Made by a program: the position numbers and the translations under genes. Positions 1-53,654 of a stretch of 53,654 nt of DNA are shown piece after piece. The notes under the pieces were generated by a model. It was not told the origin of the DNA. It did no database searches and saw only the letters and a list, made by a program, of their open reading frames with translations. The stretch is from Patescibacteria group bacterium (GTDB lineage: Bacteria; Patescibacteriota; Minisyncoccia; Moranbacterales; UBA9337). Each line of letters begins with the position of its first letter. Positions within the stretch are counted from its first letter, which is position 1. The stretch spans positions 1 through 53,654 of the forward strand of contig JBHPHA010000005.1 in assembly GCA_042569905.1 (NCBI GenBank), read 5' to 3'.

Positions 1-700
1 TTGTGTGAATACAATTCTGATTTCTCTCAAAATTAATGAAAAATTCTTTAACAACCTCTTTTCCAAATCTATTTACAGATTTTACTGAAATGATATTAAC
101 CCCTTCTTTTAGACTAAGCTCCTGAGAAAACTCACCGTCTTCATTTACACTAATTTTCTTATCATTAATAATAACCTCATTTTCCCTATCCGTTACACCT
201 TCAAACACCATATAACTGCTACTTACAGTTTCATGAGAAAGAATTGGGTGCCTAATTATCAACCGAGGAGTTGACACAAAACTGCTAAACTCTTTATATA
301 AATAGAAAAATGCCAGAGAAAATATAATAAAAATTGCAACCGCACCTATTATCTTTGGTGTAATAATAACTCCAGATATATTCACACTGCTCTTCTTTTT
401 TTTACCATTCGATGCTGTCTTTTTTATATTCCGTCTAATACCTCTTTCTTTTTCAAATAACAAAATAAGTTTTTTAGTATCCCCACCAACATAATCAGAA
501 TAATTTCTCACAAAACCTCTAACATAAACATCAGCAGGTAATTTTCCATACTCACCATTCTCAAGAAGCTCTATATACTTAGCCTGAATTCTAGTATGTT
601 TAGCTGCCTCATTCAAACTAATTCGCCTATCTTCTCTCATTTTCCTAAGTCTTTCCCCTAAAGTCAAAGACTTAACTTTTTTTCTCGTAAAACCATTCAT
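1..700 (-). CDS. RodZ-like helix-turn-helix membrane protein (partial; runs off the window start)
   Basis: Not in the ORF track. Manual translation from ATG at 700 gives MNGFTRKKVKSLTLGERLRKMREDRRISLNEAAKHTRIQAKYIELLENGEYGKLPADVYVRGFVRNYSDYVG, a RodZ-type HTH with the LP..VYVRGF motif. A TM segment follows. It lies downstream of ftsK, a common arrangement. Confidence 0.85.
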   Translation of the reverse strand, partial: MNGFTRKKVKSLTLGERLRKMREDRRISLNEAAKHTRIQAKYIELLENGEYGKLPADVYVRGFVRNYSDYVGGDTKKLILLFEKERGIRRNIKKTASNGKKKKSSVNISGVIITPKIIGAVAIFIIFSLAFFYLYKEFSSFVSTPRLIIRHPILSHETVSSSYMVFEGVTDRENEVIINDKKISVNEDGEFSQELSLKEGVNIISVKSVNRFGKEVVKEFFINFERNQNCIHT

Positions 701-784
701 ATTTTTTTTTACATTCATTTCTAGTGTCTATCTATAGTATAAAAATCTTAAATATTCTCATTCAGCAATATACGGCTTTAGCAC

Positions 785-3154
785 CTAATTCTCTACAACT
801 CCAACTTTCTTCTCTAGATCATCCTCATCAGCCTCAGCCTTGCCAACTAAAATCTCTCGCGGTCTTGAACCATCAGCTGGGCCAACAATTTCATTATCCT
901 CAAGCATATCAATTAACCTTGCAGCTCTAGAATACCCAATCCTAAGTCTCCTTTGAAGTAGAGATGTAGATGCTTTACCCATATCGATCACCATACTTTT
1001 TGCATCCTCATATATTTCATCATCCCCTCCTCCATGAGAATTTTTTTCAACTGGATCATTACTAAAGTCGAGCTTTACCTGCTTACTCACGGTATTACCA
1101 CCAACTGTTTCAATGATATTTTCTTCAGATTTAGCGATAAAATCAGTGTTCTTATTTTTAATAGCTTTAACAACTCTTTTAATTTCAGATTCTGAGACAA
1201 AAGCACACTGAACCCTCTTTGGCTTCGGAGAATCAGACGAAAGGAATAACATGTCACCTTTTCCTAATAGCTTCTCAGCTCCACTCATATCAAGAATTGT
1301 CCTGGAATCAATTTGAGTAGCAACTTGAAGTGCAATTCTAGTTGTAATATTTGCTTTGATAAGACCTGTTAGCACCTCTACGCTTGGGCGCTGAGTGGAA
1401 ACGATTAAATGTATACCTACAGCTCGAGCCATTTGAGCAAGCCTAATTATTGCCCCCTCGACCTCCTTACCATGAGAAGACATCAGATCAGCTAACTCAT
1501 CAATAACAATCACAATATAAGGCATTTTCTCTAATTCATCTTCTTTCTTCTCTCCAGTTTCAGGATCTGTATACTTCCTCTTCCGTCCTTCATCAACCTT
1601 ACTCTTATATGAAGTTAAATCTTTCGATCCAGTTTCTTGAAAAAGAATATACCTTCTTTCCATTTCATTCACTGCCCACTTTAAAGCATTTACTACCTTT
1701 GAATTTTCAACAATAACATCAGAAAGTAAATGAGGAATCCCCCTATACAATGAAAGCTCTACTCTCTTAGGATCAACTAAAATCAATTTCAAATCTTCAG
1801 GAGAATTTTGATATAAAAGAGAAATCAGAATTGTATTCACACAAACACTTTTACCTGTTCCTGTCGCACCTGCAACTAGCAAATGAGGCATTTTTGCTAA
1901 ATCCTTCAAAACTACATTACCTTCAACATCCTTACCAAGTGCTAAAAGCAAAGTTGATGATGCGTTCGTGAATTCACTACTATTCAAAAGATCTCTTAAT
2001 CCCACAGTAACACTTGACTTATTCGGAACCTCAACTCCAACTAGTGACTTTCCAGGAATAGGCGCTTCAATTCTAATTGGATGAGCAGCAAGTGCTAAAG
2101 ATAGGTCGTTACCTAATGATACTATTCTACTTAGCTTAACTCCAACAGCTGGACGAAAACTATACTGAGTAACAGTTGGCCCAACCTTCGCCTCACCTGA
2201 TTCAACCTCAATACCGAAATGTTGAAATGTTTTATGAATAATATCTTGATTTTTTTCAATATCCCCACCCTTAGCTTCACCCTCATAAGGATCAAGTAAA
2301 TTAGCAGAAGGATAGTTCCAACCAGGGGAAGATGCATTCCTAGAAGAAACCACTTCTTCCACTGAGCTCTTCTTTGATGCAATACTCTTCACCTTCTTAG
2401 TTACATTGGCAAGTGAAAATGAAGACTCTCTTTGCACCACATCATCCTTCTCATCCATAGGATCCTCAACAAACTTAACACTCTTAATATTGTCATCTAA
2501 ATCCTGCTCACTCTTCTTATTCGATACCTCTGCCTCTTTTCTTTGAGCTCTTACATCCTTTTCTGACTCATTCTCACCACTCCCCTGAGCGCTTCCTATG
2601 CCTATACCACTAAGCCACTTTGAATTCTTAAAGAAACTCACGATGGAGAAATTGAACGTTATGATCGCCCCTATCATTAGTAAGGAAAATAAGATAACCG
2701 ATCCAGCCATTCTGCCTGCTAGCTTAATTAATCCTAGTGATAAATAATAGCCAACGTAACCGCCACCAGCTCCAGACTTCGCAACACTAAGAAGTTCCTG
2801 GTCACTGAAAAATATATGAAATAAAGATAATACACACACAAAAATAACTATAATTCCAATTAACTTTGAAATATAGAAAATTATTTTCTTTCTAAAAACT
2901 AAAACACCGCTCAATCCAATTAAGATAACTGGAAATAACCATTTCCCCCAACCAAAAAGAGTTCCACCTATTTTATTTAAAGCTGCTCCCAAAATATTAG
3001 CTTCTCCAAAAAATCCAAAAACAAACAGCACTGCTAGGGCAAATAAAAATATTGCAGCAATACTTGCCTTTGCATCACCATGCAAATTCACCTCTGGATC
3101 TACTTGAACTTGTTTTATTGATTCTTTTTTTGATTTATTTTTCTTTTTACTCAT
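785..3154 (-). CDS. ftsK: DNA translocase FtsK/SpoIIIE
   Basis: N-terminal TM helices, PHLLVAGATGTGKS Walker A, IVIDELADLM Walker B, C-terminal gamma domain (LQRRLRIGYSRAARLID). Confidence 0.97.
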   Translation of the reverse strand: MSKKKNKSKKESIKQVQVDPEVNLHGDAKASIAAIFLFALAVLFVFGFFGEANILGAALNKIGGTLFGWGKWLFPVILIGLSGVLVFRKKIIFYISKLIGIIVIFVCVLSLFHIFFSDQELLSVAKSGAGGGYVGYYLSLGLIKLAGRMAGSVILFSLLMIGAIITFNFSIVSFFKNSKWLSGIGIGSAQGSGENESEKDVRAQRKEAEVSNKKSEQDLDDNIKSVKFVEDPMDEKDDVVQRESSFSLANVTKKVKSIASKKSSVEEVVSSRNASSPGWNYPSANLLDPYEGEAKGGDIEKNQDIIHKTFQHFGIEVESGEAKVGPTVTQYSFRPAVGVKLSRIVSLGNDLSLALAAHPIRIEAPIPGKSLVGVEVPNKSSVTVGLRDLLNSSEFTNASSTLLLALGKDVEGNVVLKDLAKMPHLLVAGATGTGKSVCVNTILISLLYQNSPEDLKLILVDPKRVELSLYRGIPHLLSDVIVENSKVVNALKWAVNEMERRYILFQETGSKDLTSYKSKVDEGRKRKYTDPETGEKKEDELEKMPYIVIVIDELADLMSSHGKEVEGAIIRLAQMARAVGIHLIVSTQRPSVEVLTGLIKANITTRIALQVATQIDSRTILDMSGAEKLLGKGDMLFLSSDSPKPKRVQCAFVSESEIKRVVKAIKNKNTDFIAKSEENIIETVGGNTVSKQVKLDFSNDPVEKNSHGGGDDEIYEDAKSMVIDMGKASTSLLQRRLRIGYSRAARLIDMLEDNEIVGPADGSRPREILVGKAEADEDDLEKKVGVVEN

Positions 3155-3311
3155 ACAGATATTTTAGCACAAATATTACTATTTGTAGATATATTTTTAT
3201 ATTTTTTTTCACTTTTAACCTCACAGTGATATTGTATCACTATTTAAAAATAATGCCAAATTTTTCATTTTAAAAACCCCTACTTATTTAAGTAAGGGTC
3301 TTGTATTGTTA

Positions 3312-3668
3312 CTAAGAAACTCTTAAAAAAGAGTATTTATATGGGACTCTTCTTTCAATTATCTCAATATTATCTTGTGATTTAAGTTGAAATAAAAGAT
3401 TATCAAAAGAAAGAAGTTTTAAAAATTTACCGCCACTAAATTTAATTAAAATAAAAGAACCTAGCTTATCCTTCAATACTGAAACACTATTAACCACTCG
3501 GACCTTTTCCTTCTCTATGTTTCCGTAAATATCCAAAAAAAGCAACCTAAAAACTGAACCGATTAATACTTCTTTCAAGCATTCAACTACCTCAATTATA
3601 TTGTCATTATTTAAAGAAATTCTCTTTTTGCGCCAAAAATTATCCCTTGTTTCATTTTGCATTATCAC
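3312..3668 (-). CDS. hypothetical protein (orphan cassette)
   Basis: 118-aa ORF with an upstream TTGACA..TAAGAT promoter (~3705-3734) and a downstream hairpin (~3275-3300). No recognisable family. Confidence 0.55.
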   Translation of the reverse strand: MIMQNETRDNFWRKKRISLNNDNIIEVVECLKEVLIGSVFRLLFLDIYGNIEKEKVRVVNSVSVLKDKLGSFILIKFSGGKFLKLLSFDNLLFQLKSQDNIEIIERRVPYKYSFLRVS

Positions 3669-3907
3669 TTACCCCATAAACACATTTCTAACTAACCACC
3701 AAATTATCTTACTCTACAAAAACGAAACTGTCAACTTATCCCAAAATCAAATAGCTCTCTCAAAAAACAGCAATAAACACGCCCACTCAACCAGTATCAA
3801 TACCCACAAACACCGCCCACGCTATTTGACGACCAGCTCAATGCCTGATAACATTAGACTTAGAAAAAAATACCCTGTATCAACTAATCTCATTAAGGAG
3901 TGTAGAC

Positions 3908-4237
3908 TTGGCTATTTTTAAAAAAATCAAAGTAATTGTAACCAATAAAGGTGATGAACCTCATCAAAGCGTAGAACGATTTAAAATCGCAGTACATTCA
4001 GGAGATCTGTGTGCAAAAAAAAGCTGCTCCTTATACAAGAGTAGCAACCCTAATTTAATAATATTACACTCTAAAAAACTAGGAGGAAAAAGAAACATCA
4101 AAGAGTTACTCGGTTGGTTATTTCTATTATCACAATCAATCAATGACGACTTTATAGTATTCATTAAGGGACCGATACCTGATCAAAATAAAGAAGAGTA
4201 TCGACCAAAAAACTCAAACATATTAATTGAGTTTTAA
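3908..4237 (+). CDS. hypothetical protein (orphan cassette)
   Basis: TTG start preceded by a TAAGGAG SD; followed by a perfect hairpin. Confidence 0.55.
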   Translation: MAIFKKIKVIVTNKGDEPHQSVERFKIAVHSGDLCAKKSCSLYKSSNPNLIILHSKKLGGKRNIKELLGWLFLLSQSINDDFIVFIKGPIPDQNKEEYRPKNSNILIEF

Positions 4238-4257
4238 TAATAACCCAGAAAAGATTA

Positions 4258-4297
4258 AACGGATTTCATCTTAAAAAGATGAAATCCGTTATTTTTA
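4258..4297 (+). terminator. intrinsic terminator
   Basis: AACGGATTTCATCTT-AA-AAGATGAAATCCGTT followed by a T-rich tract. Confidence 0.75.
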
Positions 4298-4349
4298 TAC
4301 AAAAAAACCATTCAAACTCCCCACAAAGATACTGAAAATAGTCCAAAAC

Positions 4350-4385
4350 AAAAAACCATCCCGACAAAATCAGGGTGGTTTTTTT
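4350..4385 (-). terminator. likely terminator of the ribosomal operon (bidirectional)
   Basis: A-run, ACCATCCCGA..TCAGGGTGGT hairpin, T-run; downstream of rpsI. Confidence 0.7.
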
Positions 4386-4514
4386 ATAGAAAGTAGTTTT
4401 GGAAAATATTATTCTTATTCACAAAAAACATTGAATCATCAAGCCGCATTAAGTATGAAGATATGATTTGTTCTTAGGAAAATAAAGCAAATTTGTAAAA
4501 ACCAAAGACGGTTT

Positions 4515-4973
4515 TTATCTTTTTGCCCACTGTGGAGCACGTCTCGCCTTCTTCAATCCTGGCTTCTTTCTCTCAACTTCTCTAGCGTCACGAGTCATGA
4601 AACCATTTGATTTAAGAATAGGTTTTAAATTTTCATCAAATTTAACCAGAGCTCTAGCAATTCCAAGTCTAGATGCCTCAACCTGTCCAGTTATTCCTCC
4701 ACCTTTAACTAAAACAGAAACCTTAAACTTACCATGCATTCCAGTCTCTCTTAGCGGTGCTAAAAAATTACTCTGCATAGCAGCAAGTGGAAAATATTCC
4801 CTTAACTTTTTTCCATTAACAATCAAGTCACTATCTCCAGCTTTTTCTGTTTCATAAATTCTAACCTGAGCAGTAGAGCTTTTTCTTCTACCTACAGCAT
4901 AAAAATATTTCTCATCAGCCTTCTTTCCTGATTTAACTTTTTTCTCTTCAATTTTAACTTCTTCTTTTTTCAT
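4515..4973 (-). CDS. rpsI: 30S ribosomal protein S9
   Basis: GRRKSSTA, GGGITGQ and RDAREVERKKPGLKKARRAPQWAKR motifs. Start reassigned to ATG at 4973 to remove the overlap with rplM. Confidence 0.97.
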   Translation of the reverse strand: MKKEEVKIEEKKVKSGKKADEKYFYAVGRRKSSTAQVRIYETEKAGDSDLIVNGKKLREYFPLAAMQSNFLAPLRETGMHGKFKVSVLVKGGGITGQVEASRLGIARALVKFDENLKPILKSNGFMTRDAREVERKKPGLKKARRAPQWAKR

Positions 4974-5010
4974 AAAAAGTATCTCTTTATTAAAACTTCG
5001 TTTATTTAAC

Positions 5011-5394
5011 TTATTTAGTGACATCTATCTTGTGATCGTGTTCACTATTTTTATAAACTAAAAGACGAGTCATCATTCTGTCTCTTAACTTATTTTTTGG
5101 AAGCATTCCTCTTACAGCTGAAACAATTATTTTTCGAGAATCCTTCTCTAATTGCTCCTCAAAAGTTGTTCCCTTAATTCCTCCTGGATAACCACTAAAC
5201 CTATAATAAGTTTTTTGCTTAGCCTTGTTACCAGTCAATACAACTCCATCTGCATTAGTAACCACAACGAAGTCTCCTCCGTCAATATTTGGAGTATAAT
5301 CAACCTTTCTTTTTCCGCTCAAAGTCTGGGCTATCTCTGTCGCCATTCTTCCTAGAACTTTTCCCTGAGCATCAAATAAATAATATTTTCGCAT
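5011..5394 (-). CDS. rplM: 50S ribosomal protein L13
   Basis: DAQGKVLGRMA, YTPNIDGGDFVVV, SGYPGG, VRGMLPKN motifs. Confidence 0.97.
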   Translation of the reverse strand: MRKYYLFDAQGKVLGRMATEIAQTLSGKRKVDYTPNIDGGDFVVVTNADGVVLTGNKAKQKTYYRFSGYPGGIKGTTFEEQLEKDSRKIIVSAVRGMLPKNKLRDRMMTRLLVYKNSEHDHKIDVTK

Positions 5395-5416
5395 AACTCA
5401 AAATTTAACAAATAAT

Positions 5417-5782
5417 TTAAACAAATTCTATAACAGCTACCTTAGCTGAGTCACTCTTTCTTGGACTTAGCTTAATAACTCTAGTATAACCACTATTTCT
5501 GTCATCGAATTTTTTTACAAACTCTCCAGTCAATTTCTTAACAGCCTCTTTAGGTAATTTCCTACTCAAATCCCTAATTACAGATACTTTTAAATCATTG
5601 CTTTTAGTGGATTTCTTAGCCTTATTTACAATCCTATCTATCAAAGTCTTAGCTTCCTTAGCTTTAGCCTCTGTAGTAGTAATCTTTTCATGCATGATTA
5701 AGCTACCCAACAGAGTGCTAAACATTGCCTCTCTTTGACCTTTTACTCTTCCAAATTTTCTTCCTACTTTCTGATGATTCAT
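5417..5782 (-). CDS. rplQ: 50S ribosomal protein L17
   Basis: HEKITTTEAKAKE and RNSGYTRVIK motifs. Confidence 0.97.
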   Translation of the reverse strand: MNHQKVGRKFGRVKGQREAMFSTLLGSLIMHEKITTTEAKAKEAKTLIDRIVNKAKKSTKSNDLKVSVIRDLSRKLPKEAVKKLTGEFVKKFDDRNSGYTRVIKLSPRKSDSAKVAVIEFV

Positions 5783-5807
5783 ATATTTAAACCTATAAAT
5801 TCAATTT

Positions 5808-6776
5808 TTATTTACTCTTCAATGTTAGTCCATGAAGTCCAATAGCTTTTTTGATCTCCTTTACACCTTTATCACCCATTCCATCCAAAGCTTTTAATTC
5901 ATCTTCATTTAGCTTAACAATATCCCCAACAATAGTGATGTCATTAGACTCCAAAACATTTACAGTTCTTGTTCCGATTCCACCAATATCGTTAACACCT
6001 ACTTTTCTCATGTCAACTTCAACCTTCTTTACCTTTTTTTCCTTAACCTCTTCCACTACTGCTTCCTCGATTACTGCTTCCTCGTAACCAGATTCTAAGC
6101 CTAGAAGTGCAGAAAATTGTTCTACCAAGATTTGACTAGCTTTATGGAAAACATCCTCTGGAGTTGAGCTACCATCAGTAACGATATCCAAAGTGATCTT
6201 ATCATAATCAGTTCTCTTTCCAACACGCATATTCTCTACTTCGTAATTTACTCTCCTTACAGGAGTGTAAATAGCATCAATAGCAATAACTCCAATTTCC
6301 TTCTCTTCTTCTTCGCGTTGTTCAACTGGAATATATCCAATACCTTGATCAACTTCCATTTCCATCTCTACTTCGATATCTTTATCGCTAATAGTAAGGA
6401 TTTGTTGATCTACATTAACAACTTCGATTCCTGCTGGACATTTAATGCTTTTAGCAGTAACCAAACCATCTCCTTTAGCAGTTAAACTAACTCTTACAGA
6501 TTCTTCTCCTTCCATCCTGAATCTGATTTTTTTCAAGTTCAAAATTATTTGAATTACGTCCTCCATTACTCCATCGATTGTAGAAAATTCATGAGAAACG
6601 CCTTTAATTTTAACAGATTTGATCGCTGTTCCTTGCAAAGAAGAAAGCAAAACTCTTCTAAGAGCATTACCTAAAGTTGTTCCATATCCAGGATAACAAT
6701 CTTCGATAACAAAACTACCGTGATTTTCATCAACCTGAGTATATTTTGGACTTTTAGGAAGTGATATTGATTGCAT
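5808..6776 (-). CDS. rpoA: DNA-directed RNA polymerase subunit alpha
   Basis: GYGTTLGNALRRVLLSSL, HEFSTIDGV, VENMRVGKRTDYDK. Confidence 0.98.
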   Translation of the reverse strand: MQSISLPKSPKYTQVDENHGSFVIEDCYPGYGTTLGNALRRVLLSSLQGTAIKSVKIKGVSHEFSTIDGVMEDVIQIILNLKKIRFRMEGEESVRVSLTAKGDGLVTAKSIKCPAGIEVVNVDQQILTISDKDIEVEMEMEVDQGIGYIPVEQREEEEKEIGVIAIDAIYTPVRRVNYEVENMRVGKRTDYDKITLDIVTDGSSTPEDVFHKASQILVEQFSALLGLESGYEEAVIEEAVVEEVKEKKVKKVEVDMRKVGVNDIGGIGTRTVNVLESNDITIVGDIVKLNEDELKALDGMGDKGVKEIKKAIGLHGLTLKSK

Positions 6777-6872
6777 ATTTTTTTTATGGTTGATTTAAGG
6801 TTATGAAATTATAATTCTGACTTAATACAAATCTCAATATAGATTCATGACTTAAACCATCACCTATTAAAC

Positions 6873-7505
6873 TTAACGAGAATAATATTCAACTACTAAT
6901 TGAGGATCAACGTTTGAGCTGATTTCCCCTCCTTCAGGTAAAGATAAGATCTTACCTTCTAACTTAGCTGCGTCTACTTGAACCCATGCACAAGCACCTT
7001 TCTTATTTTTCAAAGCTCTTAAAACTTCTTGGAAATAAGGCTTTTCTTTCTTGTTTTCTCTAGCACTAACAACGTCTCCTGGCTTAGCCTTATAAGAAGG
7101 AATACTAACTTTTTTTCCATTAACATTAATCAAGCCATGATTTACAATTTGTCTAGCAGTAGTTCTTGAAGGAGCAAATCCCATTCTGTAAACAACATTA
7201 TCTAGTCTCATTTCCAATCTAACCATCAAAAGATCACCAGCAACACCTTGTTTCTTACTTGCTTCATCGAAATGATTTCGAAATTGCCTCTCCAAAACTC
7301 CATAGATTCTTTTAATCCTTTGTTTCATTGCTAATTGTCTTCCGTACTCGCTCAATCCTCGAGTCATTTTCTTACCATGCATACCTGGAGCATAGTTTTT
7401 CTTGACCATACCACACTTTGGAGAAGAACAACGATCTCCTTTCAAGAAAAGTTTTTCTCCAGCTCTTCGGCATTGTCTACATTTTGCTTTTAAATCTCTA
7501 GCCAT
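6873..7505 (-). CDS. rpsD: 30S ribosomal protein S4
   Basis: CRQCRRAGEKLFLKGDRC zinc motif, LEMRLDNVVYRMGFA, VVEYYSR. Confidence 0.98.
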   Translation of the reverse strand: MARDLKAKCRQCRRAGEKLFLKGDRCSSPKCGMVKKNYAPGMHGKKMTRGLSEYGRQLAMKQRIKRIYGVLERQFRNHFDEASKKQGVAGDLLMVRLEMRLDNVVYRMGFAPSRTTARQIVNHGLINVNGKKVSIPSYKAKPGDVVSARENKKEKPYFQEVLRALKNKKGACAWVQVDAAKLEGKILSLPEGGEISSNVDPQLVVEYYSR

Positions 7506-7625
7506 ATTTATTATAGTATTCAGTAACTAGTCCTTGCCAAGATAAAGTTATCTTAAGCCATTAACGAACAACTAGTAATCCTACCTTAATTCTTAAAAAA
7601 TTTTAGATTCCTAAATTATTAACTC

Positions 7626-8012
7626 CTACGTCTTCTCAGTTGTACGACGTCCGCTTCCCATAGTTCTTCTAACATTTCCACGAACAGTTCTATTATTAGT
7701 CTTAGTTCTTTGCCCTCTACAAGGAAGCCCTTTCTGATGTCTAAGTCCTCTGTAACAACCAATTTCCTTAAGCCTTTTAATGTTCATCTTAATCTCATGC
7801 TTAAGTTCTCCTTCTACTTTATAATTCTTTTCGATTTCCTCTCTTAAAGAACTTAATTGTTCTGAAGTTAAATCCTTAGCTTTAATTTCTCTCTCAATTT
7901 TTAAAGTTTCTAGTATTTTAACACTAATAGAACGACCTATACCGAAGATATAAGTTAATGAGATTTCTATTATCTTGTCATCAGGAATATTTATCCCAGC
8001 TATTCTAGCCAT
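7626..8012 (-). CDS. rpsM: 30S ribosomal protein S13
   Basis: MARIAGINIP, YRGLRH, LPCRGQRTKTN. Confidence 0.98.
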   Translation of the reverse strand: MARIAGINIPDDKIIEISLTYIFGIGRSISVKILETLKIEREIKAKDLTSEQLSSLREEIEKNYKVEGELKHEIKMNIKRLKEIGCYRGLRHQKGLPCRGQRTKTNNRTVRGNVRRTMGSGRRTTEKT

Positions 8013-8047
8013 ATTTTTCTAACTTTTAATATATAGTAAATTATTAT

Positions 8048-8533
8048 TTATACCCTCCTTGGTTTCTTTGGTCTACAACCATTATGCGGAATTGGGGTAA
8101 TATCCTTTATTGCACTTAAATCAAATCCAGCGTTAGCAAGCCCTCTAACAGAAGCTTCTCTTCCTCCTCCAACACCTTTAATGAAAACTGTTAACTCCTT
8201 AAGTCCATATTTTTGAACCTTTTCAGAAACGTCATTAGCAACTTTAGTTGCAGCATATGGTGTAGATTTCTTAGCTCCCTTAAATCCAAGGAAACCAGCA
8301 CTAGACCAGCCTAAAACAGCACCATTAGCATCAGAAAGAGTGATTATGGTGTTGTTATATGTACATTTAATATGAGCTTGTCCTTTTTGAACTTGCCTTT
8401 TTTTACTTTTTTTAGCCTTTGGAGCAGTAGTTACAGGAGTTTCTTCCTTTGCACCTTTTACCTCCACAGCTTCACTTGAAGTTTCTTTAACTTCCTTTAC
8501 CTCTTTTACGTCTTTAGTTTTTTCCTCGGTCAT
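8048..8533 (-). CDS. rpsK: 30S ribosomal protein S11 with a charged N-terminal extension
   Basis: YNNTIIT, FKGAKKSTPYAA, DITPIPHNGCRP; roughly 35 extra K/E-rich residues at the N-terminus. Confidence 0.98.
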   Translation of the reverse strand: MTEEKTKDVKEVKEVKETSSEAVEVKGAKEETPVTTAPKAKKSKKRQVQKGQAHIKCTYNNTIITLSDANGAVLGWSSAGFLGFKGAKKSTPYAATKVANDVSEKVQKYGLKELTVFIKGVGGGREASVRGLANAGFDLSAIKDITPIPHNGCRPKKPRRV

Positions 8534-8567
8534 ATATCTTAATTTAATTTAAAGTCAAAAATGGATT

Positions 8568-8684
8568 TTAACCCTGTCTTTGCTTATGCTTAGGATTAGA
8601 AGGACAAATTACAAACAATGTTCCTCTTCTTCGTACCACCTTACATTGGGCACATATCTTCTTTACTGATGATCTAACTTTCAT
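8568..8684 (-). CDS. rpmJ: 50S ribosomal protein L36
   Basis: Below the ORF track cutoff. Manual translation: [38 protein letters not shown]. Confidence 0.97.
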
Positions 8685-8749
8685 ATTTTTTTACTGAGCC
8701 ATATGGCTCTACTTAAGTTACCTTATTATCAAAATGTAGTGAAATGCGA

Positions 8750-8962
8750 TTACATTCTTTGAACTATCCTTCCTTTTGTCAAGTCGTATGGACTCATCTC
8801 CAACAAAACCCTGTCTCCTGGTAATAATTTTATGTAATGCACTCTCATTCTCCCAGAAATGTGCGCTAAAACCTTATGACCATTCTCTAGTTCTACTTTA
8901 AAAGTAGTACTTGGTAATGCTTCCAGTATAGTTCCTTCCAATTTTATTAATTCTTTACTCAT
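8750..8962 (-). CDS. infA: translation initiation factor IF-1
   Basis: [35 protein letters not shown]. Confidence 0.98.
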
Positions 8963-8973
8963 AAAATAAACAC

Positions 8974-9110
8974 AAAAAAACAGAGGAGCTCTTCATAATT
9001 CTATCCTAATTCTTGAAGCTCAAAAACATACCTCTACTGATTTTATTATTTAATTCTTTTAGAAATTAAACGTTTTAATAGTATATTAACAGAATTGATT
9101 TATTTGTCAA
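8974..9110 (-). promoter_or_regulatory. infA operon promoter and structured leader with a terminator-like hairpin
   Basis: Minus strand: TTGACA..TGTTAATAT promoter, then AGAGG..GAGCTTCA..TGAAGAGCTCCTCTG followed by TTTTTTT just before infA. Confidence 0.5.
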
Positions 9111-9283
9111 GAGAAATCACGCTAAATTTAAAATTTTCAGTTTAAAATTTAAAAACATCGTATTTTAAACTCAAAATTCAAAACTGCCCTCACCTGTCAT
9201 ACTAAGATTGCCGCGCCGCGCTTTTTTTGCAGGGTTTCAAGATCCTTTTATTCAATAAGTTAAATTTTTAAATTCATGTAAAT

Positions 9284-9530
9284 AAAAAACGCTCCATGAT
9301 CATGGGAGCGTGAGAGAGTGACATCTTTCTATCGACCATCTTGGTTATCTGTACAAACTTACAGTATTCAATCCTTCCCTAGACGTCTTAGGGGGCACAG
9401 CCTTCAAGTCCTATATAATCCAATTGTTTTTCTCAATTAACTCAGTCAAAAAAATTACTTTTACGTAGGTAGCCGCCGATAAATCAACTTTACCTATATT
9501 GGGGTGCTTCGCAAAGCATACCCTTGACCA
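9284..9530 (-). ncRNA. candidate structured non-coding RNA (unassigned)
   Basis: Own promoter (TTGCAA-17-TAATGT with extended TG, 9536-9564) and terminator (CGCTCC..GGAGCG-T6). No credible ORF; several GC-rich helices. Confidence 0.55.
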
Positions 9531-9609
9531 CTTCTACATTACCATTATTCTTTATTTTTTGCAAGTCCTCACCTTATTTAAGTTACCTACATTTTTATAG
9601 CTAAATCAA

Positions 9610-9797
9610 TGTCATTCTGGAAAACATATTTTTCAAATCGAGGAACGAGATTTAGAAAAATAGTTTATCCGGAATCCATCCTTCATTAGTTGCAGTGAAT
9701 AACAAATAGGATAAAGTTATATTAAGATCGGATTCCGGATAAGTTAATTTCTTTGAACTCGTACCTCGCTCAAGAAATCATACTTTTCAGGATGACA
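9610..9797. repeat. REPIN-like element, copy 1 (two inverted TGTCAT-tagged hairpin units and a 54-nt spacer)
   Basis: TGTCATTCTGGAAAACATATTTTTC..CGAGGAACGAG..TATCCGGAATC [54 nt] GATTCCGGATAAG..TCGTACCTC..GGATGACA; arms closely match 47462-47649. Confidence 0.85.
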
Positions 9798-9862
9798 AAA
9801 TAGTAATGATCGCAAAACAAAAAAAGACTCTGCTTTTACACAAAGTCCTTTTTATTGTCTTG

Positions 9863-9934
9863 TAGCCCGTAGGAGAATCGAACTCCTGTTACCAGGATGA
9901 AAACCTGGCGTCCTAACCACTAGACGAACGGGCC
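9863..9934 (-). tRNA. tRNA-Glu (TTC)
   Basis: GGCCCGTTCGTCTAGTGGTTAGGACGCCAGGTTTTCATCCTGGTAACAGGAGTTCGATTCTCCTACGGGCTA: cloverleaf with anticodon TTC; CCA not encoded. Confidence 0.97.
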
Positions 9935-10070
9935 ATATAAATCTCGCATCAACAAAATATATATTAGCACAGTCACAAAGAATGTCAAGAGCACTTGATT
10001 AGATTTGGGATAGAAAATCAAGACCTACACTCAGCTAAATCACCAAATTGCCTTATTACTAATTATTTGA

Positions 10071-10166
10071 AAATTTAATCATTGAAAATTGATTTTAAAT
10101 TGAAAACTGAAAATTTTAAATTCACCCCCACTCCCTCTTGACAAATTATCCATAATATGCTAATAT
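10071..10166 (+). promoter_or_regulatory. sigma70-type promoter within a 92-bp duplicated segment (copy 1)
   Basis: TTGACA-17-TAATAT with extended TG; 10071-10162 matches 11142-11233 at 88/92 positions by manual alignment. Confidence 0.8.
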
Positions 10167-10247
10167 TAACAATCAAAGTTTTTTAACAGCAAAATAGTTA
10201 TATTTCAAAAAGCTCATTTTTGAGCTCAATTTCAAGGAGATTACACC

Positions 10248-11039
10248 ATGACTCAGATTCCTGCAATCAAAAAAAACGGCGACTTGGAAAAAACAGCAAC
10301 GAGAATTTTCCCAAAAATGAACATCCCTGAAAATCCGGGGCAACTCGAGATTTTTGTGGAAGAAAGATCCTTCTTTCTTGCCGAAAAAACAATCCTAAAG
10401 ATGAGGGGAACAAACCTGCAAGCCAAGACCTTATGTCCGGCTTGCGAACGAGGCTTCCGTCAACCTGAACGGTTGATCTGCCAACATTGTTTCGATGAAC
10501 ACGGCTGGCCTTTGGCCCACGCCGTGGCAGCAGAAATCGCATTGGTCTCAAAAAAGGAGTTTAAAACTCTCCTCGAGGAGACCGAGAAGGTCGCCCGTGA
10601 AAACGGTGGCGCCCAGTTCATCTCCGGCAAATCCCGTAAAGAAGCAGTTGCTTCGATTCGGGACAAGGTTGATTTCGATGTCATTGACGCAACCATTTTC
10701 GCCGCAATAAAGGTCATCGGGTATGATTTACGCAAAGAGGAAGCGGCAGAGAATAAGAAGGTTAGCGACCAAAAAGTCGCGGCTTTAAGAAAAACCGTCA
10801 AGAGCATGCCGGGTGTTACTGGTGAATCCGCTGAGGACTTCGCCAATCGGGTGCAAAAAAGACTGCAACCCGATGTCGGATGGTTCAAAATATTGAAAGT
10901 GTGCACCTCGGTGCACGAAACACGAAACCGCCCAGTTGCCAAAAAAGAACCGGTACAAAAACCGGCCTTCAAAAAAGGAGGAGGCTCCACATTCGGAGAT
11001 CTCTTAAAAGCAGCGGCCGAACAAAAAGCCGCTAAGTAA
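10248..11039 (+). CDS. hypothetical protein with a CxxC..CxxC zinc-ribbon motif
   Basis: AAGGAG SD, CPAC..CQHC, own promoter and terminator; more GC-rich than flanking genes. Confidence 0.8.
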   Translation: MTQIPAIKKNGDLEKTATRIFPKMNIPENPGQLEIFVEERSFFLAEKTILKMRGTNLQAKTLCPACERGFRQPERLICQHCFDEHGWPLAHAVAAEIALVSKKEFKTLLEETEKVARENGGAQFISGKSRKEAVASIRDKVDFDVIDATIFAAIKVIGYDLRKEEAAENKKVSDQKVAALRKTVKSMPGVTGESAEDFANRVQKRLQPDVGWFKILKVCTSVHETRNRPVAKKEPVQKPAFKKGGGSTFGDLLKAAAEQKAAK

Positions 11040-11065
11040 ATAAGAGCAACGCGACAACGTCGCAC

Positions 11066-11103
11066 AACCAGCCCAGAAACATTAGTTTCAGGGCTGGTTT
11101 TTT
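11066..11103 (+). terminator. intrinsic terminator
   Basis: AACCAGCCC..GGGCTGGTT plus T-run. Confidence 0.85.
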
Positions 11104-11141
11104 GTTCAAATTACTGAATTGATTAATCGCCAATTATTTTT

Positions 11142-11233
11142 AAATTTAATCATTGAAAATTGATTTTAAACTGAAAACTGAAAATTTTAAATTCACCCTC
11201 ATTCCCTCTTGACAAATTATCTATAATATGCTA
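11142..11233 (+). promoter_or_regulatory. duplicated promoter segment (copy 2)
   Basis: Near-identical to 10071-10162, including TTGACA; a third partial copy of the AT-rich part lies at ~12385-12441. Confidence 0.75.
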
Positions 11234-11344
11234 CACCTACCTATTAAAGTTACTTTACAAATAAATACAATATTTTAATATTTTGTTAAATCTCAGCCCT
11301 CAGCTGATTTACTTAAACGGCAAAAAACCAAAAAGGAGCCTGCC

Positions 11345-12262
11345 ATGAGAACCGTTACAATCACAGTAAATGGAAAAACTATCAACATCAACCCATCTGT
11401 CATCGACGCCATGCGTCGAGAGGAAGAAAACAGAAACTGCCCCGCCTGTGACAAGCGTCGGCATTCCAATTATGTAACCTGTGCGAATTGCGCCAGTACA
11501 TACCCAGGAATTCAGGACGAGATTAAAAAACTCGTCCGAGAAGTTCCCCAGGAAGTTTTCTCTCGAGCCATTACATTGGCCCGACAGGCTGTTACAGCTG
11601 GGGTTCCGACCAAGGATCCAGACCAAAAATCGGCATTGGCTCACGCCATCCGGACAGAGATCTTACTAGAACACGATGGACCGTTTCACATCGGATCCTT
11701 CTTTGCTGCCATCGCGGTGGCAAAAAAGCCCGTCAAACGCGATTCATTTGACCTGGCCGTTGAGGCCATGGTCGCCGCCATAGAAGAAGGCGGGGTGAAT
11801 TCCGTAACACTGGAAGAAGTTGGAAGAAAAAGTGCACCCCGGCTCTCAGACAAAGCCATTTACGCAGCCAAGCTAAGAGCCTGCGATCAAACCCAGGCAA
11901 AACTCAGTGATATGGATTTTGAGGAAGCTAGAAACTTCCTCTTAATAAATTCAGACATCATCTCCTTCGAGGAGATGGTTCATGTTATTGAAAAAAGAAA
12001 CTTAGGCTTCAGTATCCAGATGTCCGAAAAGAAAGTGCATGCAATTGTACTTTCTGTCCGCGACGAAATAGGACTAAACAAGATCGTTGCGCAAGTAACT
12101 CGGAATCACCAAGAGCCATTATCTCCAACACTCCTTGAGACAGCTCATGCGCCGAAGGTGCCTGGTAATGGTAAAAGAATCAAGAGAGCTGCTCGCAAAA
12201 AAAGGCACAAACTTGACCAACAACGTATTGAAAAAATGAGAGATTCAGGATTCATAGCATAA
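11345..12262 (+). CDS. hypothetical protein with a CxxC..CxxC zinc-ribbon motif
   Basis: AAGGAG SD, CPAC..CANC, basic C-terminus, own terminator; GC-rich. Confidence 0.8.
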   Translation: MRTVTITVNGKTININPSVIDAMRREEENRNCPACDKRRHSNYVTCANCASTYPGIQDEIKKLVREVPQEVFSRAITLARQAVTAGVPTKDPDQKSALAHAIRTEILLEHDGPFHIGSFFAAIAVAKKPVKRDSFDLAVEAMVAAIEEGGVNSVTLEEVGRKSAPRLSDKAIYAAKLRACDQTQAKLSDMDFEEARNFLLINSDIISFEEMVHVIEKRNLGFSIQMSEKKVHAIVLSVRDEIGLNKIVAQVTRNHQEPLSPTLLETAHAPKVPGNGKRIKRAARKKRHKLDQQRIEKMRDSGFIA

Positions 12263-12289
12263 TATGCCATGTCCATCTTCTCAAATCAC

Positions 12290-12330
12290 ACAGACCCAGG
12301 AACTAAATAATGTTCCGGGTCTGTTTTTTT
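12290..12330 (+). terminator. intrinsic terminator
   Basis: ACAGACCC..GGGTCTGT plus T-run. Confidence 0.85.
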
Positions 12331-12481
12331 ATCCTTCAGTAATCAGTAACTCGCAATTAACAACTAGGCACCCCTTGTTACTTGAAAATTAAATCATTGA
12401 AAATTGATTTTAAATTTTAAACTGAAAACTGAAAATTTTAATCTTCAACTTCTTAAGCCACTATTCACTGATCATCGACAG

Positions 12482-14311
12482 CTACTCCACAGTAACAGAC
12501 TTCGCCAAATTCCTTGGCTTATCCACATCAAAACCTTTCAACACTCCTGCGTAGTATGAAAACAATTGAAGTGGCACAGTTGTAATAATTGGTGTGAGCA
12601 TTTCTAATGTCTTTGGAATATAAATCACGTCATCAGAAATCTTTGAGATATTCTTGTCACCTTTAGTTGCAATTGTCAGAACTTTTCCTTTTCTAGCTCG
12701 AATCTCTTCAATACCAGAAATATTTTTTTCATATACACTATCCTTTGGTGTAATGAAAACTGAAGGAAATTTTTCATCAATCAAAGCAATCGGTCCATGC
12801 TTCATCTCCCCAGAAGGATACCCTTCCGCATGAATATATGAAATTTCTTTAATCTTCAAAGCACCTTCATATGCAATTGGCATATTATATTTCCTTCCCA
12901 TATACAAAAAGTCTTTATATTTTATATATTTTTTTACAATCTTCCTGATATCCTTCTCATCTTTCAAAATCTCCTCAATAAGCTTTGGTATTTGATTAAG
13001 TTCTCGCGCAATCCTTTGACCAGTCACAAGCGACATATTTCTCTGCCTTCCCAAAAACAAAGTAAACAACACCAAAATACTCAACTGTGAAGTAAATGCT
13101 TTTGTTGAAGCTACTCCGATTTCCGGACCAGCGTGATTGTACACTCCAGCATCAGTTTCCCTGGCAATTGTTGAACCAACCGCATTCACAATTCCCAGTG
13201 TCAAAGCCCCTTTATTTTTTGCTTCACGAATTGCTGCCAGAGTATCTGCAGTTTCCCCTGATTGAGAAATCGCAATCACGGCAGTTTTTTCATCTAGGAT
13301 TGGTTTTCGATATCGAAACTCGCTTGCATATTCAACCTCCACTGGAATTCCTGCATATTCCTCAAGCATATACTCCCCTACAAGACCTGCGTAATATGAA
13401 GTACCGCAAGAAACAATAATAATCCTATTCACCTCTCTTAATTTATCAGCAACATCTCTAAGTCCACCCAACTTAGCATTTCCATCCTCAACATTAACCC
13501 TTCCGCGAATCGCATCAGAAATCGCTTGAGGTTGTTCAAAAATTTCCTTAATCATGAAGTGATCATAACCTTGCTTCTCAGCCTCTTCAATTGACCAATC
13601 AATTTCACTCTCCTCTCTTACTCTGACATCGCCCTCAGAAACACTACTAATCTCATATCCATCCTTCTCCAAAACAGCCATCTCGCCATCCTCAAGATAC
13701 ACCACTCTATTTGTATGCCTAATTATTGCAGATGCATCTGATGCAACAATGTATTCGTCTTTTCCTATTCCCAAAAGTAACGGACTACCATTTCTAGCTA
13801 TGATTAATTTCTCTGGCTCATTTTTATTAATAATTGCAAGTCCATAAGTTCCCTTCAAAAGTCCTGTAGCTTTTTTAACTGAAGCTTTGAAGTCATTTTT
13901 TTTCATCAATTCCTCAATCAAATGAACAACTACTTCACTATCAGTCTCAGAAGAAAACTTGTGCCCTAGCTTAGTAAGATCATCTCTCAATTCCTGGTAA
14001 TTCTCAATAATCCCATTGTGCACCAAGAAAATATTCTTATCACAGTCACTGTGAGGATGTGAATTTTTCACAGAAGGCTTTCCGTGAGTTGCCCATCTTG
14101 TATGTGCTATTCCAACACTACCCTGAATTTCCTGCTTAATCTTTTTTTCGAGTTCAGAAATTTTACCAACCGCTTTTACAGTTTTAATTTTTCCATCACC
14201 AATAATTGAAACTCCCGCACTATCATAGCCTCGATATTCCAAGCGCCTAAGTCCATCCACTAAAATTGGTTCCGCTTTATTTTTTCCAATATATCCAACA
14301 ATTCCGCACAT
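12482..14311 (-). CDS. glmS: glutamine--fructose-6-phosphate transaminase (isomerizing)
   Basis: MCGIVG, HTRWATHG, SQSGETADT, EMKHGPIALID, PRNLAKSVTVE. Confidence 0.98.
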   Translation of the reverse strand: MCGIVGYIGKNKAEPILVDGLRRLEYRGYDSAGVSIIGDGKIKTVKAVGKISELEKKIKQEIQGSVGIAHTRWATHGKPSVKNSHPHSDCDKNIFLVHNGIIENYQELRDDLTKLGHKFSSETDSEVVVHLIEELMKKNDFKASVKKATGLLKGTYGLAIINKNEPEKLIIARNGSPLLLGIGKDEYIVASDASAIIRHTNRVVYLEDGEMAVLEKDGYEISSVSEGDVRVREESEIDWSIEEAEKQGYDHFMIKEIFEQPQAISDAIRGRVNVEDGNAKLGGLRDVADKLREVNRIIIVSCGTSYYAGLVGEYMLEEYAGIPVEVEYASEFRYRKPILDEKTAVIAISQSGETADTLAAIREAKNKGALTLGIVNAVGSTIARETDAGVYNHAGPEIGVASTKAFTSQLSILVLFTLFLGRQRNMSLVTGQRIARELNQIPKLIEEILKDEKDIRKIVKKYIKYKDFLYMGRKYNMPIAYEGALKIKEISYIHAEGYPSGEMKHGPIALIDEKFPSVFITPKDSVYEKNISGIEEIRARKGKVLTIATKGDKNISKISDDVIYIPKTLEMLTPIITTVPLQLFSYYAGVLKGFDVDKPRNLAKSVTVE

Positions 14312-14432
14312 AATTTTCTAAAGTCTTTCTGAAATCTCCATATCCTACTCCGAATTAAAAATTTTAAGTTCTCGCTACGAAAGAAAGATTACAGAAAGAC
14401 TCTTGTTTAATTTTTATATTAAATCATCTCTT

Positions 14433-15065
14433 TTATTTCTCATTAAGAATATCATCCAATTCACTGAAATTACCAATAGAGTAATCACAACATTCGCCTA
14501 CTACATCATTATACCTTCCCTCTGGCCTATCTACCAAGATAGTTTTGACCTCGCTAAATCTACCCTTAACATCTTCCAGATTTTCAAACCTGTCATCAAG
14601 AAAAAATGTATCACTAAACTCAATACCTATTTTTTTCAGAACATCTGATTTTTTTCCTTGAACAATGGAAATGTCATCAAAAAAATTCTCAATTCCAGAC
14701 TGCGTAATTTTTATCTTTTGAAAATCATCGTCGCCAAAAGTTAGTATTCCCAAACTATGTCCTTTATTATTTTTCAAAAATTCTAACGCATCTTCAAAAA
14801 TATATTTACTTAAATCACAGAACATATCATCACATTGAGCTCTTATTGTCTCTATATTCTCAATGCCTTTTTTATTTAAAAATTCCAAATATCTTTCCAA
14901 ATTAAAACAGGCATTGCCATACACACAATCCTGCTTATAATATCTATCACAAAAATATTTATGCTCTTTCTCTAAAATCCCATTCTCTCCAAAAATTATC
15001 ACCAAATCACGCACAAAATCACCTGTATTAAATAGTACATCATCGAAATCGAATAATATTTTCAT
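14433..15065 (-). CDS. HAD-superfamily hydrolase
   Basis: N-terminal FDFDDVL (DxD motif I) and C-terminal FLDD motif. Confidence 0.8.
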   Translation of the reverse strand: MKILFDFDDVLFNTGDFVRDLVIIFGENGILEKEHKYFCDRYYKQDCVYGNACFNLERYLEFLNKKGIENIETIRAQCDDMFCDLSKYIFEDALEFLKNNKGHSLGILTFGDDDFQKIKITQSGIENFFDDISIVQGKKSDVLKKIGIEFSDTFFLDDRFENLEDVKGRFSEVKTILVDRPEGRYNDVVGECCDYSIGNFSELDDILNEK

Positions 15066-15096
15066 TTTCTTTTAGTAATTAGTAATCCTATTTATT

Positions 15097-15151
15097 TGTC
15101 ATCTCGAGCGAAACGACACGAGGTACGAGTGGAGTGAAGTCGAGAGATCTC
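15097..15151. repeat. TGTCAT-tagged REP-like palindrome
   Basis: TGTCATCTCGAGCGAAACGACACGAGGTACGAGTGGAGTGAAGTCGAGAGATCTC; same CGAGGTACGAG loop as the 188-bp elements. Confidence 0.7.
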
Positions 15152-15210
15152 AATCCTCATAAAACTACATTAAGGACGAGATTTATCCACCACACACTCT
15201 CAAGCCTAAT

Positions 15211-16230
15211 CTAAACAATCTCCTTCACAATACTCCGATACTCATCCATATCCATAATCATCATTAGAGTTTTTGCTAGCCTGTCACTATCATGACGAAT
15301 GAAGGCTCTTTGACTTGCCAATGCATCAGACTTACTATACTTCACTTTTTTCTTGCTAAGCACATCAGCATTCACAATTCTATATTTTCTTTTCTTTTTA
15401 TCTCGATCAAATTCAACAAGACTCTCCCTTTTTCTCTTATACTTTGCAATCAGTCTTTCGCTTGGGCGACTTGAATTGTAAGTCACAAAATCAATCCTCT
15501 CTCCACCCAAGAATCCATTAATCGATTCAGCATAATCATCCAGATCGAAGTTTTCAGTATGACCTTTTTTATTCACCAAATTACAATTATACACGATTTT
15601 GGCTTTCGAATTCATAATAGCTTCAGGAATTCCTTTTACCAAGAAATTAGGCACGATACTACAGTAATGATTCCCTGGACCAATCACAATCAAATCCGCC
15701 TCCTTGATTGCACGAAGAGCATCTTTATTTGCCTTTGCAGGAGGATTAATATAAATCTTTTCAATTCCAACTTTTTCAAGTTCATAATTATGATTAATTT
15801 CATCTTCACCCTTAATCTTTTTTCCGTCCTTGAGATCAATGAATAGATTAATGTCATCGTCAGTCACTGGAACAACTTCACCTTTTGTATTCAAAATCTT
15901 TGAAGCTTCTTTTACTCCAGCAGCAAAACCACCTGAAACTTTTTCAAGAGCTGACAAAAAAAGATTTCCAAAATTATGCCCCTTCAACTCCCCTGCTTCA
16001 AAACGATAATTAAACAAATCTCTCATCTCTTTTGATTCATCAGAAAGAGCCACAAGACACTGTCTCACATCACCTGGGGGAAGCACCCCAAGCTCATCAC
16101 GAAGTCTCCCCGTTGAACCTCCATCATCCGCCATCGAAACTATCGCTGTGATTTTCACTGCATAATTCTTAAGTCCCGAAAGCAAAGTAAAGCTTCCAGT
16201 TCCCCCTCCTATTGTAACTATATTTTTCAT
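15211..16230 (-). CDS. yvcK: YvcK/GlmR (CofD-like) gluconeogenesis factor, UDP-GlcNAc-binding
   Basis: IGGGTG, DDGGSTGRLR, LPPGDVRQCL, GHNFGNL, IGPG, IRHD. Confidence 0.92.
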   Translation of the reverse strand: MKNIVTIGGGTGSFTLLSGLKNYAVKITAIVSMADDGGSTGRLRDELGVLPPGDVRQCLVALSDESKEMRDLFNYRFEAGELKGHNFGNLFLSALEKVSGGFAAGVKEASKILNTKGEVVPVTDDDINLFIDLKDGKKIKGEDEINHNYELEKVGIEKIYINPPAKANKDALRAIKEADLIVIGPGNHYCSIVPNFLVKGIPEAIMNSKAKIVYNCNLVNKKGHTENFDLDDYAESINGFLGGERIDFVTYNSSRPSERLIAKYKRKRESLVEFDRDKKKRKYRIVNADVLSKKKVKYSKSDALASQRAFIRHDSDRLAKTLMMIMDMDEYRSIVKEIV

Positions 16231-16413
16231 ATTTGTATTAGTAACTAGTAATTTTATTTCAAGTTATTCTTCTTAAGTCCCTTTCTTACATTATACTTTT
16301 AATTTTTTAGTTTTCAGCCAATATCAGAGATACATTCATTTTAAAATAGCCCCCGTATTTAAGCAAGGAAAATAAAAAAGGACTTAGATATTCACCTAGG
16401 TCCTTACTTTCTT

Positions 16414-16728
16414 TTATTTTCTTAAGTACTCAATCATCAAATCAAGAATTTGATCTAGTTTTTCAAGATCCTCCTTTGTGGAAAATTCCAAAAAATCTCT
16501 CTTTTTCACATAATCGATAAAGATATTACCTTTCTCTATCACCTCACAATCAACAATAATACCTTTTCTAATTAATCGAGAAATGCGCGACGAAACTCCT
16601 ACAAAGCAATTACCTCGACATTTATATTCTAGATATCTTTCATTGAGCGTATTTACCTTATATGAAGGCAAGTCATTTATCCAGTTATACCTAACATCAA
16701 TAAGGTATCTTAAATACTCCTCCTTCAT
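16414..16728 (-). CDS. hypothetical protein (orphan cassette)
   Basis: ORF with a TTGACA..TAAGAT promoter (~16785-16813) and a terminator hairpin at ~16373-16405. Confidence 0.6.
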   Translation of the reverse strand: MKEEYLRYLIDVRYNWINDLPSYKVNTLNERYLEYKCRGNCFVGVSSRISRLIRKGIIVDCEVIEKGNIFIDYVKKRDFLEFSTKEDLEKLDQILDLMIEYLRK

Positions 16729-16856
16729 AAACAACAACCTTTTCTTTTGATTTAATATTCAAATAACCACCAAAACAACACTTCATCTTACACACATTAA
16801 AGCCAGATGTCAACAGTAAACTCACTCCACTTCATTCGAAATGACCAGCAGAAAAA

Positions 16857-17246
16857 CTACTCCGCCACAGGAGGCTTCATTATTTCAACCACAAAATTTC
16901 CGAATATATCAGGCAAATCAAACCAAAGCTCTTTTTCAGACCAACCTCCCCTAATGAAACCAACTTCATTTTCCCTAGTCCAAGCCTCAATTTCATCAAT
17001 GTCACCCCTTGGATCTTCAGACACAAAAGCAATATGTGTACTTGTTTTTATTTCAGTTGGAGCAACCTCATCCTCCGTTTCAATAATCTGAATATCAATT
17101 GGGATTTTCTTTTGCCATATCAAACACCAACGAGCATCTCCCTCCCTGTACGCAAGTTCGCATCCCATTTTCTCAAATAATTCCAAAACCAGCTCCAAAC
17201 TACCGGGAGTAATTGTGTATGCAAAATGATGTAGTGTTGTTTTCAT
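16857..17246 (-). CDS. VOC/glyoxalase-like protein
   Basis: LHHFAY..HIAF..VVEI spacing typical of the vicinal-oxygen-chelate fold. Confidence 0.65.
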   Translation of the reverse strand: MKTTLHHFAYTITPGSLELVLELFEKMGCELAYREGDARWCLIWQKKIPIDIQIIETEDEVAPTEIKTSTHIAFVSEDPRGDIDEIEAWTRENEVGFIRGGWSEKELWFDLPDIFGNFVVEIMKPPVAE

Positions 17247-17256
17247 ATAACATAGT

Positions 17257-17946
17257 TTAATTCCTAATTAAAAACTTTCCCAAAACCTCCTCGGCTTTTT
17301 TGAGCTCCTCTGGGTTTCCAACTGGTTGCCAGAGTTTTGCGCGTTCTATTTTCACAGGAAAATCTTTTGCCATTTCAACTAGCGTCTGAGGTAATCCAAA
17401 TTCAGTATCACTAATTGGAACCAAGTCATAATTAAAAAAGTTTTGATTCAAAACATACAATCCAGTGTTAATCAGTTTATTTTCTGGGTCAGTGTTTTTT
17501 TCCATAATCGAAATCAAATTTCCATCCTCATCAATATCAAAAACACCGTATCCAATTGGACTTTCAACTTCACAAGCAAGAATCGCCAAATCTTGATTGG
17601 CAATATTTTTCATATCTTCTGGATGATACAAGTCATCTCCCATCATAACCATAAACTTCTCACCCACAACATCCTTCACCAAATGAACAGCACCGCCCGT
17701 TCCATTTAAATCATCTTGAATAACATAAGTCACTTTCAAATCCTTATACTTATCACCAAAGTAATCTCGAATTTGATTTCCATAATAACCCACAACAAAA
17801 ACAATTTCTGTCACTTCCTCCGGCAACAAATCAATTTTACATTCCAATAAAGACTTTCCATTCAGTGTAAGCATCGGTTTTGGAGTGTCTTTTGTCAGCT
17901 CCTTCATTCTTGTACCTTTTCCAGCCGCGAGTATCACTGCTTGCAT
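17257..17946 (-). CDS. sugar-phosphate nucleotidyltransferase (NTP_transferase family, GlmU N-terminal-like)
   Basis: AVILAAGKGTRM..PKPM, GTGGAV, GDD. Confidence 0.9.
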   Translation of the reverse strand: MQAVILAAGKGTRMKELTKDTPKPMLTLNGKSLLECKIDLLPEEVTEIVFVVGYYGNQIRDYFGDKYKDLKVTYVIQDDLNGTGGAVHLVKDVVGEKFMVMMGDDLYHPEDMKNIANQDLAILACEVESPIGYGVFDIDEDGNLISIMEKNTDPENKLINTGLYVLNQNFFNYDLVPISDTEFGLPQTLVEMAKDFPVKIERAKLWQPVGNPEELKKAEEVLGKFLIRN

Positions 17947-18063
17947 ATGTTTAAATTGTTAAATTGTTCTATTGTTAAATTGCTATTAAAAACCACAACA
18001 ATTTAACCGCTTATATATACAACAATTTTCCAATACCTTAGTTTTGATTTTATTTTTACTCTA

Positions 18064-18139
18064 AAGACCTGGGGCATGTATTTTTCGCAGCACCGTACCT
18101 ACTGGAACGAAAAGCAAGAAAAATGCATACCCAGGTCTT
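18064..18139. repeat. dispersed hairpin family B, copy 1
   Basis: AAGACCTGG..CCAGGTCTT stem with loop CGTACCTACTGGAACGAA; related to 39007-39083 and 52521-52593. Confidence 0.75.
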
Positions 18140-18149
18140 AACATTGCTT

Positions 18150-20750
18150 TTACCCAACCACCAAACTAATCAATTTCCCTGGGACAAAAATCACTTTTCT
18201 GATTTCTTTTCCTTCCATGTGTTTTTGAACATTCTCGCTTTCAAGAGCCAACTCTTTTGCACCAACTTCATCAATGTCTGCGTCTACTGTAATTTTGTCA
18301 CGCACTTTTCCGTTCACCTGAACAACTAGCTCAACCTTTTCATCTACAATTAAATCAGGATTGTGCTTTGGCCAATCGCTCAAAAATATTGACTGTTCAT
18401 TTCCAAATTTTTCTCTCCAAATTTCCTCTGCCATATGCGGAGCAAATGGAGCTAATATTCTCAAAAATTTCTCCATTCCTGATTTCGGCAGTCTTTGATG
18501 CCCGGTCGCTTCGTTCACGAAAATCATCATCTGAGAAATTGCTGTATTGAAATCAAAATTCTCAATGTCTTTCGAAACTTTTTGAATTGTCTTGTGAAGA
18601 AGTGTCGGCATTCCATCCGGAGCACCATCACAATCACCCTTGCAGTCATACAATTCTTTTTCATCAAAAAGTCTCCAGACTCTGTCCAAAAATTTCTTAG
18701 CACCAGTAAGTCCCTTTGTACTCCAGACAGTGCTTTGAGAAAATGGTCCCATAAACATCTCATATACACGAAGAGCATCTGCTCCGTACACCTCCACAAT
18801 GTCATCCGGATTAATCACATTCCCCCAGCGCTTGCTCATCTTTCTTCCGTCTTCCGCCATAATCAAGCCAACATGCTGCAGTCTTGTGAAAGGTTCCTCA
18901 TGATTCACAACTCCAATATCAAACAAGAATTTGTGCCAAAAACGAGCATAAATCAAATGTCTTGTTGCGTGCTCTGCTCCACCAACATAAAAATCAACTG
19001 GTGACCAATATTTCTCCTTATCTTTATCTACCAAAGCATCGTTATTTTTCGGATCAATATATCTCAAATAATACCAAGAAGATCCTGCCCATTGTGGCAT
19101 TGTGTTGGTTTCTCTTTTTGCTTCACCTCCACATTCAGGACATTCGACATTTACCCAGTCTTCAATCGTCGCCAAAGGAGATTCCCCTGTTCCAGATGGC
19201 TCATAGTGTTCAACATCCGGAAGAGTCACTGGCAAATCTTTTTCAGGAACCGGAACAACTCCACACTTCTCACAATGAATCACAGGAATCGGCTCCCCCC
19301 AATATCTCTGCCTTGAAAAAACCCAGTCTTTCAATTTATAATTCACTTTTCTTCCACCAAGATTATTCTCCTCCAACCACTTAATCATTTTCTCTCGAGC
19401 TTCAGAAGATTTCAGTCCTGTAAACTCTCCAGAATTAACAAGAATACCATCTCCAAAATATCCTGGGTATTCACCCTTAAAGTTCTCCTCTTCTAAAGCT
19501 TTTAACAATCTTTCAAAATTTTCCCTCTCATCTCTTTCTTGAGCCTCTATCATACCCTGACCTCCTCCAAATATATGTAAATATTTTTTAAAATAACTTT
19601 TTTTAAAATCTTCAATATTTTTCGGTTTAACAACATACTTAATAGGCAGAGAACTTTTCAGTTCTCTTATAGCAATTTTATCCAAAAAATCACGATCTCT
19701 TTCATCATGAGCTGGAACCGCCATCACAGCACCTGTTCCATAGTGACCCAAAACATAGTCCGCTACAAAAACTGGAATTTCTTTTCCATTGAACGGATTT
19801 ACTGCTTTGATTCCCTTGATCTCAACACCAGTCTTATCCTTTTGAAGTTCAGTTCTTTCAAGTTCAGTTTTTTTATTTGAAGCCTTAATATAATTCTGAA
19901 TTTCTTCATAATTACTAATCACTGATTCATGTTCGCTAATCATTGGATGTTCAGGTGCTATCACCATATACGTACACCCAAAAATAGTGTCTACTCTTGT
20001 GGTGAAAACTTCAATATTCCCCTCATCACTTTTTTCACTCTTAATCCCAAATTTAATCACACTGCCTTCACTTTTTCCAATCCAGTTTCTCTGCATATCC
20101 TTGATTGATTTTTCCCAATTTGGAAGCTTGTCCAAATCTTCAAGCATTTTGTCAGCATAGTCAGTGATTTTCAAAACCCACTGCCTCATTGGCTTTTGCT
20201 CAATCTCACTATCACATCTTTCACATCTTCCATCTTCCAAATCTTCATTCGAAAGTCCAGTCTGGCACCCAGGACACCAATTGATCGGCTCATGTGATTC
20301 ATATGCCAAACCTTTTTCAAGCATCTTCAAAAAGCACCATTGAGTCCATTTATAATATTCTGGGTCAGTTGTGTTAATCTCTCGATCCCAATCATAACTA
20401 AATCCAATTTTTTTTAATTGATTCTTAAATGTTGCAATATTTCTCTCATTCATCTCACGAGGATGAGTTTTGTTTTTCAAAGCATAATTTTCCGCAGGCA
20501 AACCAAAAGCGTCCCATCCCATAGGATGAAGAACATTGAAGCCCTGCATCATTTTCATACGCGCAAAAATATCAGTTGCGATATATCCTTTTGGATGACC
20601 AACATGTAGACCCTCTCCGGAAGGATAAGGAAACATATCTAAAATATAGAACTTAGGCTTTTCAGTATCCTCACCAACTTTATATAATTTCTCATCATCC
20701 CATTTACTCTGCCACTTTTTCTCTGCTTCCTTATGATTATAGTTTTTCAT
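18150..20750 (-). CDS. leuS: leucine--tRNA ligase
   Basis: MFPYPSGEGLHVGH, VFTTRVDT, GTGAVMAVPAHDERD, SRQRYWGEPIP, KMSKR. Confidence 0.98.
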   Translation of the reverse strand: MKNYNHKEAEKKWQSKWDDEKLYKVGEDTEKPKFYILDMFPYPSGEGLHVGHPKGYIATDIFARMKMMQGFNVLHPMGWDAFGLPAENYALKNKTHPREMNERNIATFKNQLKKIGFSYDWDREINTTDPEYYKWTQWCFLKMLEKGLAYESHEPINWCPGCQTGLSNEDLEDGRCERCDSEIEQKPMRQWVLKITDYADKMLEDLDKLPNWEKSIKDMQRNWIGKSEGSVIKFGIKSEKSDEGNIEVFTTRVDTIFGCTYMVIAPEHPMISEHESVISNYEEIQNYIKASNKKTELERTELQKDKTGVEIKGIKAVNPFNGKEIPVFVADYVLGHYGTGAVMAVPAHDERDRDFLDKIAIRELKSSLPIKYVVKPKNIEDFKKSYFKKYLHIFGGGQGMIEAQERDERENFERLLKALEEENFKGEYPGYFGDGILVNSGEFTGLKSSEAREKMIKWLEENNLGGRKVNYKLKDWVFSRQRYWGEPIPVIHCEKCGVVPVPEKDLPVTLPDVEHYEPSGTGESPLATIEDWVNVECPECGGEAKRETNTMPQWAGSSWYYLRYIDPKNNDALVDKDKEKYWSPVDFYVGGAEHATRHLIYARFWHKFLFDIGVVNHEEPFTRLQHVGLIMAEDGRKMSKRWGNVINPDDIVEVYGADALRVYEMFMGPFSQSTVWSTKGLTGAKKFLDRVWRLFDEKELYDCKGDCDGAPDGMPTLLHKTIQKVSKDIENFDFNTAISQMMIFVNEATGHQRLPKSGMEKFLRILAPFAPHMAEEIWREKFGNEQSIFLSDWPKHNPDLIVDEKVELVVQVNGKVRDKITVDADIDEVGAKELALESENVQKHMEGKEIRKVIFVPGKLISLVVG

Positions 20751-20805
20751 ATATTTAAATTTCTAATTCTTTTCAATTATATCCCAAAGATGGCGCTAAG
20801 GCCGG

Positions 20806-20900
20806 GATCTCAAATAATTACTCCTGAAACTTCAACAAGATTCCTTAAGTAAAAAACAAAAAGAATCGAAGTTCGTTTCAGTAATAATTCATTTGAGATC
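20806..20900. repeat. long imperfect hairpin upstream of leuS
   Basis: GATCTCAAAT..CTGAAACTTC..GAAGTTCGTTTCAG..ATTTGAGATC. Confidence 0.5.
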
Positions 20901-21073
20901 ACACCTATTAAAAGTACAGCCTCGGAAAATATTTTTCATTTTTAATATACTCCTACTCTACTCCATTTCTCGCTTTTTTTCAACCAAGACTTTCTTCAGA
21001 ATCCCCATATTCTACTACAAAATTAAAAAAGGCGTGTATTGCATATTAGCAACCACGCTTTTACTCTTTTTTC

Positions 21074-21865
21074 TTAATTTCTGCCCAAAGAATTCTCTCT
21101 TTCAAGGATATACATCAGCTCATCTTCCGCAAGACCATCTATTTTTTCCTGGTCCCACCGAAAGTCTTTAATGATACACACGCTTTTGTGAAAAGAATTA
21201 AATATTTCACCAACAGAATTCTTGATTTCATTCCAAAAAATCAATTTCCAAAAATAATAGCAAAGAGCTCCAGCTAAAATCGTTGAAGCAGTTAACCAAT
21301 ACCATTTTATTGCGCCATCGCTTATAAATACTCCACTAAAATCACATGATGAGATAACACCCACTAGCCCAGAAACTATTACATATGCCACACAGGTACC
21401 GAGTGCTATGATAACAAACTTCCCCGGAACCCATCGATGCTTTCCAAATTTTAGCGACTCTATTTCTTTGACTTCAAGATCCAAATCCTCACCAGAATAT
21501 GGACGATATTTAAAAACGATCCTCTTAGCCGCGAGAAATGCCCCAAAATTACCCAAAAAAATCATTATGAAAATAAGGAGCGATTCAACCGCATGCTCAA
21601 AAATACTTAACCCAAGCATTCCAGAGACACTGCACAGATTTATTGCTTCAGGCTTCTTTTTCAGATATCTAGTCAAAAATCGAAAAACCCAACTATCCTC
21701 ATCAGTTGAATCCATAAAAATCAAAACAGAAACTGTCAGCCACAAAGTAAAGCACCCGCCAAAAAAAATAGCTCCGACTATCCTCCCACCAAGTACACAT
21801 GCTGCAAGCGATAAAACACTTACAATAAACCAAGTCATTAAACTATTTGCATATTCATCCCTCAT
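21074..21865 (-). CDS. hypothetical multi-pass membrane protein
   Basis: Several hydrophobic segments; AGAGG SD before the ATG at 21865; promoter ~21925-21952 and a downstream terminator. Confidence 0.7.
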   Translation of the reverse strand: MRDEYANSLMTWFIVSVLSLAACVLGGRIVGAIFFGGCFTLWLTVSVLIFMDSTDEDSWVFRFLTRYLKKKPEAINLCSVSGMLGLSIFEHAVESLLIFIMIFLGNFGAFLAAKRIVFKYRPYSGEDLDLEVKEIESLKFGKHRWVPGKFVIIALGTCVAYVIVSGLVGVISSCDFSGVFISDGAIKWYWLTASTILAGALCYYFWKLIFWNEIKNSVGEIFNSFHKSVCIIKDFRWDQEKIDGLAEDELMYILERENSLGRN

Positions 21866-22012
21866 CACAACACCTCTCTTTTTAATTATTTTCAAGAAAC
21901 CTTCGCCCTATTTGGACACCAAATACTAACACGGTATGAATCGAGGTGTCAACTAAAAAAGCATAGATTTATTATCAATCTATGCTTTTGATTTTACTTT
22001 TTCACCCAGAAA

Positions 22013-22549
22013 CTATTTTCCTTCACCGTCTCCACTGAAGATGCTTTTAATCCCATGCCCAATACCCTTCACATATTCACCAGTCTTTTTAGCACCCCAT
22101 TTAGCTGCACCGACAGTGGCATCACCAATCATTCTGCTCCTATTAAGCTCGGTCTTCGTGACCGATAAATCATCCTCGGTGTCGAATTAACCATCCTTAC
22201 CAGAAGAAAGAGCTGTGTAAGCTATGTACATTCCATCAGGATCATCCTCGCGAATGACTTGAATCATGCCTCCCCATGCATCAATCTCCTGCGAATATCC
22301 AGTCGGCGCTTCGCTTTTTCTCGCCTCTATTGCAACTTCGGTAAGAATTTCTGTAGTCTCAACTGTTTTATGAGTGACTAAATAATGAATCCCGAAACCT
22401 GTAGCTATGAGCGCCAAGATGCCTCCAATCACCCATAAGAAAGCACTTTCGTTTGAGCCATCACCTCTTCGATTACCGCCTCCAACAGCTCCAATAAGTC
22501 CACAAAAAAGTTCCCCAAAAAGTTCCCCAATAAACTCAAACATAGTCAA
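22013..22549 (-). pseudogene. membrane protein with a GspG/pseudopilin-like DxWG..SxGxDG..TxDD motif, interrupted by an in-frame TAA
   Basis: The frame continues past TAA at 22187-22189: SSGKDG*FDTEDDLSVTKTELNRSRMIGDATVGAAKWGAKKTGEYVKGIGHGIKSIFSGDGEGK, ending at TAG 22013. Confidence 0.7.
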
Positions 22550-22734
22550 TCCCCCTTATTGTTTTTGTTAACCATCAGCGACTAGCAAGTCCCGTGTCTT
22601 AATTTAAAATAACTACCCCTAATCAACATAAAATATTACTACAGACTGAACAAAAAGTCAATACGTAATACTAATTTTAACAAAAAAATAAGGTGAAAAA
22701 TCATTATAATCTTTCACCCTTAAGTTAACTCGTC

Positions 22735-23010
22735 TTATATTAGATTTGAAGAGAAAATAGCTACAACCCCGATTTCAGAGTCAAAATCCAACAACTCCTC
22801 ACTTTCCATATCTCGACTTTCACCATAACAGATAACCCGAAATTTTCCTCCACATTTCTGACAAATAAAGCTCTTGCAGTCACCAACCCTCATCACATGA
22901 ACAACTTTCGAAACATCGCGATCAACACCACACAACCTATTTCCAGCAAGATATCCTTTGGTTGATATTTGACCACCACAAACAATACTATTATTGACTA
23001 CTTTACTCAT
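22735..23010 (-). CDS. small Cys-rich hypothetical protein
   Basis: Overlaps the stop of the upstream ORF (ATGA coupling); CQKC motif; terminator at ~22685-22720. Confidence 0.6.
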   Translation of the reverse strand: MSKVVNNSIVCGGQISTKGYLAGNRLCGVDRDVSKVVHVMRVGDCKSFICQKCGGKFRVICYGESRDMESEELLDFDSEIGVVAIFSSNLI

Positions 23011-23231
23011 AATAATCTTCCCCGAGCATTCTTTTGATTCATCAGCCTCTCGTGATCCATCAAATCCTTAATATTGATAAATATTTTTATCGTATTACCA
23101 CATCCAGAACAAATCAAATCAATACGCTCAACTCGTAAATCAATTTTAGACAAATCATTCACTAATCTACAATTAGCGCACCCCACTAACTTATATTGAC
23201 CAAGAGTAAGATCAAATCCATTTTTCTTCAT
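23007..23231 (-). CDS. small zinc-ribbon-like hypothetical protein
   Basis: AAGGAG SD; CANC..CSGC. Confidence 0.65.
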   Translation of the reverse strand: MKKNGFDLTLGQYKLVGCANCRLVNDLSKIDLRVERIDLICSGCGNTIKIFINIKDLMDHERLMNQKNARGRLL

Positions 23232-23254
23232 TTCTTCTCCTTTTTTAAAGTACT

Positions 23255-23340
23255 AAAAAAACTGACCCACCAAGGCCAGCTTATTTTTATCAAGAAAATT
23301 TTTCTAAATCTTACTTCTGAACAAAAACAAATTGACCTCT
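23255..23340 (-). promoter_or_regulatory. attenuator (antiterminator/terminator) after a Phe-rich leader peptide
   Basis: Terminator AAGCTGGCCT-TGGT-GGGTCAGTTTTTTT; the segment AGGTCAATT in the leader can pair with the terminator 5' arm. Confidence 0.7.
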
Positions 23341-23400
23341 GAGGCGAGCCCAAAAGAAGAAAAAGAAAAAATATGAAATTTTACTAATTTGTCTTTGCAT
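23311..23400 (-). CDS. aromatic-amino-acid (Phe-rich) leader peptide, 29 aa
   Basis: MQRQISKISYFFFFFFWARLRGQFVFVQK, directly after a TTGCAT-16-TATAAT promoter (23421-23448). Confidence 0.7.
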   Translation of the reverse strand: MQRQISKISYFFFFFFWARLRGQFVFVQK

Positions 23401-23513
23401 AAGTTTATATTAATAACTTTATTATATTCCTTTAATAAAATAATGCAAATCAACAGATAAATCGCAAATTAAAAAGGAAGAAATTTCATTGAATTTCTTC
23501 CTTAAAATAGATA

Positions 23514-23699
23514 TCAGTAGAAATAGATAGAAGCACTTTTTTTCCTCTTCTTTAATGCCTCTATCACCTCATCTATACCAGCTTCGCGCTCAATATTTGA
23601 TAATCCCTTGAGCTCTTGAATTTTTTTAATAATGTCAGAAAACTCATCCTCAAATGAATTATTTTTATTCGCAACATGAGAAAATAATTGAGATGCCAT
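23514..23699 (-). CDS. small hypothetical protein
   Basis: Strong AAGGAGG SD; terminator hairpin at ~23470-23505. Confidence 0.55.
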   Translation of the reverse strand: MASQLFSHVANKNNSFEDEFSDIIKKIQELKGLSNIEREAGIDEVIEALKKRKKSASIYFY

Positions 23700-23717
23700 A
23701 ATAACCCTCCTTTTTTA

Positions 23718-23942
23718 TTACCAAGTACAAGGCCTTGTTTTTTTCAATGGACCATTGCAGCTATGCAGTACGCCTCTGACAAATTTTTGCCTCGTCATCT
23801 TTCCTACACGCTTCAACCCACACTCAACATTGTCACAGCTCCAGCAATACGTAACACTTTCCGACTTAAAATACTGACAACCAATAATCTTACTACACGC
23901 GGAACAAAAAATTCTCAAAGTTAAATTACTAATTTCACACAT
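23718..23942 (-). CDS. small Cys-rich hypothetical protein
   Basis: Start moved to ATG 23942 (AGGGG SD, after the T-box terminator); CSAC..CWSC plus further Cys residues. Confidence 0.6.
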   Translation of the reverse strand: MCEISNLTLRIFCSACSKIIGCQYFKSESVTYCWSCDNVECGLKRVGKMTRQKFVRGVLHSCNGPLKKTRPCTW

Positions 23943-23986
23943 AATTATTCCCCTATTTTCACTAGTTAAAGAACTATTTTTCCAAC

Positions 23987-24270
23987 AAAAAAAACTCCTC
24001 ATCCTTATGCGCATAATTCACATAAGAATTATGTGAAAGGACGAAGAGTCTTCGTGGTACCACCTTTTTTTATGAAAATAAAAATCACCCCGTGGGTGCC
24101 ATACTTCCATCTCATCAACTTTTACTCAATAACAAAAGAGTCAACATTGATTATCCCATGATTACGGAGGATGCCGAGATTCCACTAACGCAGAAGCCAC
24201 TTTTTTGATTATTTCATCAAAAGAATCAGACCCAGCCCTCTGAGAAATCAGAGGATCTAATTCATAAGTT
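23987..24270 (-). promoter_or_regulatory. T-box riboswitch-like leader
   Basis: Antiterminator AAAGG-TGGTACC-ACGAAG/CTTCGT-CCTTT with the 7-nt UGGNACC bulge; competing 13-bp terminator ACTCTTCGTCCTT/AAGGATGAGGAGT plus T-run; CCGTAA F-box-like motif; promoter TTGACA-16-TAAGAT at ~24293-24320. Stem I is atypical. Confidence 0.75.
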
Positions 24271-24412
24271 TTATTATTTTTAAAGTAATTTTATCTTAAC
24301 AAAGGTGCATATTTTGTCAAATTTAATCAAAAATATCAAAATTAAAAGCCCTCTTTGAATTCAGTGCACATTGGCACAAAAAACAAAAAGGGCTGTTCTT
24401 CTTATCTCCGTA

Positions 24413-25018
24413 CTACTTAAAGTACTGATCTCTTGTTAGCTTATAGTCAAACCCATCAGACAAAGCCTCTAAATTAGCATCATTAATATTATGCGAGACG
24501 CTTGCAGTTACCCATGAACACTCCTTATCCTTAAATTCAATAGCAACTCTAACCTTAGCATCAGATCCAATATTGCAGTTGGAAGCCATAGCCACATTAT
24601 AATCCACTAATTCAACTTCCTCGAGGCTCTTAAATATTCTGGACAATGCTTTTTTTATTACATTATTAGTTGCATCTACGGGACCATTTCCACTAGAAGC
24701 AGTGTGAACTTTTCCTGCTCCTGCGATGTTAACTTTGATAATTGCCTGCACCAATGAATCCCTATCCATACGATACTTATGATTGTCCAATTTGTATTCT
24801 ATGATTTCAAAAAATTTATGCCTAAAACCTTCCATTCCATACACAATAAGCTCCAACGTTGCAGGTGCATCTAAAATACAATAACCCTGATCATCTAATC
24901 CTTGGAGTCTTTCGACGATATCATCTAAATCCCCATCTCCAGTCTTTAACTTCCGACCTCTTTCCTCAAGAAGAGCAATGGCACATTTCTCGTAATCCTC
25001 TCTAGTAACTACACGCAT
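24413..25018 (-). CDS. stand-alone C-terminal linker and allosteric domain of the citramalate/isopropylmalate synthase family
   Basis: LQGLDDQGY..ATLEL, AIIKVNI..GNGPVDA, VELVDYNV, GSDAKVRVAIEF..SW..VSHNI..ALSDGFDYKL resemble the CimA C-terminus. No TIM barrel. AGAGG SD before ATG 25018. Confidence 0.8.
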   Translation of the reverse strand: MRVVTREDYEKCAIALLEERGRKLKTGDGDLDDIVERLQGLDDQGYCILDAPATLELIVYGMEGFRHKFFEIIEYKLDNHKYRMDRDSLVQAIIKVNIAGAGKVHTASSGNGPVDATNNVIKKALSRIFKSLEEVELVDYNVAMASNCNIGSDAKVRVAIEFKDKECSWVTASVSHNINDANLEALSDGFDYKLTRDQYFK

Positions 25019-25099
25019 AAACAAACCTCTTTTTCTGAAATTTATGTTTGATGAAAAAATCACATAGCTGCGTAATATTTCAGCTACATGAAGACTATC

Positions 25100-26704
25100 C
25101 TACAGAATACTTTCCAAAAGCCAGCTGTAGCAATTAGCAAACGCCTGAGCTGAAGCTTGGTTTGTGTCAGGATGAACAGAGCGACCTACATGAACTTGAT
25201 TTACTCCATTGGAAACACCAATTCGAGCATAAGCATCTGCAACTGCATCTGATCCTTTTCCCAAAGATACTGCGTGCCAATTATCCAGCTCTATTTCCAG
25301 CCCATTAATTTGTGGAAAATGTCGACCCACAATCGCATGAACTGCATTCATAATGGCATTATAAGGACCATTACCAATACCAGCTGCAATCTCAATTACA
25401 CCTCCTATCTCCATCTTGACCGTAGCAGTTGGAAGAGTTCCAGATCCGCCGATTGCCTGGCAATCGATAATCTTTAAATAATTAGGAATCCCAGAAACAG
25501 CATCCTGAACAACCGCCGCTAACTCCCTATCATTCAATGGGGACCCATTCTTAGAAGTAGATATATCCTTGAATTTTTCAAAGATCAGACCTATCTGATC
25601 ATCCTTGATATTAAAACCAAGTTTGACCAACCTATGCAGTAGTCCGTCTCTTCCAGATGATTGAGTAACTTCTACAGACAGTCCTTTGTGTCCATACACC
25701 TTCGGATCCCAACTATAGTAAGCACTACTCTTTCCCTGTTGCTTCGCACGAGCCTCAATTAATTGATGTGTACCAGAACTAACAATAGCGTTCTGAGCTC
25801 CAACAACAACCCAATGACGAGGCACTGACATTCCCAAAGCATTAGCAACATGATTAACAATAGTAACGCACATTTTTGAATCAAAATCTATTTCAACTCC
25901 AGAGAAAACATCTCTGCGAGAATTGATATTCATAATAATAGACTCAAAAGCGGTCATTCCACTTCGCTCACCTAGACCATAAAAAGTTCCCTCAATCTGG
26001 CTAACTCCAGCATTGATAGATTGAAGTGCATTTGCATTAGCGCAACCACTATCATTATGACAATGGACTGAGACCACCACACTCTTCAACTCCTCAATAT
26101 TATCAAACAAAAATGCAATCAGCTCACCAAACTCGCTTAAAACTCTGAGCCCCGTAGTGTCCGCAATATTAACCCTTGTTACACCAGCATCAATGACTGC
26201 TTTGATAATTTGAACCAAAAAAATTCTCTCAGTTCGAGCTGAATCTTCTGGAGTATATTGAATATGCTCAAATCCTATTGACTTCGCATATTCCACCATC
26301 TCAATAGCTCGTTCAATAACCCATTTTCTTTTTCCCTCAGGAGAATCTCCGTATTTTTCAGAATCAAATTGAGTAAGTAAAAATTCATCACTAGCTGGAA
26401 TATAAATATGAACCATATCACACCCAGCAGTTTTTACCGCATCAATATCCGCTTTAGTGGCCCTAGCCAATCCTGATAATATCGGCTTTTTATTCCCATT
26501 CCACGATTCAACAAATTGAACAATTCTTCTGCATTGCTTCATCTGCTCCTCAGAGCTACCTGGAAAACCTATCTCAATAGCATCTATTCCACCTTTCAAT
26601 AAAAGTCGCACATATTCAGATTGATCTCTTGGAGACATTGCCCCATTACTCACCTGAGCCGACTCTCTTAAGCAAACATCATTCAACAAAACCTTTTTAC
26701 GCAT
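25100..26704 (-). CDS. leuA: 2-isopropylmalate synthase-like DRE-TIM metallolyase
   Basis: DVCLRESAQ, IEIGFP, EDSART, NIADTTG, SVHCHNDSG, GLGERSG, and a C-terminal regulatory domain (PTATVKM..GNGP). Confidence 0.8.
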   Translation of the reverse strand: MRKKVLLNDVCLRESAQVSNGAMSPRDQSEYVRLLLKGGIDAIEIGFPGSSEEQMKQCRRIVQFVESWNGNKKPILSGLARATKADIDAVKTAGCDMVHIYIPASDEFLLTQFDSEKYGDSPEGKRKWVIERAIEMVEYAKSIGFEHIQYTPEDSARTERIFLVQIIKAVIDAGVTRVNIADTTGLRVLSEFGELIAFLFDNIEELKSVVVSVHCHNDSGCANANALQSINAGVSQIEGTFYGLGERSGMTAFESIIMNINSRRDVFSGVEIDFDSKMCVTIVNHVANALGMSVPRHWVVVGAQNAIVSSGTHQLIEARAKQQGKSSAYYSWDPKVYGHKGLSVEVTQSSGRDGLLHRLVKLGFNIKDDQIGLIFEKFKDISTSKNGSPLNDRELAAVVQDAVSGIPNYLKIIDCQAIGGSGTLPTATVKMEIGGVIEIAAGIGNGPYNAIMNAVHAIVGRHFPQINGLEIELDNWHAVSLGKGSDAVADAYARIGVSNGVNQVHVGRSVHPDTNQASAQAFANCYSWLLESIL

Positions 26705-26947
26705 CCCAAATCCTCCAAAAAATGATTTTGGTTTTCTAGCAATACAGTGCTAGATTTATAAAAGAACCTTTAAGCTAATTCAAAAGATAGCTTATTTTTA
26801 TCAATAAAATTCAAACTACTCTCACTTTACGGATAAAAATAAATTTTCTTACTACCAAGTTAAGACTCGCTTGAGCACTAGGAAATAATTTATGTAGCAA
26901 CGGACACATTCTCCGTTACTACACGTTATTAACACGTTTGCTAATAA

Positions 26948-27229
26948 TTATTTTAATGACGTATAATCATCCTCGATCACTCTTAGTTTATTGCTATTTG
27001 CATGATCGGCAGCAATCGCATATATCTCGTAAAAATTATGCGTATTTTCCTGCAATAAAATTTTACTATTTGCCGAAAAAGATACCTTATTAAAAGACCC
27101 TTCCTTAACGACATCTTCTGATAATTTAATTAATATATCCTCCTCACCACAAATCTCAAAAGTAATGCCATATGCCACACTAGTGGAAAACCTAAAATTC
27201 TCCAATATCTGAACTGCTATCGATAACAT
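26948..27229 (-). CDS. hypothetical protein
   Basis: AAGGAG SD; first ORF after the ILV-type attenuator. Confidence 0.6.
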   Translation of the reverse strand: MLSIAVQILENFRFSTSVAYGITFEICGEEDILIKLSEDVVKEGSFNKVSFSANSKILLQENTHNFYEIYAIAADHANSNKLRVIEDDYTSLK

Positions 27230-27296
27230 ACAAATCTCCTTTAAAAAAATGTTTAATCGATTTACCCACTTACATCAACTTGCTACTAAAAAGAAC

Positions 27297-27382
27297 AAAA
27301 AAACTGACTTTAGGTCAGTTGCTTTTTTGTGAAAATATTTTTTATAAAATTAGTTTATTTTTACACAAGCAATCCAACCTCT
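27297..27382 (-). promoter_or_regulatory. attenuator after a branched-chain-amino-acid leader peptide
   Basis: Terminator AACTGAC-CTAAA-GTCAGTTTTTTT; antiterminator AGGTTGGATTGC pairs with GCAACTGACCT (11 bp, one bulge). Confidence 0.72.
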
Positions 27383-27442
27383 TTGCGCTTCCGCTAAGAG
27401 AGTAATAATCACATCAGTAATAAATATATCTTTTACTTGCAT
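27350..27442 (-). CDS. Ile/Val/Leu/Thr-rich leader peptide, 30 aa
   Basis: MQVKDIFITDVIITLLAEAQRGWIACVKIN, after a TTGACA-16-TATAAT promoter (27477-27504). Confidence 0.65.
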   Translation of the reverse strand: MQVKDIFITDVIITLLAEAQRGWIACVKIN

Positions 27443-27556
27443 CAAACTAAGTTTTATAAATTAATTCCACACTACTATTATACATATTTTTATATTTTTG
27501 TCAAAAAAAAACCCGCGTAAGAATACGGGTTTTCTATTCACACTTACTCTAAAGGC

Positions 27557-30500
27557 TTAATTTCCACCTGTGCTTTCAACAATCCACCAATCAAACTCGA
27601 TATTATCAGCAGTAATCTCAGTAACTCCAATATCGAATCCCTCTTCAATTTTCACATTATCTGAGAACAAGGTGAGACTAGTAGCACTCCTTGGTGTCAC
27701 AAATATCCTACTATCATCACTAATTGCCTTAGTTTCAATAAAAATAGTCTTTCCATCATTCACGATTCCCTCTTCTGTGTTGTCGTCAATCCAATTACCA
27801 TCCTCATCCACTGGCATTGACTCACTTGTCAGGTCATCATTTCCATCTTCATCCGCGTCTTTTGGAATTGCATTTCCAGAACAATCATCTAGGTCATCCT
27901 CATCCTCATCTACTGGAATCACTGAACAGATTGTTGCTCTACCGATTGTTGGAGCTTCATCATCATCTATTGTAATGACGAAACCTTTTCCTTCTACTAT
28001 CTCTGCTTTCAGGTTTCCTTCTAACGTTACATTCCCATCTCCATCTTTAGTGATGAAATTATCTGTGTTAATTGCTAGCATAAAGTCCAGAATTGCCTCA
28101 TCTTGAGTTTTAAGCTCTTCAATTTCTTGAATTTGTCCTTGGAGCTGTGTTTCTAGTGCCAGTTGATTACTTATTTGAGTTTGAATTAGGTTTAAATTTT
28201 CTGTGATTCTTGTTTCAATTTCAATGATTGTCATGTTTTGTGTAGCCAACTGATCACTCACTGTTAGTAAGTCAGTATTTTGCTGATCATCTGAAAGCTT
28301 GATGTCATTTATTGACAATCCCACTAATGCTAATTGTTCGTCAATTGAAGTCTGAAGCTCTGTCAAAGTTGAGGCGTTCTGGTCTGTTTTGAGACTAACA
28401 TCACCAATCACAGTTTTATTTTCGCCTGTCTTTTCTAATAACCCCTTAACTCCAAACAGAGCCACACCTGCCATATCTGTTGCCTTAACATTTGTATCTG
28501 ACGCTCCGAGTCCAAATAATTTATAGAAATCCTGAGCAGTTGGTCCAATATGTCTAATCTCTTCATCGCTCATCTTATTGTAGTCTCCCTCATTGATGAA
28601 ATTCCATTGCATAATTGGAAGAATTGACATTCTATTGAAAAACTCACTTGTATCCAAATTCACATCTGATCCGTCCGCATATTCAATCGCATCAATAGTA
28701 GAGCCATTTCCATTCCATGTTCCTAATCCCACAGGATTCACAGTAACATCGCTAAGTTTAGTAAAGTTTTCCTTCTTATTTCTATCAGACACATCTGTCC
28801 AACCAGAAGTTGTTCCATAAGTATCTGAATCCAATTCAATTAAGTGAGTTGGGGCTGTTGCAGCAGCACCAATACCAAAAGATCCATCCGCAATAAACCT
28901 TGCCCTTTCAGTGGATCCACTTCCTGTGTAAAAAGCAATTTCTCCTGAATCATTACTATTTAATATCTGAACATTACCGGTTGAAGCCCTATTACTAAAC
29001 TGAGCATTATTTAACGTAGTATATGAAACCAATGCTCTAGCTATACCAGTAGAGTCGTTAATTTTATAACCTTGAGCGTTATCTAAAAGCACACTTCCTG
29101 AGTCAATAACCAGTTTTTCATTTGGATTTGTTATTCCAATCCCAGCATATCCTCGTTCGCTAATAACAAAATCAACATTATCACTCGAATCCCTGACAAT
29201 GAATTGAGCTGGTAATTTATCTGGAGATGTATCATTTGCATTATCTGAAAACGCCGCACCTACTGTCAAACTTGTGTCACTTGCAATTGCCATCACCGTT
29301 CTTGTTTGCCCCGTTACTGTAATTCTATCTCCCACGATCAATTCATCTGTAAATATCGTCCCCACACCCGTTACTGTTGTGCTTGCAACAGGATCAATTG
29401 TTCCTGTCAAGACTGTAGTAGTCGCTGCAGTTGTTCTTGTTGTTCCTGCAACATCCAGCATTGTCTCTGGAGAAATCGTTCCAAGACCGATTCCATTATT
29501 CCTGATTCCTCCCGCTCCATCTGATTCAGCATAAACAGTTAGAATGCTACTTCCATCAATCATTGCGCTGTAACTTTCCACCGTACCAATAGATGCAGAT
29601 GATGTCACTGGCATATCTACCCATGAGACCGCTCCACTATTTGCAGCAAATTCCATTGCTCCAAGATATGCGCTTCCTGCTACCTCAAGATCCCCTGAAA
29701 CCATCACGCTGTCACTCGCTGCTGCAAGCGTTGATGATGTTGAACCAATGTGCAGCGCTACTTCTGGAGTTGCGTTTCCAATTCCTAGGTAATCACTCGT
29801 ATCATCCCAAAACAAATTAGAATTATCTTGAGAATAAACCCCACTAGCTCCAGCAAAAACTAACGAACCGGTTGTAAATTGTGTTGCTGTTCCGGTTCCT
29901 CCATTAGCTGCAGGAAGAGTTCCTGAGACATGAGTTGAAAGTCCAATCTTTCCCCAACTTGGTGAAACCCCTACTCCTCCAGAGATTAGTGAGTTTCCTG
30001 TAGCTACTCCTGCTAGTTTTGATAGGGTCGTTGTTCCTGATGCGTAAATCAAGTCTCCTACTGTGTAAGACGCTAGCCCTGTTCCTCCTGTTGCGACTCC
30101 TAGAGTTGCTGAAACAGACCATGTTCCACTTGAAATGGTTGGTACTCCAGTTGAACTTGATGTGTCAATTCCTGTTCCTCCATAGGTTGCTCCGATTGCA
30201 GTTCCATTCCAAGTTACGCCTGAGATTGTTGAGTCTAGATTAATTGTTGCTGTATCAGTAGCTGATACAGCTGAGGTTAAGTTAGTTCCACCTGCAATTG
30301 TTAACGTATTCCCATTTTGCACTGTCTCACTTCCTGAATCTCCTGCCAATGTAAAAGATCCTCCTGCTCCTTGTCCTGAATAGAAAGTAGTCTGACCTGA
30401 TCCATCCCCAATAACCAATCTATTATCATCACTATCCCACTCAATCACAGCCTCTGTAGTTGGTGTCGGAGTTGCTGAATTAACTAAAGTTATTGCTGAA

Positions 30501-32815
30501 GTTCCAATTGTACCACTAGCTATTGTTAGATTATTTGCGACCAGTGAATCAGGAAGTGTTGCTGAAACAGACCATGTTCCACTTGAAATGGTCGGAACCC
30601 CTGTTGATGAGCTTGTGTCTATTCCTGTTCCTCCATTAGCTGCAGGAAGAGTTCCTGAAACATGAGTTGTGAGTCCAATCTTTCCCCAGCCTGGAGCTAC
30701 TCCTACTCCTCCAGAGATTAGTGAGTTTCCTGTTGCTACTCCTGCAAGTTTTGATAGGGTCGTTGTTCCTGATGCGTAAATCAAGTCTCCTACTGTGTAA
30801 GACGCTAGCCCTGTTCCTCCTGTTGCGACTCCTAGAGTTGATGAAACAGACCATGTTCCACTTGAAATGGTTGGTACTCCAGTTGAACTTGATGTGTCAA
30901 TTCCCGTTCCTCCATAAGTTGCTCCGATTGCAGTTCCATTCCAAGTTACGCCTGAGATTGTTGAGTCTAGATTAATTGTTGCTGTATCAGTAGCTGATAC
31001 AGCTGAGGTTAAGTTAGTTCCACCTGCAATTGTTAACGTATTCCCATTTTGCACTGTCTCACTTCCTGAATCTCCTGCCAATGTAAAAGATCCTCCTGCT
31101 CCTTGTCCTGAATAGAAAGTAGTCTGACCTGATCCATCCCCAATAACCAATCTATTATCATCACTATCCCACTCAATCACAGCCTCTGTAGTTGGTGTCG
31201 GAGTTGCTGAATTAACTAAAGTTATTGCTGAAGTTCCAATTGTACCACTAGCTATTGTTAGATTATTTGCAACCAGTGAATCAGGAAGTGTTGCTGAAAC
31301 AGACCATGTTCCACTTGAAATGGTCGGAACCCCTGTTGATGAGCTTGTGTCTATTCCTGTTCCTCCATTAGCTGCAGGAAGAGTTCCTGAAACATGAGTT
31401 GTGAGTCCAATCTTTCCCCAGCTTGGAGCTACTCCTACTCCTCCAGAGATTAGTGAGTTTCCTGTTGCTACTCCTGCAAGTTTTGATAGGGTCGTTGTTC
31501 CTGATGCGTAAATCAAGTCTCCAGTTGTGTAACTAGCCAGTCCTGTTCCACCATAAGCAACTCCAATAATTGAACCATTCCAAGTCGTTCCTGAGATTGT
31601 TGAACCTAGATTAATTGTAATTGTGTCAGTTGCACTAGCTACTGTTGAGATGTTTGCTCCTCCTGCAATTTCCAGAGTGTTTCCATCTTCAATAGCTTGA
31701 TCTGTTCCAGAGTCTCCTGAAAGAGTGAAGTCGTTGAAAGTCCCTCCTGATGATACTGTTTCCCAAGATAGTGTTGGCACTCCTGCATTCCAATTGAATC
31801 TTAGATATTGCGCGTCATCTCCAGCCACACCATCTAGTGATGCCAGAGCGGTTGAGCTTGATGCATATGGAACTGAGCCTGGCACTAAAGTAAGTGCATT
31901 TAGATAACCTAATTCAGTCAGACTTGAACCTCCAAATGTTTGAGTTGAATTAAAAGTAATATTTCCAGTCATTGTTCCCCCTGTAGTGTCCAGATAGTTT
32001 CCTGTAGCGCTACCAATGTCACTGTAAGTTATTCCGTCGTTTGAGTACTGCCAAGTTGAACTTGCTCCGTTGTATCTCAAAGCTGGTTTTGCTGAACTGT
32101 TTGAAACAGTTAGATCAAAGTTATTTGAAACAGCTTTGTTTCTTCCTAGATTGAAAGTTAGAGATTTTGTTCCTGTGTCTGTGTTTTGATCATGCAGTCT
32201 GTCGTCGTCTCCTTGAACGTAGTCGCTATCTCCTGTTCCTGTTGGAATGAATTCTTCATCAATTTCTCCGTCTTCATTTAGAACAATGAGCTTATCTTCT
32301 TTTGATCCAATTGGCAAAAGGTCTGAGCTAATCTCTCCATCTTCATTCAGGATTGGAATATTATCTTCCCCTGTTCCCACAATATAACCTTGAAGTTTAT
32401 CTGAGTTTAGAGCCAAAGGAACATATCCAATTGGTTTTCTTGGTTTTGATTCTGAATCATTCTCAATTTTAATTCCTATGTAGTATTCTTTTTCTGAGAA
32501 ATCTATGTCTTCTGGAAGATTTTTATCTTGCCCTAATTGAGTATCAAAGAGCCCACCCTTAACTTCTACGTCTTGGGTTTCTGACCATTCACTGCTTCCT
32601 CCTGTTTTTGATGTGTATATTGCAAATCTTACTGAGTATGTTCCATCACTTACCGCTTCATTATTTTTATCGAGGATATATGCTGAAATATCTAGCGCTT
32701 TGTCTATTTGAGCTAGTGCTACTTGAGTAAGTAAAAACAGCCCACTCACCAAGAGTAGTATTATAGATAAAAGAAGGGTTTTTATCGATTTATTTTTGTT
32801 TCTATGATTGAACAT
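27557..32815 (-). CDS. large secreted/surface fibre-like protein with an intramolecular chaperone (peptidase S74-like) domain
   Basis: Signal peptide; G/S/T-rich GGTG repeats; GIG..P..L repeats; SDRNKKENF..IMQWNF..HIGPTAQDF chaperone motif; coiled coil; acidic C-terminus. Confidence 0.85.
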   Translation of the reverse strand: MFNHRNKNKSIKTLLLSIILLLVSGLFLLTQVALAQIDKALDISAYILDKNNEAVSDGTYSVRFAIYTSKTGGSSEWSETQDVEVKGGLFDTQLGQDKNLPEDIDFSEKEYYIGIKIENDSESKPRKPIGYVPLALNSDKLQGYIVGTGEDNIPILNEDGEISSDLLPIGSKEDKLIVLNEDGEIDEEFIPTGTGDSDYVQGDDDRLHDQNTDTGTKSLTFNLGRNKAVSNNFDLTVSNSSAKPALRYNGASSTWQYSNDGITYSDIGSATGNYLDTTGGTMTGNITFNSTQTFGGSSLTELGYLNALTLVPGSVPYASSSTALASLDGVAGDDAQYLRFNWNAGVPTLSWETVSSGGTFNDFTLSGDSGTDQAIEDGNTLEIAGGANISTVASATDTITINLGSTISGTTWNGSIIGVAYGGTGLASYTTGDLIYASGTTTLSKLAGVATGNSLISGGVGVAPSWGKIGLTTHVSGTLPAANGGTGIDTSSSTGVPTISSGTWSVSATLPDSLVANNLTIASGTIGTSAITLVNSATPTPTTEAVIEWDSDDNRLVIGDGSGQTTFYSGQGAGGSFTLAGDSGSETVQNGNTLTIAGGTNLTSAVSATDTATINLDSTISGVTWNGTAIGATYGGTGIDTSSSTGVPTISSGTWSVSSTLGVATGGTGLASYTVGDLIYASGTTTLSKLAGVATGNSLISGGVGVAPGWGKIGLTTHVSGTLPAANGGTGIDTSSSTGVPTISSGTWSVSATLPDSLVANNLTIASGTIGTSAITLVNSATPTPTTEAVIEWDSDDNRLVIGDGSGQTTFYSGQGAGGSFTLAGDSGSETVQNGNTLTIAGGTNLTSAVSATDTATINLDSTISGVTWNGTAIGATYGGTGIDTSSSTGVPTISSGTWSVSATLGVATGGTGLASYTVGDLIYASGTTTLSKLAGVATGNSLISGGVGVSPSWGKIGLSTHVSGTLPAANGGTGTATQFTTGSLVFAGASGVYSQDNSNLFWDDTSDYLGIGNATPEVALHIGSTSSTLAAASDSVMVSGDLEVAGSAYLGAMEFAANSGAVSWVDMPVTSSASIGTVESYSAMIDGSSILTVYAESDGAGGIRNNGIGLGTISPETMLDVAGTTRTTAATTTVLTGTIDPVASTTVTGVGTIFTDELIVGDRITVTGQTRTVMAIASDTSLTVGAAFSDNANDTSPDKLPAQFIVRDSSDNVDFVISERGYAGIGITNPNEKLVIDSGSVLLDNAQGYKINDSTGIARALVSYTTLNNAQFSNRASTGNVQILNSNDSGEIAFYTGSGSTERARFIADGSFGIGAAATAPTHLIELDSDTYGTTSGWTDVSDRNKKENFTKLSDVTVNPVGLGTWNGNGSTIDAIEYADGSDVNLDTSEFFNRMSILPIMQWNFINEGDYNKMSDEEIRHIGPTAQDFYKLFGLGASDTNVKATDMAGVALFGVKGLLEKTGENKTVIGDVSLKTDQNASTLTELQTSIDEQLALVGLSINDIKLSDDQQNTDLLTVSDQLATQNMTIIEIETRITENLNLIQTQISNQLALETQLQGQIQEIEELKTQDEAILDFMLAINTDNFITKDGDGNVTLEGNLKAEIVEGKGFVITIDDDEAPTIGRATICSVIPVDEDEDDLDDCSGNAIPKDADEDGNDDLTSESMPVDEDGNWIDDNTEEGIVNDGKTIFIETKAISDDSRIFVTPRSATSLTLFSDNVKIEEGFDIGVTEITADNIEFDWWIVESTGGN
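29895..31522. repeat. intragenic 732-bp tandem repeat (~2.2 copies)
   Basis: Identical blocks recur at 732-bp offsets (AAGTCTCC ends at 30058, 30790 and 31522), giving a 244-aa protein repeat. Confidence 0.95.
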
Positions 32816-32967
32816 TTAGCTGTTTTTCAGACCTTCATTTTATTGCATTTTTTATGATTTTTATCACAAAGAAACACCCTATTATTATATACTAAAAAGT
32901 GGAATACTCCAAATAAAAAAATGATGCGCTTTGCATCATTTTTTAGTTAGAAATCACAGACCAAGAT

Positions 32968-33411
32968 TTATTTCATTCTTCTTGAGGAATATTTTCTAGC
33001 AATCTTAGACCAAACCAATCCCTTTTCAATTTCAGACACCACTCTTGCGTATTCATTTTCATCTAAAGAGATCCTTTTACTCTTTATATCCTCGGCTCTT
33101 TTTTTAGCTTTTTCAATTTCCTCAATATCAAGATCTTCAGTTCTTTCTGCAGCATCAGCTAAAATCACCAATTGATTCTTATGAAACTCCACAAAACCAC
33201 CCGCCACAGCTATACTGATTACTTCTGAATCCCCCTTCTCTTTTTTAATCACAATCTCACCAGGCTTCAATGAAGCAATATATGATCTATGATCAGGAAG
33301 AATTGTCACATCTCCATCAGAAACTGGAAGAGTCGATTGATAAACAACATCTTTATATACAGTTTTTTCTGGCGTAACTATTTTAAATTTTATTGATTTG
33401 TTATCTTTCAT
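32968..33411 (-). CDS. atpC: ATP synthase F1 epsilon
   Basis: IVTPE, ILPDH, GGFVEF, ILADAAE; last gene of the atp operon. Confidence 0.95.
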   Translation of the reverse strand: MKDNKSIKFKIVTPEKTVYKDVVYQSTLPVSDGDVTILPDHRSYIASLKPGEIVIKKEKGDSEVISIAVAGGFVEFHKNQLVILADAAERTEDLDIEEIEKAKKRAEDIKSKRISLDENEYARVVSEIEKGLVWSKIARKYSSRRMK

Positions 33412-33433
33412 TTGAAGTAAATTTCTTTACAAT

Positions 33434-34861
<1,428 letters not shown>

Positions 34862-34896
34862 CTAGTATCTTAAAATTATTTTTTACAATATACACT

Positions 34897-34954
34897 TGCC
34901 ACTCTGAGCTTGCCTTAGAATCCTCTCAAATTCCAAATCAAGCTCAGAATGACA
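34897..34954. repeat. short REP doublet (58 bp)
   Basis: TGCCACTCTGAGCTTG..CAAGCTCAGAATGACA; homologous to 38917-38974. Confidence 0.65.
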
Positions 34955-34994
34955 CTTCGTTATTCATTCCTAATTATTAATTTTGATCAATAAC

Positions 34995-35951
34995 CTACTC
35001 AAGTGCTGCCCTACCTGCTGAAATTTCTGCGATTTCTTGAGTAATCTTTGATTGCCTAATTTGATTATATACAAACGTCAAATCATCTGCCATTTCACCA
35101 GCTGCTTCAGTTGCATTTCTCATAGCTATCATACGGGCTGATTCCTTTGAAGCATTCGACTCAACAATTGCATGAAAAATCTGCATCTCCAAAAGTCTTG
35201 GTAAAATGTTATCCAAAACTTCACTTGGATTAGGCTCTACTTTGTATTCAAACTTAGGCTCCTTTACTCCATCATCCTTTGCAACACCATCCATATCAGA
35301 AATTTGCTTCTCCAGATCAGTCCTTGAAATTGGAAGGAGTTGACGAATTTTTGTTTTCTGAGAAATTGTCGAGATATAATCAGTATAAGCGATTACAACC
35401 TTATCATAATTACCCGCGAGATATTCATCGGTTACCAACTTTGCAAGAGGACGAACATCTTCACTTTTTGGGAGATATGTCAGATCAGCAAAAGAAGCAA
35501 TTATTTCTTTTTTTAACTTCCTAACTATTTCATCTCCCTTTCTACCAACAGTTACAAAATCGATTTTTAAATCTGCATTTGAAACAGTAGAATCAATCCT
35601 CTTATCTCCAACCTTATTAACCTTAAGATTTTCTGGATTTTCAATTTCAGCCTTAATCTTCCTCAATGTTTGTGAGTTATAAGAACCACACAAACCCCTA
35701 TTTGAAGCAATCACAACCATTAAAACACCTTTTACCTCCCTGGTTTCTAAAAGCTTATGATCATGCCTATCGAAAGTTCTTGAAAGATTAGCTAAAATAC
35801 TCCAAGCACTATGAGCGTACTCGCGTACCTTAATTACGCTCTCAACAGACTTTCTCATCTTAGCTGCTGAAACCATTTCCATAGCCCTGGTAATCTTACC
35901 AGTATTCTTAATGGAACCTATTCTTCTTCTTATTTCTTTTGTTGAACTCAT
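34995..35951 (-). CDS. atpG: ATP synthase F1 gamma
   Basis: KITRAMEMVSAAK, RGLCGSYN, RQSKITQEIAEI. Confidence 0.98.
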   Translation of the reverse strand: MSSTKEIRRRIGSIKNTGKITRAMEMVSAAKMRKSVESVIKVREYAHSAWSILANLSRTFDRHDHKLLETREVKGVLMVVIASNRGLCGSYNSQTLRKIKAEIENPENLKVNKVGDKRIDSTVSNADLKIDFVTVGRKGDEIVRKLKKEIIASFADLTYLPKSEDVRPLAKLVTDEYLAGNYDKVVIAYTDYISTISQKTKIRQLLPISRTDLEKQISDMDGVAKDDGVKEPKFEYKVEPNPSEVLDNILPRLLEMQIFHAIVESNASKESARMIAMRNATEAAGEMADDLTFVYNQIRQSKITQEIAEISAGRAALE

Positions 35952-35979
35952 CTAATATTGAAATTAACAATAATTTAAA

Positions 35980-37494
35980 TTATTTAGCATTAGCTCCGTC
36001 CTGATACACATCCTTAAATTCCACAATTGCCTTCTCAAGTTTCTCGACAATCTCATCAGTCAATTCCTGCTTCGCCTCAATAGCATCAAGAACTTCTTTT
36101 TGTGAAGACTTCATGTATTTGTGGAAATTTCTCTCCCAATCAGAAACATTCTCAATTGCAACATCATCCATAAATCCTTGAGTAAGAGCATACAAAATAG
36201 TAACTTGATTTTCCATCAACATTGGGTCGTATTGACCTTGCTTCAAGATTTCAATTGTTCTTTGACCTCTTTCGATTTGTTTTCTTGTTTTTTCATCCAA
36301 GTCAGAACCAAATTGAGCAAATGCTTCAAGTTCTCTGAATTGAGCTAAGTCCAATCTCAATTTACCAGAAACTTTCTTCATAGCTTTCGCTTGAGCAGCT
36401 GAACCTACACGAGAAACAGAAAGACCAACACTTACCGCAGGACGAATACCCTTATTAAACAAGTCTGACTCAAGGTATATTTGCCCATCAGTAATAGAAA
36501 TAACATTTGTTGGAATATATGCGCTAACATCTCCCGCCTGAGTTTCAATAATTGGAAGTGCTGTAATAGAACCTCCTCCAAATTCCTCATTAAGCTTAGC
36601 ACTTCTTTCAAGAAGCCTTGAATGAAGATAAAAGATATCACCAGGATAAGCCTCACGCCCAGGAGGTCTTTTTAGAATCAATGAAGTTTGACGATATGCC
36701 CAAGCATGCTTACTTAAATCATCATAAACAACCATCACATCTTTTCCTTGGTCCATAAAGTATTCAGCAATAGCACATCCTGAATATGGAGAAATAAATG
36801 AAAACGCTGCAGGATCAGATGCTCCAGCAAGCACAACAATTGTATGATCCATTGCGCCAGCCTTTTCAAGCTCATTAACAATTCTTGCTATTTTTGACTC
36901 CTTTTGACCGATAGCAACATAAATACAGATCATATCTTGACCCTTTTGATTAATAATCGCATCAATTGCAATCGCAGTCTTTCCTGTTTGTCTATCTCCA
37001 ATAATAAGCTCTCTTTGACCTCTTCCTACTGGAATCATCGCATCGATAGCCTTAATACCAGTTTGAACAGGTTGATGAACTGATTTCCTATCAATCACAC
37101 CAGGAGCAGTTCTTTCAATTGGATAGAATTCATCTGTTTTAATTTCTTCTTTTCCATCAATCACTTCACCTAAAGGATTAATTACTCTACCAATCATCTT
37201 GTCAGAAACTGGGATAGAAAGAATTTTTCCAGTTGATTTCACTTCGTCCCCCTCTTTGATTCCTCTATAGCTACCCAAAATCATTGCACCAACCTGATCC
37301 TCCTCAAGATTAAGTGCTACACCATAAACTCCTCCAGGAAATTCAAGCATTTCACTAGCCATAGCATCACTAAGACCAGAAATTTTTGCAACTCCATCCC
37401 CAATTTCAATCACTTCTCCAACTTTTTCAGTCTGAGTTTCAGCCTCAAATTTATCAATTTTATTCTTTAGCTCTTCGATTATATGATTTTTCAT
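35980..37494 (-). CDS. atpA: ATP synthase F1 alpha
   Basis: [19 protein letters not shown]. Confidence 0.99.
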
Positions 37495-37554
37495 AATATT
37501 TTAAATTCAACTGATTTGTTAATTTATATTAAAAAATTCTAATTTATTAAATTC

Positions 37555-37956
37555 TTACCTCAACAAGCTCTTTCTTAGGTTCTCTACTTTACCACTCACA
37601 CTTCCATCAATCACATCATCTCCAGCCTTAATTATTAGTCCGCCAACAATGCTCTTTTCCACTTTATTATCCAGAATTATCTCACTGGCCTCATACTTAT
37701 TTTTCAAAAATTCAGAAATTTTGCTCATCTGATCACCTGACAATTCCCTAGCACTAACAGCTTCTGCCTCAATAATACCATTTTCTTTATTATATATGTC
37801 ATTAAAAGTTTCAATAATTTTTCTAGCCATTTTCATTTTTCGGCTATTCCTTAACTCTTGGGCAAATTTTAAAACAACAACATCAACCTCATCCTGATTC
37901 TTTCCTTTTATTAAGTCGTATAAAACTTGTGCGTATTGCTTTGCAGTTGTTTTCAT
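37555..37956 (-). CDS. atpH: ATP synthase delta (short form)
   Basis: AKQYAQ, SIVGGLIIKAGDDVIDGSV; operon position. Confidence 0.92.
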   Translation of the reverse strand: MKTTAKQYAQVLYDLIKGKNQDEVDVVVLKFAQELRNSRKMKMARKIIETFNDIYNKENGIIEAEAVSARELSGDQMSKISEFLKNKYEASEIILDNKVEKSIVGGLIIKAGDDVIDGSVSGKVENLRKSLLR

Positions 37957-37980
37957 TTTTTTTAATTATTTAAACTTTAA

Positions 37981-38472
37981 CTAGTTACTATTAATCACAG
38001 ACTCGATTATCTTCTTGTCGCTTTCTTCATTGATTTTTTCCTCAGTAATTTTTTGAGTAGCAGCATAAACCAATTCAATAACCTCTTTCTTAACCTCAGA
38101 CATCATCTGACTCTTTTCTTGCTCGATAATCTTTTTCGTCTTATCCAAAATACCCTGAGATTGATTCTTAGCCTCCTCCATAATATCTTCCTTATTTCTC
38201 TTAGCCATATCCTCTGCAGTTGAGATTATTTTTTGAGCCTCTTTTCTAGCATCAATTAAAACCTTTTTCTCTTTCCTTTCAATTTCAACCAACTTGTCTG
38301 TTGCACTTTCTGCATCCTTTATTCCTTTTTCAATTTTATCTTTTCTGTCATCCAGCATTTTCAAAATTGGATTGTATGCAAATTTATACAAAACAAACAA
38401 AAGCACTGCGAAGTTTATAAGTTGTGCAATAAGAATTTTCCAATTTAAGCCTAAAGCATTTATAAGTTCCAT
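37981..38472 (-). CDS. atpF: ATP synthase Fo subunit b
   Basis: AQLINF TM segment followed by a coiled coil. Confidence 0.95.
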   Translation of the reverse strand: MELINALGLNWKILIAQLINFAVLLFVLYKFAYNPILKMLDDRKDKIEKGIKDAESATDKLVEIERKEKKVLIDARKEAQKIISTAEDMAKRNKEDIMEEAKNQSQGILDKTKKIIEQEKSQMMSEVKKEVIELVYAATQKITEEKINEESDKKIIESVINSN

Positions 38473-38641
38473 TTTTTTAAATTTAGTAACTAGTAATCAG
38501 TAACTCGTAACTAGTACTTTAATAAATTACGTTAATTATATTATCTTCAAAATCACAAACACTATTTGCATTGTAATTCATATATCTGATTAAACTGCCA
38601 AGGTGTCTCACATCGCACGGACATGAGACATACTTCGCTTC

Positions 38642-38878
<237 letters not shown>

Positions 38879-38916
38879 CTATTTAATTAATTAATTTCTT
38901 AAAACTCACTTTTATC

Positions 38917-38974
38917 TGTCACCCTGAACTTGTTTCAGGATTCCTTTGAATCCCAGCTCAAGTTCAGAATGACA
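38917..38974. repeat. short REP doublet (58 bp)
   Basis: TGTCACCCTGAACTTGTTTCAGGATTC..CAAGTTCAGAATGACA. Confidence 0.7.
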
Positions 38975-39006
38975 ACTTTAATCCATTCTCAAATCTCGTT
39001 CGGTCA

Positions 39007-39083
39007 GGATCTTGGATATTACATTTTTCAAAGCACCGTACCAACTGGAACGAAAAGCGAGAAAAATGTATTACCCAAGATCC
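39007..39083. repeat. dispersed hairpin family B, copy 2
   Basis: GGATCTTGG..CCAAGATCC stem with loop CGTACCAACTGGAACGAA. Confidence 0.75.
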
Positions 39084-39101
39084 CAAGGTCTTAATTGAAA
39101 T

Positions 39102-39860
39102 CTAAATCGACGCCTCTTCTACTAATGCGTCTTCTTCTATTGTGGATGCCAATGAAACAAATACTAGCGTCAGCACTGCAAACACAAATGCCTGAACAAC
39201 TGATGTTAGAAGTCCCAAAAACATAAATGGTAGTGGAACAAAAAACGGCGCTAAAAAAAGCATCACAGCTCCCAAAACTTCTCCAGCAAAAATATTTCCA
39301 AACAAACGAAATGACAAAGAAACAACCTTTGCAATCTCCCCAATAATATCCATGATTCCCAAGAAAAATCCCAACGGACTCCTGAAGTTAAAAAACTTAC
39401 CGAGATATCCAAAAGGACCATGCACAACAATCGCAATAATCTGAACCAAAATCACAGTCACCATCGTCATCACAAAAACCATTCCATAATCCGCCATTGC
39501 AGCACGAAAAAGAGGGACTGTGCCCTCCTCAGTTGCCAATGATATTGCAGCTTGACCTGGGATATATGTAAGTAAGTTTGAAATAAGAATGAAGACAAAC
39601 ATGGTAAAAGCTAGTGGAAAAATCTTTTTTGCCTTCTCCCTATCACCAATAATAGACTCCACAAAATCAAAACTTCCTTCAATCAAAATCTCCATCAAAG
39701 ACTGTAGTCTTCCTGGAATTGCCTTAAATTTAATTCTAGTGATTAAAAAAATCGCTAATACTAGAATGGTCACAAAAATAGACACAAAAAACGCGTTTGT
39801 GACTGGAAACGAACCTAAACTAAAAATAACCTCCGGTGATAAAGAAATATTTAGACCCAT
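39102..39860 (-). CDS. atpB: ATP synthase Fo subunit a
   Basis: SLSFRLFGNIFAGE, VQAFVF. Confidence 0.97.
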   Translation of the reverse strand: MGLNISLSPEVIFSLGSFPVTNAFFVSIFVTILVLAIFLITRIKFKAIPGRLQSLMEILIEGSFDFVESIIGDREKAKKIFPLAFTMFVFILISNLLTYIPGQAAISLATEEGTVPLFRAAMADYGMVFVMTMVTVILVQIIAIVVHGPFGYLGKFFNFRSPLGFFLGIMDIIGEIAKVVSLSFRLFGNIFAGEVLGAVMLFLAPFFVPLPFMFLGLLTSVVQAFVFAVLTLVFVSLASTIEEDALVEEASI

Positions 39861-39976
39861 TGTTAGAATAAAATTTCAACTGTTCGTAAATTAAACAAAC
39901 AAAATCAATACTGAATTGCATCAGTTTTGAACTTATTGAAATTTTTTAATTTTTATTATTTAAAAAATTTAATATT

Positions 39977-40246
39977 TTACTTTTTTTCATCCTTTTTATC
40001 CTCCCCTTCTGCTCCTAAATCATCAATCATTCCAGTCATTTTCCGAACTTGTTTGAAAAGCATTACATTGGTTACTATAAACGCAATACCAATAAAAATC
40101 AACAACCAAAGTGGCTTTGTTTCAAACCTTCTATCCAACATCCACCCAATTGATCCGAAAACCAATATTGGTCCAAGAATTGAAGCACTCGTGTACATTG
40201 CAACACCCTTTATTATTCCACTGAAATTTTTCAATTTATTATTCAA
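39977..40246 (-). CDS. AtpZ/AtpI-family membrane protein
   Basis: GWMLDRRFETKPLW motif, two TM helices, first gene of the atp operon. Confidence 0.85.
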   Translation of the reverse strand: MNNKLKNFSGIIKGVAMYTSASILGPILVFGSIGWMLDRRFETKPLWLLIFIGIAFIVTNVMLFKQVRKMTGMIDDLGAEGEDKKDEKK

Positions 40247-40434
40247 ATACTATTTAAACACAATTTATTATAGTCGATGATTCTATAAATGTCAATTATT
40301 TCAATTTTAGCTAATTAGTGACTTAGTTGATTCGTTAATTAGGGGCACTTATTATCTCTAAAACGAGTTTACTGTAGTAAAAAAGAATAAAAAAACGAAG
40401 TGATTTTTATCACCTCGTTACTCAAACTCACACA

Positions 40435-40872
40435 TCAATCAGGAGCTTGCTCCTTGTAGAAATCAATAGACTCTTCTATTTTCAATTCAGAAAATTCGTT
40501 CAATAGAAAACTCATCATTGCGGGCAAATGATCATAAATCGATGGAATGTCACCAAGAGCCATATGATTGCCACGATCACCTATGATCATAAGACATCTT
40601 CCTTGTTTTAAATAGAATTTAATTTCATTATTTTTTGTGGCTTCAACCTCAAAAACCACATCTTTCGCAATCACCTTACTAGCAATGATTTCATCGGAAT
40701 CACAATAAGAAAAACATCCGGCAGGAACCTTACACCTCCTTACCTTTATAAACTCATCAAAATGACTATTTAAAATCCTTATTAAAATCTTCATAGTCAA
40801 TTCAATAAGATTCTTCTTTCTATCAATCTCTTGAATCCCACTATAAAGCCTTTCAACATCCTGAATATTCAT
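40435..40872 (-). CDS. hypothetical protein (orphan cassette)
   Basis: GAGGAGG SD, TATAAT promoter, terminator at ~40390-40420. Confidence 0.65.
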   Translation of the reverse strand: MNIQDVERLYSGIQEIDRKKNLIELTMKILIRILNSHFDEFIKVRRCKVPAGCFSYCDSDEIIASKVIAKDVVFEVEATKNNEIKFYLKQGRCLMIIGDRGNHMALGDIPSIYDHLPAMMSFLLNEFSELKIEESIDFYKEQAPD

Positions 40873-41081
40873 TCTTGCCCCTCCTCTGAATTAATTAGAA
40901 TATATCTGCAAAACAACTAGCCCCATCATTATACATATCTGCATACAAAAATCAATATAATCACAGATACTATTCAAGGGGGGATTCCAAGAAAATAAAA
41001 AACGGGAGCGCTTATATTAAAGCACACCCGTCACTATATCTCCTAGTTTAACGTTAATCTTTCTAGTTTAGCAAAAGATAC

Positions 41082-42023
41082 TTAATTCTTCTTTTCTTCT
41101 TTTGCCTCTTTCTTCTTCATAGCATTTTCAAAAGCTTTAGCTTTTTCAGCCGTAACAGCAAATTTTACTTGAATCCATGGATCTTTTACTGTCTCATTGG
41201 TGCCGCTGGTTTTGGCATAATTAAGTCCAAGTAATCCAGAAACAGATGCGCTTGCAAAGTCAGTACCACTGGATCCACTGGATCCAATTGAAAAACTACT
41301 GGCATCTACGGTAGCAATACGATCGATATTATTAGCTCTAATATCAACATAATCATAGCCTCGATCTGCTGCATATGAGAGAGCTGCGAAGAAGTTAGCT
41401 GCGGAGGTAAGATCTTCATCCTTGGAAATAATACTAGCAGACCCTGCGCTTACATAATCACCCCCTCGCTTGAAATGCTTCCAGCCACAAACAGCATCAC
41501 CCGTTTCAAAATTAATAGTACAAACACCGCCTGTTTTCGAATTATAAGCAATGGGCTTATACCGAACAACGACTTTATCCACAGGATCAAATGACCCCTC
41601 TTTATACTGATTGGTCGGCTTCATTACAGGATCAGGACCGAAGTATCCCAAGATTTTGGCATCCTCAACAGCTGCCTCAATCTTGTGCCGCGGAAAGGTA
41701 ATTTCATTCTTTCCCTGGTCCACCATCTCATCTATCACGAATTGAATAGCATCCATAAATCGATGACCTCTATTTCCAAGATCATCTTGAGCACCACCAA
41801 CCGGAAACGGAACTGGTCCAGGATTATACTGATGTGTCGGCGTTACCCTTTTTGATTCAGGAAACTTCAGACTCATGCCAACATTGTTAACAATGTCCCC
41901 CTGATCCATCAAGTTAATGTTTGTATCATCAACGTCCACCTTAATATCATTCGAACTGGCAAATACACTTCCGGAAAAAACCAACATTCCAGCCAAGGTA
42001 ATAGCAATAAATTTATTCTTCAT
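41082..42023 (-). CDS. secreted hypothetical protein
   Basis: Signal peptide (..SVFA), AAGGAG SD, Ser/Gly-rich C-terminal segment. Confidence 0.75.
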   Translation of the reverse strand: MKNKFIAITLAGMLVFSGSVFASSNDIKVDVDDTNINLMDQGDIVNNVGMSLKFPESKRVTPTHQYNPGPVPFPVGGAQDDLGNRGHRFMDAIQFVIDEMVDQGKNEITFPRHKIEAAVEDAKILGYFGPDPVMKPTNQYKEGSFDPVDKVVVRYKPIAYNSKTGGVCTINFETGDAVCGWKHFKRGGDYVSAGSASIISKDEDLTSAANFFAALSYAADRGYDYVDIRANNIDRIATVDASSFSIGSSGSSGTDFASASVSGLLGLNYAKTSGTNETVKDPWIQVKFAVTAEKAKAFENAMKKKEAKEEKKN

Positions 42024-42131
42024 ATTTCAATGTCTCCTTGATTTTTTTATATGCTTCTTAAATGACATAACGAGCACGAATCCATTGGGACTCGTGCTCT
42101 TTTTTCAGGTTAACAGTTTACCAAATGTAAC

Positions 42132-43004
42132 TTACATCTGATGACTAACAATAAGACGGCTCGGTAAACTTTTAGCAATAATATCAACCGTAGTAGCTGA
42201 CCATGTGCTCATCGCTCCATTTCTGGTCACTTGCTGCATAGAGCTCACATCCATGCTACTATAATCAACGCTTGCCCCAGCATTGCCAAAGACCGCCAAG
42301 CCAATTCCAAGGTTCAAACTCTGACTAGCAACTTGATAGCCGGGACCTTGATAATTGTTGAGGTTATAGTCACGATTGATGTTGACTCCGGTGTAGAAAG
42401 AAGGCGAATACCATCCTCCATGATCGGCTCCATTGGTCTCCACAAGAAAGGACTCTACTCCACCTACATCAGTGGTGTATCCTCCGTTAGTGGTATGCGC
42501 CTCATAGCCTTTCATACTGGCAAACAAAGTGTTTGCACTCAAGCCAGAGAGACCACCAGCGCTACCTTGCATCCGCTCGGTAAAACGAGTGTCATCAGCC
42601 ACCCTGGACGAACTACCCAGATTAACAACATCGGTGTTTCCCAGAAAGGTCTGATATACCGTCAACGAAGTACCGCCAAACAGAAACGTGGAAGAATTGA
42701 AATCAATCACGCCAACACGTTCACCAGCTACATCAGTGTAGTCGTCACCGCTCTGCGAATGATTGTTATACGCCGAACCCTGGGCAATGCTTCCGGAAAG
42801 ATTAATATTTCCCAGAAAAGCACTGGTATTGAGGGACACGAGCTGAAGATCAGACGAATCAACAAATACAGCAACGGGATATCCCGTCACATAGTTACGT
42901 TGATTTTGATAGGTACTCAGATCGATATTAACACCAGCCAAGGCAGGCGATGCCATCATGGCGATTGCGGCAATAGTCAAAAGGGTTTTTTTCACGATTT
43001 GCAT
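42132..43004 (-). CDS. secreted hypothetical protein, G/S/T/N-rich
   Basis: Signal peptide MQIVKKTLLTIAAIAMMASPALA; GGAG SD before ATG 43004; GC-rich. Confidence 0.75.
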   Translation of the reverse strand: MQIVKKTLLTIAAIAMMASPALAGVNIDLSTYQNQRNYVTGYPVAVFVDSSDLQLVSLNTSAFLGNINLSGSIAQGSAYNNHSQSGDDYTDVAGERVGVIDFNSSTFLFGGTSLTVYQTFLGNTDVVNLGSSSRVADDTRFTERMQGSAGGLSGLSANTLFASMKGYEAHTTNGGYTTDVGGVESFLVETNGADHGGWYSPSFYTGVNINRDYNLNNYQGPGYQVASQSLNLGIGLAVFGNAGASVDYSSMDVSSMQQVTRNGAMSTWSATTVDIIAKSLPSRLIVSHQM

Positions 43005-43061
43005 TGTATTTTCTCCAAAATGCATTTTTTACAATAAAATTGTTTTTTAACGAAATTGAAA

Positions 43062-43595
43062 CTACATTTGAGCCTCTTCGATAAAACCACCTCCTTTTTC
43101 AAAGTAAGATAAGTAATAAGTGATAGGCACTAATTCAATTAACGCCTCTCCTTTGACACTTTTCAGTGTCACCCAAAGCCTAACGTATTTACCTCTCGGT
43201 TCACAAGGAAGATCTATTTTGTAATTTTCACCTTCGGGTGGATCTGGAACCCTCCTTCTCACTCCCGAAGTTAAAATAGAATTCTCATCGTCCAAAAACT
43301 CTTCTCTAGTCCAGACTTGGTAAGTAACATCCTCTGGATTTGAAACAGACAGTTGAATACTAGCAACTTCTGAATTCTTATAAACCTCGAAATCTTTCAT
43401 AACCGAAATAAATCGAGGTCCTTCATGTTTATCTTTTAAAACAATAAAAGATCCTATTTTCAATAGTGATATTTTATTATTATCAAGAATAACTGGAATC
43501 TCATTAATGTGTAGCGAAATCTTTTTCTCACTGCAACCAATAAGATTTAGAAAAATAAACGAAACCAAAATAGCATAAAGCATCTTATATCTCAT
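43062..43595 (-). CDS. putative lipoprotein
   Basis: Lipobox-like LIGC after a hydrophobic signal; AGGAG SD. Confidence 0.65.
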   Translation of the reverse strand: MRYKMLYAILVSFIFLNLIGCSEKKISLHINEIPVILDNNKISLLKIGSFIVLKDKHEGPRFISVMKDFEVYKNSEVASIQLSVSNPEDVTYQVWTREEFLDDENSILTSGVRRRVPDPPEGENYKIDLPCEPRGKYVRLWVTLKSVKGEALIELVPITYYLSYFEKGGGFIEEAQM

Positions 43596-43868
43596 CTCTT
43601 TTCTCCTGAAAAGATTATATTAAACTGTTAAAGTTCTAAAAACGTTGCAAATATTTTTTATCACAACGTTTTCGATAATATACTAAGTTAAAAAATATGT
43701 CAAGGATTTCCTAAAATAAATATGAAGAAAAGATGAATTTCGTAAATATTTCATTCACATTAATGTGCTTTTTATCCCGCTATTAAGCCAATATTAACCA
43801 TTTAACAAATATTACTTAATTTCCTTCTAAAATTCACTAAAAACAGTACCCTAAAATATTTTTAACTG

Positions 43869-44663
43869 CTAGATTTTAAAGATTTTTAAAGCATTTTCAG
43901 TGGTAATTTCTTCCACATCCTCAATACTCACATCCTTAACAGCTGCTACTTTCTCAGCAACATGCGAAACATTCATTGGCTCATTTCGATCATCCCTCAG
44001 GAGTGGTCTTGGAGTGAGGTAGGGACAGTCAGTTTCAATTAAAATATCTTCCATTGGAGTATCTTTTAAAACCTTATCATACGACTCTGAATAAGTTGCA
44101 ATTCCATTGAAGCCAAGTTTAAAGCCAAGCTCCCTAAAAAGTCTTGCCGTCTTGTAGCTCCCAATGAAACTATGAATTACTCCCTTTTTTAGGACAGGTT
44201 TTTTCTCAAGGATTTCCAAAATATCCGGATACGAATCCCACCCATGAATTATCAGGGGTTTTTCAATTTCATTAGCCAAGTCAATAAATTTCTCAAAAAC
44301 TTCTTTTTGTTTTTTCTTCATCATTTCAATATCATCTCCCTCTTCAAAGTGATGATAGTCAATTCCAACCTCACCAATTGCCACAACTTTTTCATTTTTT
44401 GCAAGTTCACGAAATTCATCAAAATCAACAATTTCCCCACTTTTACCTTTGCGCAGAACTTGATTAATGTTAGCCGGATGAAATCCCACAGCTGCCCAAA
44501 CTCCGTCCTCATATTTTTCAGCATACTCAATTGCTCTTTTACTGTTTTTCAAATCAGAACCAACATTAATCATCTGCGTATTATGCTCTAGGGATTTCTC
44601 AATCACTTTATCAGCATCCTCCCTAAAGGCTTTCATATTTACATGTGCATGTGAATCAAACAT
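43869..44663 (-). CDS. tatD: TatD family DNase
   Basis: DSHAH, GFHP, AIGEVGIDY, IETDCPYL, RNEP. Confidence 0.95.
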   Translation of the reverse strand: MFDSHAHVNMKAFREDADKVIEKSLEHNTQMINVGSDLKNSKRAIEYAEKYEDGVWAAVGFHPANINQVLRKGKSGEIVDFDEFRELAKNEKVVAIGEVGIDYHHFEEGDDIEMMKKKQKEVFEKFIDLANEIEKPLIIHGWDSYPDILEILEKKPVLKKGVIHSFIGSYKTARLFRELGFKLGFNGIATYSESYDKVLKDTPMEDILIETDCPYLTPRPLLRDDRNEPMNVSHVAEKVAAVKDVSIEDVEEITTENALKIFKI

Positions 44664-44716
44664 ATTTTATATCTAAATTTTACAATTTTACAGTGAAAAT
44701 TCTTAGCAACTAACTT

Positions 44717-45898
44717 TTAAACTTTCAATTCCTTCCTAAAAGAATTCATTGAAATTACAGCCATTGCTGCAATCAAGAATACCCATTGCAAAGAAAAATA
44801 GAACGAAGTTATAATTATGAAAATTAAAGCTAAAATTCTTCCAGTATTTATTGCGATTTCTCTTAAGACAGTATATTCATCAACATAATGCTCACTTCTT
44901 GAGAATAAATCATAGGTCATTACATTAAATGAAGATCTAAAAAATATTCCAACAATCATATGATAAACACCTACAACAAAAATTTGAAAAGCGGTTAGCA
45001 CAAATATTTTTACAACCCACCCCATTGAATACATTATTGCTCCAAAATTCAAAATCTTACCCTTATTACCTTTACCCTTGTCCATATACTTGCCCAAACT
45101 AAAATTTAAAAATACTGTAACCATTACCGTCAAAGCAGAGACTGCTCCAACTTGAAAATAATTACCTCTCAATAAATCATAGATAAATATCGGCCAAATA
45201 GCGCTACCGACTATCCCTTCTACACCTTCAAACATAAACGCCATTGACTCCCTTCTGTTTTTCTTACCAAAACATTCCCTAAAAGTTTGAAAATAACTCC
45301 ACTCAAATTTTTCATCAATTCGCGGAAGCTTAATATAGAAAATACTTGAGATAACGTACAGCACAATAACTACTATGAAAATAAATTTAAAGCCATATAC
45401 TGCAATCAATAAACCTGCAGTCAAGGGAACAATAGCAGACAAAACACTTCCAATAATGCGAAATAAACTTAATTGACTCCCTCTACTGCTGTCATCTGTA
45501 AGTTTTGAAAATTCAACATGATATGGAACCCAATAAAAAATAGAATTCATTGCCATCATAAATGACACTATCGGAAGTAGTACTAAAAAATTATCTTCAT
45601 TAGCAAAATAAAGCAATACATAAATAGAAATTCCAATTAGCACGCTAATTCTCAAGGAGTTCCTAAACCCAAATGACCCCAAAAACTTAGCCCCAATAGG
45701 CACCATAAGCACAACAAAAAGAGACGCGCATATATAAAATAACGCAACAAAATTTATATTGCGATCCAGAATATCGAATAAAAATATAGGCAAAAACAAT
45801 CCCGAAAAACCCTGAATAATCAACATAATTGATCTAGCTCCTAATAGTAATTTCAATCCTTTTGATAGTTTTAATTCTGAAAATATTTTTTTTATCAT
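44717..45898 (-). CDS. MFS transporter
   Basis: About 12 hydrophobic segments over 393 aa. Confidence 0.8.
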   Translation of the reverse strand: MIKKIFSELKLSKGLKLLLGARSIMLIIQGFSGLFLPIFLFDILDRNINFVALFYICASLFVVLMVPIGAKFLGSFGFRNSLRISVLIGISIYVLLYFANEDNFLVLLPIVSFMMAMNSIFYWVPYHVEFSKLTDDSSRGSQLSLFRIIGSVLSAIVPLTAGLLIAVYGFKFIFIVVIVLYVISSIFYIKLPRIDEKFEWSYFQTFRECFGKKNRRESMAFMFEGVEGIVGSAIWPIFIYDLLRGNYFQVGAVSALTVMVTVFLNFSLGKYMDKGKGNKGKILNFGAIMYSMGWVVKIFVLTAFQIFVVGVYHMIVGIFFRSSFNVMTYDLFSRSEHYVDEYTVLREIAINTGRILALIFIIITSFYFSLQWVFLIAAMAVISMNSFRKELKV

Positions 45899-45910
45899 TT
45901 TTTATTAAAT

Positions 45911-47395
45911 TTATAATATTTTATTTATATAATAATCAACCGGGGCATAATCATCAGTTAGTATTGGCTGATTTACCTCTATTTTCTCTTTCCATAAGTG
46001 ATCCAAATAACCCTTAATCTCCAAATCATCGCTTTTGAAACTAATTTCTTTTTCAGATTTTAGTGCTACTAGGATTATATTTTGATAACTCTCTTTATTA
46101 TTCATATCTCTCACTGGAAACAAAAAAACTTGAGGAAAAACACTTTTATACGTAGCGTATTCTGCATTTAAAAATAAATTCTTCTCGCCTTCTAGCGAAG
46201 CTACTAAATTCAAAATCACCACACCATCATCACTCAATGCATTAAATTCTTTTTGAATAGCTTCCCTTGTTGTTAAATGATATGGGACTGAACACCTTGA
46301 GCTAAAAGCATCTCCAAAAATAACATCGTACTTTTTCTCAACCTTATTCAAGTACACCCTTCCATCTTCATGAAAAATATTAAGTCGAGAATCATCTTTT
46401 AATCTAAAATATTTTTTAGCAAGTTCCGTCACCTTAGGGTCAATTTCAACAACATCCATTGTGGCATTTTGATATTTTTTTAAAAAATCTTTTGGATAGG
46501 AATATCCCGCCCCGCCTATCATTAGAGTAGTCTTAAAGTCAGGACTGAAAAACCTCGCCAAATGATAGAACTTAGTGTAGTCATTAACTAACTCATCACT
46601 ATCTAAAAACATCGCGGAATGATTTTCATTATTAATTCCCATCACCCTTACGCGAGCTTTTTTTTCAACGTTCTCAGTATTATAAATCCAGATTCGATTA
46701 TACTCCGTATCAATATCCAAAAATCCCTCTTCGCTAATAATCTGAGCAGTCTTACCAATCATAATCCATGCTAAAAAAAGACTCACTAAAAAGAACATCC
46801 TTATGCCCCTAAGAAAATCTCTAGAAAGCATAAACGAAACTATCAGCAAAATTGCCGCCATTATAATCAGTAATTTATTTGTCCCAAAATGCGGAATCAA
46901 ATAAAACCCAGCCAGAAATGTTCCGAAAATGCTCCCCAAGGTAGATATCGCATACAAATTTCCGACTACAGAAGCAGAATTACTCAAGTCATCTAATTTA
47001 ATCTTTGCTGCATACGGAGAAACCATTCCTAGTAAGATACTAGCAGGCGCAAATAAGACAACTGCTGCAATGATTGATGGGATTTTTATCCCGGAAGTAT
47101 AACTCAAAAGTACCGCAAGGAAAGATTCCTTAAGCATTATCATTAACCCAATGACAACTGCAGCTGAGAAAATAATTACAGCTAAATTTTTAATATGCGG
47201 ACTCTTATCTGCCAATCTCCCACCATAGTAATATCCCAAACTCAGACTCCCTAGAATTATTCCAATTAAACTAGTCCAAACAAAAATCGATGTCCCAAAA
47301 TACGGACCTAAAACCCTTGAACCCACCAATTCGAATACCATCACGATCGCTCCGCAAGCAAACACAGCTACTTCTAAAATGTACTTTTGTTTCAT
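45911..47395 (-). CDS. fused MFS-like membrane domain / spermidine synthase-like protein
   Basis: ELVGSRVLGPYFGTS, GNLYAISTLGS, IGGAG, VEIDP, DAFS, ILTDDYAP. Confidence 0.9.
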   Translation of the reverse strand: MKQKYILEVAVFACGAIVMVFELVGSRVLGPYFGTSIFVWTSLIGIILGSLSLGYYYGGRLADKSPHIKNLAVIIFSAAVVIGLMIMLKESFLAVLLSYTSGIKIPSIIAAVVLFAPASILLGMVSPYAAKIKLDDLSNSASVVGNLYAISTLGSIFGTFLAGFYLIPHFGTNKLLIIMAAILLIVSFMLSRDFLRGIRMFFLVSLFLAWIMIGKTAQIISEEGFLDIDTEYNRIWIYNTENVEKKARVRVMGINNENHSAMFLDSDELVNDYTKFYHLARFFSPDFKTTLMIGGAGYSYPKDFLKKYQNATMDVVEIDPKVTELAKKYFRLKDDSRLNIFHEDGRVYLNKVEKKYDVIFGDAFSSRCSVPYHLTTREAIQKEFNALSDDGVVILNLVASLEGEKNLFLNAEYATYKSVFPQVFLFPVRDMNNKESYQNIILVALKSEKEISFKSDDLEIKGYLDHLWKEKIEVNQPILTDDYAPVDYYINKIL

Positions 47396-47461
47396 ATGTA
47401 AATATTAAATCAAAAAGTAAAACTCAAAACCACAGCTTAAAATTTAAAACTCCCTCACTAC

Positions 47462-47649
47462 TGTCATTCCGGAAAGCATATTTTTCAAAACGAGGTACGA
47501 GTTTTAGAAAAATAGTTTATCCGGAATCTACGCTAACAAAAACCACAGGCTAAATATATTATCTCAGATTACATTCAGCGTAGATTCCGGATAAGTTAAT
47601 TTCTTTGAATTCGTACCTCCTTCAAGAAATTATACTTTCCAGAATGACA
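47462..47649. repeat. REPIN-like element, copy 2, 8 bp downstream of the GIY-YIG gene
   Basis: TGTCATTCCGGAAAGCATA..GAGGTACGAG..TATCCGGAATC [54 nt] GATTCCGGATAAG..AGAATGACA; 188 bp, same length as 9610-9797. Confidence 0.85.
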
Positions 47650-47657
47650 TACGTGAA

Positions 47658-47942
47658 TTATAACTCATCATACAAATCACTCCAATCCGGATTATCTTTT
47701 TCAATCAATTCAATTTTCCAGGATCTTTTCCATTTCTTTAATTGCTTCTCCCGATTCAATGCACTCATCACATTTTCCGTCTGTTCGAAATACACCAGCT
47801 TACTACAGCAATATTCCCTAGTAAATCCCTTCACCACCTTATTCTTATGTTCCCAAACTCTTTTCTGCAAATTACCTGTAACCCCAATATACAGCGTTCC
47901 ATTCTTTCTATTAGTAAGAATATAAGCACAATATATTTTCAT
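47658..47942 (-). CDS. small GIY-YIG nuclease (UPF0213-like)
   Basis: AYILTNRKNGTLYIGVTGNLQKRVWEH..LVYFE..REKQLKKWKRSWKIELIEKDNPDW. Confidence 0.93.
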   Translation of the reverse strand: MKIYCAYILTNRKNGTLYIGVTGNLQKRVWEHKNKVVKGFTREYCCSKLVYFEQTENVMSALNREKQLKKWKRSWKIELIEKDNPDWSDLYDEL

Positions 47943-47950
47943 GTCTAGTA

Positions 47951-49393
47951 TCAACTAATCCTTTGAAATAAAATTTCTCTTTCCTTTGTCTCTAGGGCAG
48001 TTTTAATTTTTTCTGCAGTTTCGGGCATGAAAGGAATTAGAAGTTGTGACACTCGGAATAAGTCCAAGACTAATCCGCCCATCACTGCTTCGAACTTGTC
48101 TTGGTCAGTTTTTTTGAGCTCCCAAGGTTTTGTTTCTTCGATTTTCTTGTTGCTTTCCCTGACAATGCTCCAAATATTTTCCAATGCTTTTGAAAATTCA
48201 AGTTTCTCCATTGTGTCACCCAAGACATCCCTCTCGCACTGTTCCCTTACCATCGCTGGCTCAACAATCGCCTCTTTTATGCTCTCATTCAAATCCAAAT
48301 CCTCACTCAACTTCACTACTCTTGAAACCAGGTTTCCAAGACCATTAGCAAGATCAGCATTATATTTCTCAGTCATCCTTTCCATTGTCACATCCACATC
48401 CTCTCCGAATGTTCCCGCATTCAAAAGAAGATATCTCGTTCCATCTACTCCAAATTTTTCAGTCATCTCGCCAATACTAATCACGTTCCCAAGAGTTTTG
48501 CTCATCTTTTTTCCATCAGACAGAATGTGCCCATGAGTAAAAATTTGCTTTGGAAGTTCAATTCCCAAGTGCAAAAGCATAATTGGCCAAATAGTTGCAT
48601 GCACTCTCAAGATATCTTTTCCAATTAAGTGTATGTTTGCTGGCCAAAATTCTGGAATATTTTCTGTGTCACCATCCCAATCAAGTCCGGTAATATAATT
48701 CAAAAAAGCATCAAACCACACATAGGTTGTGTGACTCTCATCAAAAGGAAGTGTGATTCCCCAAGAAACATTTTTTCTAGAAATTGAAAGATCTTTCAAT
48801 TCTTGCCCTTCCAAAAATGCCAGTATTTCGTTTTTGTATCTTTCTGGATAAATATCAAGTTCACCCGATTTTATTTTCTCGATCAATTCCCTTTGCTTCT
48901 CCTCCATTTTCAACATATAACTCTCCTCCTTCATCACCTCAGGCTCTCTGTTGTGGTCTGGACACTTTCCATCCACCAAATCACTCTCATTCAAAAATTG
49001 CTCACACCCAACGCAATACAGTCCCTCGTATTCACCCTTATAGATAACACCTTTGTCATACAAATCCTCTAAAGTTTTTTGCACAGCCTTTTTGTGATTC
49101 TCATCAGTTGTTCGAATGAAATTATTGTATTCAATTCCAAGTTCTCCCCAAAGAGACTTGAACTCATCAGCAACACCATCAACCAATTCTTGTGGAGTTT
49201 TTCCCTCACCTTCAGCTTTTTCCTGAATTTTCGCTCCATGCTCATCCATTCCAGTCAGCATAAAAGTGCTCTTTCCTTCAAGTTTATGAAAACGAGTCAG
49301 TGTGTCAGCAGCAATCGTCGTGTAAGCATGTCCAATATGCGGAGATGCATTCGCATAGTATATTGGAGTTGTTATGTAAAATTTATCATTCAT
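47951..49393 (-). CDS. metG: methionine--tRNA ligase (short form)
   Basis: YITTPIYY, PHIGHAY, GKDILRVH, KMSKTLGN. Confidence 0.98.
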   Translation of the reverse strand: MNDKFYITTPIYYANASPHIGHAYTTIAADTLTRFHKLEGKSTFMLTGMDEHGAKIQEKAEGEGKTPQELVDGVADEFKSLWGELGIEYNNFIRTTDENHKKAVQKTLEDLYDKGVIYKGEYEGLYCVGCEQFLNESDLVDGKCPDHNREPEVMKEESYMLKMEEKQRELIEKIKSGELDIYPERYKNEILAFLEGQELKDLSISRKNVSWGITLPFDESHTTYVWFDAFLNYITGLDWDGDTENIPEFWPANIHLIGKDILRVHATIWPIMLLHLGIELPKQIFTHGHILSDGKKMSKTLGNVISIGEMTEKFGVDGTRYLLLNAGTFGEDVDVTMERMTEKYNADLANGLGNLVSRVVKLSEDLDLNESIKEAIVEPAMVREQCERDVLGDTMEKLEFSKALENIWSIVRESNKKIEETKPWELKKTDQDKFEAVMGGLVLDLFRVSQLLIPFMPETAEKIKTALETKEREILFQRIS

Positions 49394-49542
49394 AATATTA
49401 TATTTATATTCTCACTCTAAAAATTAAATCTGGAAATTTTAAATAAATCTACCATTGACTTTTTCCTATATTTTCAATACTATACTCTAAAGAGTAATTT
49501 GACAATAAACACAACCAGTCTCATCAAAAAAAGGAGAAGATT

Positions 49543-50064
49543 ATGATTGAATTATTTAAAAAAATAGTTAATAGTGTCGACATTCACTCCAATTTGTTGA
49601 TCCAAAACCTACAACTAACTTTTCCACCCGAAATGTTCTGGGCTCAGCAAGAAAGCAATTTAGTCCAAGGCGAAATAGTGAAGCTGCTTAATTCACCCGG
49701 AAAACATACAGTCTATAATCGAGAGGTATTTGGTGGGCATATACTTATCATTGGACTTAATGATTTCAAAATCGTTAAAAGAAATTTCAGAGTCTTGAGT
49801 AAAAAGACAACTACATACGAGGTAGCGTCCATTGATACAGTCATTAAATTATGTATTACTCACTCCAATAAAACGTTCTCCTTATATTCCTTCTGTCCTC
49901 AGTGTGGGGATCAATTCAAAAAATCAAATACATATTCTACGTGCTCAACAGAAAGACACAAAAGGTATTCATTAGAAAAAAACTTTACCTACTGTCCCGA
50001 TTGTGGCAACAGAATAGCTGAGTATCTAAAAATCGAACAAGCTGAACAAGGCGTGTACACATGA
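49543..50064 (+). CDS. hypothetical protein with a C-terminal zinc ribbon
   Basis: TTGACT-17-TATACT promoter, AAGGAG SD, FCPQCG..YCPDCG. Confidence 0.7.
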   Translation: MIELFKKIVNSVDIHSNLLIQNLQLTFPPEMFWAQQESNLVQGEIVKLLNSPGKHTVYNREVFGGHILIIGLNDFKIVKRNFRVLSKKTTTYEVASIDTVIKLCITHSNKTFSLYSFCPQCGDQFKKSNTYSTCSTERHKRYSLEKNFTYCPDCGNRIAEYLKIEQAEQGVYT

Positions 50065-50435
50065 AAACAAACATAGTTAGAATTCGAGTAGAAAAAAGAA
50101 AGGATCCATTAGAATTCACCAGTATTAGTCTCATTATTGACGGAGAGCCTATCGATGACACAAAGATATATAAATATATATCTCTCAATGGGACTACACT
50201 TGACCTCATTCCTATTGTCTATAGAAAAATAATGGCTGAAGGAATGCCTGGCATTGTCTTTGACTACGGTTTTTTCTTAGTCAATTCAAAAAATTCAAAT
50301 CTTCACAGGAAAAAAATCCGAATACAAGAAGGAATGGAGGTGTTTTTAACTGATACATGCGCTCATAGATGCGCTCATAAACCTTGGTTAAGAAAATATT
50401 CACACTGCCCTGAATGCGGGGAGAAACTGAAATAA
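50061..50435 (+). CDS. hypothetical protein with a C-terminal zinc ribbon
   Basis: ATGA overlap with the upstream ORF; HCPECG; paralog of the next ORF. Confidence 0.7.
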   Translation: MKTNIVRIRVEKRKDPLEFTSISLIIDGEPIDDTKIYKYISLNGTTLDLIPIVYRKIMAEGMPGIVFDYGFFLVNSKNSNLHRKKIRIQEGMEVFLTDTCAHRCAHKPWLRKYSHCPECGEKLK

Positions 50436-50449
50436 GAAAGGATTTCACA

Positions 50450-50710
50450 ATGAAAACAAATACAGTTAGAATTCGAGTAGGATATGCTAGTGGGGGATCA
50501 AGAAAAACATTTCCAGTGCTAGATGGAAATCGCATCATAAGCGGATCCAGATTCATCGTATCGATAAATGGAACAGAGCGAGCCTGTGTTGCAAACACTG
50601 AACGACAGAAAGTTATTGGAACTACAATAATTGTCCTTGGAGTGTTTCAGACATGCACTGGTACTAAGGAATTCCAAATACAAGAAGGTATGGAGGTTTT
50701 TCCAATATAG
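50450..50710 (+). CDS. hypothetical protein, paralog of 50061..50435
   Basis: MKTNTVRIRV..IQEGMEVF shared termini; AAGGA SD; terminator at ~50732-50770. Confidence 0.7.
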   Translation: MKTNTVRIRVGYASGGSRKTFPVLDGNRIISGSRFIVSINGTERACVANTERQKVIGTTIIVLGVFQTCTGTKEFQIQEGMEVFPI

Positions 50711-50765
50711 CAATTGCCAAAAGGAATCAACAAAACGAGTCTCACCAAACGGTGACACTCGTTTT

Positions 50766-51218
50766 TTATTTCCCTAAAATTGTTCGCAAAAAATCCTGTT
50801 GAAAAAAAGTAAAATCATCTACACTTAAGTCACTCAATTTTTTCCAATACAGCCCCACCGTCTCCTTATCAATTTTCCCAGACTGTTCTTCAGAAACCCT
50901 CTCAATCTGATAATAAATACTAATTCTTTGAAAAAATAAATCACTCTCTGGTTTACCAAAAAGATGACTATCAATGTAAATCGGATCAGAATTTACCCTA
51001 ATAGAATAACCTGTCTCTTCAAAAAATTCCCTTTCAAGTGATTCGACAAGATTCTCTCCTAATTCAATTGCTCCTCCTGGGAGACAGTACTTATCATCCC
51101 AATTAGGTTGCATAATAAGGATCTTTCCGTCTTCGATTAAAACACCGTAAACAGCTGGTCTCCAATTATACTCTCTAGGGGACTCTATTGCACTCCCTTT
51201 AACATCACGAAATTTCAT
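50766..51218 (-). CDS. NUDIX hydrolase
   Basis: GGAIELGENLVESLEREFFEETG Nudix box. Confidence 0.92.
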   Translation of the reverse strand: MKFRDVKGSAIESPREYNWRPAVYGVLIEDGKILIMQPNWDDKYCLPGGAIELGENLVESLEREFFEETGYSIRVNSDPIYIDSHLFGKPESDLFFQRISIYYQIERVSEEQSGKIDKETVGLYWKKLSDLSVDDFTFFQQDFLRTILGK

Positions 51219-51273
51219 AATTTAAAAAATAAATAAATGACTATTTAAATGTATCTTTAAATACATATTTAAT

Positions 51274-51954
51274 TTAATAAACAATAACAACAAACTCCCC
51301 TTTCATTTTTCCGGGTTTTTCTTTGAAATACTCAATCACCTCACCGACACTTCCACGCACAACTTCTTCAAACATTTTCGTAAGCTCTCTCCCAACAATC
51401 ACATTTTTATTCTCATCCAAGCTCTGAAGGAGTTCCAAGTTTTTCACCACACGATAAACACTATCATAGTACATCACTGGAATTTCCATTTCCACCACTT
51501 TTTTGAAATATGTCTGTCTTCCTTTTTTGTGTGGAGGAAATCCCCAAAAAGTAAATTTCTGCATATCAATTCCACTCACGCTAACCAATGTCGCAATCGC
51601 AGACACGCCTGGAATAGGAACAGCTTCAAATCCAGCCTTCAAAACCTCTTTAACTAAAACATTTCCTGGGTCAGAAATTCCTGGGGTTCCAGCATCAGTC
51701 ACGAGCGCAATATTTTTTCCATCTCTTAATTTCTCAATCAACGTGTCAACTTTAGCAAGCTTACTGTGCTGATGATATGAAATGAGAGGCTTTGAAATTT
51801 CGTACCTATTCAGCAGTCTCCTTGTCACACGAGTATCCTCACACGCAATCAAGTCAGCGCTCTTCAACGTTTCAAGCGCTCTAATAGTAACATCCTCCAA
51901 GTTTCCAATGGGAGTCCCTACAACAAACAAAATTCCCTTATTTTCTTTTTCCAT
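51274..51954 (-). CDS. rsmI: 16S rRNA (cytidine-1402-2'-O)-methyltransferase
   Basis: GTPIGNLED, CEDTRVT, DAGTPGISDPG, RELTKMFEE, KGEFV. Confidence 0.96.
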   Translation of the reverse strand: MEKENKGILFVVGTPIGNLEDVTIRALETLKSADLIACEDTRVTRRLLNRYEISKPLISYHQHSKLAKVDTLIEKLRDGKNIALVTDAGTPGISDPGNVLVKEVLKAGFEAVPIPGVSAIATLVSVSGIDMQKFTFWGFPPHKKGRQTYFKKVVEMEIPVMYYDSVYRVVKNLELLQSLDENKNVIVGRELTKMFEEVVRGSVGEVIEYFKEKPGKMKGEFVVIVY

Positions 51955-52023
51955 ATATAATTATAATAAATTTACAGTTAACTATAGACTACTAACTAAA
52001 AACTATTAACTTAATTTAATACT

Positions 52024-52485
52024 ATGACCCTAACAACTCACGCACTCGCTGGTGCTGTCATTGGAAAGTATTTTTCCAATCCATTTATCATAGTACTCTT
52101 CTCTATCGCTGTCCACTATGCAATTGACACTTTTCGTCATGGAGAATATTTAAACAGAAAATCAACTTGGAAAAACACTACCTGGAAAATTCTTCTAGAT
52201 CTTTCAATTGGTCTTATGCTAGTTTCATTTTTAGTATCTCAAAGCAAGCAAGTGATTAGTATTCCAAATATTTCACTAGCGGTATTTTTCTCGCTTCTTC
52301 CAGATTTCATCACTCTTCTTTACTGGAAACTGGGATTTAAAAAACTCAAATTTCTCTATATCTTTCACACCAATATTCATTCTCATAAACAAGGAGCGCA
52401 AGAAAGAGTATGGATTCCCAGAAATCTTATCAATGACATTCTGATTTCAACAATTGCGATTATTATCTTTATTCTAAATCACTAA
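52024..52485 (+). CDS. membrane-bound metal-dependent hydrolase-like protein
   Basis: TTHAL..HYAIDTFRH..LLPD..HTNIH His/Asp pattern among TM helices. Confidence 0.7.
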   Translation: MTLTTHALAGAVIGKYFSNPFIIVLFSIAVHYAIDTFRHGEYLNRKSTWKNTTWKILLDLSIGLMLVSFLVSQSKQVISIPNISLAVFFSLLPDFITLLYWKLGFKKLKFLYIFHTNIHSHKQGAQERVWIPRNLINDILISTIAIIIFILNH

Positions 52486-52520
52486 ACAAACATTGACTTC
52501 TCAATCATACCTTTCAAGAA

Positions 52521-52593
52521 ATCTTGAATAATATGTTTTTCGAAGTCTTGTACCAACTGGAACGAAGGGCGAAAAAAGTATATTGTTCAAGAT
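52521..52593. repeat. dispersed hairpin family B, copy 3
   Basis: ATCTTGAA..TTCAAGAT stem with loop TGTACCAACTGGAACGAA. Confidence 0.7.
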
Positions 52594-52622
52594 CCTACTA
52601 TCTCATACTTCAAATCTCAAAC

Positions 52623-53636
52623 CTAATCAGTGCTTCTCCAGCTCTGAATCACAACATTAACAGCAGTTGCAACTGGAACAGCCAATATTACTCCAGCCAC
52701 CCCAGCAATTTTCATTCCAATCAACAAAGAAAAAATAATCACAAGCGGATTTAAACCAACCGCTCTTTTCATTATCTGCGGAACAATGATATGATTCTCG
52801 GCTTGCTGCACTAAGACATAAAATATCAAAACAACAACACCTTTCACTGGTGAAACAAAGAATCCAATTAAAACAGCAATCACAGTTGAAACCACTGGTC
52901 CTACATATGGAACAATCTCCAAAACACCTCCCAAAATTGCGATAGCTAGTGCATATGGAACATCTAGAAAATATAATACAAGATAGTCCAGTGCAAATAT
53001 CACAAACATCAAAAGTAGTTGTCCTAGCATCCATCTACCAATTTTCTCCTTGATAATCAAAGCTACTTTTATTACCTTATTTTTATATTTCTTAGGAGAA
53101 ATTGAACCCAAAAACTTCTCCATCCCATCTTGAATAATCGACATATAGAAAGCCATTGAAAAAACTACAATAAAAGAAAAGGCTCCAATAAAAAATCCCA
53201 TTGTTGTTGAGAATATACTCAAAGAAGAATTGCTTAAATTACCCCCTATTCTATTAATCACATCATGACTATTAATACTCGCATTATCATAAAAACTAAT
53301 CCTACCAAAAAAGCTATCGAGTTTTTCTAGATAATGAGGCAAATCAACTAAAAATTCCTTAAATTGCGACATTATGGCAGGAATCAAAACTGAGAAAGCG
53401 GTGCCAATTACAAGAATTAAAGCGACATAAATTATCAAAACTCCTGCTGGCCTAGGGATTCGAGACCTGCTTAGCCAACTAACAACTGGGTCAATTGCTG
53501 CCATCACAACCACTGCCACAAAAAACAAAACAATAATATCCCTTGTGAGGTATAACAAATACACCGCCAGAGCTGCAGCAGCTACTTTCAAAATAATTTC
53601 CGTATAGATATTGATGATTTGTTTTTCAGATTTCAT
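52623..53636 (-). CDS. AI-2E family transporter (UPF0118)
   Basis: LEIVPYVGP, QQAENHIIVPQIM..VGLNP, GVILAVP. Confidence 0.93.
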   Translation of the reverse strand: MKSEKQIINIYTEIILKVAAAALAVYLLYLTRDIIVLFFVAVVVMAAIDPVVSWLSRSRIPRPAGVLIIYVALILVIGTAFSVLIPAIMSQFKEFLVDLPHYLEKLDSFFGRISFYDNASINSHDVINRIGGNLSNSSLSIFSTTMGFFIGAFSFIVVFSMAFYMSIIQDGMEKFLGSISPKKYKNKVIKVALIIKEKIGRWMLGQLLLMFVIFALDYLVLYFLDVPYALAIAILGGVLEIVPYVGPVVSTVIAVLIGFFVSPVKGVVVLIFYVLVQQAENHIIVPQIMKRAVGLNPLVIIFSLLIGMKIAGVAGVILAVPVATAVNVVIQSWRSTD

Positions 53637-53654
53637 TATATTTAGTAGCTAGTA

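Follow-up and report, generated by a model that had tools for sequence, protein, structure and literature searches.

Ribosome-mediated attenuation is textbook biology. The gene regulation of Patescibacteria/CPR bacteria is almost unexplored, and ribosome-mediated attenuation or leader peptides in Patescibacteria/CPR or Moranbacteria are not reported in the searchable literature. To our knowledge, the classical trp, his, leu, thr and ilv attenuators cannot be aligned with each other. These attenuators of proteobacteria and Actinobacteria follow a 1:2, 2:3, 3:4 logic of helix formation, carry regulatory codons cognate to the pathway, and terminate transcription by default (PMC1183508; PMC1262725). 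In the enterobacterial pheL-pheA and pheM-pheST leader-peptide attenuators (PMC3082878), a run of Phe codons lies in a short leader ORF, an intrinsic terminator precedes the structural genes, and the position of the ribosome picks among alternative helices. Mycobacteria are reported to use leaderless polycysteine short ORFs as Cys-responsive attenuators of downstream operon genes (bioRxiv 10.1101/834739). T-boxes solve the same problem with one conserved scaffold in which a small, interchangeable element sets the specificity; they sense tRNA charging by binding the tRNA directly, do so with no ORF, and act on a terminator.

The window analyzed here, a stretch of 53,654 nucleotides from a Patescibacteria group bacterium, carries on its minus strand an element that would share the features listed above with pheL/pheM and with the other classical attenuators. 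The initial annotation had proposed a leader-peptide attenuator working like pheL/pheM, and our analysis supports this proposal, with the ATG and the Phe run conserved and compensatory changes in both helices. We therefore consider it likely that the element is a ribosome-mediated Phe attenuator, responding to how much charged tRNA-Phe is available. A search of positions 23225-23460 against Rfam 15 gave zero matches at E values up to 10, and thus detectable sequence or structure homology to pheL or pheM is absent at this threshold; as far as sequence comparison can tell, the element is a functional analogue of pheL and not a homologue. The family to which it belongs also differs from pheL/pheM in that the leader ORF lacks a Shine-Dalgarno (SD) motif, the mRNA is leaderless in many members, and a single RNA scaffold recurs with codon runs for other amino acids. 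The genes predicted to be regulated in the window encode orphan Cys-rich mini-proteins, as against pheA or pheST. Unlike the classical attenuators, at least six amino-acid classes are found here on one alignable scaffold, recovered by a single covariance model. With the polycysteine ORFs, the family has in common leaderless short ORFs, single-amino-acid codon runs and control of downstream operon genes; for its own part it would act through conserved alternative helices and an intrinsic terminator, and it serves several amino acids. A T-box and the leader-peptide attenuator coexist at the window locus, and in contrast to the T-box the element studied here would read charging through the translating ribosome. 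The features are listed in Table 1.

Table 1. Features of the candidate Phe attenuator and the two-gene operon downstream of it.
Feature	Position	Strand	Basis or remark
Sigma-70-like promoter	23421..23449	(-)	Scan: TTTGCA-17-TATAAT, 10/12 matches
Leader ORF, 29 codons + TAA, MQRQISKISYFFFFFFWARLRGQFVFVQK	23311..23400	(-)	ATG 23400, TAA 23311
Putative regulatory codon run Y F6 W, codons 10-17	23350..23373	(-)	TAT TTT TTC TTT TTC TTC TTT TGG
Segment 1, GCAAAGACAAAUU, ORF nt 3-15, predicted anti-antiterminator	23386..23398	(-)	Pairs with segment 2c (23333-23321)
Segment 2a, GGCUCGCC	23343..23350	(-)	Pairs with segment 4 (23271-23264), prolonging the long hairpin to the U tract
Segments 2b (GAGGUCA, 23339-23333) and 2c (UUUGUUUUUGUU, 23331-23320), predicted antiterminator 5' arm inside the ORF	23320..23339	(-)	Minimum-energy fold
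Antiterminator apical stem-loop, holding the leader stop TAA (23313-23311)	23293..23318	(-)	Fold
Segments 3a (GAUAAAAAUAAG, 23291-23280) and 3b (UGGCCUU, 23278-23272), predicted antiterminator 3' arm	23272..23291	(-)	Fold
Segment 4: terminator 3' arm (23268-23259) and U7 tract (23261-23255)	23255..23271	(-)	Terminator scan
Start codon and RBS (GGAG, 23241-23238) of the 74-aa gene	23229..23247	(-)	Complementary to the Phe-codon tract
First gene predicted to be regulated, 74 aa, CxxC-19-CxxC, orphan	23007..23231	(-)	ORF list, homology searches
Second gene predicted to be regulated, 91 aa, Cys-rich, orphan, CxxC pairs	22735..23010	(-)	Its start and the stop codon of the 74-aa gene overlap
Terminator closing the two-gene operon	22690..22720	(-)	Terminator scan

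The 29-codon ORF with its eight consecutive aromatic codons is present on the minus strand as initially annotated. A promoter had been proposed at TTGCAT-16-TATAAT, which is the same site as that identified in our scan, and the distance from the end of the -10 hexamer to the leader ATG is 20 nt, as had been claimed. The 5' UTR of the leader ORF is inferred to be ∼13 nt, and no SD motif precedes the ORF, whereas the real genes nearby have strong SD motifs. Promoter-like matches occurred at 9 sites, compared with 6.4 ± 3.0 in shuffles, and the match alone is thus not above chance. This was the single promoter-like site on the minus strand between the terminator of the upstream operon (23503-23474) and the 74-aa gene. 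Because there is no other promoter-like site, the 74-aa and 91-aa genes would be transcribed only by read-through of the intervening terminator.

Could the ORF have arisen by chance over a T-rich tract beside an ordinary terminator? Runs of at least five TTY triplets are present 11 times on both strands of the 1.12-Mb genome (4 of them with at least six triplets), all three frames are open across the T/C-rich tract, the promoter match by itself does not exceed chance, as described above, and the leader folded alone gave a z-score of only -2.25. Among the 11 runs, only the one in the window falls within a short ORF starting with ATG, as read by eye from their contexts, and all three C residues of the Phe run occupy the third codon position. 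Conservation decides the matter. The closest homologue, on contig C12 of G002, the genome of the nearest relative, has a leader 82% identical to that of the window (E = 9.9e-45), in which the ATG, the reading frame and the Y-F6-W run are kept, with one synonymous change (TTT to TTC) and zero amino-acid changes. Four pairs of the terminator stems differ between the two leaders and are still paired, one of them changed on both sides. The initial annotation had named loss of the start codon or of the Phe run in homologous loci as a result that would speak against an attenuator, and both are conserved. Since ORF, run and helices are conserved in other genomes, a chance origin contradicts the comparative data already at hand; we take it to be excluded, and its probability to be negligible.

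We aligned a family of 33 copies, comprising the window copy and 32 others from 27 loci; the family thus contains at least 33 homologous leaders. The ORF start was taken as the ATG nearest to 68 nt before the core of segment 2c, and one start was corrected by hand. With this rule, an ATG ORF of 26-33 codons is present in all 33 copies, and its stop lies 13-27 nt past the point where the 2c core begins, irrespective of the frame in which the core is read. A terminator hairpin (-9 to -20 kcal/mol) with a U tract behind it is likewise present in all 33. A promoter was found within 75 nt of the ATG in 28 of the 33 members, and an SD-like motif before only 3 of the 33 ORFs. The -10 hexamer is located 6-10 nt from the ATG in 16 of the 28 members with a promoter, and these are therefore leaderless or nearly so.

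The architecture described in the initial annotation is borne out by our analysis, and the attenuator does not stand alone: a covariance model trained on the 33-copy alignment located the element in 86 of 151 genomes, representing 47 of 76 genera, of the order. The named records that bear it are titled Candidatus Moraniibacteriota, in keeping with the CPR origin assumed in the initial annotation. The window copy scored 110.8 bits against this model (E = 1.2e-15), which is among the better scores of the family, although as a seed sequence it matches by construction; the independent evidence for its membership is the BLAST match to the G002 leader. A pattern scan of contigs yielded at least 119 stretches, most of which come from other phyla and match the AT-rich pattern by chance, and the full-length nhmmer matches among the stretches listed came from 24 loci.

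Three sets of helices are available to the leader RNA, each excluding the others, namely 1:2c, the antiterminator 2b2c:3a3b, and the terminator 3b:4, which is followed by U7. Segment 3b doubles as the 5' arm of the terminator (23282-23273), whose hairpin has 10 pairs (23282-23259) and an energy of -12.9 kcal/mol; terminator-like sites numbered 6 in a 1.8-kb stretch, compared with 0.6 ± 0.8 in shuffles. An antiterminator segment four codons past the run, complementary to this arm, had been described before, and GAGGUCA of segment 2b indeed pairs with 23278-23272 in the minimum-energy fold. The parts of the switch named in the initial annotation are thus present, and one part had been missed, namely segment 1, which pairs with segment 2.

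Both main helices are supported by covariation across the family. In the antiterminator, 93.4% of the alignment cells are paired and 12 of 23 pairs are compensatory, and in the terminator these figures are 96.3% and 6 of 9; neither was equalled in any of 500 shuffles, a statistic that overstates independence, as do the other shuffle comparisons of the family, since its copies are related to each other. Pairing between segments 1 and 2c was judged by duplex energies for each sequence instead of on fixed alignment columns; its register varies between subgroups, and on fixed columns only 72% of cells were paired, a value reached by 12 of 500 shuffles. The window has 13 pairs in this helix with a duplex energy of -12.6 kcal/mol (equalled by 1 of 200 shuffles), and the summed energy for the family was -389.6, compared with -217.8 ± 10.8 in shuffles (equalled by 0 of 200). 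At least 8 pairs could be formed in 31 of the 33 copies. The 2a:4 duplex of the window has an energy of -13.3 kcal/mol (equalled by 0 of 200 shuffles), and this helix is strong in part of the family only.

The antiterminator and terminator states of the window are nearly equal in energy (-20.4 vs -20.8 kcal/mol), and the antiterminator is favoured energetically in 20 of the 33 copies. For 21 of the 33, removing the RNA upstream of 2b gave a minimum-energy fold in which 2b and 3b are paired. We also folded the window leader with a ribosome mask. Allowing pairing across the ribosome gave the terminator fold, and when all RNA 5' of the ribosome edge was masked, an antiterminator-like fold appeared only for edges at RNA positions 66-69; with masks ending at positions 72-81, the minimum-energy fold retained the terminator. 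Given this result and the near-equal energies, read-through would have to rest on the order in which the helices form during transcription.

From these helices, and from ribosome footprints taken from general knowledge, we infer the following sequence of events. With no ribosome on the leader, the RNA would form either the long hairpin that ends at the U tract or 1:2c together with 3b:4, and transcription would stop either way. When charged Phe-tRNA is plentiful, the ribosome would reach the TAA in the apical loop and cover 2b and 2c, allowing 3b:4 to form and transcription to stop. When Phe-tRNA is scarce, the ribosome would stall on codons 11-17, and the stalled or a trailing ribosome would cover segment 1 and 2a, leaving 2b and 2c free. 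Under such starvation 2b2c:3a3b would form during transcription, segment 4 would be left partnerless, and the polymerase would read into both genes. A stalled ribosome may also block pairing of the Phe tract with the RBS of the 74-aa gene, which would provide a second, translational lock.

This last pairing bears on a different reading, in which the RNA switches independently of translation, with a protein, a tRNA or a small ligand binding the core and the pyrimidine tract acting as a perhaps heat-labile anti-RBS. The duplex between the Phe-codon tract and the RBS of its own 74-aa gene has an energy of -18.8 kcal/mol, which places it in the best 0.7% (∼4) of the 584 RBS regions of the genome, and a fold that includes this RBS gave a z-score of -4.47, matched by 1 of 200 shuffles. 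The missing SD motif before the ORF, and a core (UUUGUUUUUG and AUAAAAAUAAG) that is nearly invariant in the family, would also suit such a switch. The invariance of the core, however, is explained by its pairing with segment 1, its pairing with 3a and its translation, and there is no match in Rfam. Furthermore, a switch of this kind does not account for an ORF that is open in every one of the 33 copies with its stop fixed relative to the core, or for an ATG at leaderless distance from the -10 hexamer in many members. The variable part of the element consists of codon runs of a single class in the ATG frame, the class fitting the downstream pathway, and most members mix Tyr, Phe and Trp codons, which does not make a pyrimidine tract. 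We regard a switch that works without translation as distinctly unlikely.

Could the product of the ORF itself be what is conserved? A small functional peptide, membrane- or toxin-like, with its own promoter and terminator and with the following genes as mere neighbours, would agree with the conserved N- and C-terminal motifs (M-x-x-Q..K and RG[RQ]FVFA), with a hydrophobic or aromatic centre, and with the stand-alone promoter and terminator of each copy, of which some genomes have several. In 4 of the 33 copies (L018, L027-L029), however, the nucleotides behind the C-terminal motif are retained but translated in a different frame, whereas the codon run keeps the frame of the ATG. Because the same nucleotides are read in different frames, the conservation of the peptide C-terminus would reflect conservation of the RNA. 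The N-terminal motif coincides with segment 1, and its complementarity to 2c is retained even where it is placed differently in the ORF. The centre switches between aromatic, Ile, Leu, Val, Met and Asn/Asp residues in step with the function of the downstream gene; the Asn/Asp and Met versions are polar and not hydrophobic, and the hydrophobic or aromatic stretch extends over 8-13 residues, short of the membrane span expected of a type I toxin. A plain terminator would also have no need for 2b and 4 as alternative partners of 3b. A functional peptide thus appears very improbable.

An attenuator should carry codons that fit the genes it controls. Of the 33 aligned leaders, 25 have aromatic runs, 7 branched-chain runs and 1 an Asn/Asp run, and further copies beyond these 33 have Leu-rich, Val-rich and Met-rich runs. 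According to Pfam, aromatic runs precede genes for proteins with PDT and ACT domains and/or PDH (prephenate dehydratase/dehydrogenase) in L007, L025, L087 and L118. An Ile-rich run precedes a protein with HMGL, HCS_D2 and LeuA_dimer domains, and a Leu-rich run one with HMGL, IPMS_D2 and LeuA_dimer domains; these proteins are, judged by their domains, isopropylmalate/citramalate synthases. The Asn/Asp-rich run is followed by an Mqo-like oxidoreductase and a class I/II aminotransferase, and a Met-rich run by a protein with a SAM hydroxide adenosyltransferase C-terminal domain (SAM hydrolase). A second copy in the window itself (27442-27350), rich in Ile, Val, Thr and Leu codons, precedes a 93-aa ORF and an HMGL-like/LeuA_dimer protein. 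Wherever Pfam names the downstream genes, the class of the run therefore appears to fit them. The ATG frame had the largest single-class count in only 26 of the 33 leaders, a weak test since T-rich off-frames are read as Leu. The first downstream proteins of aromatic leaders (n = 30) were not depleted of aromatic residues (0.085 vs 0.094 ± 0.030 in 598 long ORFs). A family of ∼120-aa proteins that follows aromatic leaders was considered as a chorismate mutase, and the candidate was dropped, with no match in the PDB at E values up to 0.001; the model of this family (pLDDT 85.4) is a four-helix bundle.

In the window, the two genes predicted to be regulated are orphans with no link to Phe supply, in line with the initial annotation, which had found them unlike aromatic-pathway or pheST genes. 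Pfam placed no family above its cut-off for either protein, the only sub-threshold match being DUF5817 (17.2 bits, against a cut-off of 31), and no homologue of the 74-aa protein was found in 60 related genomes. Against a word-indexed collection of 5.8 billion proteins each of the two matched itself only, and an exhaustive search of representatives returned the protein itself and two weak partial matches to long proteins. Between the 91-aa and the 74-aa protein there is weak similarity (E = 0.025), and the structure model of the 91-aa protein is unusable (pLDDT 45.5). Structural look-alikes of the 74-aa protein in the Atlas, where its model has a pLDDT of 0.55, provided zinc-ribbon-like leads only.

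A T-box lies 600 nt upstream of the Phe leader (24274-24034) and is the only strong Rfam match between positions 22000 and 24500. Neither T-box sequence nor a stem I was found at the Phe leader in the Rfam search, and the same search finds T-box-like sites elsewhere. Five such sites are present elsewhere in the genome, one of which, on contig C17, overlaps the start of an rRNA gene, as read from its context. The T-box of the window is 82% identical to a T-box of G002 that precedes IGPS, TrpB and TrpA. An Ile specificity was considered for it and dropped in favour of Trp. In the window it precedes small orphan Cys-rich mini-proteins, and TrpB and TrpA were not found in the genome.

These findings raise the question of whether the Phe leader is a relic, inherited from an ancestor in which it regulated Phe or Tyr genes and now standing in front of ORFs that are meaningless or of recent origin. 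Searches of this genome (85% complete) found no PDT, PDH_N or chorismate synthase, and no Phe pathway; the T-box precedes orphans where its G002 counterpart precedes Trp genes, and both proteins lack homologues. All parts of the switch are nonetheless intact, the window copy has one of the better scores against the family model, and the differences from the G002 leader are synonymous or compensatory. In G002 the Phe leader likewise precedes a Cys-rich protein of no known family, and small CxxC ORFs follow 3 (L149, L151 and L153) of 5 related leaders taken from other families within the class. The downstream genes of the window have strong SD motifs, overlapping stop and start codons and a terminator of their own. 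We therefore consider a relic quite improbable and a working Phe attenuator the better reading. The 198-aa protein that follows the G002 leader was compared with the two orphans as a possible positional orthologue, and the candidate was rejected; the Cys pattern is common, and BLASTP was not significant (E = 1.3 and 1.6).

Taken together, the leaders constitute a large and apparently undescribed family in Moranbacteria, whose codon runs would match the genes under their control. We tentatively propose that one ancestral scaffold has been re-programmed many times in Moranbacteria by exchange of the codon run (aromatic, Ile, Leu, Val, Met or Asn/Asp), a ribosome-read and largely leaderless counterpart of the T-box specifier. 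In this proposal, its commonest outputs would be small proteins of no known family and not enzymes, and the Cys-rich mini-proteins would be new effectors of amino-acid starvation in host-dependent CPR bacteria. The suggestion of starvation effectors arises because the Phe leader and the T-box would both drive Cys-rich orphans in a genome where no Phe or Trp pathway was found.

The scaffold can be aligned, is present in more than half of the genomes sampled from the order, and displays its specificity in the codon run. It may therefore serve as an annotation tool that tells to which amino acid each uncharacterised downstream gene responds. These organisms with small genomes would thus monitor tRNA charging for several amino acids, and would retain or control parts of pathways, among them pheA/tyrA, leuA/cimA, 2-oxoacid:ferredoxin oxidoreductases and the SAM hydrolase. 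Dozens of small proteins of no known family, among them the two Cys-rich orphans and the ∼120-aa four-helix protein, are singled out as candidates for induction by starvation. The family is also suited, as a natural experiment, to studying the evolution of attenuator specificity and the working of attenuation when the leader ORF is itself leaderless.

A further feature of the run concerns translation of the 74-aa gene. The sequence U UUU UUC is a slippery pattern. The Phe run begins with it, and from this point the -1 frame stays open up to a UGA overlapping the AUG of the 74-aa gene. Because of this slippery-type start and the open -1 frame that ends over the AUG, slippage at the Phe run could conceivably deliver ribosomes to the 74-aa gene, which we mention as a lesser speculation.

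The leader lies on the minus strand between the terminator of an upstream operon and two short genes of 74 and 91 aa (see table). Its ATG stands 20 nt after the promoter -10 and codons 10-17 read TAT TTT TTC TTT TTC TTC TTT TGG, all three C's of the TTC codons in the Phe run occupying the wobble position. A minus-strand scan between the terminator of the upstream operon and the 74-aa gene found no further promoter-like site, and the 74-aa and 91-aa genes are therefore reachable only by read-through of the leader terminator. The scanned stretch was enriched in terminator-like sites (6, with 0.6 +/- 0.8 in its shuffled versions) and showed no such enrichment in promoter-like ones (9, with 6.4 +/- 3.0).

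Features of the Phe leader, its downstream genes and related elements in the window (R1, covariance model of the leader family)
Feature	Position	Strand	Remarks
Terminator of upstream operon	23503-23474	minus	
Phe leader promoter	23449-23421	minus	sigma-70-like, TTTGCA-17-TATAAT, 10/12 matches
Phe leader ORF	ATG 23400 to TAA 23313-23311	minus	29 codons, MQRQISKISYFFFFFFWARLRGQFVFVQK
Helix 2a:4	23350-23343 with 23271-23264	minus	minimum-energy fold
Helix 2b:3b	23339-23333 with 23278-23272	minus	minimum-energy fold
Helix 2c:3a	23331-23320 with 23291-23280	minus	minimum-energy fold
Leader terminator hairpin	23282-23259	minus	10 pairs, then U7
Ribosome-binding site of 74-aa gene	13 nt beyond leader terminator/U7	minus	GGAG, strong
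74-aa gene	23231-23007	minus	
91-aa gene	23010-22735	minus	start overlaps 74-aa stop codon
Terminator closing the 74-aa/91-aa unit	22720-22690	minus	
T-box leader	24274-24034 (to 23985 with own terminator)	minus	44.2 bits, below Rfam cut-off of 93
Second leader copy	27440-27292	minus	R1 40.8 bits, E 0.0025; nhmmer E 9e-5
Second-copy promoter	27504-27477	minus	TTGACA-16-TATAAT, perfect
Second-copy ORF	27442-27350	minus	MQVKDIFITDVIITLLAEAQRGWIACVKIN, Ile/Val/Thr/Leu-rich; terminator with U7
Candidate third copy	26908-26784	minus	degenerate; R1 partial match 26850-26784, 34.3 bits, E 0.03

The minimum-energy fold of the leader (-36.4 kcal/mol, z -2.25, reached by 3/200 shuffles) was a single long interrupted hairpin made of helices 2a:4, 2b:3b and 2c:3a. 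Its apical stem contains the leader stop codon, and the U tract begins two bases past the foot of the long hairpin. Segment 3b doubles as the 5' arm of the short terminator (-12.9 kcal/mol), so that 2b and 4 compete for 3b. Segment 1, which lies in the first codons of the ORF (23398-23386), is complementary to 2c over 13 pairs (-12.6 kcal/mol, reached by 1/200 shuffles). With the fold extended to the ribosome-binding site of the 74-aa gene, the Phe-codon tract paired with that site (-56.6 kcal/mol, z -4.47, 1/200 shuffles), and this duplex, at -18.8 kcal/mol, fell in the best 0.7% (about 4) of the 584 ribosome-binding regions of the genome. All three frames are open across the Phe tract, and the genome holds 11 T/C-rich triplet runs. 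None of these features of the site and fold in the window, taken alone, proves a function. In the -1 frame, counted from the leader ORF, no stop codon occurs between a point ahead of the Phe run and a UGA overlapping the 74-aa AUG (ATGA; 23353-23228, minus strand), and the run starts with U UUU UUC, a slippery pattern; both may be coincidence in a T-rich stretch.

We searched 301 genomes of the order Moranbacterales with the DNA of 23460-23225. The best match was in the nearest relative (genome G002; 82% identity, E 9.9e-45), and weaker yet clear matches were found in many further genomes, frequently two per contig. In G002 the leader ORF is MQRQIEKISYFFFFFFWARLRGQFVFVRK, with a run that differs by one synonymous change, and four terminator pairs differ with pairing kept, one of them altered on both sides. 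We then aligned the window with 32 copies fetched from 27 loci (alignment A2). All 33 copies have an ATG ORF of 26-33 codons ending 13-27 nt past the first base of a nearly invariant core, UUUGUUUUUG. All 33 also have a terminator hairpin (-9 to -20 kcal/mol) with a U tract behind it. A sigma-70-like promoter lies within 75 nt of the ATG in 28/33 copies; in 16 of these 28 a gap of 6-10 nt separates the end of the -10 hexamer from the ATG, so that the leader ORF would stand on an mRNA that is leaderless or almost so. Only 3/33 copies carry a Shine-Dalgarno-like motif, and its absence from the window leader is thus the rule of the family and not evidence against translation.

The conserved N-terminal part of the peptide maps to segment 1, and the conserved C-terminal peptide RG[RQ]FVFA to segment 2. 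In four of the 33 copies (L018, L027, L028, L029) the conserved segment 2 nucleotides fall in a different reading frame and encode ...ICFCG or ...VYFCG, while the codon run remains in the ATG frame and the stop still falls just past the core. The ends of the peptide are therefore conserved as RNA and its middle as codons and, on this sequence comparison, the middle of the leader is read as codons. The run is aromatic-rich in 25 copies (for example YYSFYFWF and WFFFFFF), Ile/Leu/Val-rich in 7 and NDNNDNDD in 1. Further copies included Leu-rich (SILLLSLLLGLL; LQILLGLELL), Val-rich (IVVVVVL), Ile-rich (INIITISIIMICDII) and Met-rich (MSMMHMM) leaders.

The class of the run was compared with the downstream genes by Pfam. 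Aromatic leaders precede prephenate dehydratase with ACT (L007, L118 and L087, the last a fragment), prephenate dehydrogenase accompanied by a class IV aminotransferase in one gene string (L025, L087, L118), or subunits of 2-oxoacid:ferredoxin oxidoreductase (L013, L021, L027, L028, L029, L052, L121). In G002, an Ile-rich leader (L017) precedes an HMGL / HCS_D2 / LeuA_dimer protein, a Leu-rich leader (L154) an HMGL / IPMS_D2 / LeuA_dimer protein, and a Met-rich leader on contig C50 (L155) a protein with a SAM hydroxide adenosyltransferase C-terminal domain (27.8 bits, cut-off 25.5). The Asn/Asp-rich leader L018 precedes an Mqo-like oxidoreductase and a class I/II aminotransferase. Among the loci examined, no leader stood before a Pfam-named gene of another amino acid's pathway. 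Judged from these annotations, leader class fits the downstream genes where Pfam names them. The first gene after the leader is frequently a small protein without a Pfam family; at nine loci with an aromatic leader it belongs to one such family, of about 120 aa, which is modelled as a helical bundle (pLDDT 85.4) that matched no solved structure.

The 74-aa and 91-aa genes of the window are orphans. Neither protein has a Pfam family above cut-off, and each found only itself among 5.8 billion clusters. The 74-aa protein had no match among 60 related genomes, and an exhaustive search returned itself and two weak partial matches. The two proteins are weakly similar to each other (E 0.025), and their predicted structures are of low confidence. 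No PDT, PDH_N or chorismate synthase was found in the window's genome (85% complete).

Support for the alternative helices across the 33 copies is given as counts of shuffles scoring as high, which are not probabilities because the copies are relatives. The antiterminator 2b2c:3a3b (23 pairs) was paired in 93.4% of cells, with compensatory changes at 12/23 pairs and 0/500 shuffles as high; slid controls gave 42-54%. For the terminator 3b:4 (9 pairs) the values were 96.3%, 6/9 and, on four of five measures, 0/500. Helix 1:2c was paired in only 72% of cells in fixed columns (12/500 shuffles as high), because the stretch complementary to 2c shifts its place in the ORF between subgroups; 31/33 copies form 8-17 pairs, and the summed duplex energy of -389.6 kcal/mol (-217.8 +/- 10.8 in shuffles) was reached by 0/200. 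Helix 2a:4 had a summed energy of -273.7 against -221.3 +/- 10.7 in shuffles; taken one by one, few copies besides that of the window have a strong 2a:4 helix. When the folded RNA starts at 2b, the minimum-energy structure of 21/33 copies contains the 2b:3b pairing; the window's copy has two states of near-equal energy (-20.4 vs -20.8 kcal/mol).

The leader anatomy, as read from sequence, is that of a classical attenuator. From this anatomy, and from a ribosome footprint of about 12-15 nt either side of the decoding site, we infer the following steps. A ribosome at the TAA would cover 2b and 2c, leaving 3b free for 4, and transcription would stop. A ribosome stalled on the run would cover 1 and 2a and leave 2b and 2c free, and transcription would read on. 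With no ribosome, either 1:2c and the terminator or the long hairpin abutting the U tract would form, and transcription would stop in both cases. Folds with ribosome masking and with upstream RNA removed showed that thermodynamics alone does not decide the state in the window; under this model the order of synthesis must favour 2:3, as it does in the trp attenuator. We speculate that the invariant T-rich core might also be a pause site coupling polymerase and ribosome.

A covariance model built from A2 and the antiterminator structure (R1; E up to 0.001) matched 86/151 genomes and 47/76 genera in a sample of the order, with up to 5 copies per genome. In a sample of the class, mostly outside the order, it matched 6/151 genomes including the window's own, with lower scores. 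Three of the five copies outside the order (L149, L151, L153) have small CxxC proteins directly downstream, to which Pfam assigned no family. A pattern scan followed by nhmmer in named public records gave at least 33 full-length matches in at least 24 loci; among the matches listed (24 loci), 19 titles name Candidatus Moraniibacteriota or Moranbacteria, 2 'Parcubacteria group', 2 are unclassified and 1 names Bdellovibrionales. Leaders are frequently tandem or clustered (L138, L100, L140, L154): in L138 a single gene is preceded by two near-identical leaders separated by 50 nt (3959-3811 and 3761-3612), and G002 has four of different class on one 13.5-kb contig. Rfam gave no match to the Phe leader. 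We found no paper that links Patescibacteria or Moranbacteria to leader peptides or to transcription attenuation, in a search outside which lay subscription-only papers and about 1.7 million PubMed Central articles; three of the five Parcubacteria papers naming 'leader peptide' concern, by their titles, pilins, a Microgenomates genome and secondary metabolites. The proposed mechanism, classical attenuation, is already known; the novelty lies in the lineage, in a re-programmable scaffold common to all copies, in leader ORFs on leaderless mRNAs and in outputs without known function.

The second leader copy in the window lies upstream of a 93-aa ORF (27229-26948) and an HMGL-like/LeuA_dimer gene (26704-25100). 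The candidate third copy, just before the HMGL-like gene, has a Leu-rich ORF (MCPLLHKLFPSAQASLNLVVRKFIFIRKVRVV), the core and a hairpin, with no clear U tract. The minus strand of 24413-26704 encodes a 534-aa HMGL-like/LeuA_dimer protein and, after it, a distinct protein of 216 aa that consists of the LeuA_dimer domain only and is 37% identical to the C-terminal part of a citramalate-synthase-like protein of G002. A weaker match to the leader model at 4477-4344 (minus strand; 29.2 bits, E 0.27; nhmmer E 0.007), directly past the stop of ORF 4515-5024, is probably merely the terminator of that ORF.

The T-box lies between the Phe leader and the second and third copies. It is 82% identical to a T-box of G002, and both have UGG in the 3' bulge of stem I. 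The G002 T-box precedes a 74-aa ORF followed by IGPS, a PALP enzyme and tryptophan synthase alpha, whereas that of the window precedes a 74-aa CxxC ORF (ATG 23942) and a 61-aa ORF (23699-23514); tblastn did not find TrpB or TrpA in the window's genome (85% complete). Elsewhere in this genome, the 9.5-kb contig C29 carries a duplicated segment, with two identical T-box-like sites (1333-1461 and 3795-3923, 29.1 bits) preceding two copies of one gene start (MSEEKKLDKQEILRH...; 157 aa, truncated, and 548 aa).

A 1752-aa ORF (27557-32815) gave only a weak Peptidase_S74 match. Paired repeats of about 70-85 nt occur in both orientations at 9609-9798 and 47459-47649, one pair adjoining tRNA-Glu (9862-9934), and match two places on G002 contig C12 at 75-84% identity. 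Throughout the window the GC skew is strongly negative and the minus strand carries nearly all long ORFs.

Follow-up and report, generated by a model that had tools for sequence, protein, structure and literature searches.

T-boxes are textbook Gram-positive regulators. The locus described here raises the question whether an RNA leader that joins the sensor half of a T-box to an extensively remodeled Stem I region could monitor tRNA in a member of the Patescibacteria and, if so, which codon it would read. The leader occupies positions 24320-23987 on the minus strand of the window, i.e., the entire 53,654-nucleotide stretch of Patescibacteria DNA that was analyzed, and is bounded by the -35 hexamer of a predicted promoter and the final U in the tail of the terminator. 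In the covariance model search, RF00230 was matched end to end (model positions 1-219) at 24274-24034 with a score of 44.2 bits and an E-value of 3e-8 in the local search, or 1.5e-6 when both strands of the whole window were searched, and this was the sole T-box match to RF00230 in the window. The score is less than half of the RF00230 gathering score of 93, so the leader is absent from a default Rfam scan of the window, which returns a tRNA alone; the T-box emerges when an E-value threshold is applied. The earlier note on this DNA, which recognized a T-box-derived element from the letters alone and suggested scoring it with this model, is thus borne out with respect to the significant, full-length match, albeit with a score under the gathering threshold. 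The other sub-threshold Rfam matches within 23400-24500 (mir-2002, Srn266, a snoRNA and others) had E-values of 0.13 to 9.4 and were discarded as noise.

The predicted fold of the whole leader has a z-score of -5.66, equaled by none of the 100 shuffled sequences, and the F-box, the Stem III flanks, the bulge, both antiterminator helices, the terminator that shares strands with them and the promoter follow one another in the correct order. The posterior values of the cmscan alignment are 9 to * over the pseudoknot and the antiterminator, and low (3-6) across the Stem I region. An antiterminator model (R1), built from the leader in the window and two T-boxes from related loci that are denoted L023 and L017 and described below, was run over 1.41 Mb and retrieved these three at 43-50 bits; because the model was built from them, their own scores (50.5 bits for the window) follow by construction and are not independent evidence, and what the search adds is that nothing else in the 1.41 Mb scores as a T-box, the best outsider having 18.6 bits. 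The folds are predicted from a single sequence, and its pairwise MAFFT alignment with L023 is, apart from the core, of too low a quality for a joint model or an analysis of covariation. The family resemblance and the energetics are results of the analysis, the structures are predicted folds, and the unit boundaries are consensus and fold predictions. Judged by its sequence, the leader is a T-box-derived RNA, and a tRNA-sensing function appears plausible from the model detailed below.

The portion of the leader that follows Stem II is modeled as a Stem IIA/B pseudoknot (24176-24153), with IIA formed by 24176-24174 and 24167-24165, and the loop 24172-24168 apparently engaging 24157-24153 in a 5-bp IIB pairing. 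It includes an F-box-like CCGUAA, and IIA and the F-box are aligned by cmscan with posteriors of 9 to *. Between the pseudoknot and Stem III lies an extra linker hairpin (24150-24115; -7.3 kcal/mol) that cmscan treats as an insertion. Stem III itself (24110-24072; -13.5 kcal/mol) is flanked by AUGAG on the 5' side and AA on the 3' side, which match four of the five and both of the two positions, respectively, of the RRRxG...AA motif as it is given in a 2020 review (PMC7583486); the corresponding 5' flanks are AAGAG in L023 and GAGAG in L017.

The antiterminator (24066-24037; -6.0 kcal/mol, cmscan posterior * throughout) consists of helices A1 (24066-24063 with 24040-24037) and A2 (24055-24050 with 24046-24041), separated by the 7-nt bulge UGGUACC at 24062-24056, which fits the UGGNACC consensus. 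In this model, U24059 of the bulge is the nucleotide facing the tRNA discriminator, and we concur with the previous reading that UGGU would call for a tRNA with discriminator A. The first pair of A2 is A24055-U24041, not a G.U, with the U retained; a G.U wobble in this position is described as a steric sensor in the review (PMC7583486). Of the two relatives, L023 has an A-U pair as in the window and L017 has a G.U. The intrinsic terminator (24052-23987) is a long bipartite hairpin at 24052-23991 with a U8 tract at 23994-23987; it recruits the 3' strands of both A1 and A2 and dominates the minimum free energy fold of the whole leader, so the mutual exclusivity of terminator and antiterminator that had been proposed holds, through the shared strands and at -29.6 versus -6.0 kcal/mol. 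A sequestrator of the ribosome-binding site was not found in the leader, which has the terminator and U8 instead; the ribosome-binding site of the first downstream open reading frame (ORF) is located 30 nt past the terminator and is not paired with the leader.

By these models, the IIA/B pseudoknot, Stem III, the antiterminator and the terminator appear canonical, and the anticodon-reading half is rebuilt. In place of Stem I, we identified a decoding domain (24269-24199) in which a 4-bp base helix (24269-24266 with 24202-24199) leads, via a 2-nt joiner, into two hairpins that abut without linkers. The minimum free energy of the domain is -23.3 kcal/mol (z-score of -4.08, with 0 of 200 shuffles equal), and the three-way-junction model comes to -22.4 kcal/mol; cmscan places the base of Stem I at 24268-24267 with 24201-24200. 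Hairpin 1 (24263-24223; 41 nt, 16 bp, UUUC loop at 24247-24244) contains a 5-nt bulge on its 3' side that can adopt two registers around an unpaired core (24236-24232), with a stability of -17.8 to -18.4 kcal/mol, and is represented in the cmscan alignment as a 32-nt insert in place of the 41 consensus positions of distal Stem I. Hairpin 2 (24222-24203; -4.9 kcal/mol) has a 7-bp stem and a hexaloop, GAAAUA, at 24215-24210, with an unpaired probability of at least 0.99. Thus, the impression of an atypical Stem I, with a specifier that could not be assigned by eye, was correct inasmuch as two hairpins replace Stem I. The description of a short hairpin where a standard long Stem I would be expected captured a stable 41-nt element, hairpin 1, but not the arrangement of two hairpins on a 4-bp base helix.

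The elements that typically support decoding are largely missing. The 5' strand of the K-turn, UAUGAA, is aligned with posteriors of 9 to *, and the 3' strand has AA instead of the expected GA and carries hairpin 2 as an insertion; the K-turn of the leader appears incomplete, with the 5' half only. Reading of the sequence and inspection of the cmscan alignment revealed neither a Stem I S-turn nor a distal platform in the leader: there is no correctly arranged AGAGA/UGxRA pair, and the 41 consensus positions of the platform are deleted in the alignment. The Stem II position (24198-24176) is taken by a simple, irregular hairpin (6 bp and a further two to three) with a GUUA loop, in which the AGUA/GAA internal loop of the Stem II S-turn was not found, and cmscan deletes the 5' GAA half. 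The loss of the Stem II S-turn goes beyond the description in the earlier note, which dealt with Stem I.

The leader appears to be a transcription unit of its own. A predicted sigma-70-type promoter (24320-24293) comprises TTGACA at 24320-24315, a 16-nt spacer with a TGn element and TAAGAT at 24298-24293; by consensus match only, it scores 10 of 12, with TG, and ranks first among the 15 promoter-like sites in 22500-25200. Transcription would start at approximately 24286. Upstream, a terminator-like hairpin with a U-rich tail (24394-24347) ends the unit of the LeuA-like gene and a gene coding for a LeuA_dimer domain only; the fold of 24412-24330 has -26 kcal/mol and a z-score of -4.51, not equaled in 200 shuffles. 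Together, this hairpin and the promoter set the leader apart as a separate unit, in agreement with the original claim of its own promoter. Downstream, the controlled unit is closed by a terminator with a 12-bp stem and a U-rich tail (23503-23474), and at least three terminator-like and three promoter-like sites intervene before leuS, which starts at 20750, 3.2 kb away. The placement of the element between leuA and leuS and the designation of the 74- and 61-amino-acid (aa) ORFs as its direct targets, both due to the earlier note, are supported. The one tRNA found in the window is a tRNA-Glu.

The two predicted targets are unlike one another. The first ORF (23942-23718; 74 aa), preceded by AGGGG 7 nt 5' of its ATG, has nine cysteines (12%) in a CxxC-16-CxxC arrangement; its codon score of -0.067 is below those of all 117 coding chunks and above 99% of the 234 off-frame chunks, and its log-likelihood of -6.04 is below those of all 109 known chunks and close to that of the leader itself (-6.07). 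Off-frame ORFs of the G+T-rich strand are routinely rich in cysteine, and the coding status of the 74-aa ORF appears doubtful on compositional grounds. No homologues were detected in a word-indexed search; an exhaustive HMMER search yielded three weak matches (E-values of 3.5e-6 to 2e-4) to proteins of 1458-2155 aa, each matched over several short stretches; we take these to be composition effects. A zinc-finger-like top match in the ESM Atlas (0.80) is at chance level, and comparison with the two downstream CxxC ORFs gave no indication of paralogy (E-values of 0.12 and 5.1). The possibility that 23990-23695 encodes a structured RNA was rejected as well (z-score of +1.81).

The second ORF (23699-23514; 61 aa), which follows a strong AAGGAGG ribosome-binding site, encodes a charged protein with no cysteines; its codon score of 0.247 is exceeded by none of the 234 off-frame chunks, the frame margin is 0.62, and it looks, from codon usage, like a coding orphan. 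Near-length word-indexed searches detected no homologues for it or for the upstream 201-aa protein. It has no feature match in the ESM Atlas; its Atlas model (pLDDT 0.62) has structural neighbors that belong to no one family and does not indicate a function. No ORF in 21000-24400 contains a Pfam family above the cut-off. The characterization of the targets as Cys-rich orphans therefore requires amendment: both are orphans and the 74-aa ORF is Cys-rich, but the latter scores as non-coding and the 61-aa ORF lacks cysteine altogether. Since both are orphans, target function offers no cross-check on the specificity of the leader.

Comparison with related genomes was carried out on 80 leuS loci, of which 69 could be tested, having at least 400 nt upstream of leuS. 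None of these 69 has a T-box core directly before leuS, and the proposal that the element is an orphaned leuS leader, for which such synteny would speak, is not upheld. The 80 loci include only two other T-boxes, one before ileS (L023) and one before glyS (L017). The L023 T-box, from a Paceibacteria metagenome-assembled genome, occupies positions 692-910 directly before ileS, and this T-box-ileS unit is found 7 kb upstream of leuS. It shares with the leader in the window the UGGUACCACG core, an A2 helix that opens with A-U, the CCGUAA variant of the F-box and a terminator, as well as the absence of the distal platform and a hexaloop hairpin adjoining Stem II. In contrast to the window element, with its two hairpins, no K-turn 3' half, no S-turn and orphan ORFs downstream, L023 shows a K-turn of standard form and an ultrashort Stem I, whose 5-bp stem carries the loop CGAUCA with AUC followed by A; its Stem II contains an S-turn of the AGUA/GAA type, and its target is ileS. 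A T-box style of this kind is thus in use in the group, and, given that the ileS leader, at 51.5 bits, also falls under the gathering score, that score seems ill-suited to the group. The L017 T-box (UGGA; terminator of -34.7 kcal/mol; 39.2 bits, again under the gathering score) was compared over its 3' half, Stem I and the 5' half lying outside the locus sequence. Several other candidates were rejected: a regular expression match in L013 falls in coding-looking sequence and is not reported by cmscan at E-values up to 0.01, the L025 match (18.6 bits) has a bulge without ACC, and L080 and positions 21171-21122 of the window score about 13 bits each.

The specifier is not assignable from one sequence; isoleucine is the single most likely identity, a call that we make with low confidence. 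At least eight triplets are exposed in the leader, which makes any codon call weak: hairpin 1 exposes UUU/UUC and GCU/CUG/UGG, and the hexaloop of hairpin 2 reads AAU followed by A by position and AUA followed by A according to the cmscan alignment, with AUC followed by A next to it in the 3' strand of the hairpin, where AUC is base-paired. An internal loop of the Specifier Loop form, i.e., with an S-turn and a codon plus purine about 4 bp above the K-turn, was not found. In the cmscan alignment, GAA-AUA-A of hairpin 2 falls on the Specifier Loop, in its 3' strand (posteriors of 3-6), and in the MAFFT alignment a 14-nt part of hairpin 2 lies opposite the apex of Stem I of L023 with AUC followed by A in register; the hexaloop also equals the AUC-bearing specifier loop of L023 in size. 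Moreover, AUA is a codon in ordinary use in this genome, accounting for 133 of the 782 isoleucine codons in 28 Pfam-supported genes. We think that the hexaloop of hairpin 2 is the favored site of codon display, to judge from these alignments; asparagine (AAU), leucine (CUC/CUG in hairpin 1) and phenylalanine (UUC) are alternative identities. The specifier candidates put forward previously, CTC and TTC, are possible, with the hexaloop at least equal to them as a site.

The reading that we consider somewhat better than even is that of a T-box leader that attenuates transcription in a Patescibacteria genome, with the codon read by the hexaloop of hairpin 2 and isoleucine as the likeliest amino acid. 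RNA polymerase would start about 7 nt past the -10 hexamer and, by default, the long terminator would fold and transcription would stop at the U8 tract. When uncharged, the tRNA would pair its 3' NCCA with UGGU in the bulge (the discriminator being A or, through a wobble pair, possibly G) and stabilize the weak antiterminator, so that polymerase would proceed into the two-ORF unit that ends at 23503-23474. The anticodon would be read at hairpin 2, stacked on the base helix beside Stem II, in the usual place of Stem I. The binding of tRNA, the codon site, the identity of the amino acid and the role of the ORFs as expressed starvation-response proteins are what we infer from this arrangement.

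Class I (transcriptional) T-boxes, with the Bacillus tyrS and glyQS leaders as examples, resemble the leader in the UGGNACC bulge between A1 and A2, the strand-sharing terminator with a U-tract and the presence of its own promoter. They also share, according to RF00230 and the review (PMC7583486), the order of elements, the IIA/B pseudoknot with the F-box and, at most positions of the flanks, a purine-flanked Stem III, but the window leader has no long Stem I and scores 44.2 bits against 93. The same text has transcriptional T-boxes generally requiring a long Stem I, and T-boxes with a short Stem I relying on the Stem II S-turn, in which single substitutions reduce tRNA binding more than 1000-fold; both features are absent here, which, as far as that text goes, counts against an active leader. 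Class II translational T-boxes of ileS with a short or ultrashort Stem I are described from Mycobacterium tuberculosis and Nocardia farcinica in two papers (PMC7583486, PMC10651847), the former of which assigns the ultrashort Stem I mainly to translational T-boxes. These leaders sequester the ribosome-binding site, rely on the purine string in Stem II's S-turn and precede ileS with AUC as the specifier, whereas the window leader has an intrinsic terminator, lacks that S-turn and precedes orphan ORFs.

The host is unusual as well. By the relatives of its LeuS, the genome belongs to the Patescibacteria (the candidate phyla radiation). The surveys of T-boxes (PMC3766115, PMC2494555) name Firmicutes, Actinobacteria, Chloroflexi, Deinococcus-Thermus and Geobacter, a distribution outside which Patescibacteria fall, and a full-text literature search found no paper that pairs T-boxes with Patescibacteria, the candidate phyla radiation, Parcubacteria or Saccharibacteria. 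The remark in the earlier note that T-boxes are best known from Firmicutes and Actinobacteria thus describes a range to which this host does not belong. In the survey by Wels et al. 2008 (PMC2494555), 54 T-box-preceded genes have no known function, within the 8% (71 genes) that are outside the tRNA ligase, transport and biosynthesis targets, so a target without a known function has precedent. There, the specifier could be read and was used to annotate targets; in the window, neither the specifier nor the target can be interpreted, and both targets are orphan ORFs of very small size.

The serious rival, which we hold to be unlikely on balance, is a decaying relic: the leader would once have controlled an aminoacyl-tRNA synthetase or amino acid gene that was lost or moved, the decoding half would have degenerated while the sensor and the terminator survived, and what is left would be a constitutive or leaky terminator before junk or newly arisen ORFs. 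In favor of it, the decoding domain has none of the canonical tertiary motifs (the 3' half of the K-turn, the two S-turns, the platform), the 74-aa ORF scores as non-coding, and the lack of homologues for both ORFs and the 201-aa protein, together with the lack of Pfam families around them, fits this scenario too. An ancestral order with ileS near leuS is conceivable, given the position of the T-box-ileS unit in L023. Against this reading, tblastn detected no remnant of an IleRS or GlyRS downstream of the leader: the L023 IleRS matches leuS and metG only, and the GlyRS search gave nothing better than an E-value of 0.4. Furthermore, the promoter, the pseudoknot, the flanks of Stem III, the bulge and the terminator are intact even though the adjoining sequence has no relatives that could be detected, the codon usage of the 61-aa ORF is normal and its ribosome-binding site strong, and hairpins 1 and 2 outperform shuffled sequences, unlike the products of random decay.

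A leucine-specific T-box of the leu neighborhood, toward which the earlier note leaned, seems improbable. Bacterial tRNA-Leu usually has discriminator A, which the UGGU bulge suits, and the element does sit between the LeuA-like gene and leuS. The specifier would be either CUC followed by A atop hairpin 1 or, in the 3' bulge of that hairpin, CUG followed by G; the core of the bulge is unpaired, CUG followed by G satisfies the codon-plus-purine rule, and T-boxes whose intermediate Stem I presents the specifier in a side bulge have been described as a class, the last two points resting on the review (PMC7583486). Yet neither leu gene would be regulated, leuA being upstream, beyond the terminator-like hairpin, and leuS being separated by the terminator-like and promoter-like sites counted above, and no T-box precedes leuS in the 69 testable loci. 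In addition, the bulge lies 9-11 bp above the base compared to about 4 bp in the family consensus, CUC followed by A requires the opening of 3 bp (unpaired probability of at most 0.17), and CUC (21 of 783 leucine codons) and CUG (53 of 783) are both rare in the codon count of the genome.

We regard as still less probable, indeed quite unlikely, a codon-independent sensor in which the discriminator domain alone would sample uncharged tRNAs with discriminator A and act as a general switch for amino acid starvation. The contrast between the canonical discriminator half and the non-canonical decoding half would be accounted for, the targets are not amino acid-specific enzymes, and Stem III with the antiterminator is described as necessary and sufficient for aminoacylation sensing in PMC7583486. 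In the ranking of that review, however, the pairing of codon and anticodon comes first among the contacts, in strength as well as in time. The leader retains the IIA/B pseudoknot, to which a role in arranging Stem I and Stem II for decoding is ascribed, as well as two stable, well-defined hairpins with exposed loops at the Stem I position, and no precedent was seen in the literature consulted. Finally, a chance resemblance, with an unremarkable terminator plus hairpins in which UGGUACC occurs by accident, hardly deserves credence: the score under the gathering threshold would fit, but the window-wide E-value with end-to-end coverage of the model, the proper order of all elements and the gap to the next-best R1 match speak against it.

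If the favored reading of an attenuating leader is pursued further, it is conceivable, if rather doubtful, that this RNA represents a third structural solution to T-box decoding, a transcriptional, terminator-type T-box of the candidate phyla radiation that displays the codon from a module of two hairpins at a three-way junction and switches on small starvation-response proteins instead of enzymes of amino acid metabolism. Such a leader would do without a K-turn, without either S-turn and without the platform for the tRNA elbow, and hairpin 1 would supply the missing stabilizing contact; in a bolder form, no codon would be read, and the leader would report bulk uncharged tRNA. At any rate, the loci analyzed here include three T-boxes in Patescibacteria, and, as all three are under the Rfam gathering score, standard annotation would miss them. 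In both the window leader and L023, a terminator goes together with a Stem I that has no platform for the tRNA elbow, which is unusual among transcriptional T-boxes, judging by the 2020 review (PMC7583486). Should the leader prove to be a relic, it would record the order of T-box decay, the decoding half first and the sensor and terminator last. If it is functional, it would show how small a decoding apparatus can suffice for a transcriptional T-box and would point to small proteins that an ultra-small, amino acid-auxotrophic symbiont makes when a tRNA becomes uncharged.

The element (24320-23987) lies on the minus strand, as do all the surrounding genes. When the window was searched on both strands with the Rfam T-box model (RF00230), the check for which the earlier note had called, the leader emerged as the sole T-box match, covering the model over its full length (model positions 1-219 against 24274-24034) with an E-value of 1.5e-6 for the whole window (3e-8 in the local search), though its 44.2 bits fall short of the gathering score of 93. 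The T-box surfaced only once an E-value threshold was applied; at default settings the Rfam scan listed a tRNA and nothing else. The fold of the entire leader is strongly non-random (z -5.66; 0 of 100 shuffles as good). The promoter of its own with which the note had credited it is near-consensus (TTGACA, 24320-24315; a 16-nt spacer with TGn; TAAGAT, 24298-24293), scores 10 of 12 and ranks first among the 15 sites of a consensus scan; the leader proper begins after it and is about 300 nt long. At about 24394-24347, a terminator-like hairpin followed by U-rich sequence (-26 kcal/mol, z -4.51) is predicted to close the upstream unit.

The 3' half of the leader follows the textbook plan of a T-box. 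Stem IIA (24176-24174 paired with 24167-24165) and an F-box-like CCGUAA are both aligned by cmscan with posteriors of 9 to *, and the IIA loop could, judging from its complementarity, pair with 24157-24153 to form the IIB pseudoknot. An extra linker hairpin (24150-24115) precedes Stem III (24110-24072, -13.5 kcal/mol), the flanks of which fit RRRxG...AA, given as the Stem III flank motif of T-boxes in passages of a 2020 review (PMC7583486), at 4 of 5 positions on the 5' side (AUGAG) and 2 of 2 on the 3' side (AA). The antiterminator is indeed canonical, with the UGGUACC bulge (24062-24056) set between helices A1 (24066-24063 with 24040-24037) and A2 (24055-24050 with 24046-24041), and the terminator (24052-23991, then U8 at 23994-23987) reuses the 3' strands of both helices and is thus mutually exclusive with it, as had been proposed; the predicted folding energies are -29.6 kcal/mol for the terminator versus -6.0 kcal/mol for the antiterminator. 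From its place in the bulge, U24059 would predict that the tRNA has discriminator A. Helix A2 departs from the family in beginning with an A-U pair rather than the G.U described as the steric sensor.

The 5' half is non-canonical. Of the K-turn, cmscan recovers the 5' strand (UAUGAA, posterior 9 to *); beyond it, cmscan drops 41 consensus positions of Stem I in favor of a 32-nt insert and sets GAA-AUA-A, weakly (posterior 3-6), against the 3' strand of the Specifier Loop. The minimum-energy fold of 24269-24199 (-23.3 kcal/mol, z -4.08; none of 200 shuffles as good) consists of two hairpins that abut each other, namely, hairpin 1 (24263-24223; 16 bp with a UUUC loop and, on the 3' side, a 5-nt bulge with two possible registers) and hairpin 2 (24222-24203; 7 bp and the hexaloop GAAAUA), which a 4-bp base helix (24269-24266 with 24202-24199) could close into a three-way junction of similar predicted energy (-22.4 kcal/mol). 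The short hairpin that had been seen in place of Stem I accordingly exists, but a second one abuts it and a common base helix is possible. The would-be 3' strand of the K-turn is AA where GA is expected, the Stem II position is taken by a plain hairpin (24198-24176, GUUA loop) without an S-turn, and no AG-bulge/distal-loop platform was found in the leader.

The triplets with an unpaired probability above 0.7 are UUU and UUC; GCU, CUG and UGG; and GAA, AAA, AAU and AUA, among which the family rule of a codon followed by a purine, as stated in passages of PMC7583486, leaves GCU, CUG, UGG, GAA, AAU and AUA. We favor the hexaloop of hairpin 2 as the site of codon display because it continues the base helix beside Stem II, the family position of Stem I, because its size equals that of the specifier loop in a related ileS leader from a Paceibacteria MAG (locus L023), and because cmscan and MAFFT both set this hairpin opposite the specifier region. 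Positional analogy with L023 (two nucleotides, codon, then A) yields AAU (Asn), and the cmscan alignment yields AUA (Ile); AUC followed by A comes directly after AUA but is stem-paired. The UGGU bulge favors tRNAs with discriminator A, which by general bacterial rules are those for Ile, Leu, Ala, Lys and Phe. These rules should not be assumed here, since the only tRNA in the window, tRNA-Glu(UUC) (9934-9863, minus strand), has discriminator A in the cmscan alignment; this tRNA also shows an apparent G1.U72 first pair, and its CCA is not encoded. Given UGGU, Ile is the single best guess, a doubtful one drawn from one sequence; Leu, Asn and Phe follow.

The first ORF of the controlled unit (74 aa, ATG at 23942), preceded by AGGGG 7 nt before the ATG and 30 nt past the U-tract, has poor codon usage: its codon log-odds (-0.067) are below those of all 117 coding chunks and above 99% of 234 off-frame chunks, its in-frame log-likelihood (-6.04) is lower than in any of 109 known chunks and near the value of the leader itself (-6.07), and its frame margin is 0.22 versus a known-gene minimum of 0.256. 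Typical spacing from the terminator and an unstructured region (z +1.81) speak for a gene; the 9 cysteines (12%), including CxxC-16-CxxC, do not, because off-frame ORFs on the G+T-rich minus strand are often Cys-rich, up to 18%. The latter follows from the extreme GC skew (plus-strand values of about -0.2 to -0.39 over 1-53654) and the location of nearly all genes on the minus strand; an example is an ORF of 125 aa with 18% Cys inside an AI-2E transporter gene (52660-53034). The only stretch with plus-strand ORFs (10001-12300; 263 and 305 aa, no Pfam family) has a higher GC content (0.43) and near-zero skew, adjoins tRNA-Glu, and may be an inserted or inverted segment. The second ORF (61 aa, 23699-23514) has a strong ribosome-binding site, normal codon usage (score 0.247, margin 0.62) and no cysteine. 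Neither protein, nor the upstream 201-aa protein, had homologs in the protein searches run, so the description of the two as Cys-rich orphans holds for their orphan status and for the cysteines of the first but not of the second.

This unit ends with a terminator at 23503-23474, past which, toward leuS, come a promoter, a pair of CxxC ORFs of 74 and 91 aa, another terminator, and two orphans that resemble membrane proteins and have promoter-like sites of their own. Control of leuS by the leader is not plausible, and the arrangement agrees with the placement in the earlier note: downstream, not upstream, of the LeuA-like genes, with terminators before leuS. The leader of the next unit (23232-23470, minus), ahead of the two CxxC ORFs, which overlap at stop and start, may be an attenuator of unassigned type, because it has its own promoter (23449-23421) and two terminator-like hairpins (23356-23336, 23282-23259) before the ribosome-binding site; its fold has a z of -2.74, and it has no Rfam match. 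The span 24413-26704 (minus) encodes the LeuA-like protein (534 aa), which falls well short of every NCBIfam equivalog cut-off (320 bits at best, versus 532), and after it a separate protein of 201/216 aa with the LeuA_dimer regulatory domain only, best matching the citramalate synthase C-terminus. No leuBCD genes were found near them, and the arrangement is unusual in a group generally without amino-acid synthesis. A 1752-aa orphan ORF (27557-32815, minus) combines normal codon usage with a local rise in GC (0.40-0.43); its sole domain match is a sub-threshold Peptidase_S74 (endosialidase chaperone) near residue 1400. At the beginning of S13 (7626-8012), a gene of the S11-S13-S4-RpoA-L17 cluster, the Alpha operon ribosome-binding-site RNA model (RF00140) gives a weak hit (7980-8043, minus; 22.9 versus 38 bits, E 0.36).

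With somewhat better than even confidence, we consider the leader to be a working tRNA-dependent attenuator, counting the intact promoter, pseudoknot, Stem III flanks, bulge and terminator, the strongly non-random hairpins and the coding-like second ORF. Appreciably less probable is a decaying relic, for which speak the loss of every decoding tertiary motif rated important in passages of PMC7583486 and PMC10651847, the doubtful first ORF and the orphan targets. The sequence past the leader yielded no IleRS or GlyRS remnant. A Leu-specific reading, a codon-independent sensor and chance share what probability remains.

As a working attenuator, the leader would function like a class I T-box, and it clearly derives from that family, although it misses several defining features of the decoding domain along with the gathering score. 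Like the actinobacterial translational ileS T-boxes, it lacks the platform and probably presents the codon in an apical loop; unlike them, it has no S-turn and uses a terminator. Its nearest real neighbor is the L023 leader (L023:692-910, 51.5 bits), directly ahead of ileS (ORF of 1175 aa). Its K-turn is clean, its 5-bp stem carries the loop CGAUCA (AUC followed by A) and its Stem II bears an S-turn; it shares with the leader of the window the UGGUACCACG core and the A-U first pair of A2. Over L023:692-947, that T-box combines an ultrashort Stem I with an intrinsic terminator with U6, below the Rfam gathering score; passages of PMC7583486 link ultrashort Stem I mainly to translational control in Actinobacteria. 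A T-box 3' part with a UGGA bulge and a terminator of -34.7 kcal/mol (L017:1-92), its 5' half falling beyond the retrieved locus, lies ahead of glyS in another MAG; within L017:1-149 it directly precedes the GlyRS gene, and this MAG is unclassified, with a LeuS that groups with Patescibacteria.

Both loci come from a LeuS search that gave 589 relatives, the best 80 loci being at most 68% identical and nearly all titled Falkowbacteria, Parcubacteria, Paceibacteria, Moranbacteria, Saccharibacteria or Patescibacteria MAGs, with some automated titles of Gammaproteobacteria or Bdellovibrionales. An antiterminator model of 45 positions, built from the window, L023 and L017, was run against the 80 loci and the window (1.41 Mb); only its three training sequences scored (43-50 bits), the next match (18.6 bits) lacking the ACC of the bulge. 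One of the five glyS genes in the 80 loci has a T-box core and the other four have none. No T-box was found by this model upstream of the leuS match in the 69 of the 80 loci that include 400 nt or more of that region (left out were L003, L006, L012, L018, L026, L028, L039, L051, L053, L056 and L069), which argues against the orphaned leuS leader that the note had entertained. Neither metG (47951-49393) nor leuS (18150-20750) of the window, both on the minus strand, has a T-box-like leader in the RF00230 and antiterminator-model searches, so T-box control is not general for the synthetase genes of this genome.

T-boxes ahead of genes of unknown function are on record (54 genes in passages of the survey PMC2494555), and Patescibacteria are absent from the T-box phyla given in passages of PMC3766115 and PMC2494555. 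A full-text search found no paper pairing T-boxes with Patescibacteria, candidate phyla radiation, Parcubacteria or Saccharibacteria; as subscription papers, Rfam full alignments and TBDB lie outside its scope, such T-boxes may have been recorded before. Given the L023 and L017 matches, the single glyS gene of five and the 69 leuS loci, T-boxes do occur in this group, patchily and unlinked to leuS.

Follow-up and report, generated by a model that had tools for sequence, protein, structure and literature searches.

Comparative analysis of the window, by which we mean the whole 53,654-nt stretch of DNA from a Patescibacteria group bacterium studied here, identified an element on its minus strand (the ILV element) that probably acts as a ribosome-mediated leader-peptide transcription attenuator and belongs to a scaffold family distributed across one order of small-genome Patescibacteria. 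Its sequence places the element firmly in an attenuator family with exchangeable sensor codons that is delineated here for the first time, and the comparisons support the view that one scaffold is reused with different sensor codons for different amino acids. The scaffold is absent from Rfam 15, is present in about half of the related genomes searched and comprises at least seven sensor classes. The genome assembly containing the window has a size of 1.12 Mb in 63 contigs with 35.5% G+C and is 85% complete.

On the minus strand the ILV promoter is preceded by the terminator of a 1752-aa gene, and the promoter-proximal short ORF has the same orientation as the genes 3' of the element. The parts of the element are:

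27504..27297, minus strand: ILV attenuator element with promoter, 30-codon ORF, antiterminator and terminator
27477..27504, minus strand: sigma-70-type promoter from a motif scan, TTGACA, 16-nt spacer and TATAAT, 12/12 matches
27431..27470, minus strand: region 1, comprising the putative 5' UTR, the start codon and the first codons; predicted anti-antiterminator that would pair with region 2 in the free RNA
27350..27442, minus strand: leader ORF MQVKDIFITDVIITLLAEAQRGWIACVKIN, 30 codons plus TAA, in the same register as the Phe leader of the window and the Val leader of the related genome G002
27395..27412, minus strand: variable sensor run, codons 11-16, GTG ATT ATT ACT CTC TTA, encoding VIITLL
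27374..27380, minus strand: region 2, 5' arm of the outer antiterminator helix, AGGTTGG, codons 21-23
27320..27371, minus strand: central hairpin, compatible with both states, with the stop codon in its loop
27297..27320, minus strand: intrinsic terminator, AACTGAC, 5-nt loop, GTCAGTT and T-run
27312..27318, minus strand: terminator 5' arm and antiterminator 3' arm, a single strand common to both helices

With the transcription start placed from the promoter position, the 5' UTR would be about 27 nt long, and its inspection revealed no Shine-Dalgarno motif before the leader ORF. An A/T-rich hairpin follows the leader ORF ahead of the terminator.

The window contains a paralogous element, listed here with its parts:

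23255..23449, minus strand: Phe leader with promoter, ORF 23400..23311 carrying F6, antiterminator and terminator

Its ORF, MQRQISKISYFFFFFFWARLRGQFVFVQK, occupies 23400..23311 and the scaffold stretch extends over 23400..23255. An initial annotation of this DNA had stated that the two leaders align without gaps, and this was borne out: the distance from the ATG to the end of the T-run is 146 nt in both elements, and 75 of these 146 positions are identical in the ungapped alignment as compared to 44.2 ± 5.4 in 1000 dinucleotide shuffles, none of which reached this value, indicating that the likeness is beyond chance. Upon omission of the ATG and the last 30 nt 55 of 113 positions were identical, again with 0/1000 shuffles as high. 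Both leaders indeed have a 30-codon ORF starting with ATG CAA, a variable run at codons 11-16 and AGA GGT at codons 21-22, the run being FFFFFF in the Phe copy, VIITLL in the ILV copy and IVVVVV in the G002 ortholog of the latter. The terminators are likewise related as proposed (AACTGAC..GTCAGTT plus T-run in the ILV element, AGCTGGCC..GGTCAGT plus T-run in the Phe element). The antiterminator helix of 11 bp given in the annotation holds for the three-sequence consensus described below, but not for the ILV copy, where the outer helix has seven contiguous pairs (AGGTTGG/CTGACCT).

BLASTN with the Phe element as query missed the ILV copy in its own genome, and a BLASTN search with the ILV element against 61 relatives returned nearly exclusively AT-rich noise; a single match (E 9.3e-6), in genome G004 of the window's own family, is a real Phe leader, MRNSMVITNWFFFFYFFTKKRGWFVFADKK, which is 145 nt long as compared to the 146 nt of the window's copies and has the same layout. 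The RNAalifold consensus of the three sequences (ILV, Phe and G004) is the antiterminator, and a covariance model (R1) was built from them. R1 yielded full-length matches at E <= 0.1 in 78 of 151 related genomes, all of one order; within the window's own family, matches occurred in 18 of the 21 remaining genomes. In 56 of the 151 genomes the best E-value was <= 1e-3 (our count of the table). After retrieval of 34 more regions, 78 elements from 68 sources were aligned. In the antiterminator of the 78 elements 83.8% of the cells form standard pairs, as compared to 71.8 ± 0.6 after column shuffling (0/500 as high), and both-sided changes occur in 22 of 24 pairs. Since the alignment was fitted to the model structure, which favours pairing, the partner columns were slid by 1-3 positions; pairing was then at most 60%, and we thus take the covariation signal as real. 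The outer antiterminator helix (helix 1) is 91% paired with both-sided changes in 9 of its 11 pairs, and helices 2 and 3, which form the central hairpin, are 74% and 82% paired. The terminator, formed by the shared arm and its own 3' arm, has a mean energy of -13.0 kcal/mol in the 78 elements as compared to -7.85 ± 0.30 kcal/mol with 3' arms permuted between elements, and lies at or below -7.0 kcal/mol in every one of them. Full-length relatives in 78/151 genomes with covarying antiterminator and terminator helices are what the covariance-model analysis suggested in the initial annotation delivered, and they support its proposal of one modular scaffold whose specificity is set by swapped sensor codons.

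The window's own copies were scored with a second model, R2, derived from 75 elements of other genomes and free of any sequence of the window's genome. R2 matched the ILV element at 27442..27297 over its full length (model positions 1-147) with 67.7 bits and E 1.2e-9, a score in the upper range of the family, and the Phe element with 117.3 bits and E 1.1e-18. The region 4349..4490 (26.6 bits, E 0.034) was judged to be a plain terminator region and rejected as scaffold copy. The annotation had also called for a scan of the genome for more variants. A third, decayed copy was found in front of the leuA-like gene, but nhmmer with the three local copies detected no fourth one in the whole assembly.

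These results bear on the reading of the ORF as an independent small gene, i.e. a micropeptide or type I toxin, or as a chance ORF in AT-rich intergenic DNA with an ordinary terminator behind it. In its favour, the peptide is short and hydrophobic, an open frame of 29 codons would arise by chance in about 7-13% of cases in DNA of such composition (our estimate), and a long fold-back of the RNA's 5' end onto its 3' part resembles type I toxin mRNAs. However, the ILV element is recognised by an independent covariance model (R2, E 1.2e-9), the family is conserved at the level of the RNA helices while the codon run changes freely, the hydrophobic stretch of the peptide contains charged residues, and the proteins encoded next to the element gave no PADLOC or PHROGs matches, which makes this reading barely credible.

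Sensor runs in the 78 aligned elements fall into the following classes:

Phe: 30/78 elements
Aromatic mix: 15/78 elements
Mixed Ile/Leu/Val: 7/78 elements
Leu: 4/78 elements
Ile: 3/78 elements
Val: 2/78 elements
Asn/Asp: 1/78 elements
Other: 8/78 elements
No ATG-started ORF: 8/78 elements, several of which start with GTG or TTG

Aromatic leaders precede genes for the gamma subunit of a 2-oxoacid:ferredoxin oxidoreductase at nine loci, prephenate dehydratase at two, prephenate dehydrogenase at three and an ACT pair at one. In G002 a Leu leader is followed by leuA and an Ile leader by a gene for a 531-aa citramalate-synthase-like protein, whereas the Asn/Asp leader precedes a Mqo/DAO-type oxidoreductase; many other leaders of the family are located in front of small proteins without family. 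The sensor type tracks the predicted function of the downstream genes across the family. Comparison of the family members thereby demonstrates the scaffold, its two predicted, mutually exclusive helices together with their covariation, and the match between sensor and downstream gene.

Upstream of 73 of the 78 elements there is a promoter-like site with at least 9/12 matches, and in 32 of these 73 a gap of 6-9 nt separates the end of the -10 hexamer from the ATG. Such spacing fits leaderless translation and explains the absence of Shine-Dalgarno-like motifs, which were found in just 5/78 elements. The C-terminus of the peptide, resembling RGQFVFA, owes its conservation in the family to the antiterminator arm and the central hairpin, with which its codons overlap. 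We considered that a trans-acting factor (an RNA-binding protein, a tRNA or a small molecule) might be sensed instead of ribosome stalling, the ORF being incidental. The missing Shine-Dalgarno motif of the ILV leader and its rarity in the family, a peptide C-terminus that is conserved because the RNA is, and a T-box, i.e. a direct tRNA sensor, in the same island speak for such a factor. Yet strong variation in the scaffold is confined to an in-frame codon run, specific for a single amino acid or amino acid class, that starts about ten codons past the ATG (70/78 elements), the amino acid in this run matches the downstream pathway, leaderless translation of 32/73 elements accounts for the absent Shine-Dalgarno motif, and no Rfam riboswitch or T-box model matches the ILV element. 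We therefore regard a trans-acting factor as highly improbable.

The island in which the ILV element is embedded contains the following further features:

26948..27229, minus strand: 93-aa ORF, first downstream gene, with a good Shine-Dalgarno motif (AAAGGAGA) and no known family
26772..26909, minus strand: third scaffold copy, decayed, with a 32-codon ORF (26909..26811), a central hairpin and the hairpin AAGCTA..TAGCTT
25100..26704, minus strand: leuA-like gene, 534 aa, HMGL-like and LeuA_dimer domains, below the NCBIfam equivalog cut-offs
24413..25063, minus strand: 216-aa protein with a LeuA_dimer domain only, matching TIGR00977 positions 341-521 with E 1.7e-33
24274..24034: T-box (RF00230), in the same island as the ILV element

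Neither the 93-aa ORF nor the other small downstream ORFs had usable homologs in Pfam, NCBIfam, PHROGs, PADLOC, a search of 5.8 billion proteins or the ESM Atlas, and phmmer comparison with the ORFs of related loci gave nothing usable either. An apparent likeness in a GYG motif to small ORFs behind other ILV leaders failed confirmation.

The third scaffold copy lacks a sensor run and a clean T-run. Its segment 26845..26789 aligns to the Phe central hairpin over 57 columns with one gap and 42 identities (our count), a local alignment with z = 6.6 that none of 1000 shuffles equalled, and it retains a choice resembling that between antiterminator and terminator, GGTAGT with AAGCTA versus AAGCTA..TAGCTT. 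The nhmmer E-value of 3.8e-13 was obtained with the copy itself in the training alignment, and R2 gave a partial match alone (16.7 bits, E 2.2). We read this copy as a probable decayed tandem attenuator located just before the leuA-like gene.

A counterpart of the island is located on contig C12 of G002, which belongs to the window's family. There, a Val leader with small ORFs is followed by a Leu leader with leuA, an Ile leader with the citramalate-synthase-like gene, a T-box with a zinc-ribbon ORF and trpCBA, and a Phe leader with a zinc-ribbon protein. The corresponding order in the window is the ILV leader with the 93-aa ORF, the decayed copy with the leuA-like gene (of a different clade), the 216-aa protein, the T-box with a zinc-ribbon ORF and a 61-aa ORF, and the Phe leader with zinc-ribbon ORFs. 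By this matching order, the ILV leader and the G002 Val leader MQKLWLTIENIVVVVVLGNEGRLAFANMR are positional orthologs. In both, 34 nt separate the -10 hexamer from the ATG, the 5' UTRs are similar and 22 codons lie between the aligned point and the stop. The long-range helix between regions 1 and 2 is also predicted for the G002 ortholog (z = -3.7); of the 10 long-range pair columns common to the two, automatic mapping gave changes on both sides in 2, and four more compensated pairs were read by eye in the start-codon segment (GCAAGTAA/TTGCTTGT versus GCAAAAGC/GCTTTTGC). The T-boxes of both genomes correspond to each other with a mean column identity of 84%, but trpCBA is absent after the window's T-box, unlike in G002. 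The 216-aa protein appears to be what is left of a citramalate synthase at its C-terminal end, and G002 holds a full 531-aa homolog at the corresponding place. With this remnant, a T-box without trpCBA and a decayed scaffold copy, the island around the ILV element looks decayed.

The ILV leader had been described as being upstream of leuA. A leuA-like gene is indeed located downstream, but the first gene is the orphan 93-aa ORF and the leuA-like gene begins 592 nt past the ILV terminator, behind the third scaffold copy. A promoter-like site with 10/12 matches inside the 93-aa ORF (27159..27132) and a 13-bp hairpin after it (26924..26892) could uncouple the leuA-like gene from the ILV leader. 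Orthologs of this gene with 48-53% identity were present in just 4 other genomes among the 319 of the order that were screened; no more came from 401 sampled genomes of the class, metagenome contigs held only relatives with 30-32% identity, and the two orthologous loci in public genome contigs were both duplicates of genomes already counted. Directly upstream of all four orthologs there is a promoter, a Leu-rich short ORF (MKHYTAQNLLALLLLVEEGFCVG, MKYHATQNLLALLLLVEEGFCVG, MKYHQSQNLLTLLLLIEEGFCVG and MKHYMNQNLANLLLLQKESFCAG) and a terminator, the Leu run being NLL(A/T)LLLL in three and NLANLLLL in the fourth, and in one of the genomes two leaders stand in tandem. In all four of these leaders, which belong to another clade, the end of the -10 hexamer is 6 nt away from the ATG, suggesting leaderless translation. 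In the terminator 5' arm the two groups of leuA leaders (g14 versus G301) differ by CCTGAC versus CCGGC, and reading by eye showed compensating differences in the antiterminator arm (GTGTTGGG versus GTGCTGGG) and the terminator 3' arm (GTCAGG versus GCTGG); the MAFFT alignments A3 and A5 were structurally inconsistent and were left out of the pair counts. R2 detected the four leaders exactly at the coordinates set by eye, with 19-27 bits and E 0.03-0.8, so that they are at best distant relatives of the scaffold.

Searches for the Iso_dh (leuB) and Aconitase (leuCD) families found neither in the window's assembly (85% complete) nor in the three g14 genomes with an orthologous leuA-like gene (96-100% complete), and in G301 an Iso_dh match was present and an Aconitase match absent; the leuA-like enzyme thus appears to be an orphan step. 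A class IV aminotransferase is encoded in four of the five genomes with the leuA-like gene. The orphan leuA-like enzyme is nonetheless located behind Leu leaders in the relatives.

The initial annotation took the branched-chain codons of the sensor run as support for an ILV-type leader, but VIITLL is not enriched above chance. Residues of the ILV group make up 11 of the 29 in the leader peptide (P = 0.069), and the five of six in VIITLL compare with 11.8% of 2071 ATG ORFs of 25-35 codons in the same genome that have a 6-residue window with at least five such residues; an F6 run occurs in only one of these 2071 ORFs. A script scan of the genome for small ORFs with homopolymeric runs ahead of terminators returned the Phe leader as the only clear case. 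The amino-acid specificity of the ILV copy is therefore putative, and the label 'ILV-type' is by analogy with the Val5 ortholog in G002 and with six leaders of relatives that likewise mix Ile, Leu and Val, from which we infer that this copy may sense branched-chain amino acids.

The element might also be a relic, i.e. descend from a working Val-type or branched-chain attenuator whose sensor has drifted, and now act as a constitutive partial terminator or have no role at all. The sensor run is not enriched in the ILV copy, whereas the G002 ortholog has a clean Val5; the island shows decay in the citramalate-synthase remnant, the missing trp genes and the third copy; the downstream 93-aa ORF is an orphan and no leuB or leuCD family was found; and the terminator, with -7.3 kcal/mol for the hairpin in a family range of -19.0 to -7.0 kcal/mol, is among the weakest. 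None of the structural parts is lost, however: the 12/12 promoter, the open 30-codon frame, the antiterminator and the terminator with its T-run are all present. Moreover, the region 1:2 helix shows compensatory changes, the 22 codons to the stop are the same as in G002, the R2 score of 67.7 bits is in the upper range of the family, and mixed Ile/Leu/Val runs recur in six elements of other genomes, so that the mixed sensor type is not peculiar to a decaying locus. On balance we consider a relic unlikely and prefer a functional attenuator.

For a functional attenuator, we infer leader translation, ribosome stalling, the amino acids sensed by the ILV copy and read-through to leuA as follows. Transcription would begin at the consensus promoter and the 30-codon leader would be translated. 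A ribosome reaching the stop codon in the loop of the central hairpin would unwind the 5' arm of this hairpin, the base on which the antiterminator stacks, allowing the terminator at 27320..27297 to form and transcription to end. A ribosome stalled on the Val, Ile, Ile, Thr, Leu and Leu codons 11-16 would instead leave region 2 free, AGGTTGG would pair with CTGACCT atop the central hairpin, sequestering the terminator 5' arm, and RNA polymerase would read on into the 93-aa ORF and possibly the leuA-like gene. If the leader is not translated, the 5' UTR and the start codon would pair with region 2 and the terminator would form.

Folding calculations are in part consistent with this scheme. The region 1:2 helix is part of the minimum free energy fold of the full-length RNA (z = -5.0, 0/200 shuffles as stable), in which the start codon is base-paired. 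With a ribosome stalled on the final sensor codon, the 88 nt beyond it fold into the antiterminator at -16.1 kcal/mol, as compared to -12.5 kcal/mol for the best fold containing the terminator, and the outer antiterminator helix stacks on the central hairpin. With a ribosome at the stop codon, or with no ribosome, the terminator is predicted. When a single ribosome was placed at codons 11-16, however, folding still gave the region 1:2 helix and the terminator, which implies that region 1 must be masked for antitermination. Speculatively, a second ribosome held at the start codon behind the stalled one could mask region 1, as the sensor begins about one ribosome length past the start codon.

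Rfam 15 gave gathering-level matches in the whole window to one tRNA alone and none on the ILV element, and at E <= 10 nothing but noise was obtained for 27297..27442; the element scores below the gathering thresholds of Leu_leader (RF00512), Trp_leader (RF00513), the Leu/phe leader (RF01743) and other leaders. Matches to Leu_leader and Trp_leader with 22-24 bits, below gathering, lie off the element in the terminator of the upstream gene (27503..27595). Leader-peptide attenuation is a textbook mechanism, its examples being mostly separate, operon-specific leaders, and the ilvGMEDA leader senses Ile, Leu and Val together. The enterobacterial ilv (ilvGMEDA/ilvBN) and leu leaders (RF00512) resemble the ILV element in that a short leader ORF contains the regulatory codons, the antiterminator overlaps the terminator and a protector helix is situated upstream, but share no homology with it in sequence or structure. 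Unlike them, the ILV leader lacks a Shine-Dalgarno motif, one Patescibacteria scaffold serves many amino acids, and the hosts are without most of the pathways.

The Leu/phe leader motif occurs with either Leu or Phe codon runs. It is the nearest concept and a precedent for one motif with two sensors, but RF01743 was not among the Rfam matches at E <= 10 in 22500..28000. In contrast to RF01743, which Weinberg et al. (2010, PMC2864571) list for Lactococcus lactis, the Patescibacteria scaffold has at least seven sensor classes, is found in 78/151 genomes of one order and looks leaderless in many copies. The T-box (RF00230) likewise switches between terminator and antiterminator according to amino-acid status, but reads uncharged tRNA directly and has a GGTGGTACCACG box, whereas the ILV element has neither this box nor a T-box score. 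In mycobacteria, Cys-responsive short ORFs are translated from leaderless transcripts. The attenuators of Actinobacteria and mycobacteria are similar as comparative-genomic attenuators outside Proteobacteria, the mycobacterial ones also in being leaderless, but belong to another phylum and have no common scaffold. For Actinobacteria, leader-peptide attenuators were predicted by Seliverstov et al. (2005, PMC1262725). We found no report of leader-peptide attenuators in Patescibacteria or the candidate phyla radiation in a full-text library that covers a minority of subscription journals.

Taking the family as a whole, its parts are a promoter, an often leaderless leader ORF, a central hairpin and an arm shared by antiterminator and terminator. 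A broader reading, which we put forward tentatively and consider rather more doubtful than the assignment of the ILV element itself, is that this single portable cassette may be the main amino-acid-sensing device of an order of ultra-small Patescibacteria. It would be retargeted by rewriting about six codons and would control leftover biosynthetic and salvage enzymes as well as orphan small and Cys-rich proteins, the latter as an unknown starvation regulon. In the long-UTR subtype represented by the ILV element, antitermination would depend on a second ribosome that waits at the start codon, some ten codons upstream of the stalled one, and masks the anti-antiterminator.

The family would provide a natural experiment in which regulatory specificity is reprogrammed through codon swaps alone, and its compact modular design could be a template for engineered amino-acid sensors. 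The leaders may also hint at the function of uncharacterised genes: operons for 2-oxoacid:ferredoxin oxidoreductase that follow Phe leaders are probably aromatic-specific, and many orphan small proteins would be tagged as responding to starvation for a particular amino acid. Organisms that are thought to depend on partners for amino acids would thus still monitor their supply of charged tRNA gene by gene.

At four loci with a leader upstream of leuA (L020, L021, L029 and L030) the end of the -10 hexamer lies 6-9 nt before the leader ATG, and the same gap is found in 32 elements of A8, the alignment of 78 scaffold elements. Judging from this spacing, translation of the sensing ORFs appears to start on transcripts that are leaderless or nearly so. 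The leuA leader region of L025, a public record titled Micavibrio sp., is identical to that of the related genome G051. As G051 is grouped at genus level with Moraniibacteriota-like genomes, the Micavibrio label looks wrong. Directly upstream of the ILV leader promoter in the window lies a long gene:

27557..32815, minus strand: gene of a 1752-aa protein

Its product, probably a surface protein, has a hydrophobic segment at the N-terminus and, internally, long Gly-, Thr- and Ser-rich repeats.

Further features of the window comprise an ORF with the LeuA_dimer regulatory domain as its sole content, a T-box leader and small Cys-rich ORFs:

25063..24413, minus strand: 216-aa LeuA_dimer ORF
24320..24293, minus strand: promoter-like site of the T-box leader
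24274..23972, minus strand: T-box leader, GGTGGTACCACG box present
23942..23718, 23231..23007 and 23010..22735, minus strand: zinc-ribbon-like (Cys-x2-Cys) or other Cys-rich small ORFs

The 216-aa ORF matches the citramalate synthase model over positions 341-521 and occupies the site of a full-length gene in G002, a genome of the same family; it is probably a truncated remnant, but it might instead encode a stand-alone amino-acid-binding protein. The T-box leader, which also has a terminator, reaches 44 bits in Rfam, short of the gathering score of 93, and shares 84% column identity with the T-box of G002. The latter heads a zinc-ribbon ORF followed by trpCBA, whereas the T-box in the window is not followed by trpCBA. 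A GCTGGG in the short stem I suggests a candidate Trp (TGG) specifier.

Small ORFs of the Cys-rich type (45-200 aa, without family) are the first genes after many leaders and after the T-box, both in the window and in related genomes (L068, L038 and L067 among other loci). They are too divergent in sequence for phmmer (best E 0.007).

R2, the covariance model built from other genomes, gave a weak full-length match at 4349..4490 of the window (minus strand; 26.6 bits, E 0.034), with TTG at its start and a strong terminator at its end, downstream of a 169-aa ORF; this is probably a mere terminator region. On contig C4 of the window's genome (G000), at about 222..262 on both strands, a bidirectional terminator carries the CTGACC..GGTCAG stem of the leader terminators, showing that this stem sequence is not exclusive to the attenuators.

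Operons for 2-oxoacid:ferredoxin oxidoreductase are headed by Phe or aromatic leaders in nine relatives (L038 in G004, a genome of the window's family, L051, L054, L056-L059, L062 and L065). The oxidoreductase gene noted behind aromatic leaders is that of the gamma subunit, followed in G004 by that of a ferredoxin-like delta subunit. This arrangement suggests that the enzyme is aromatic-specific, perhaps producing phenylpyruvate via reductive carboxylation.
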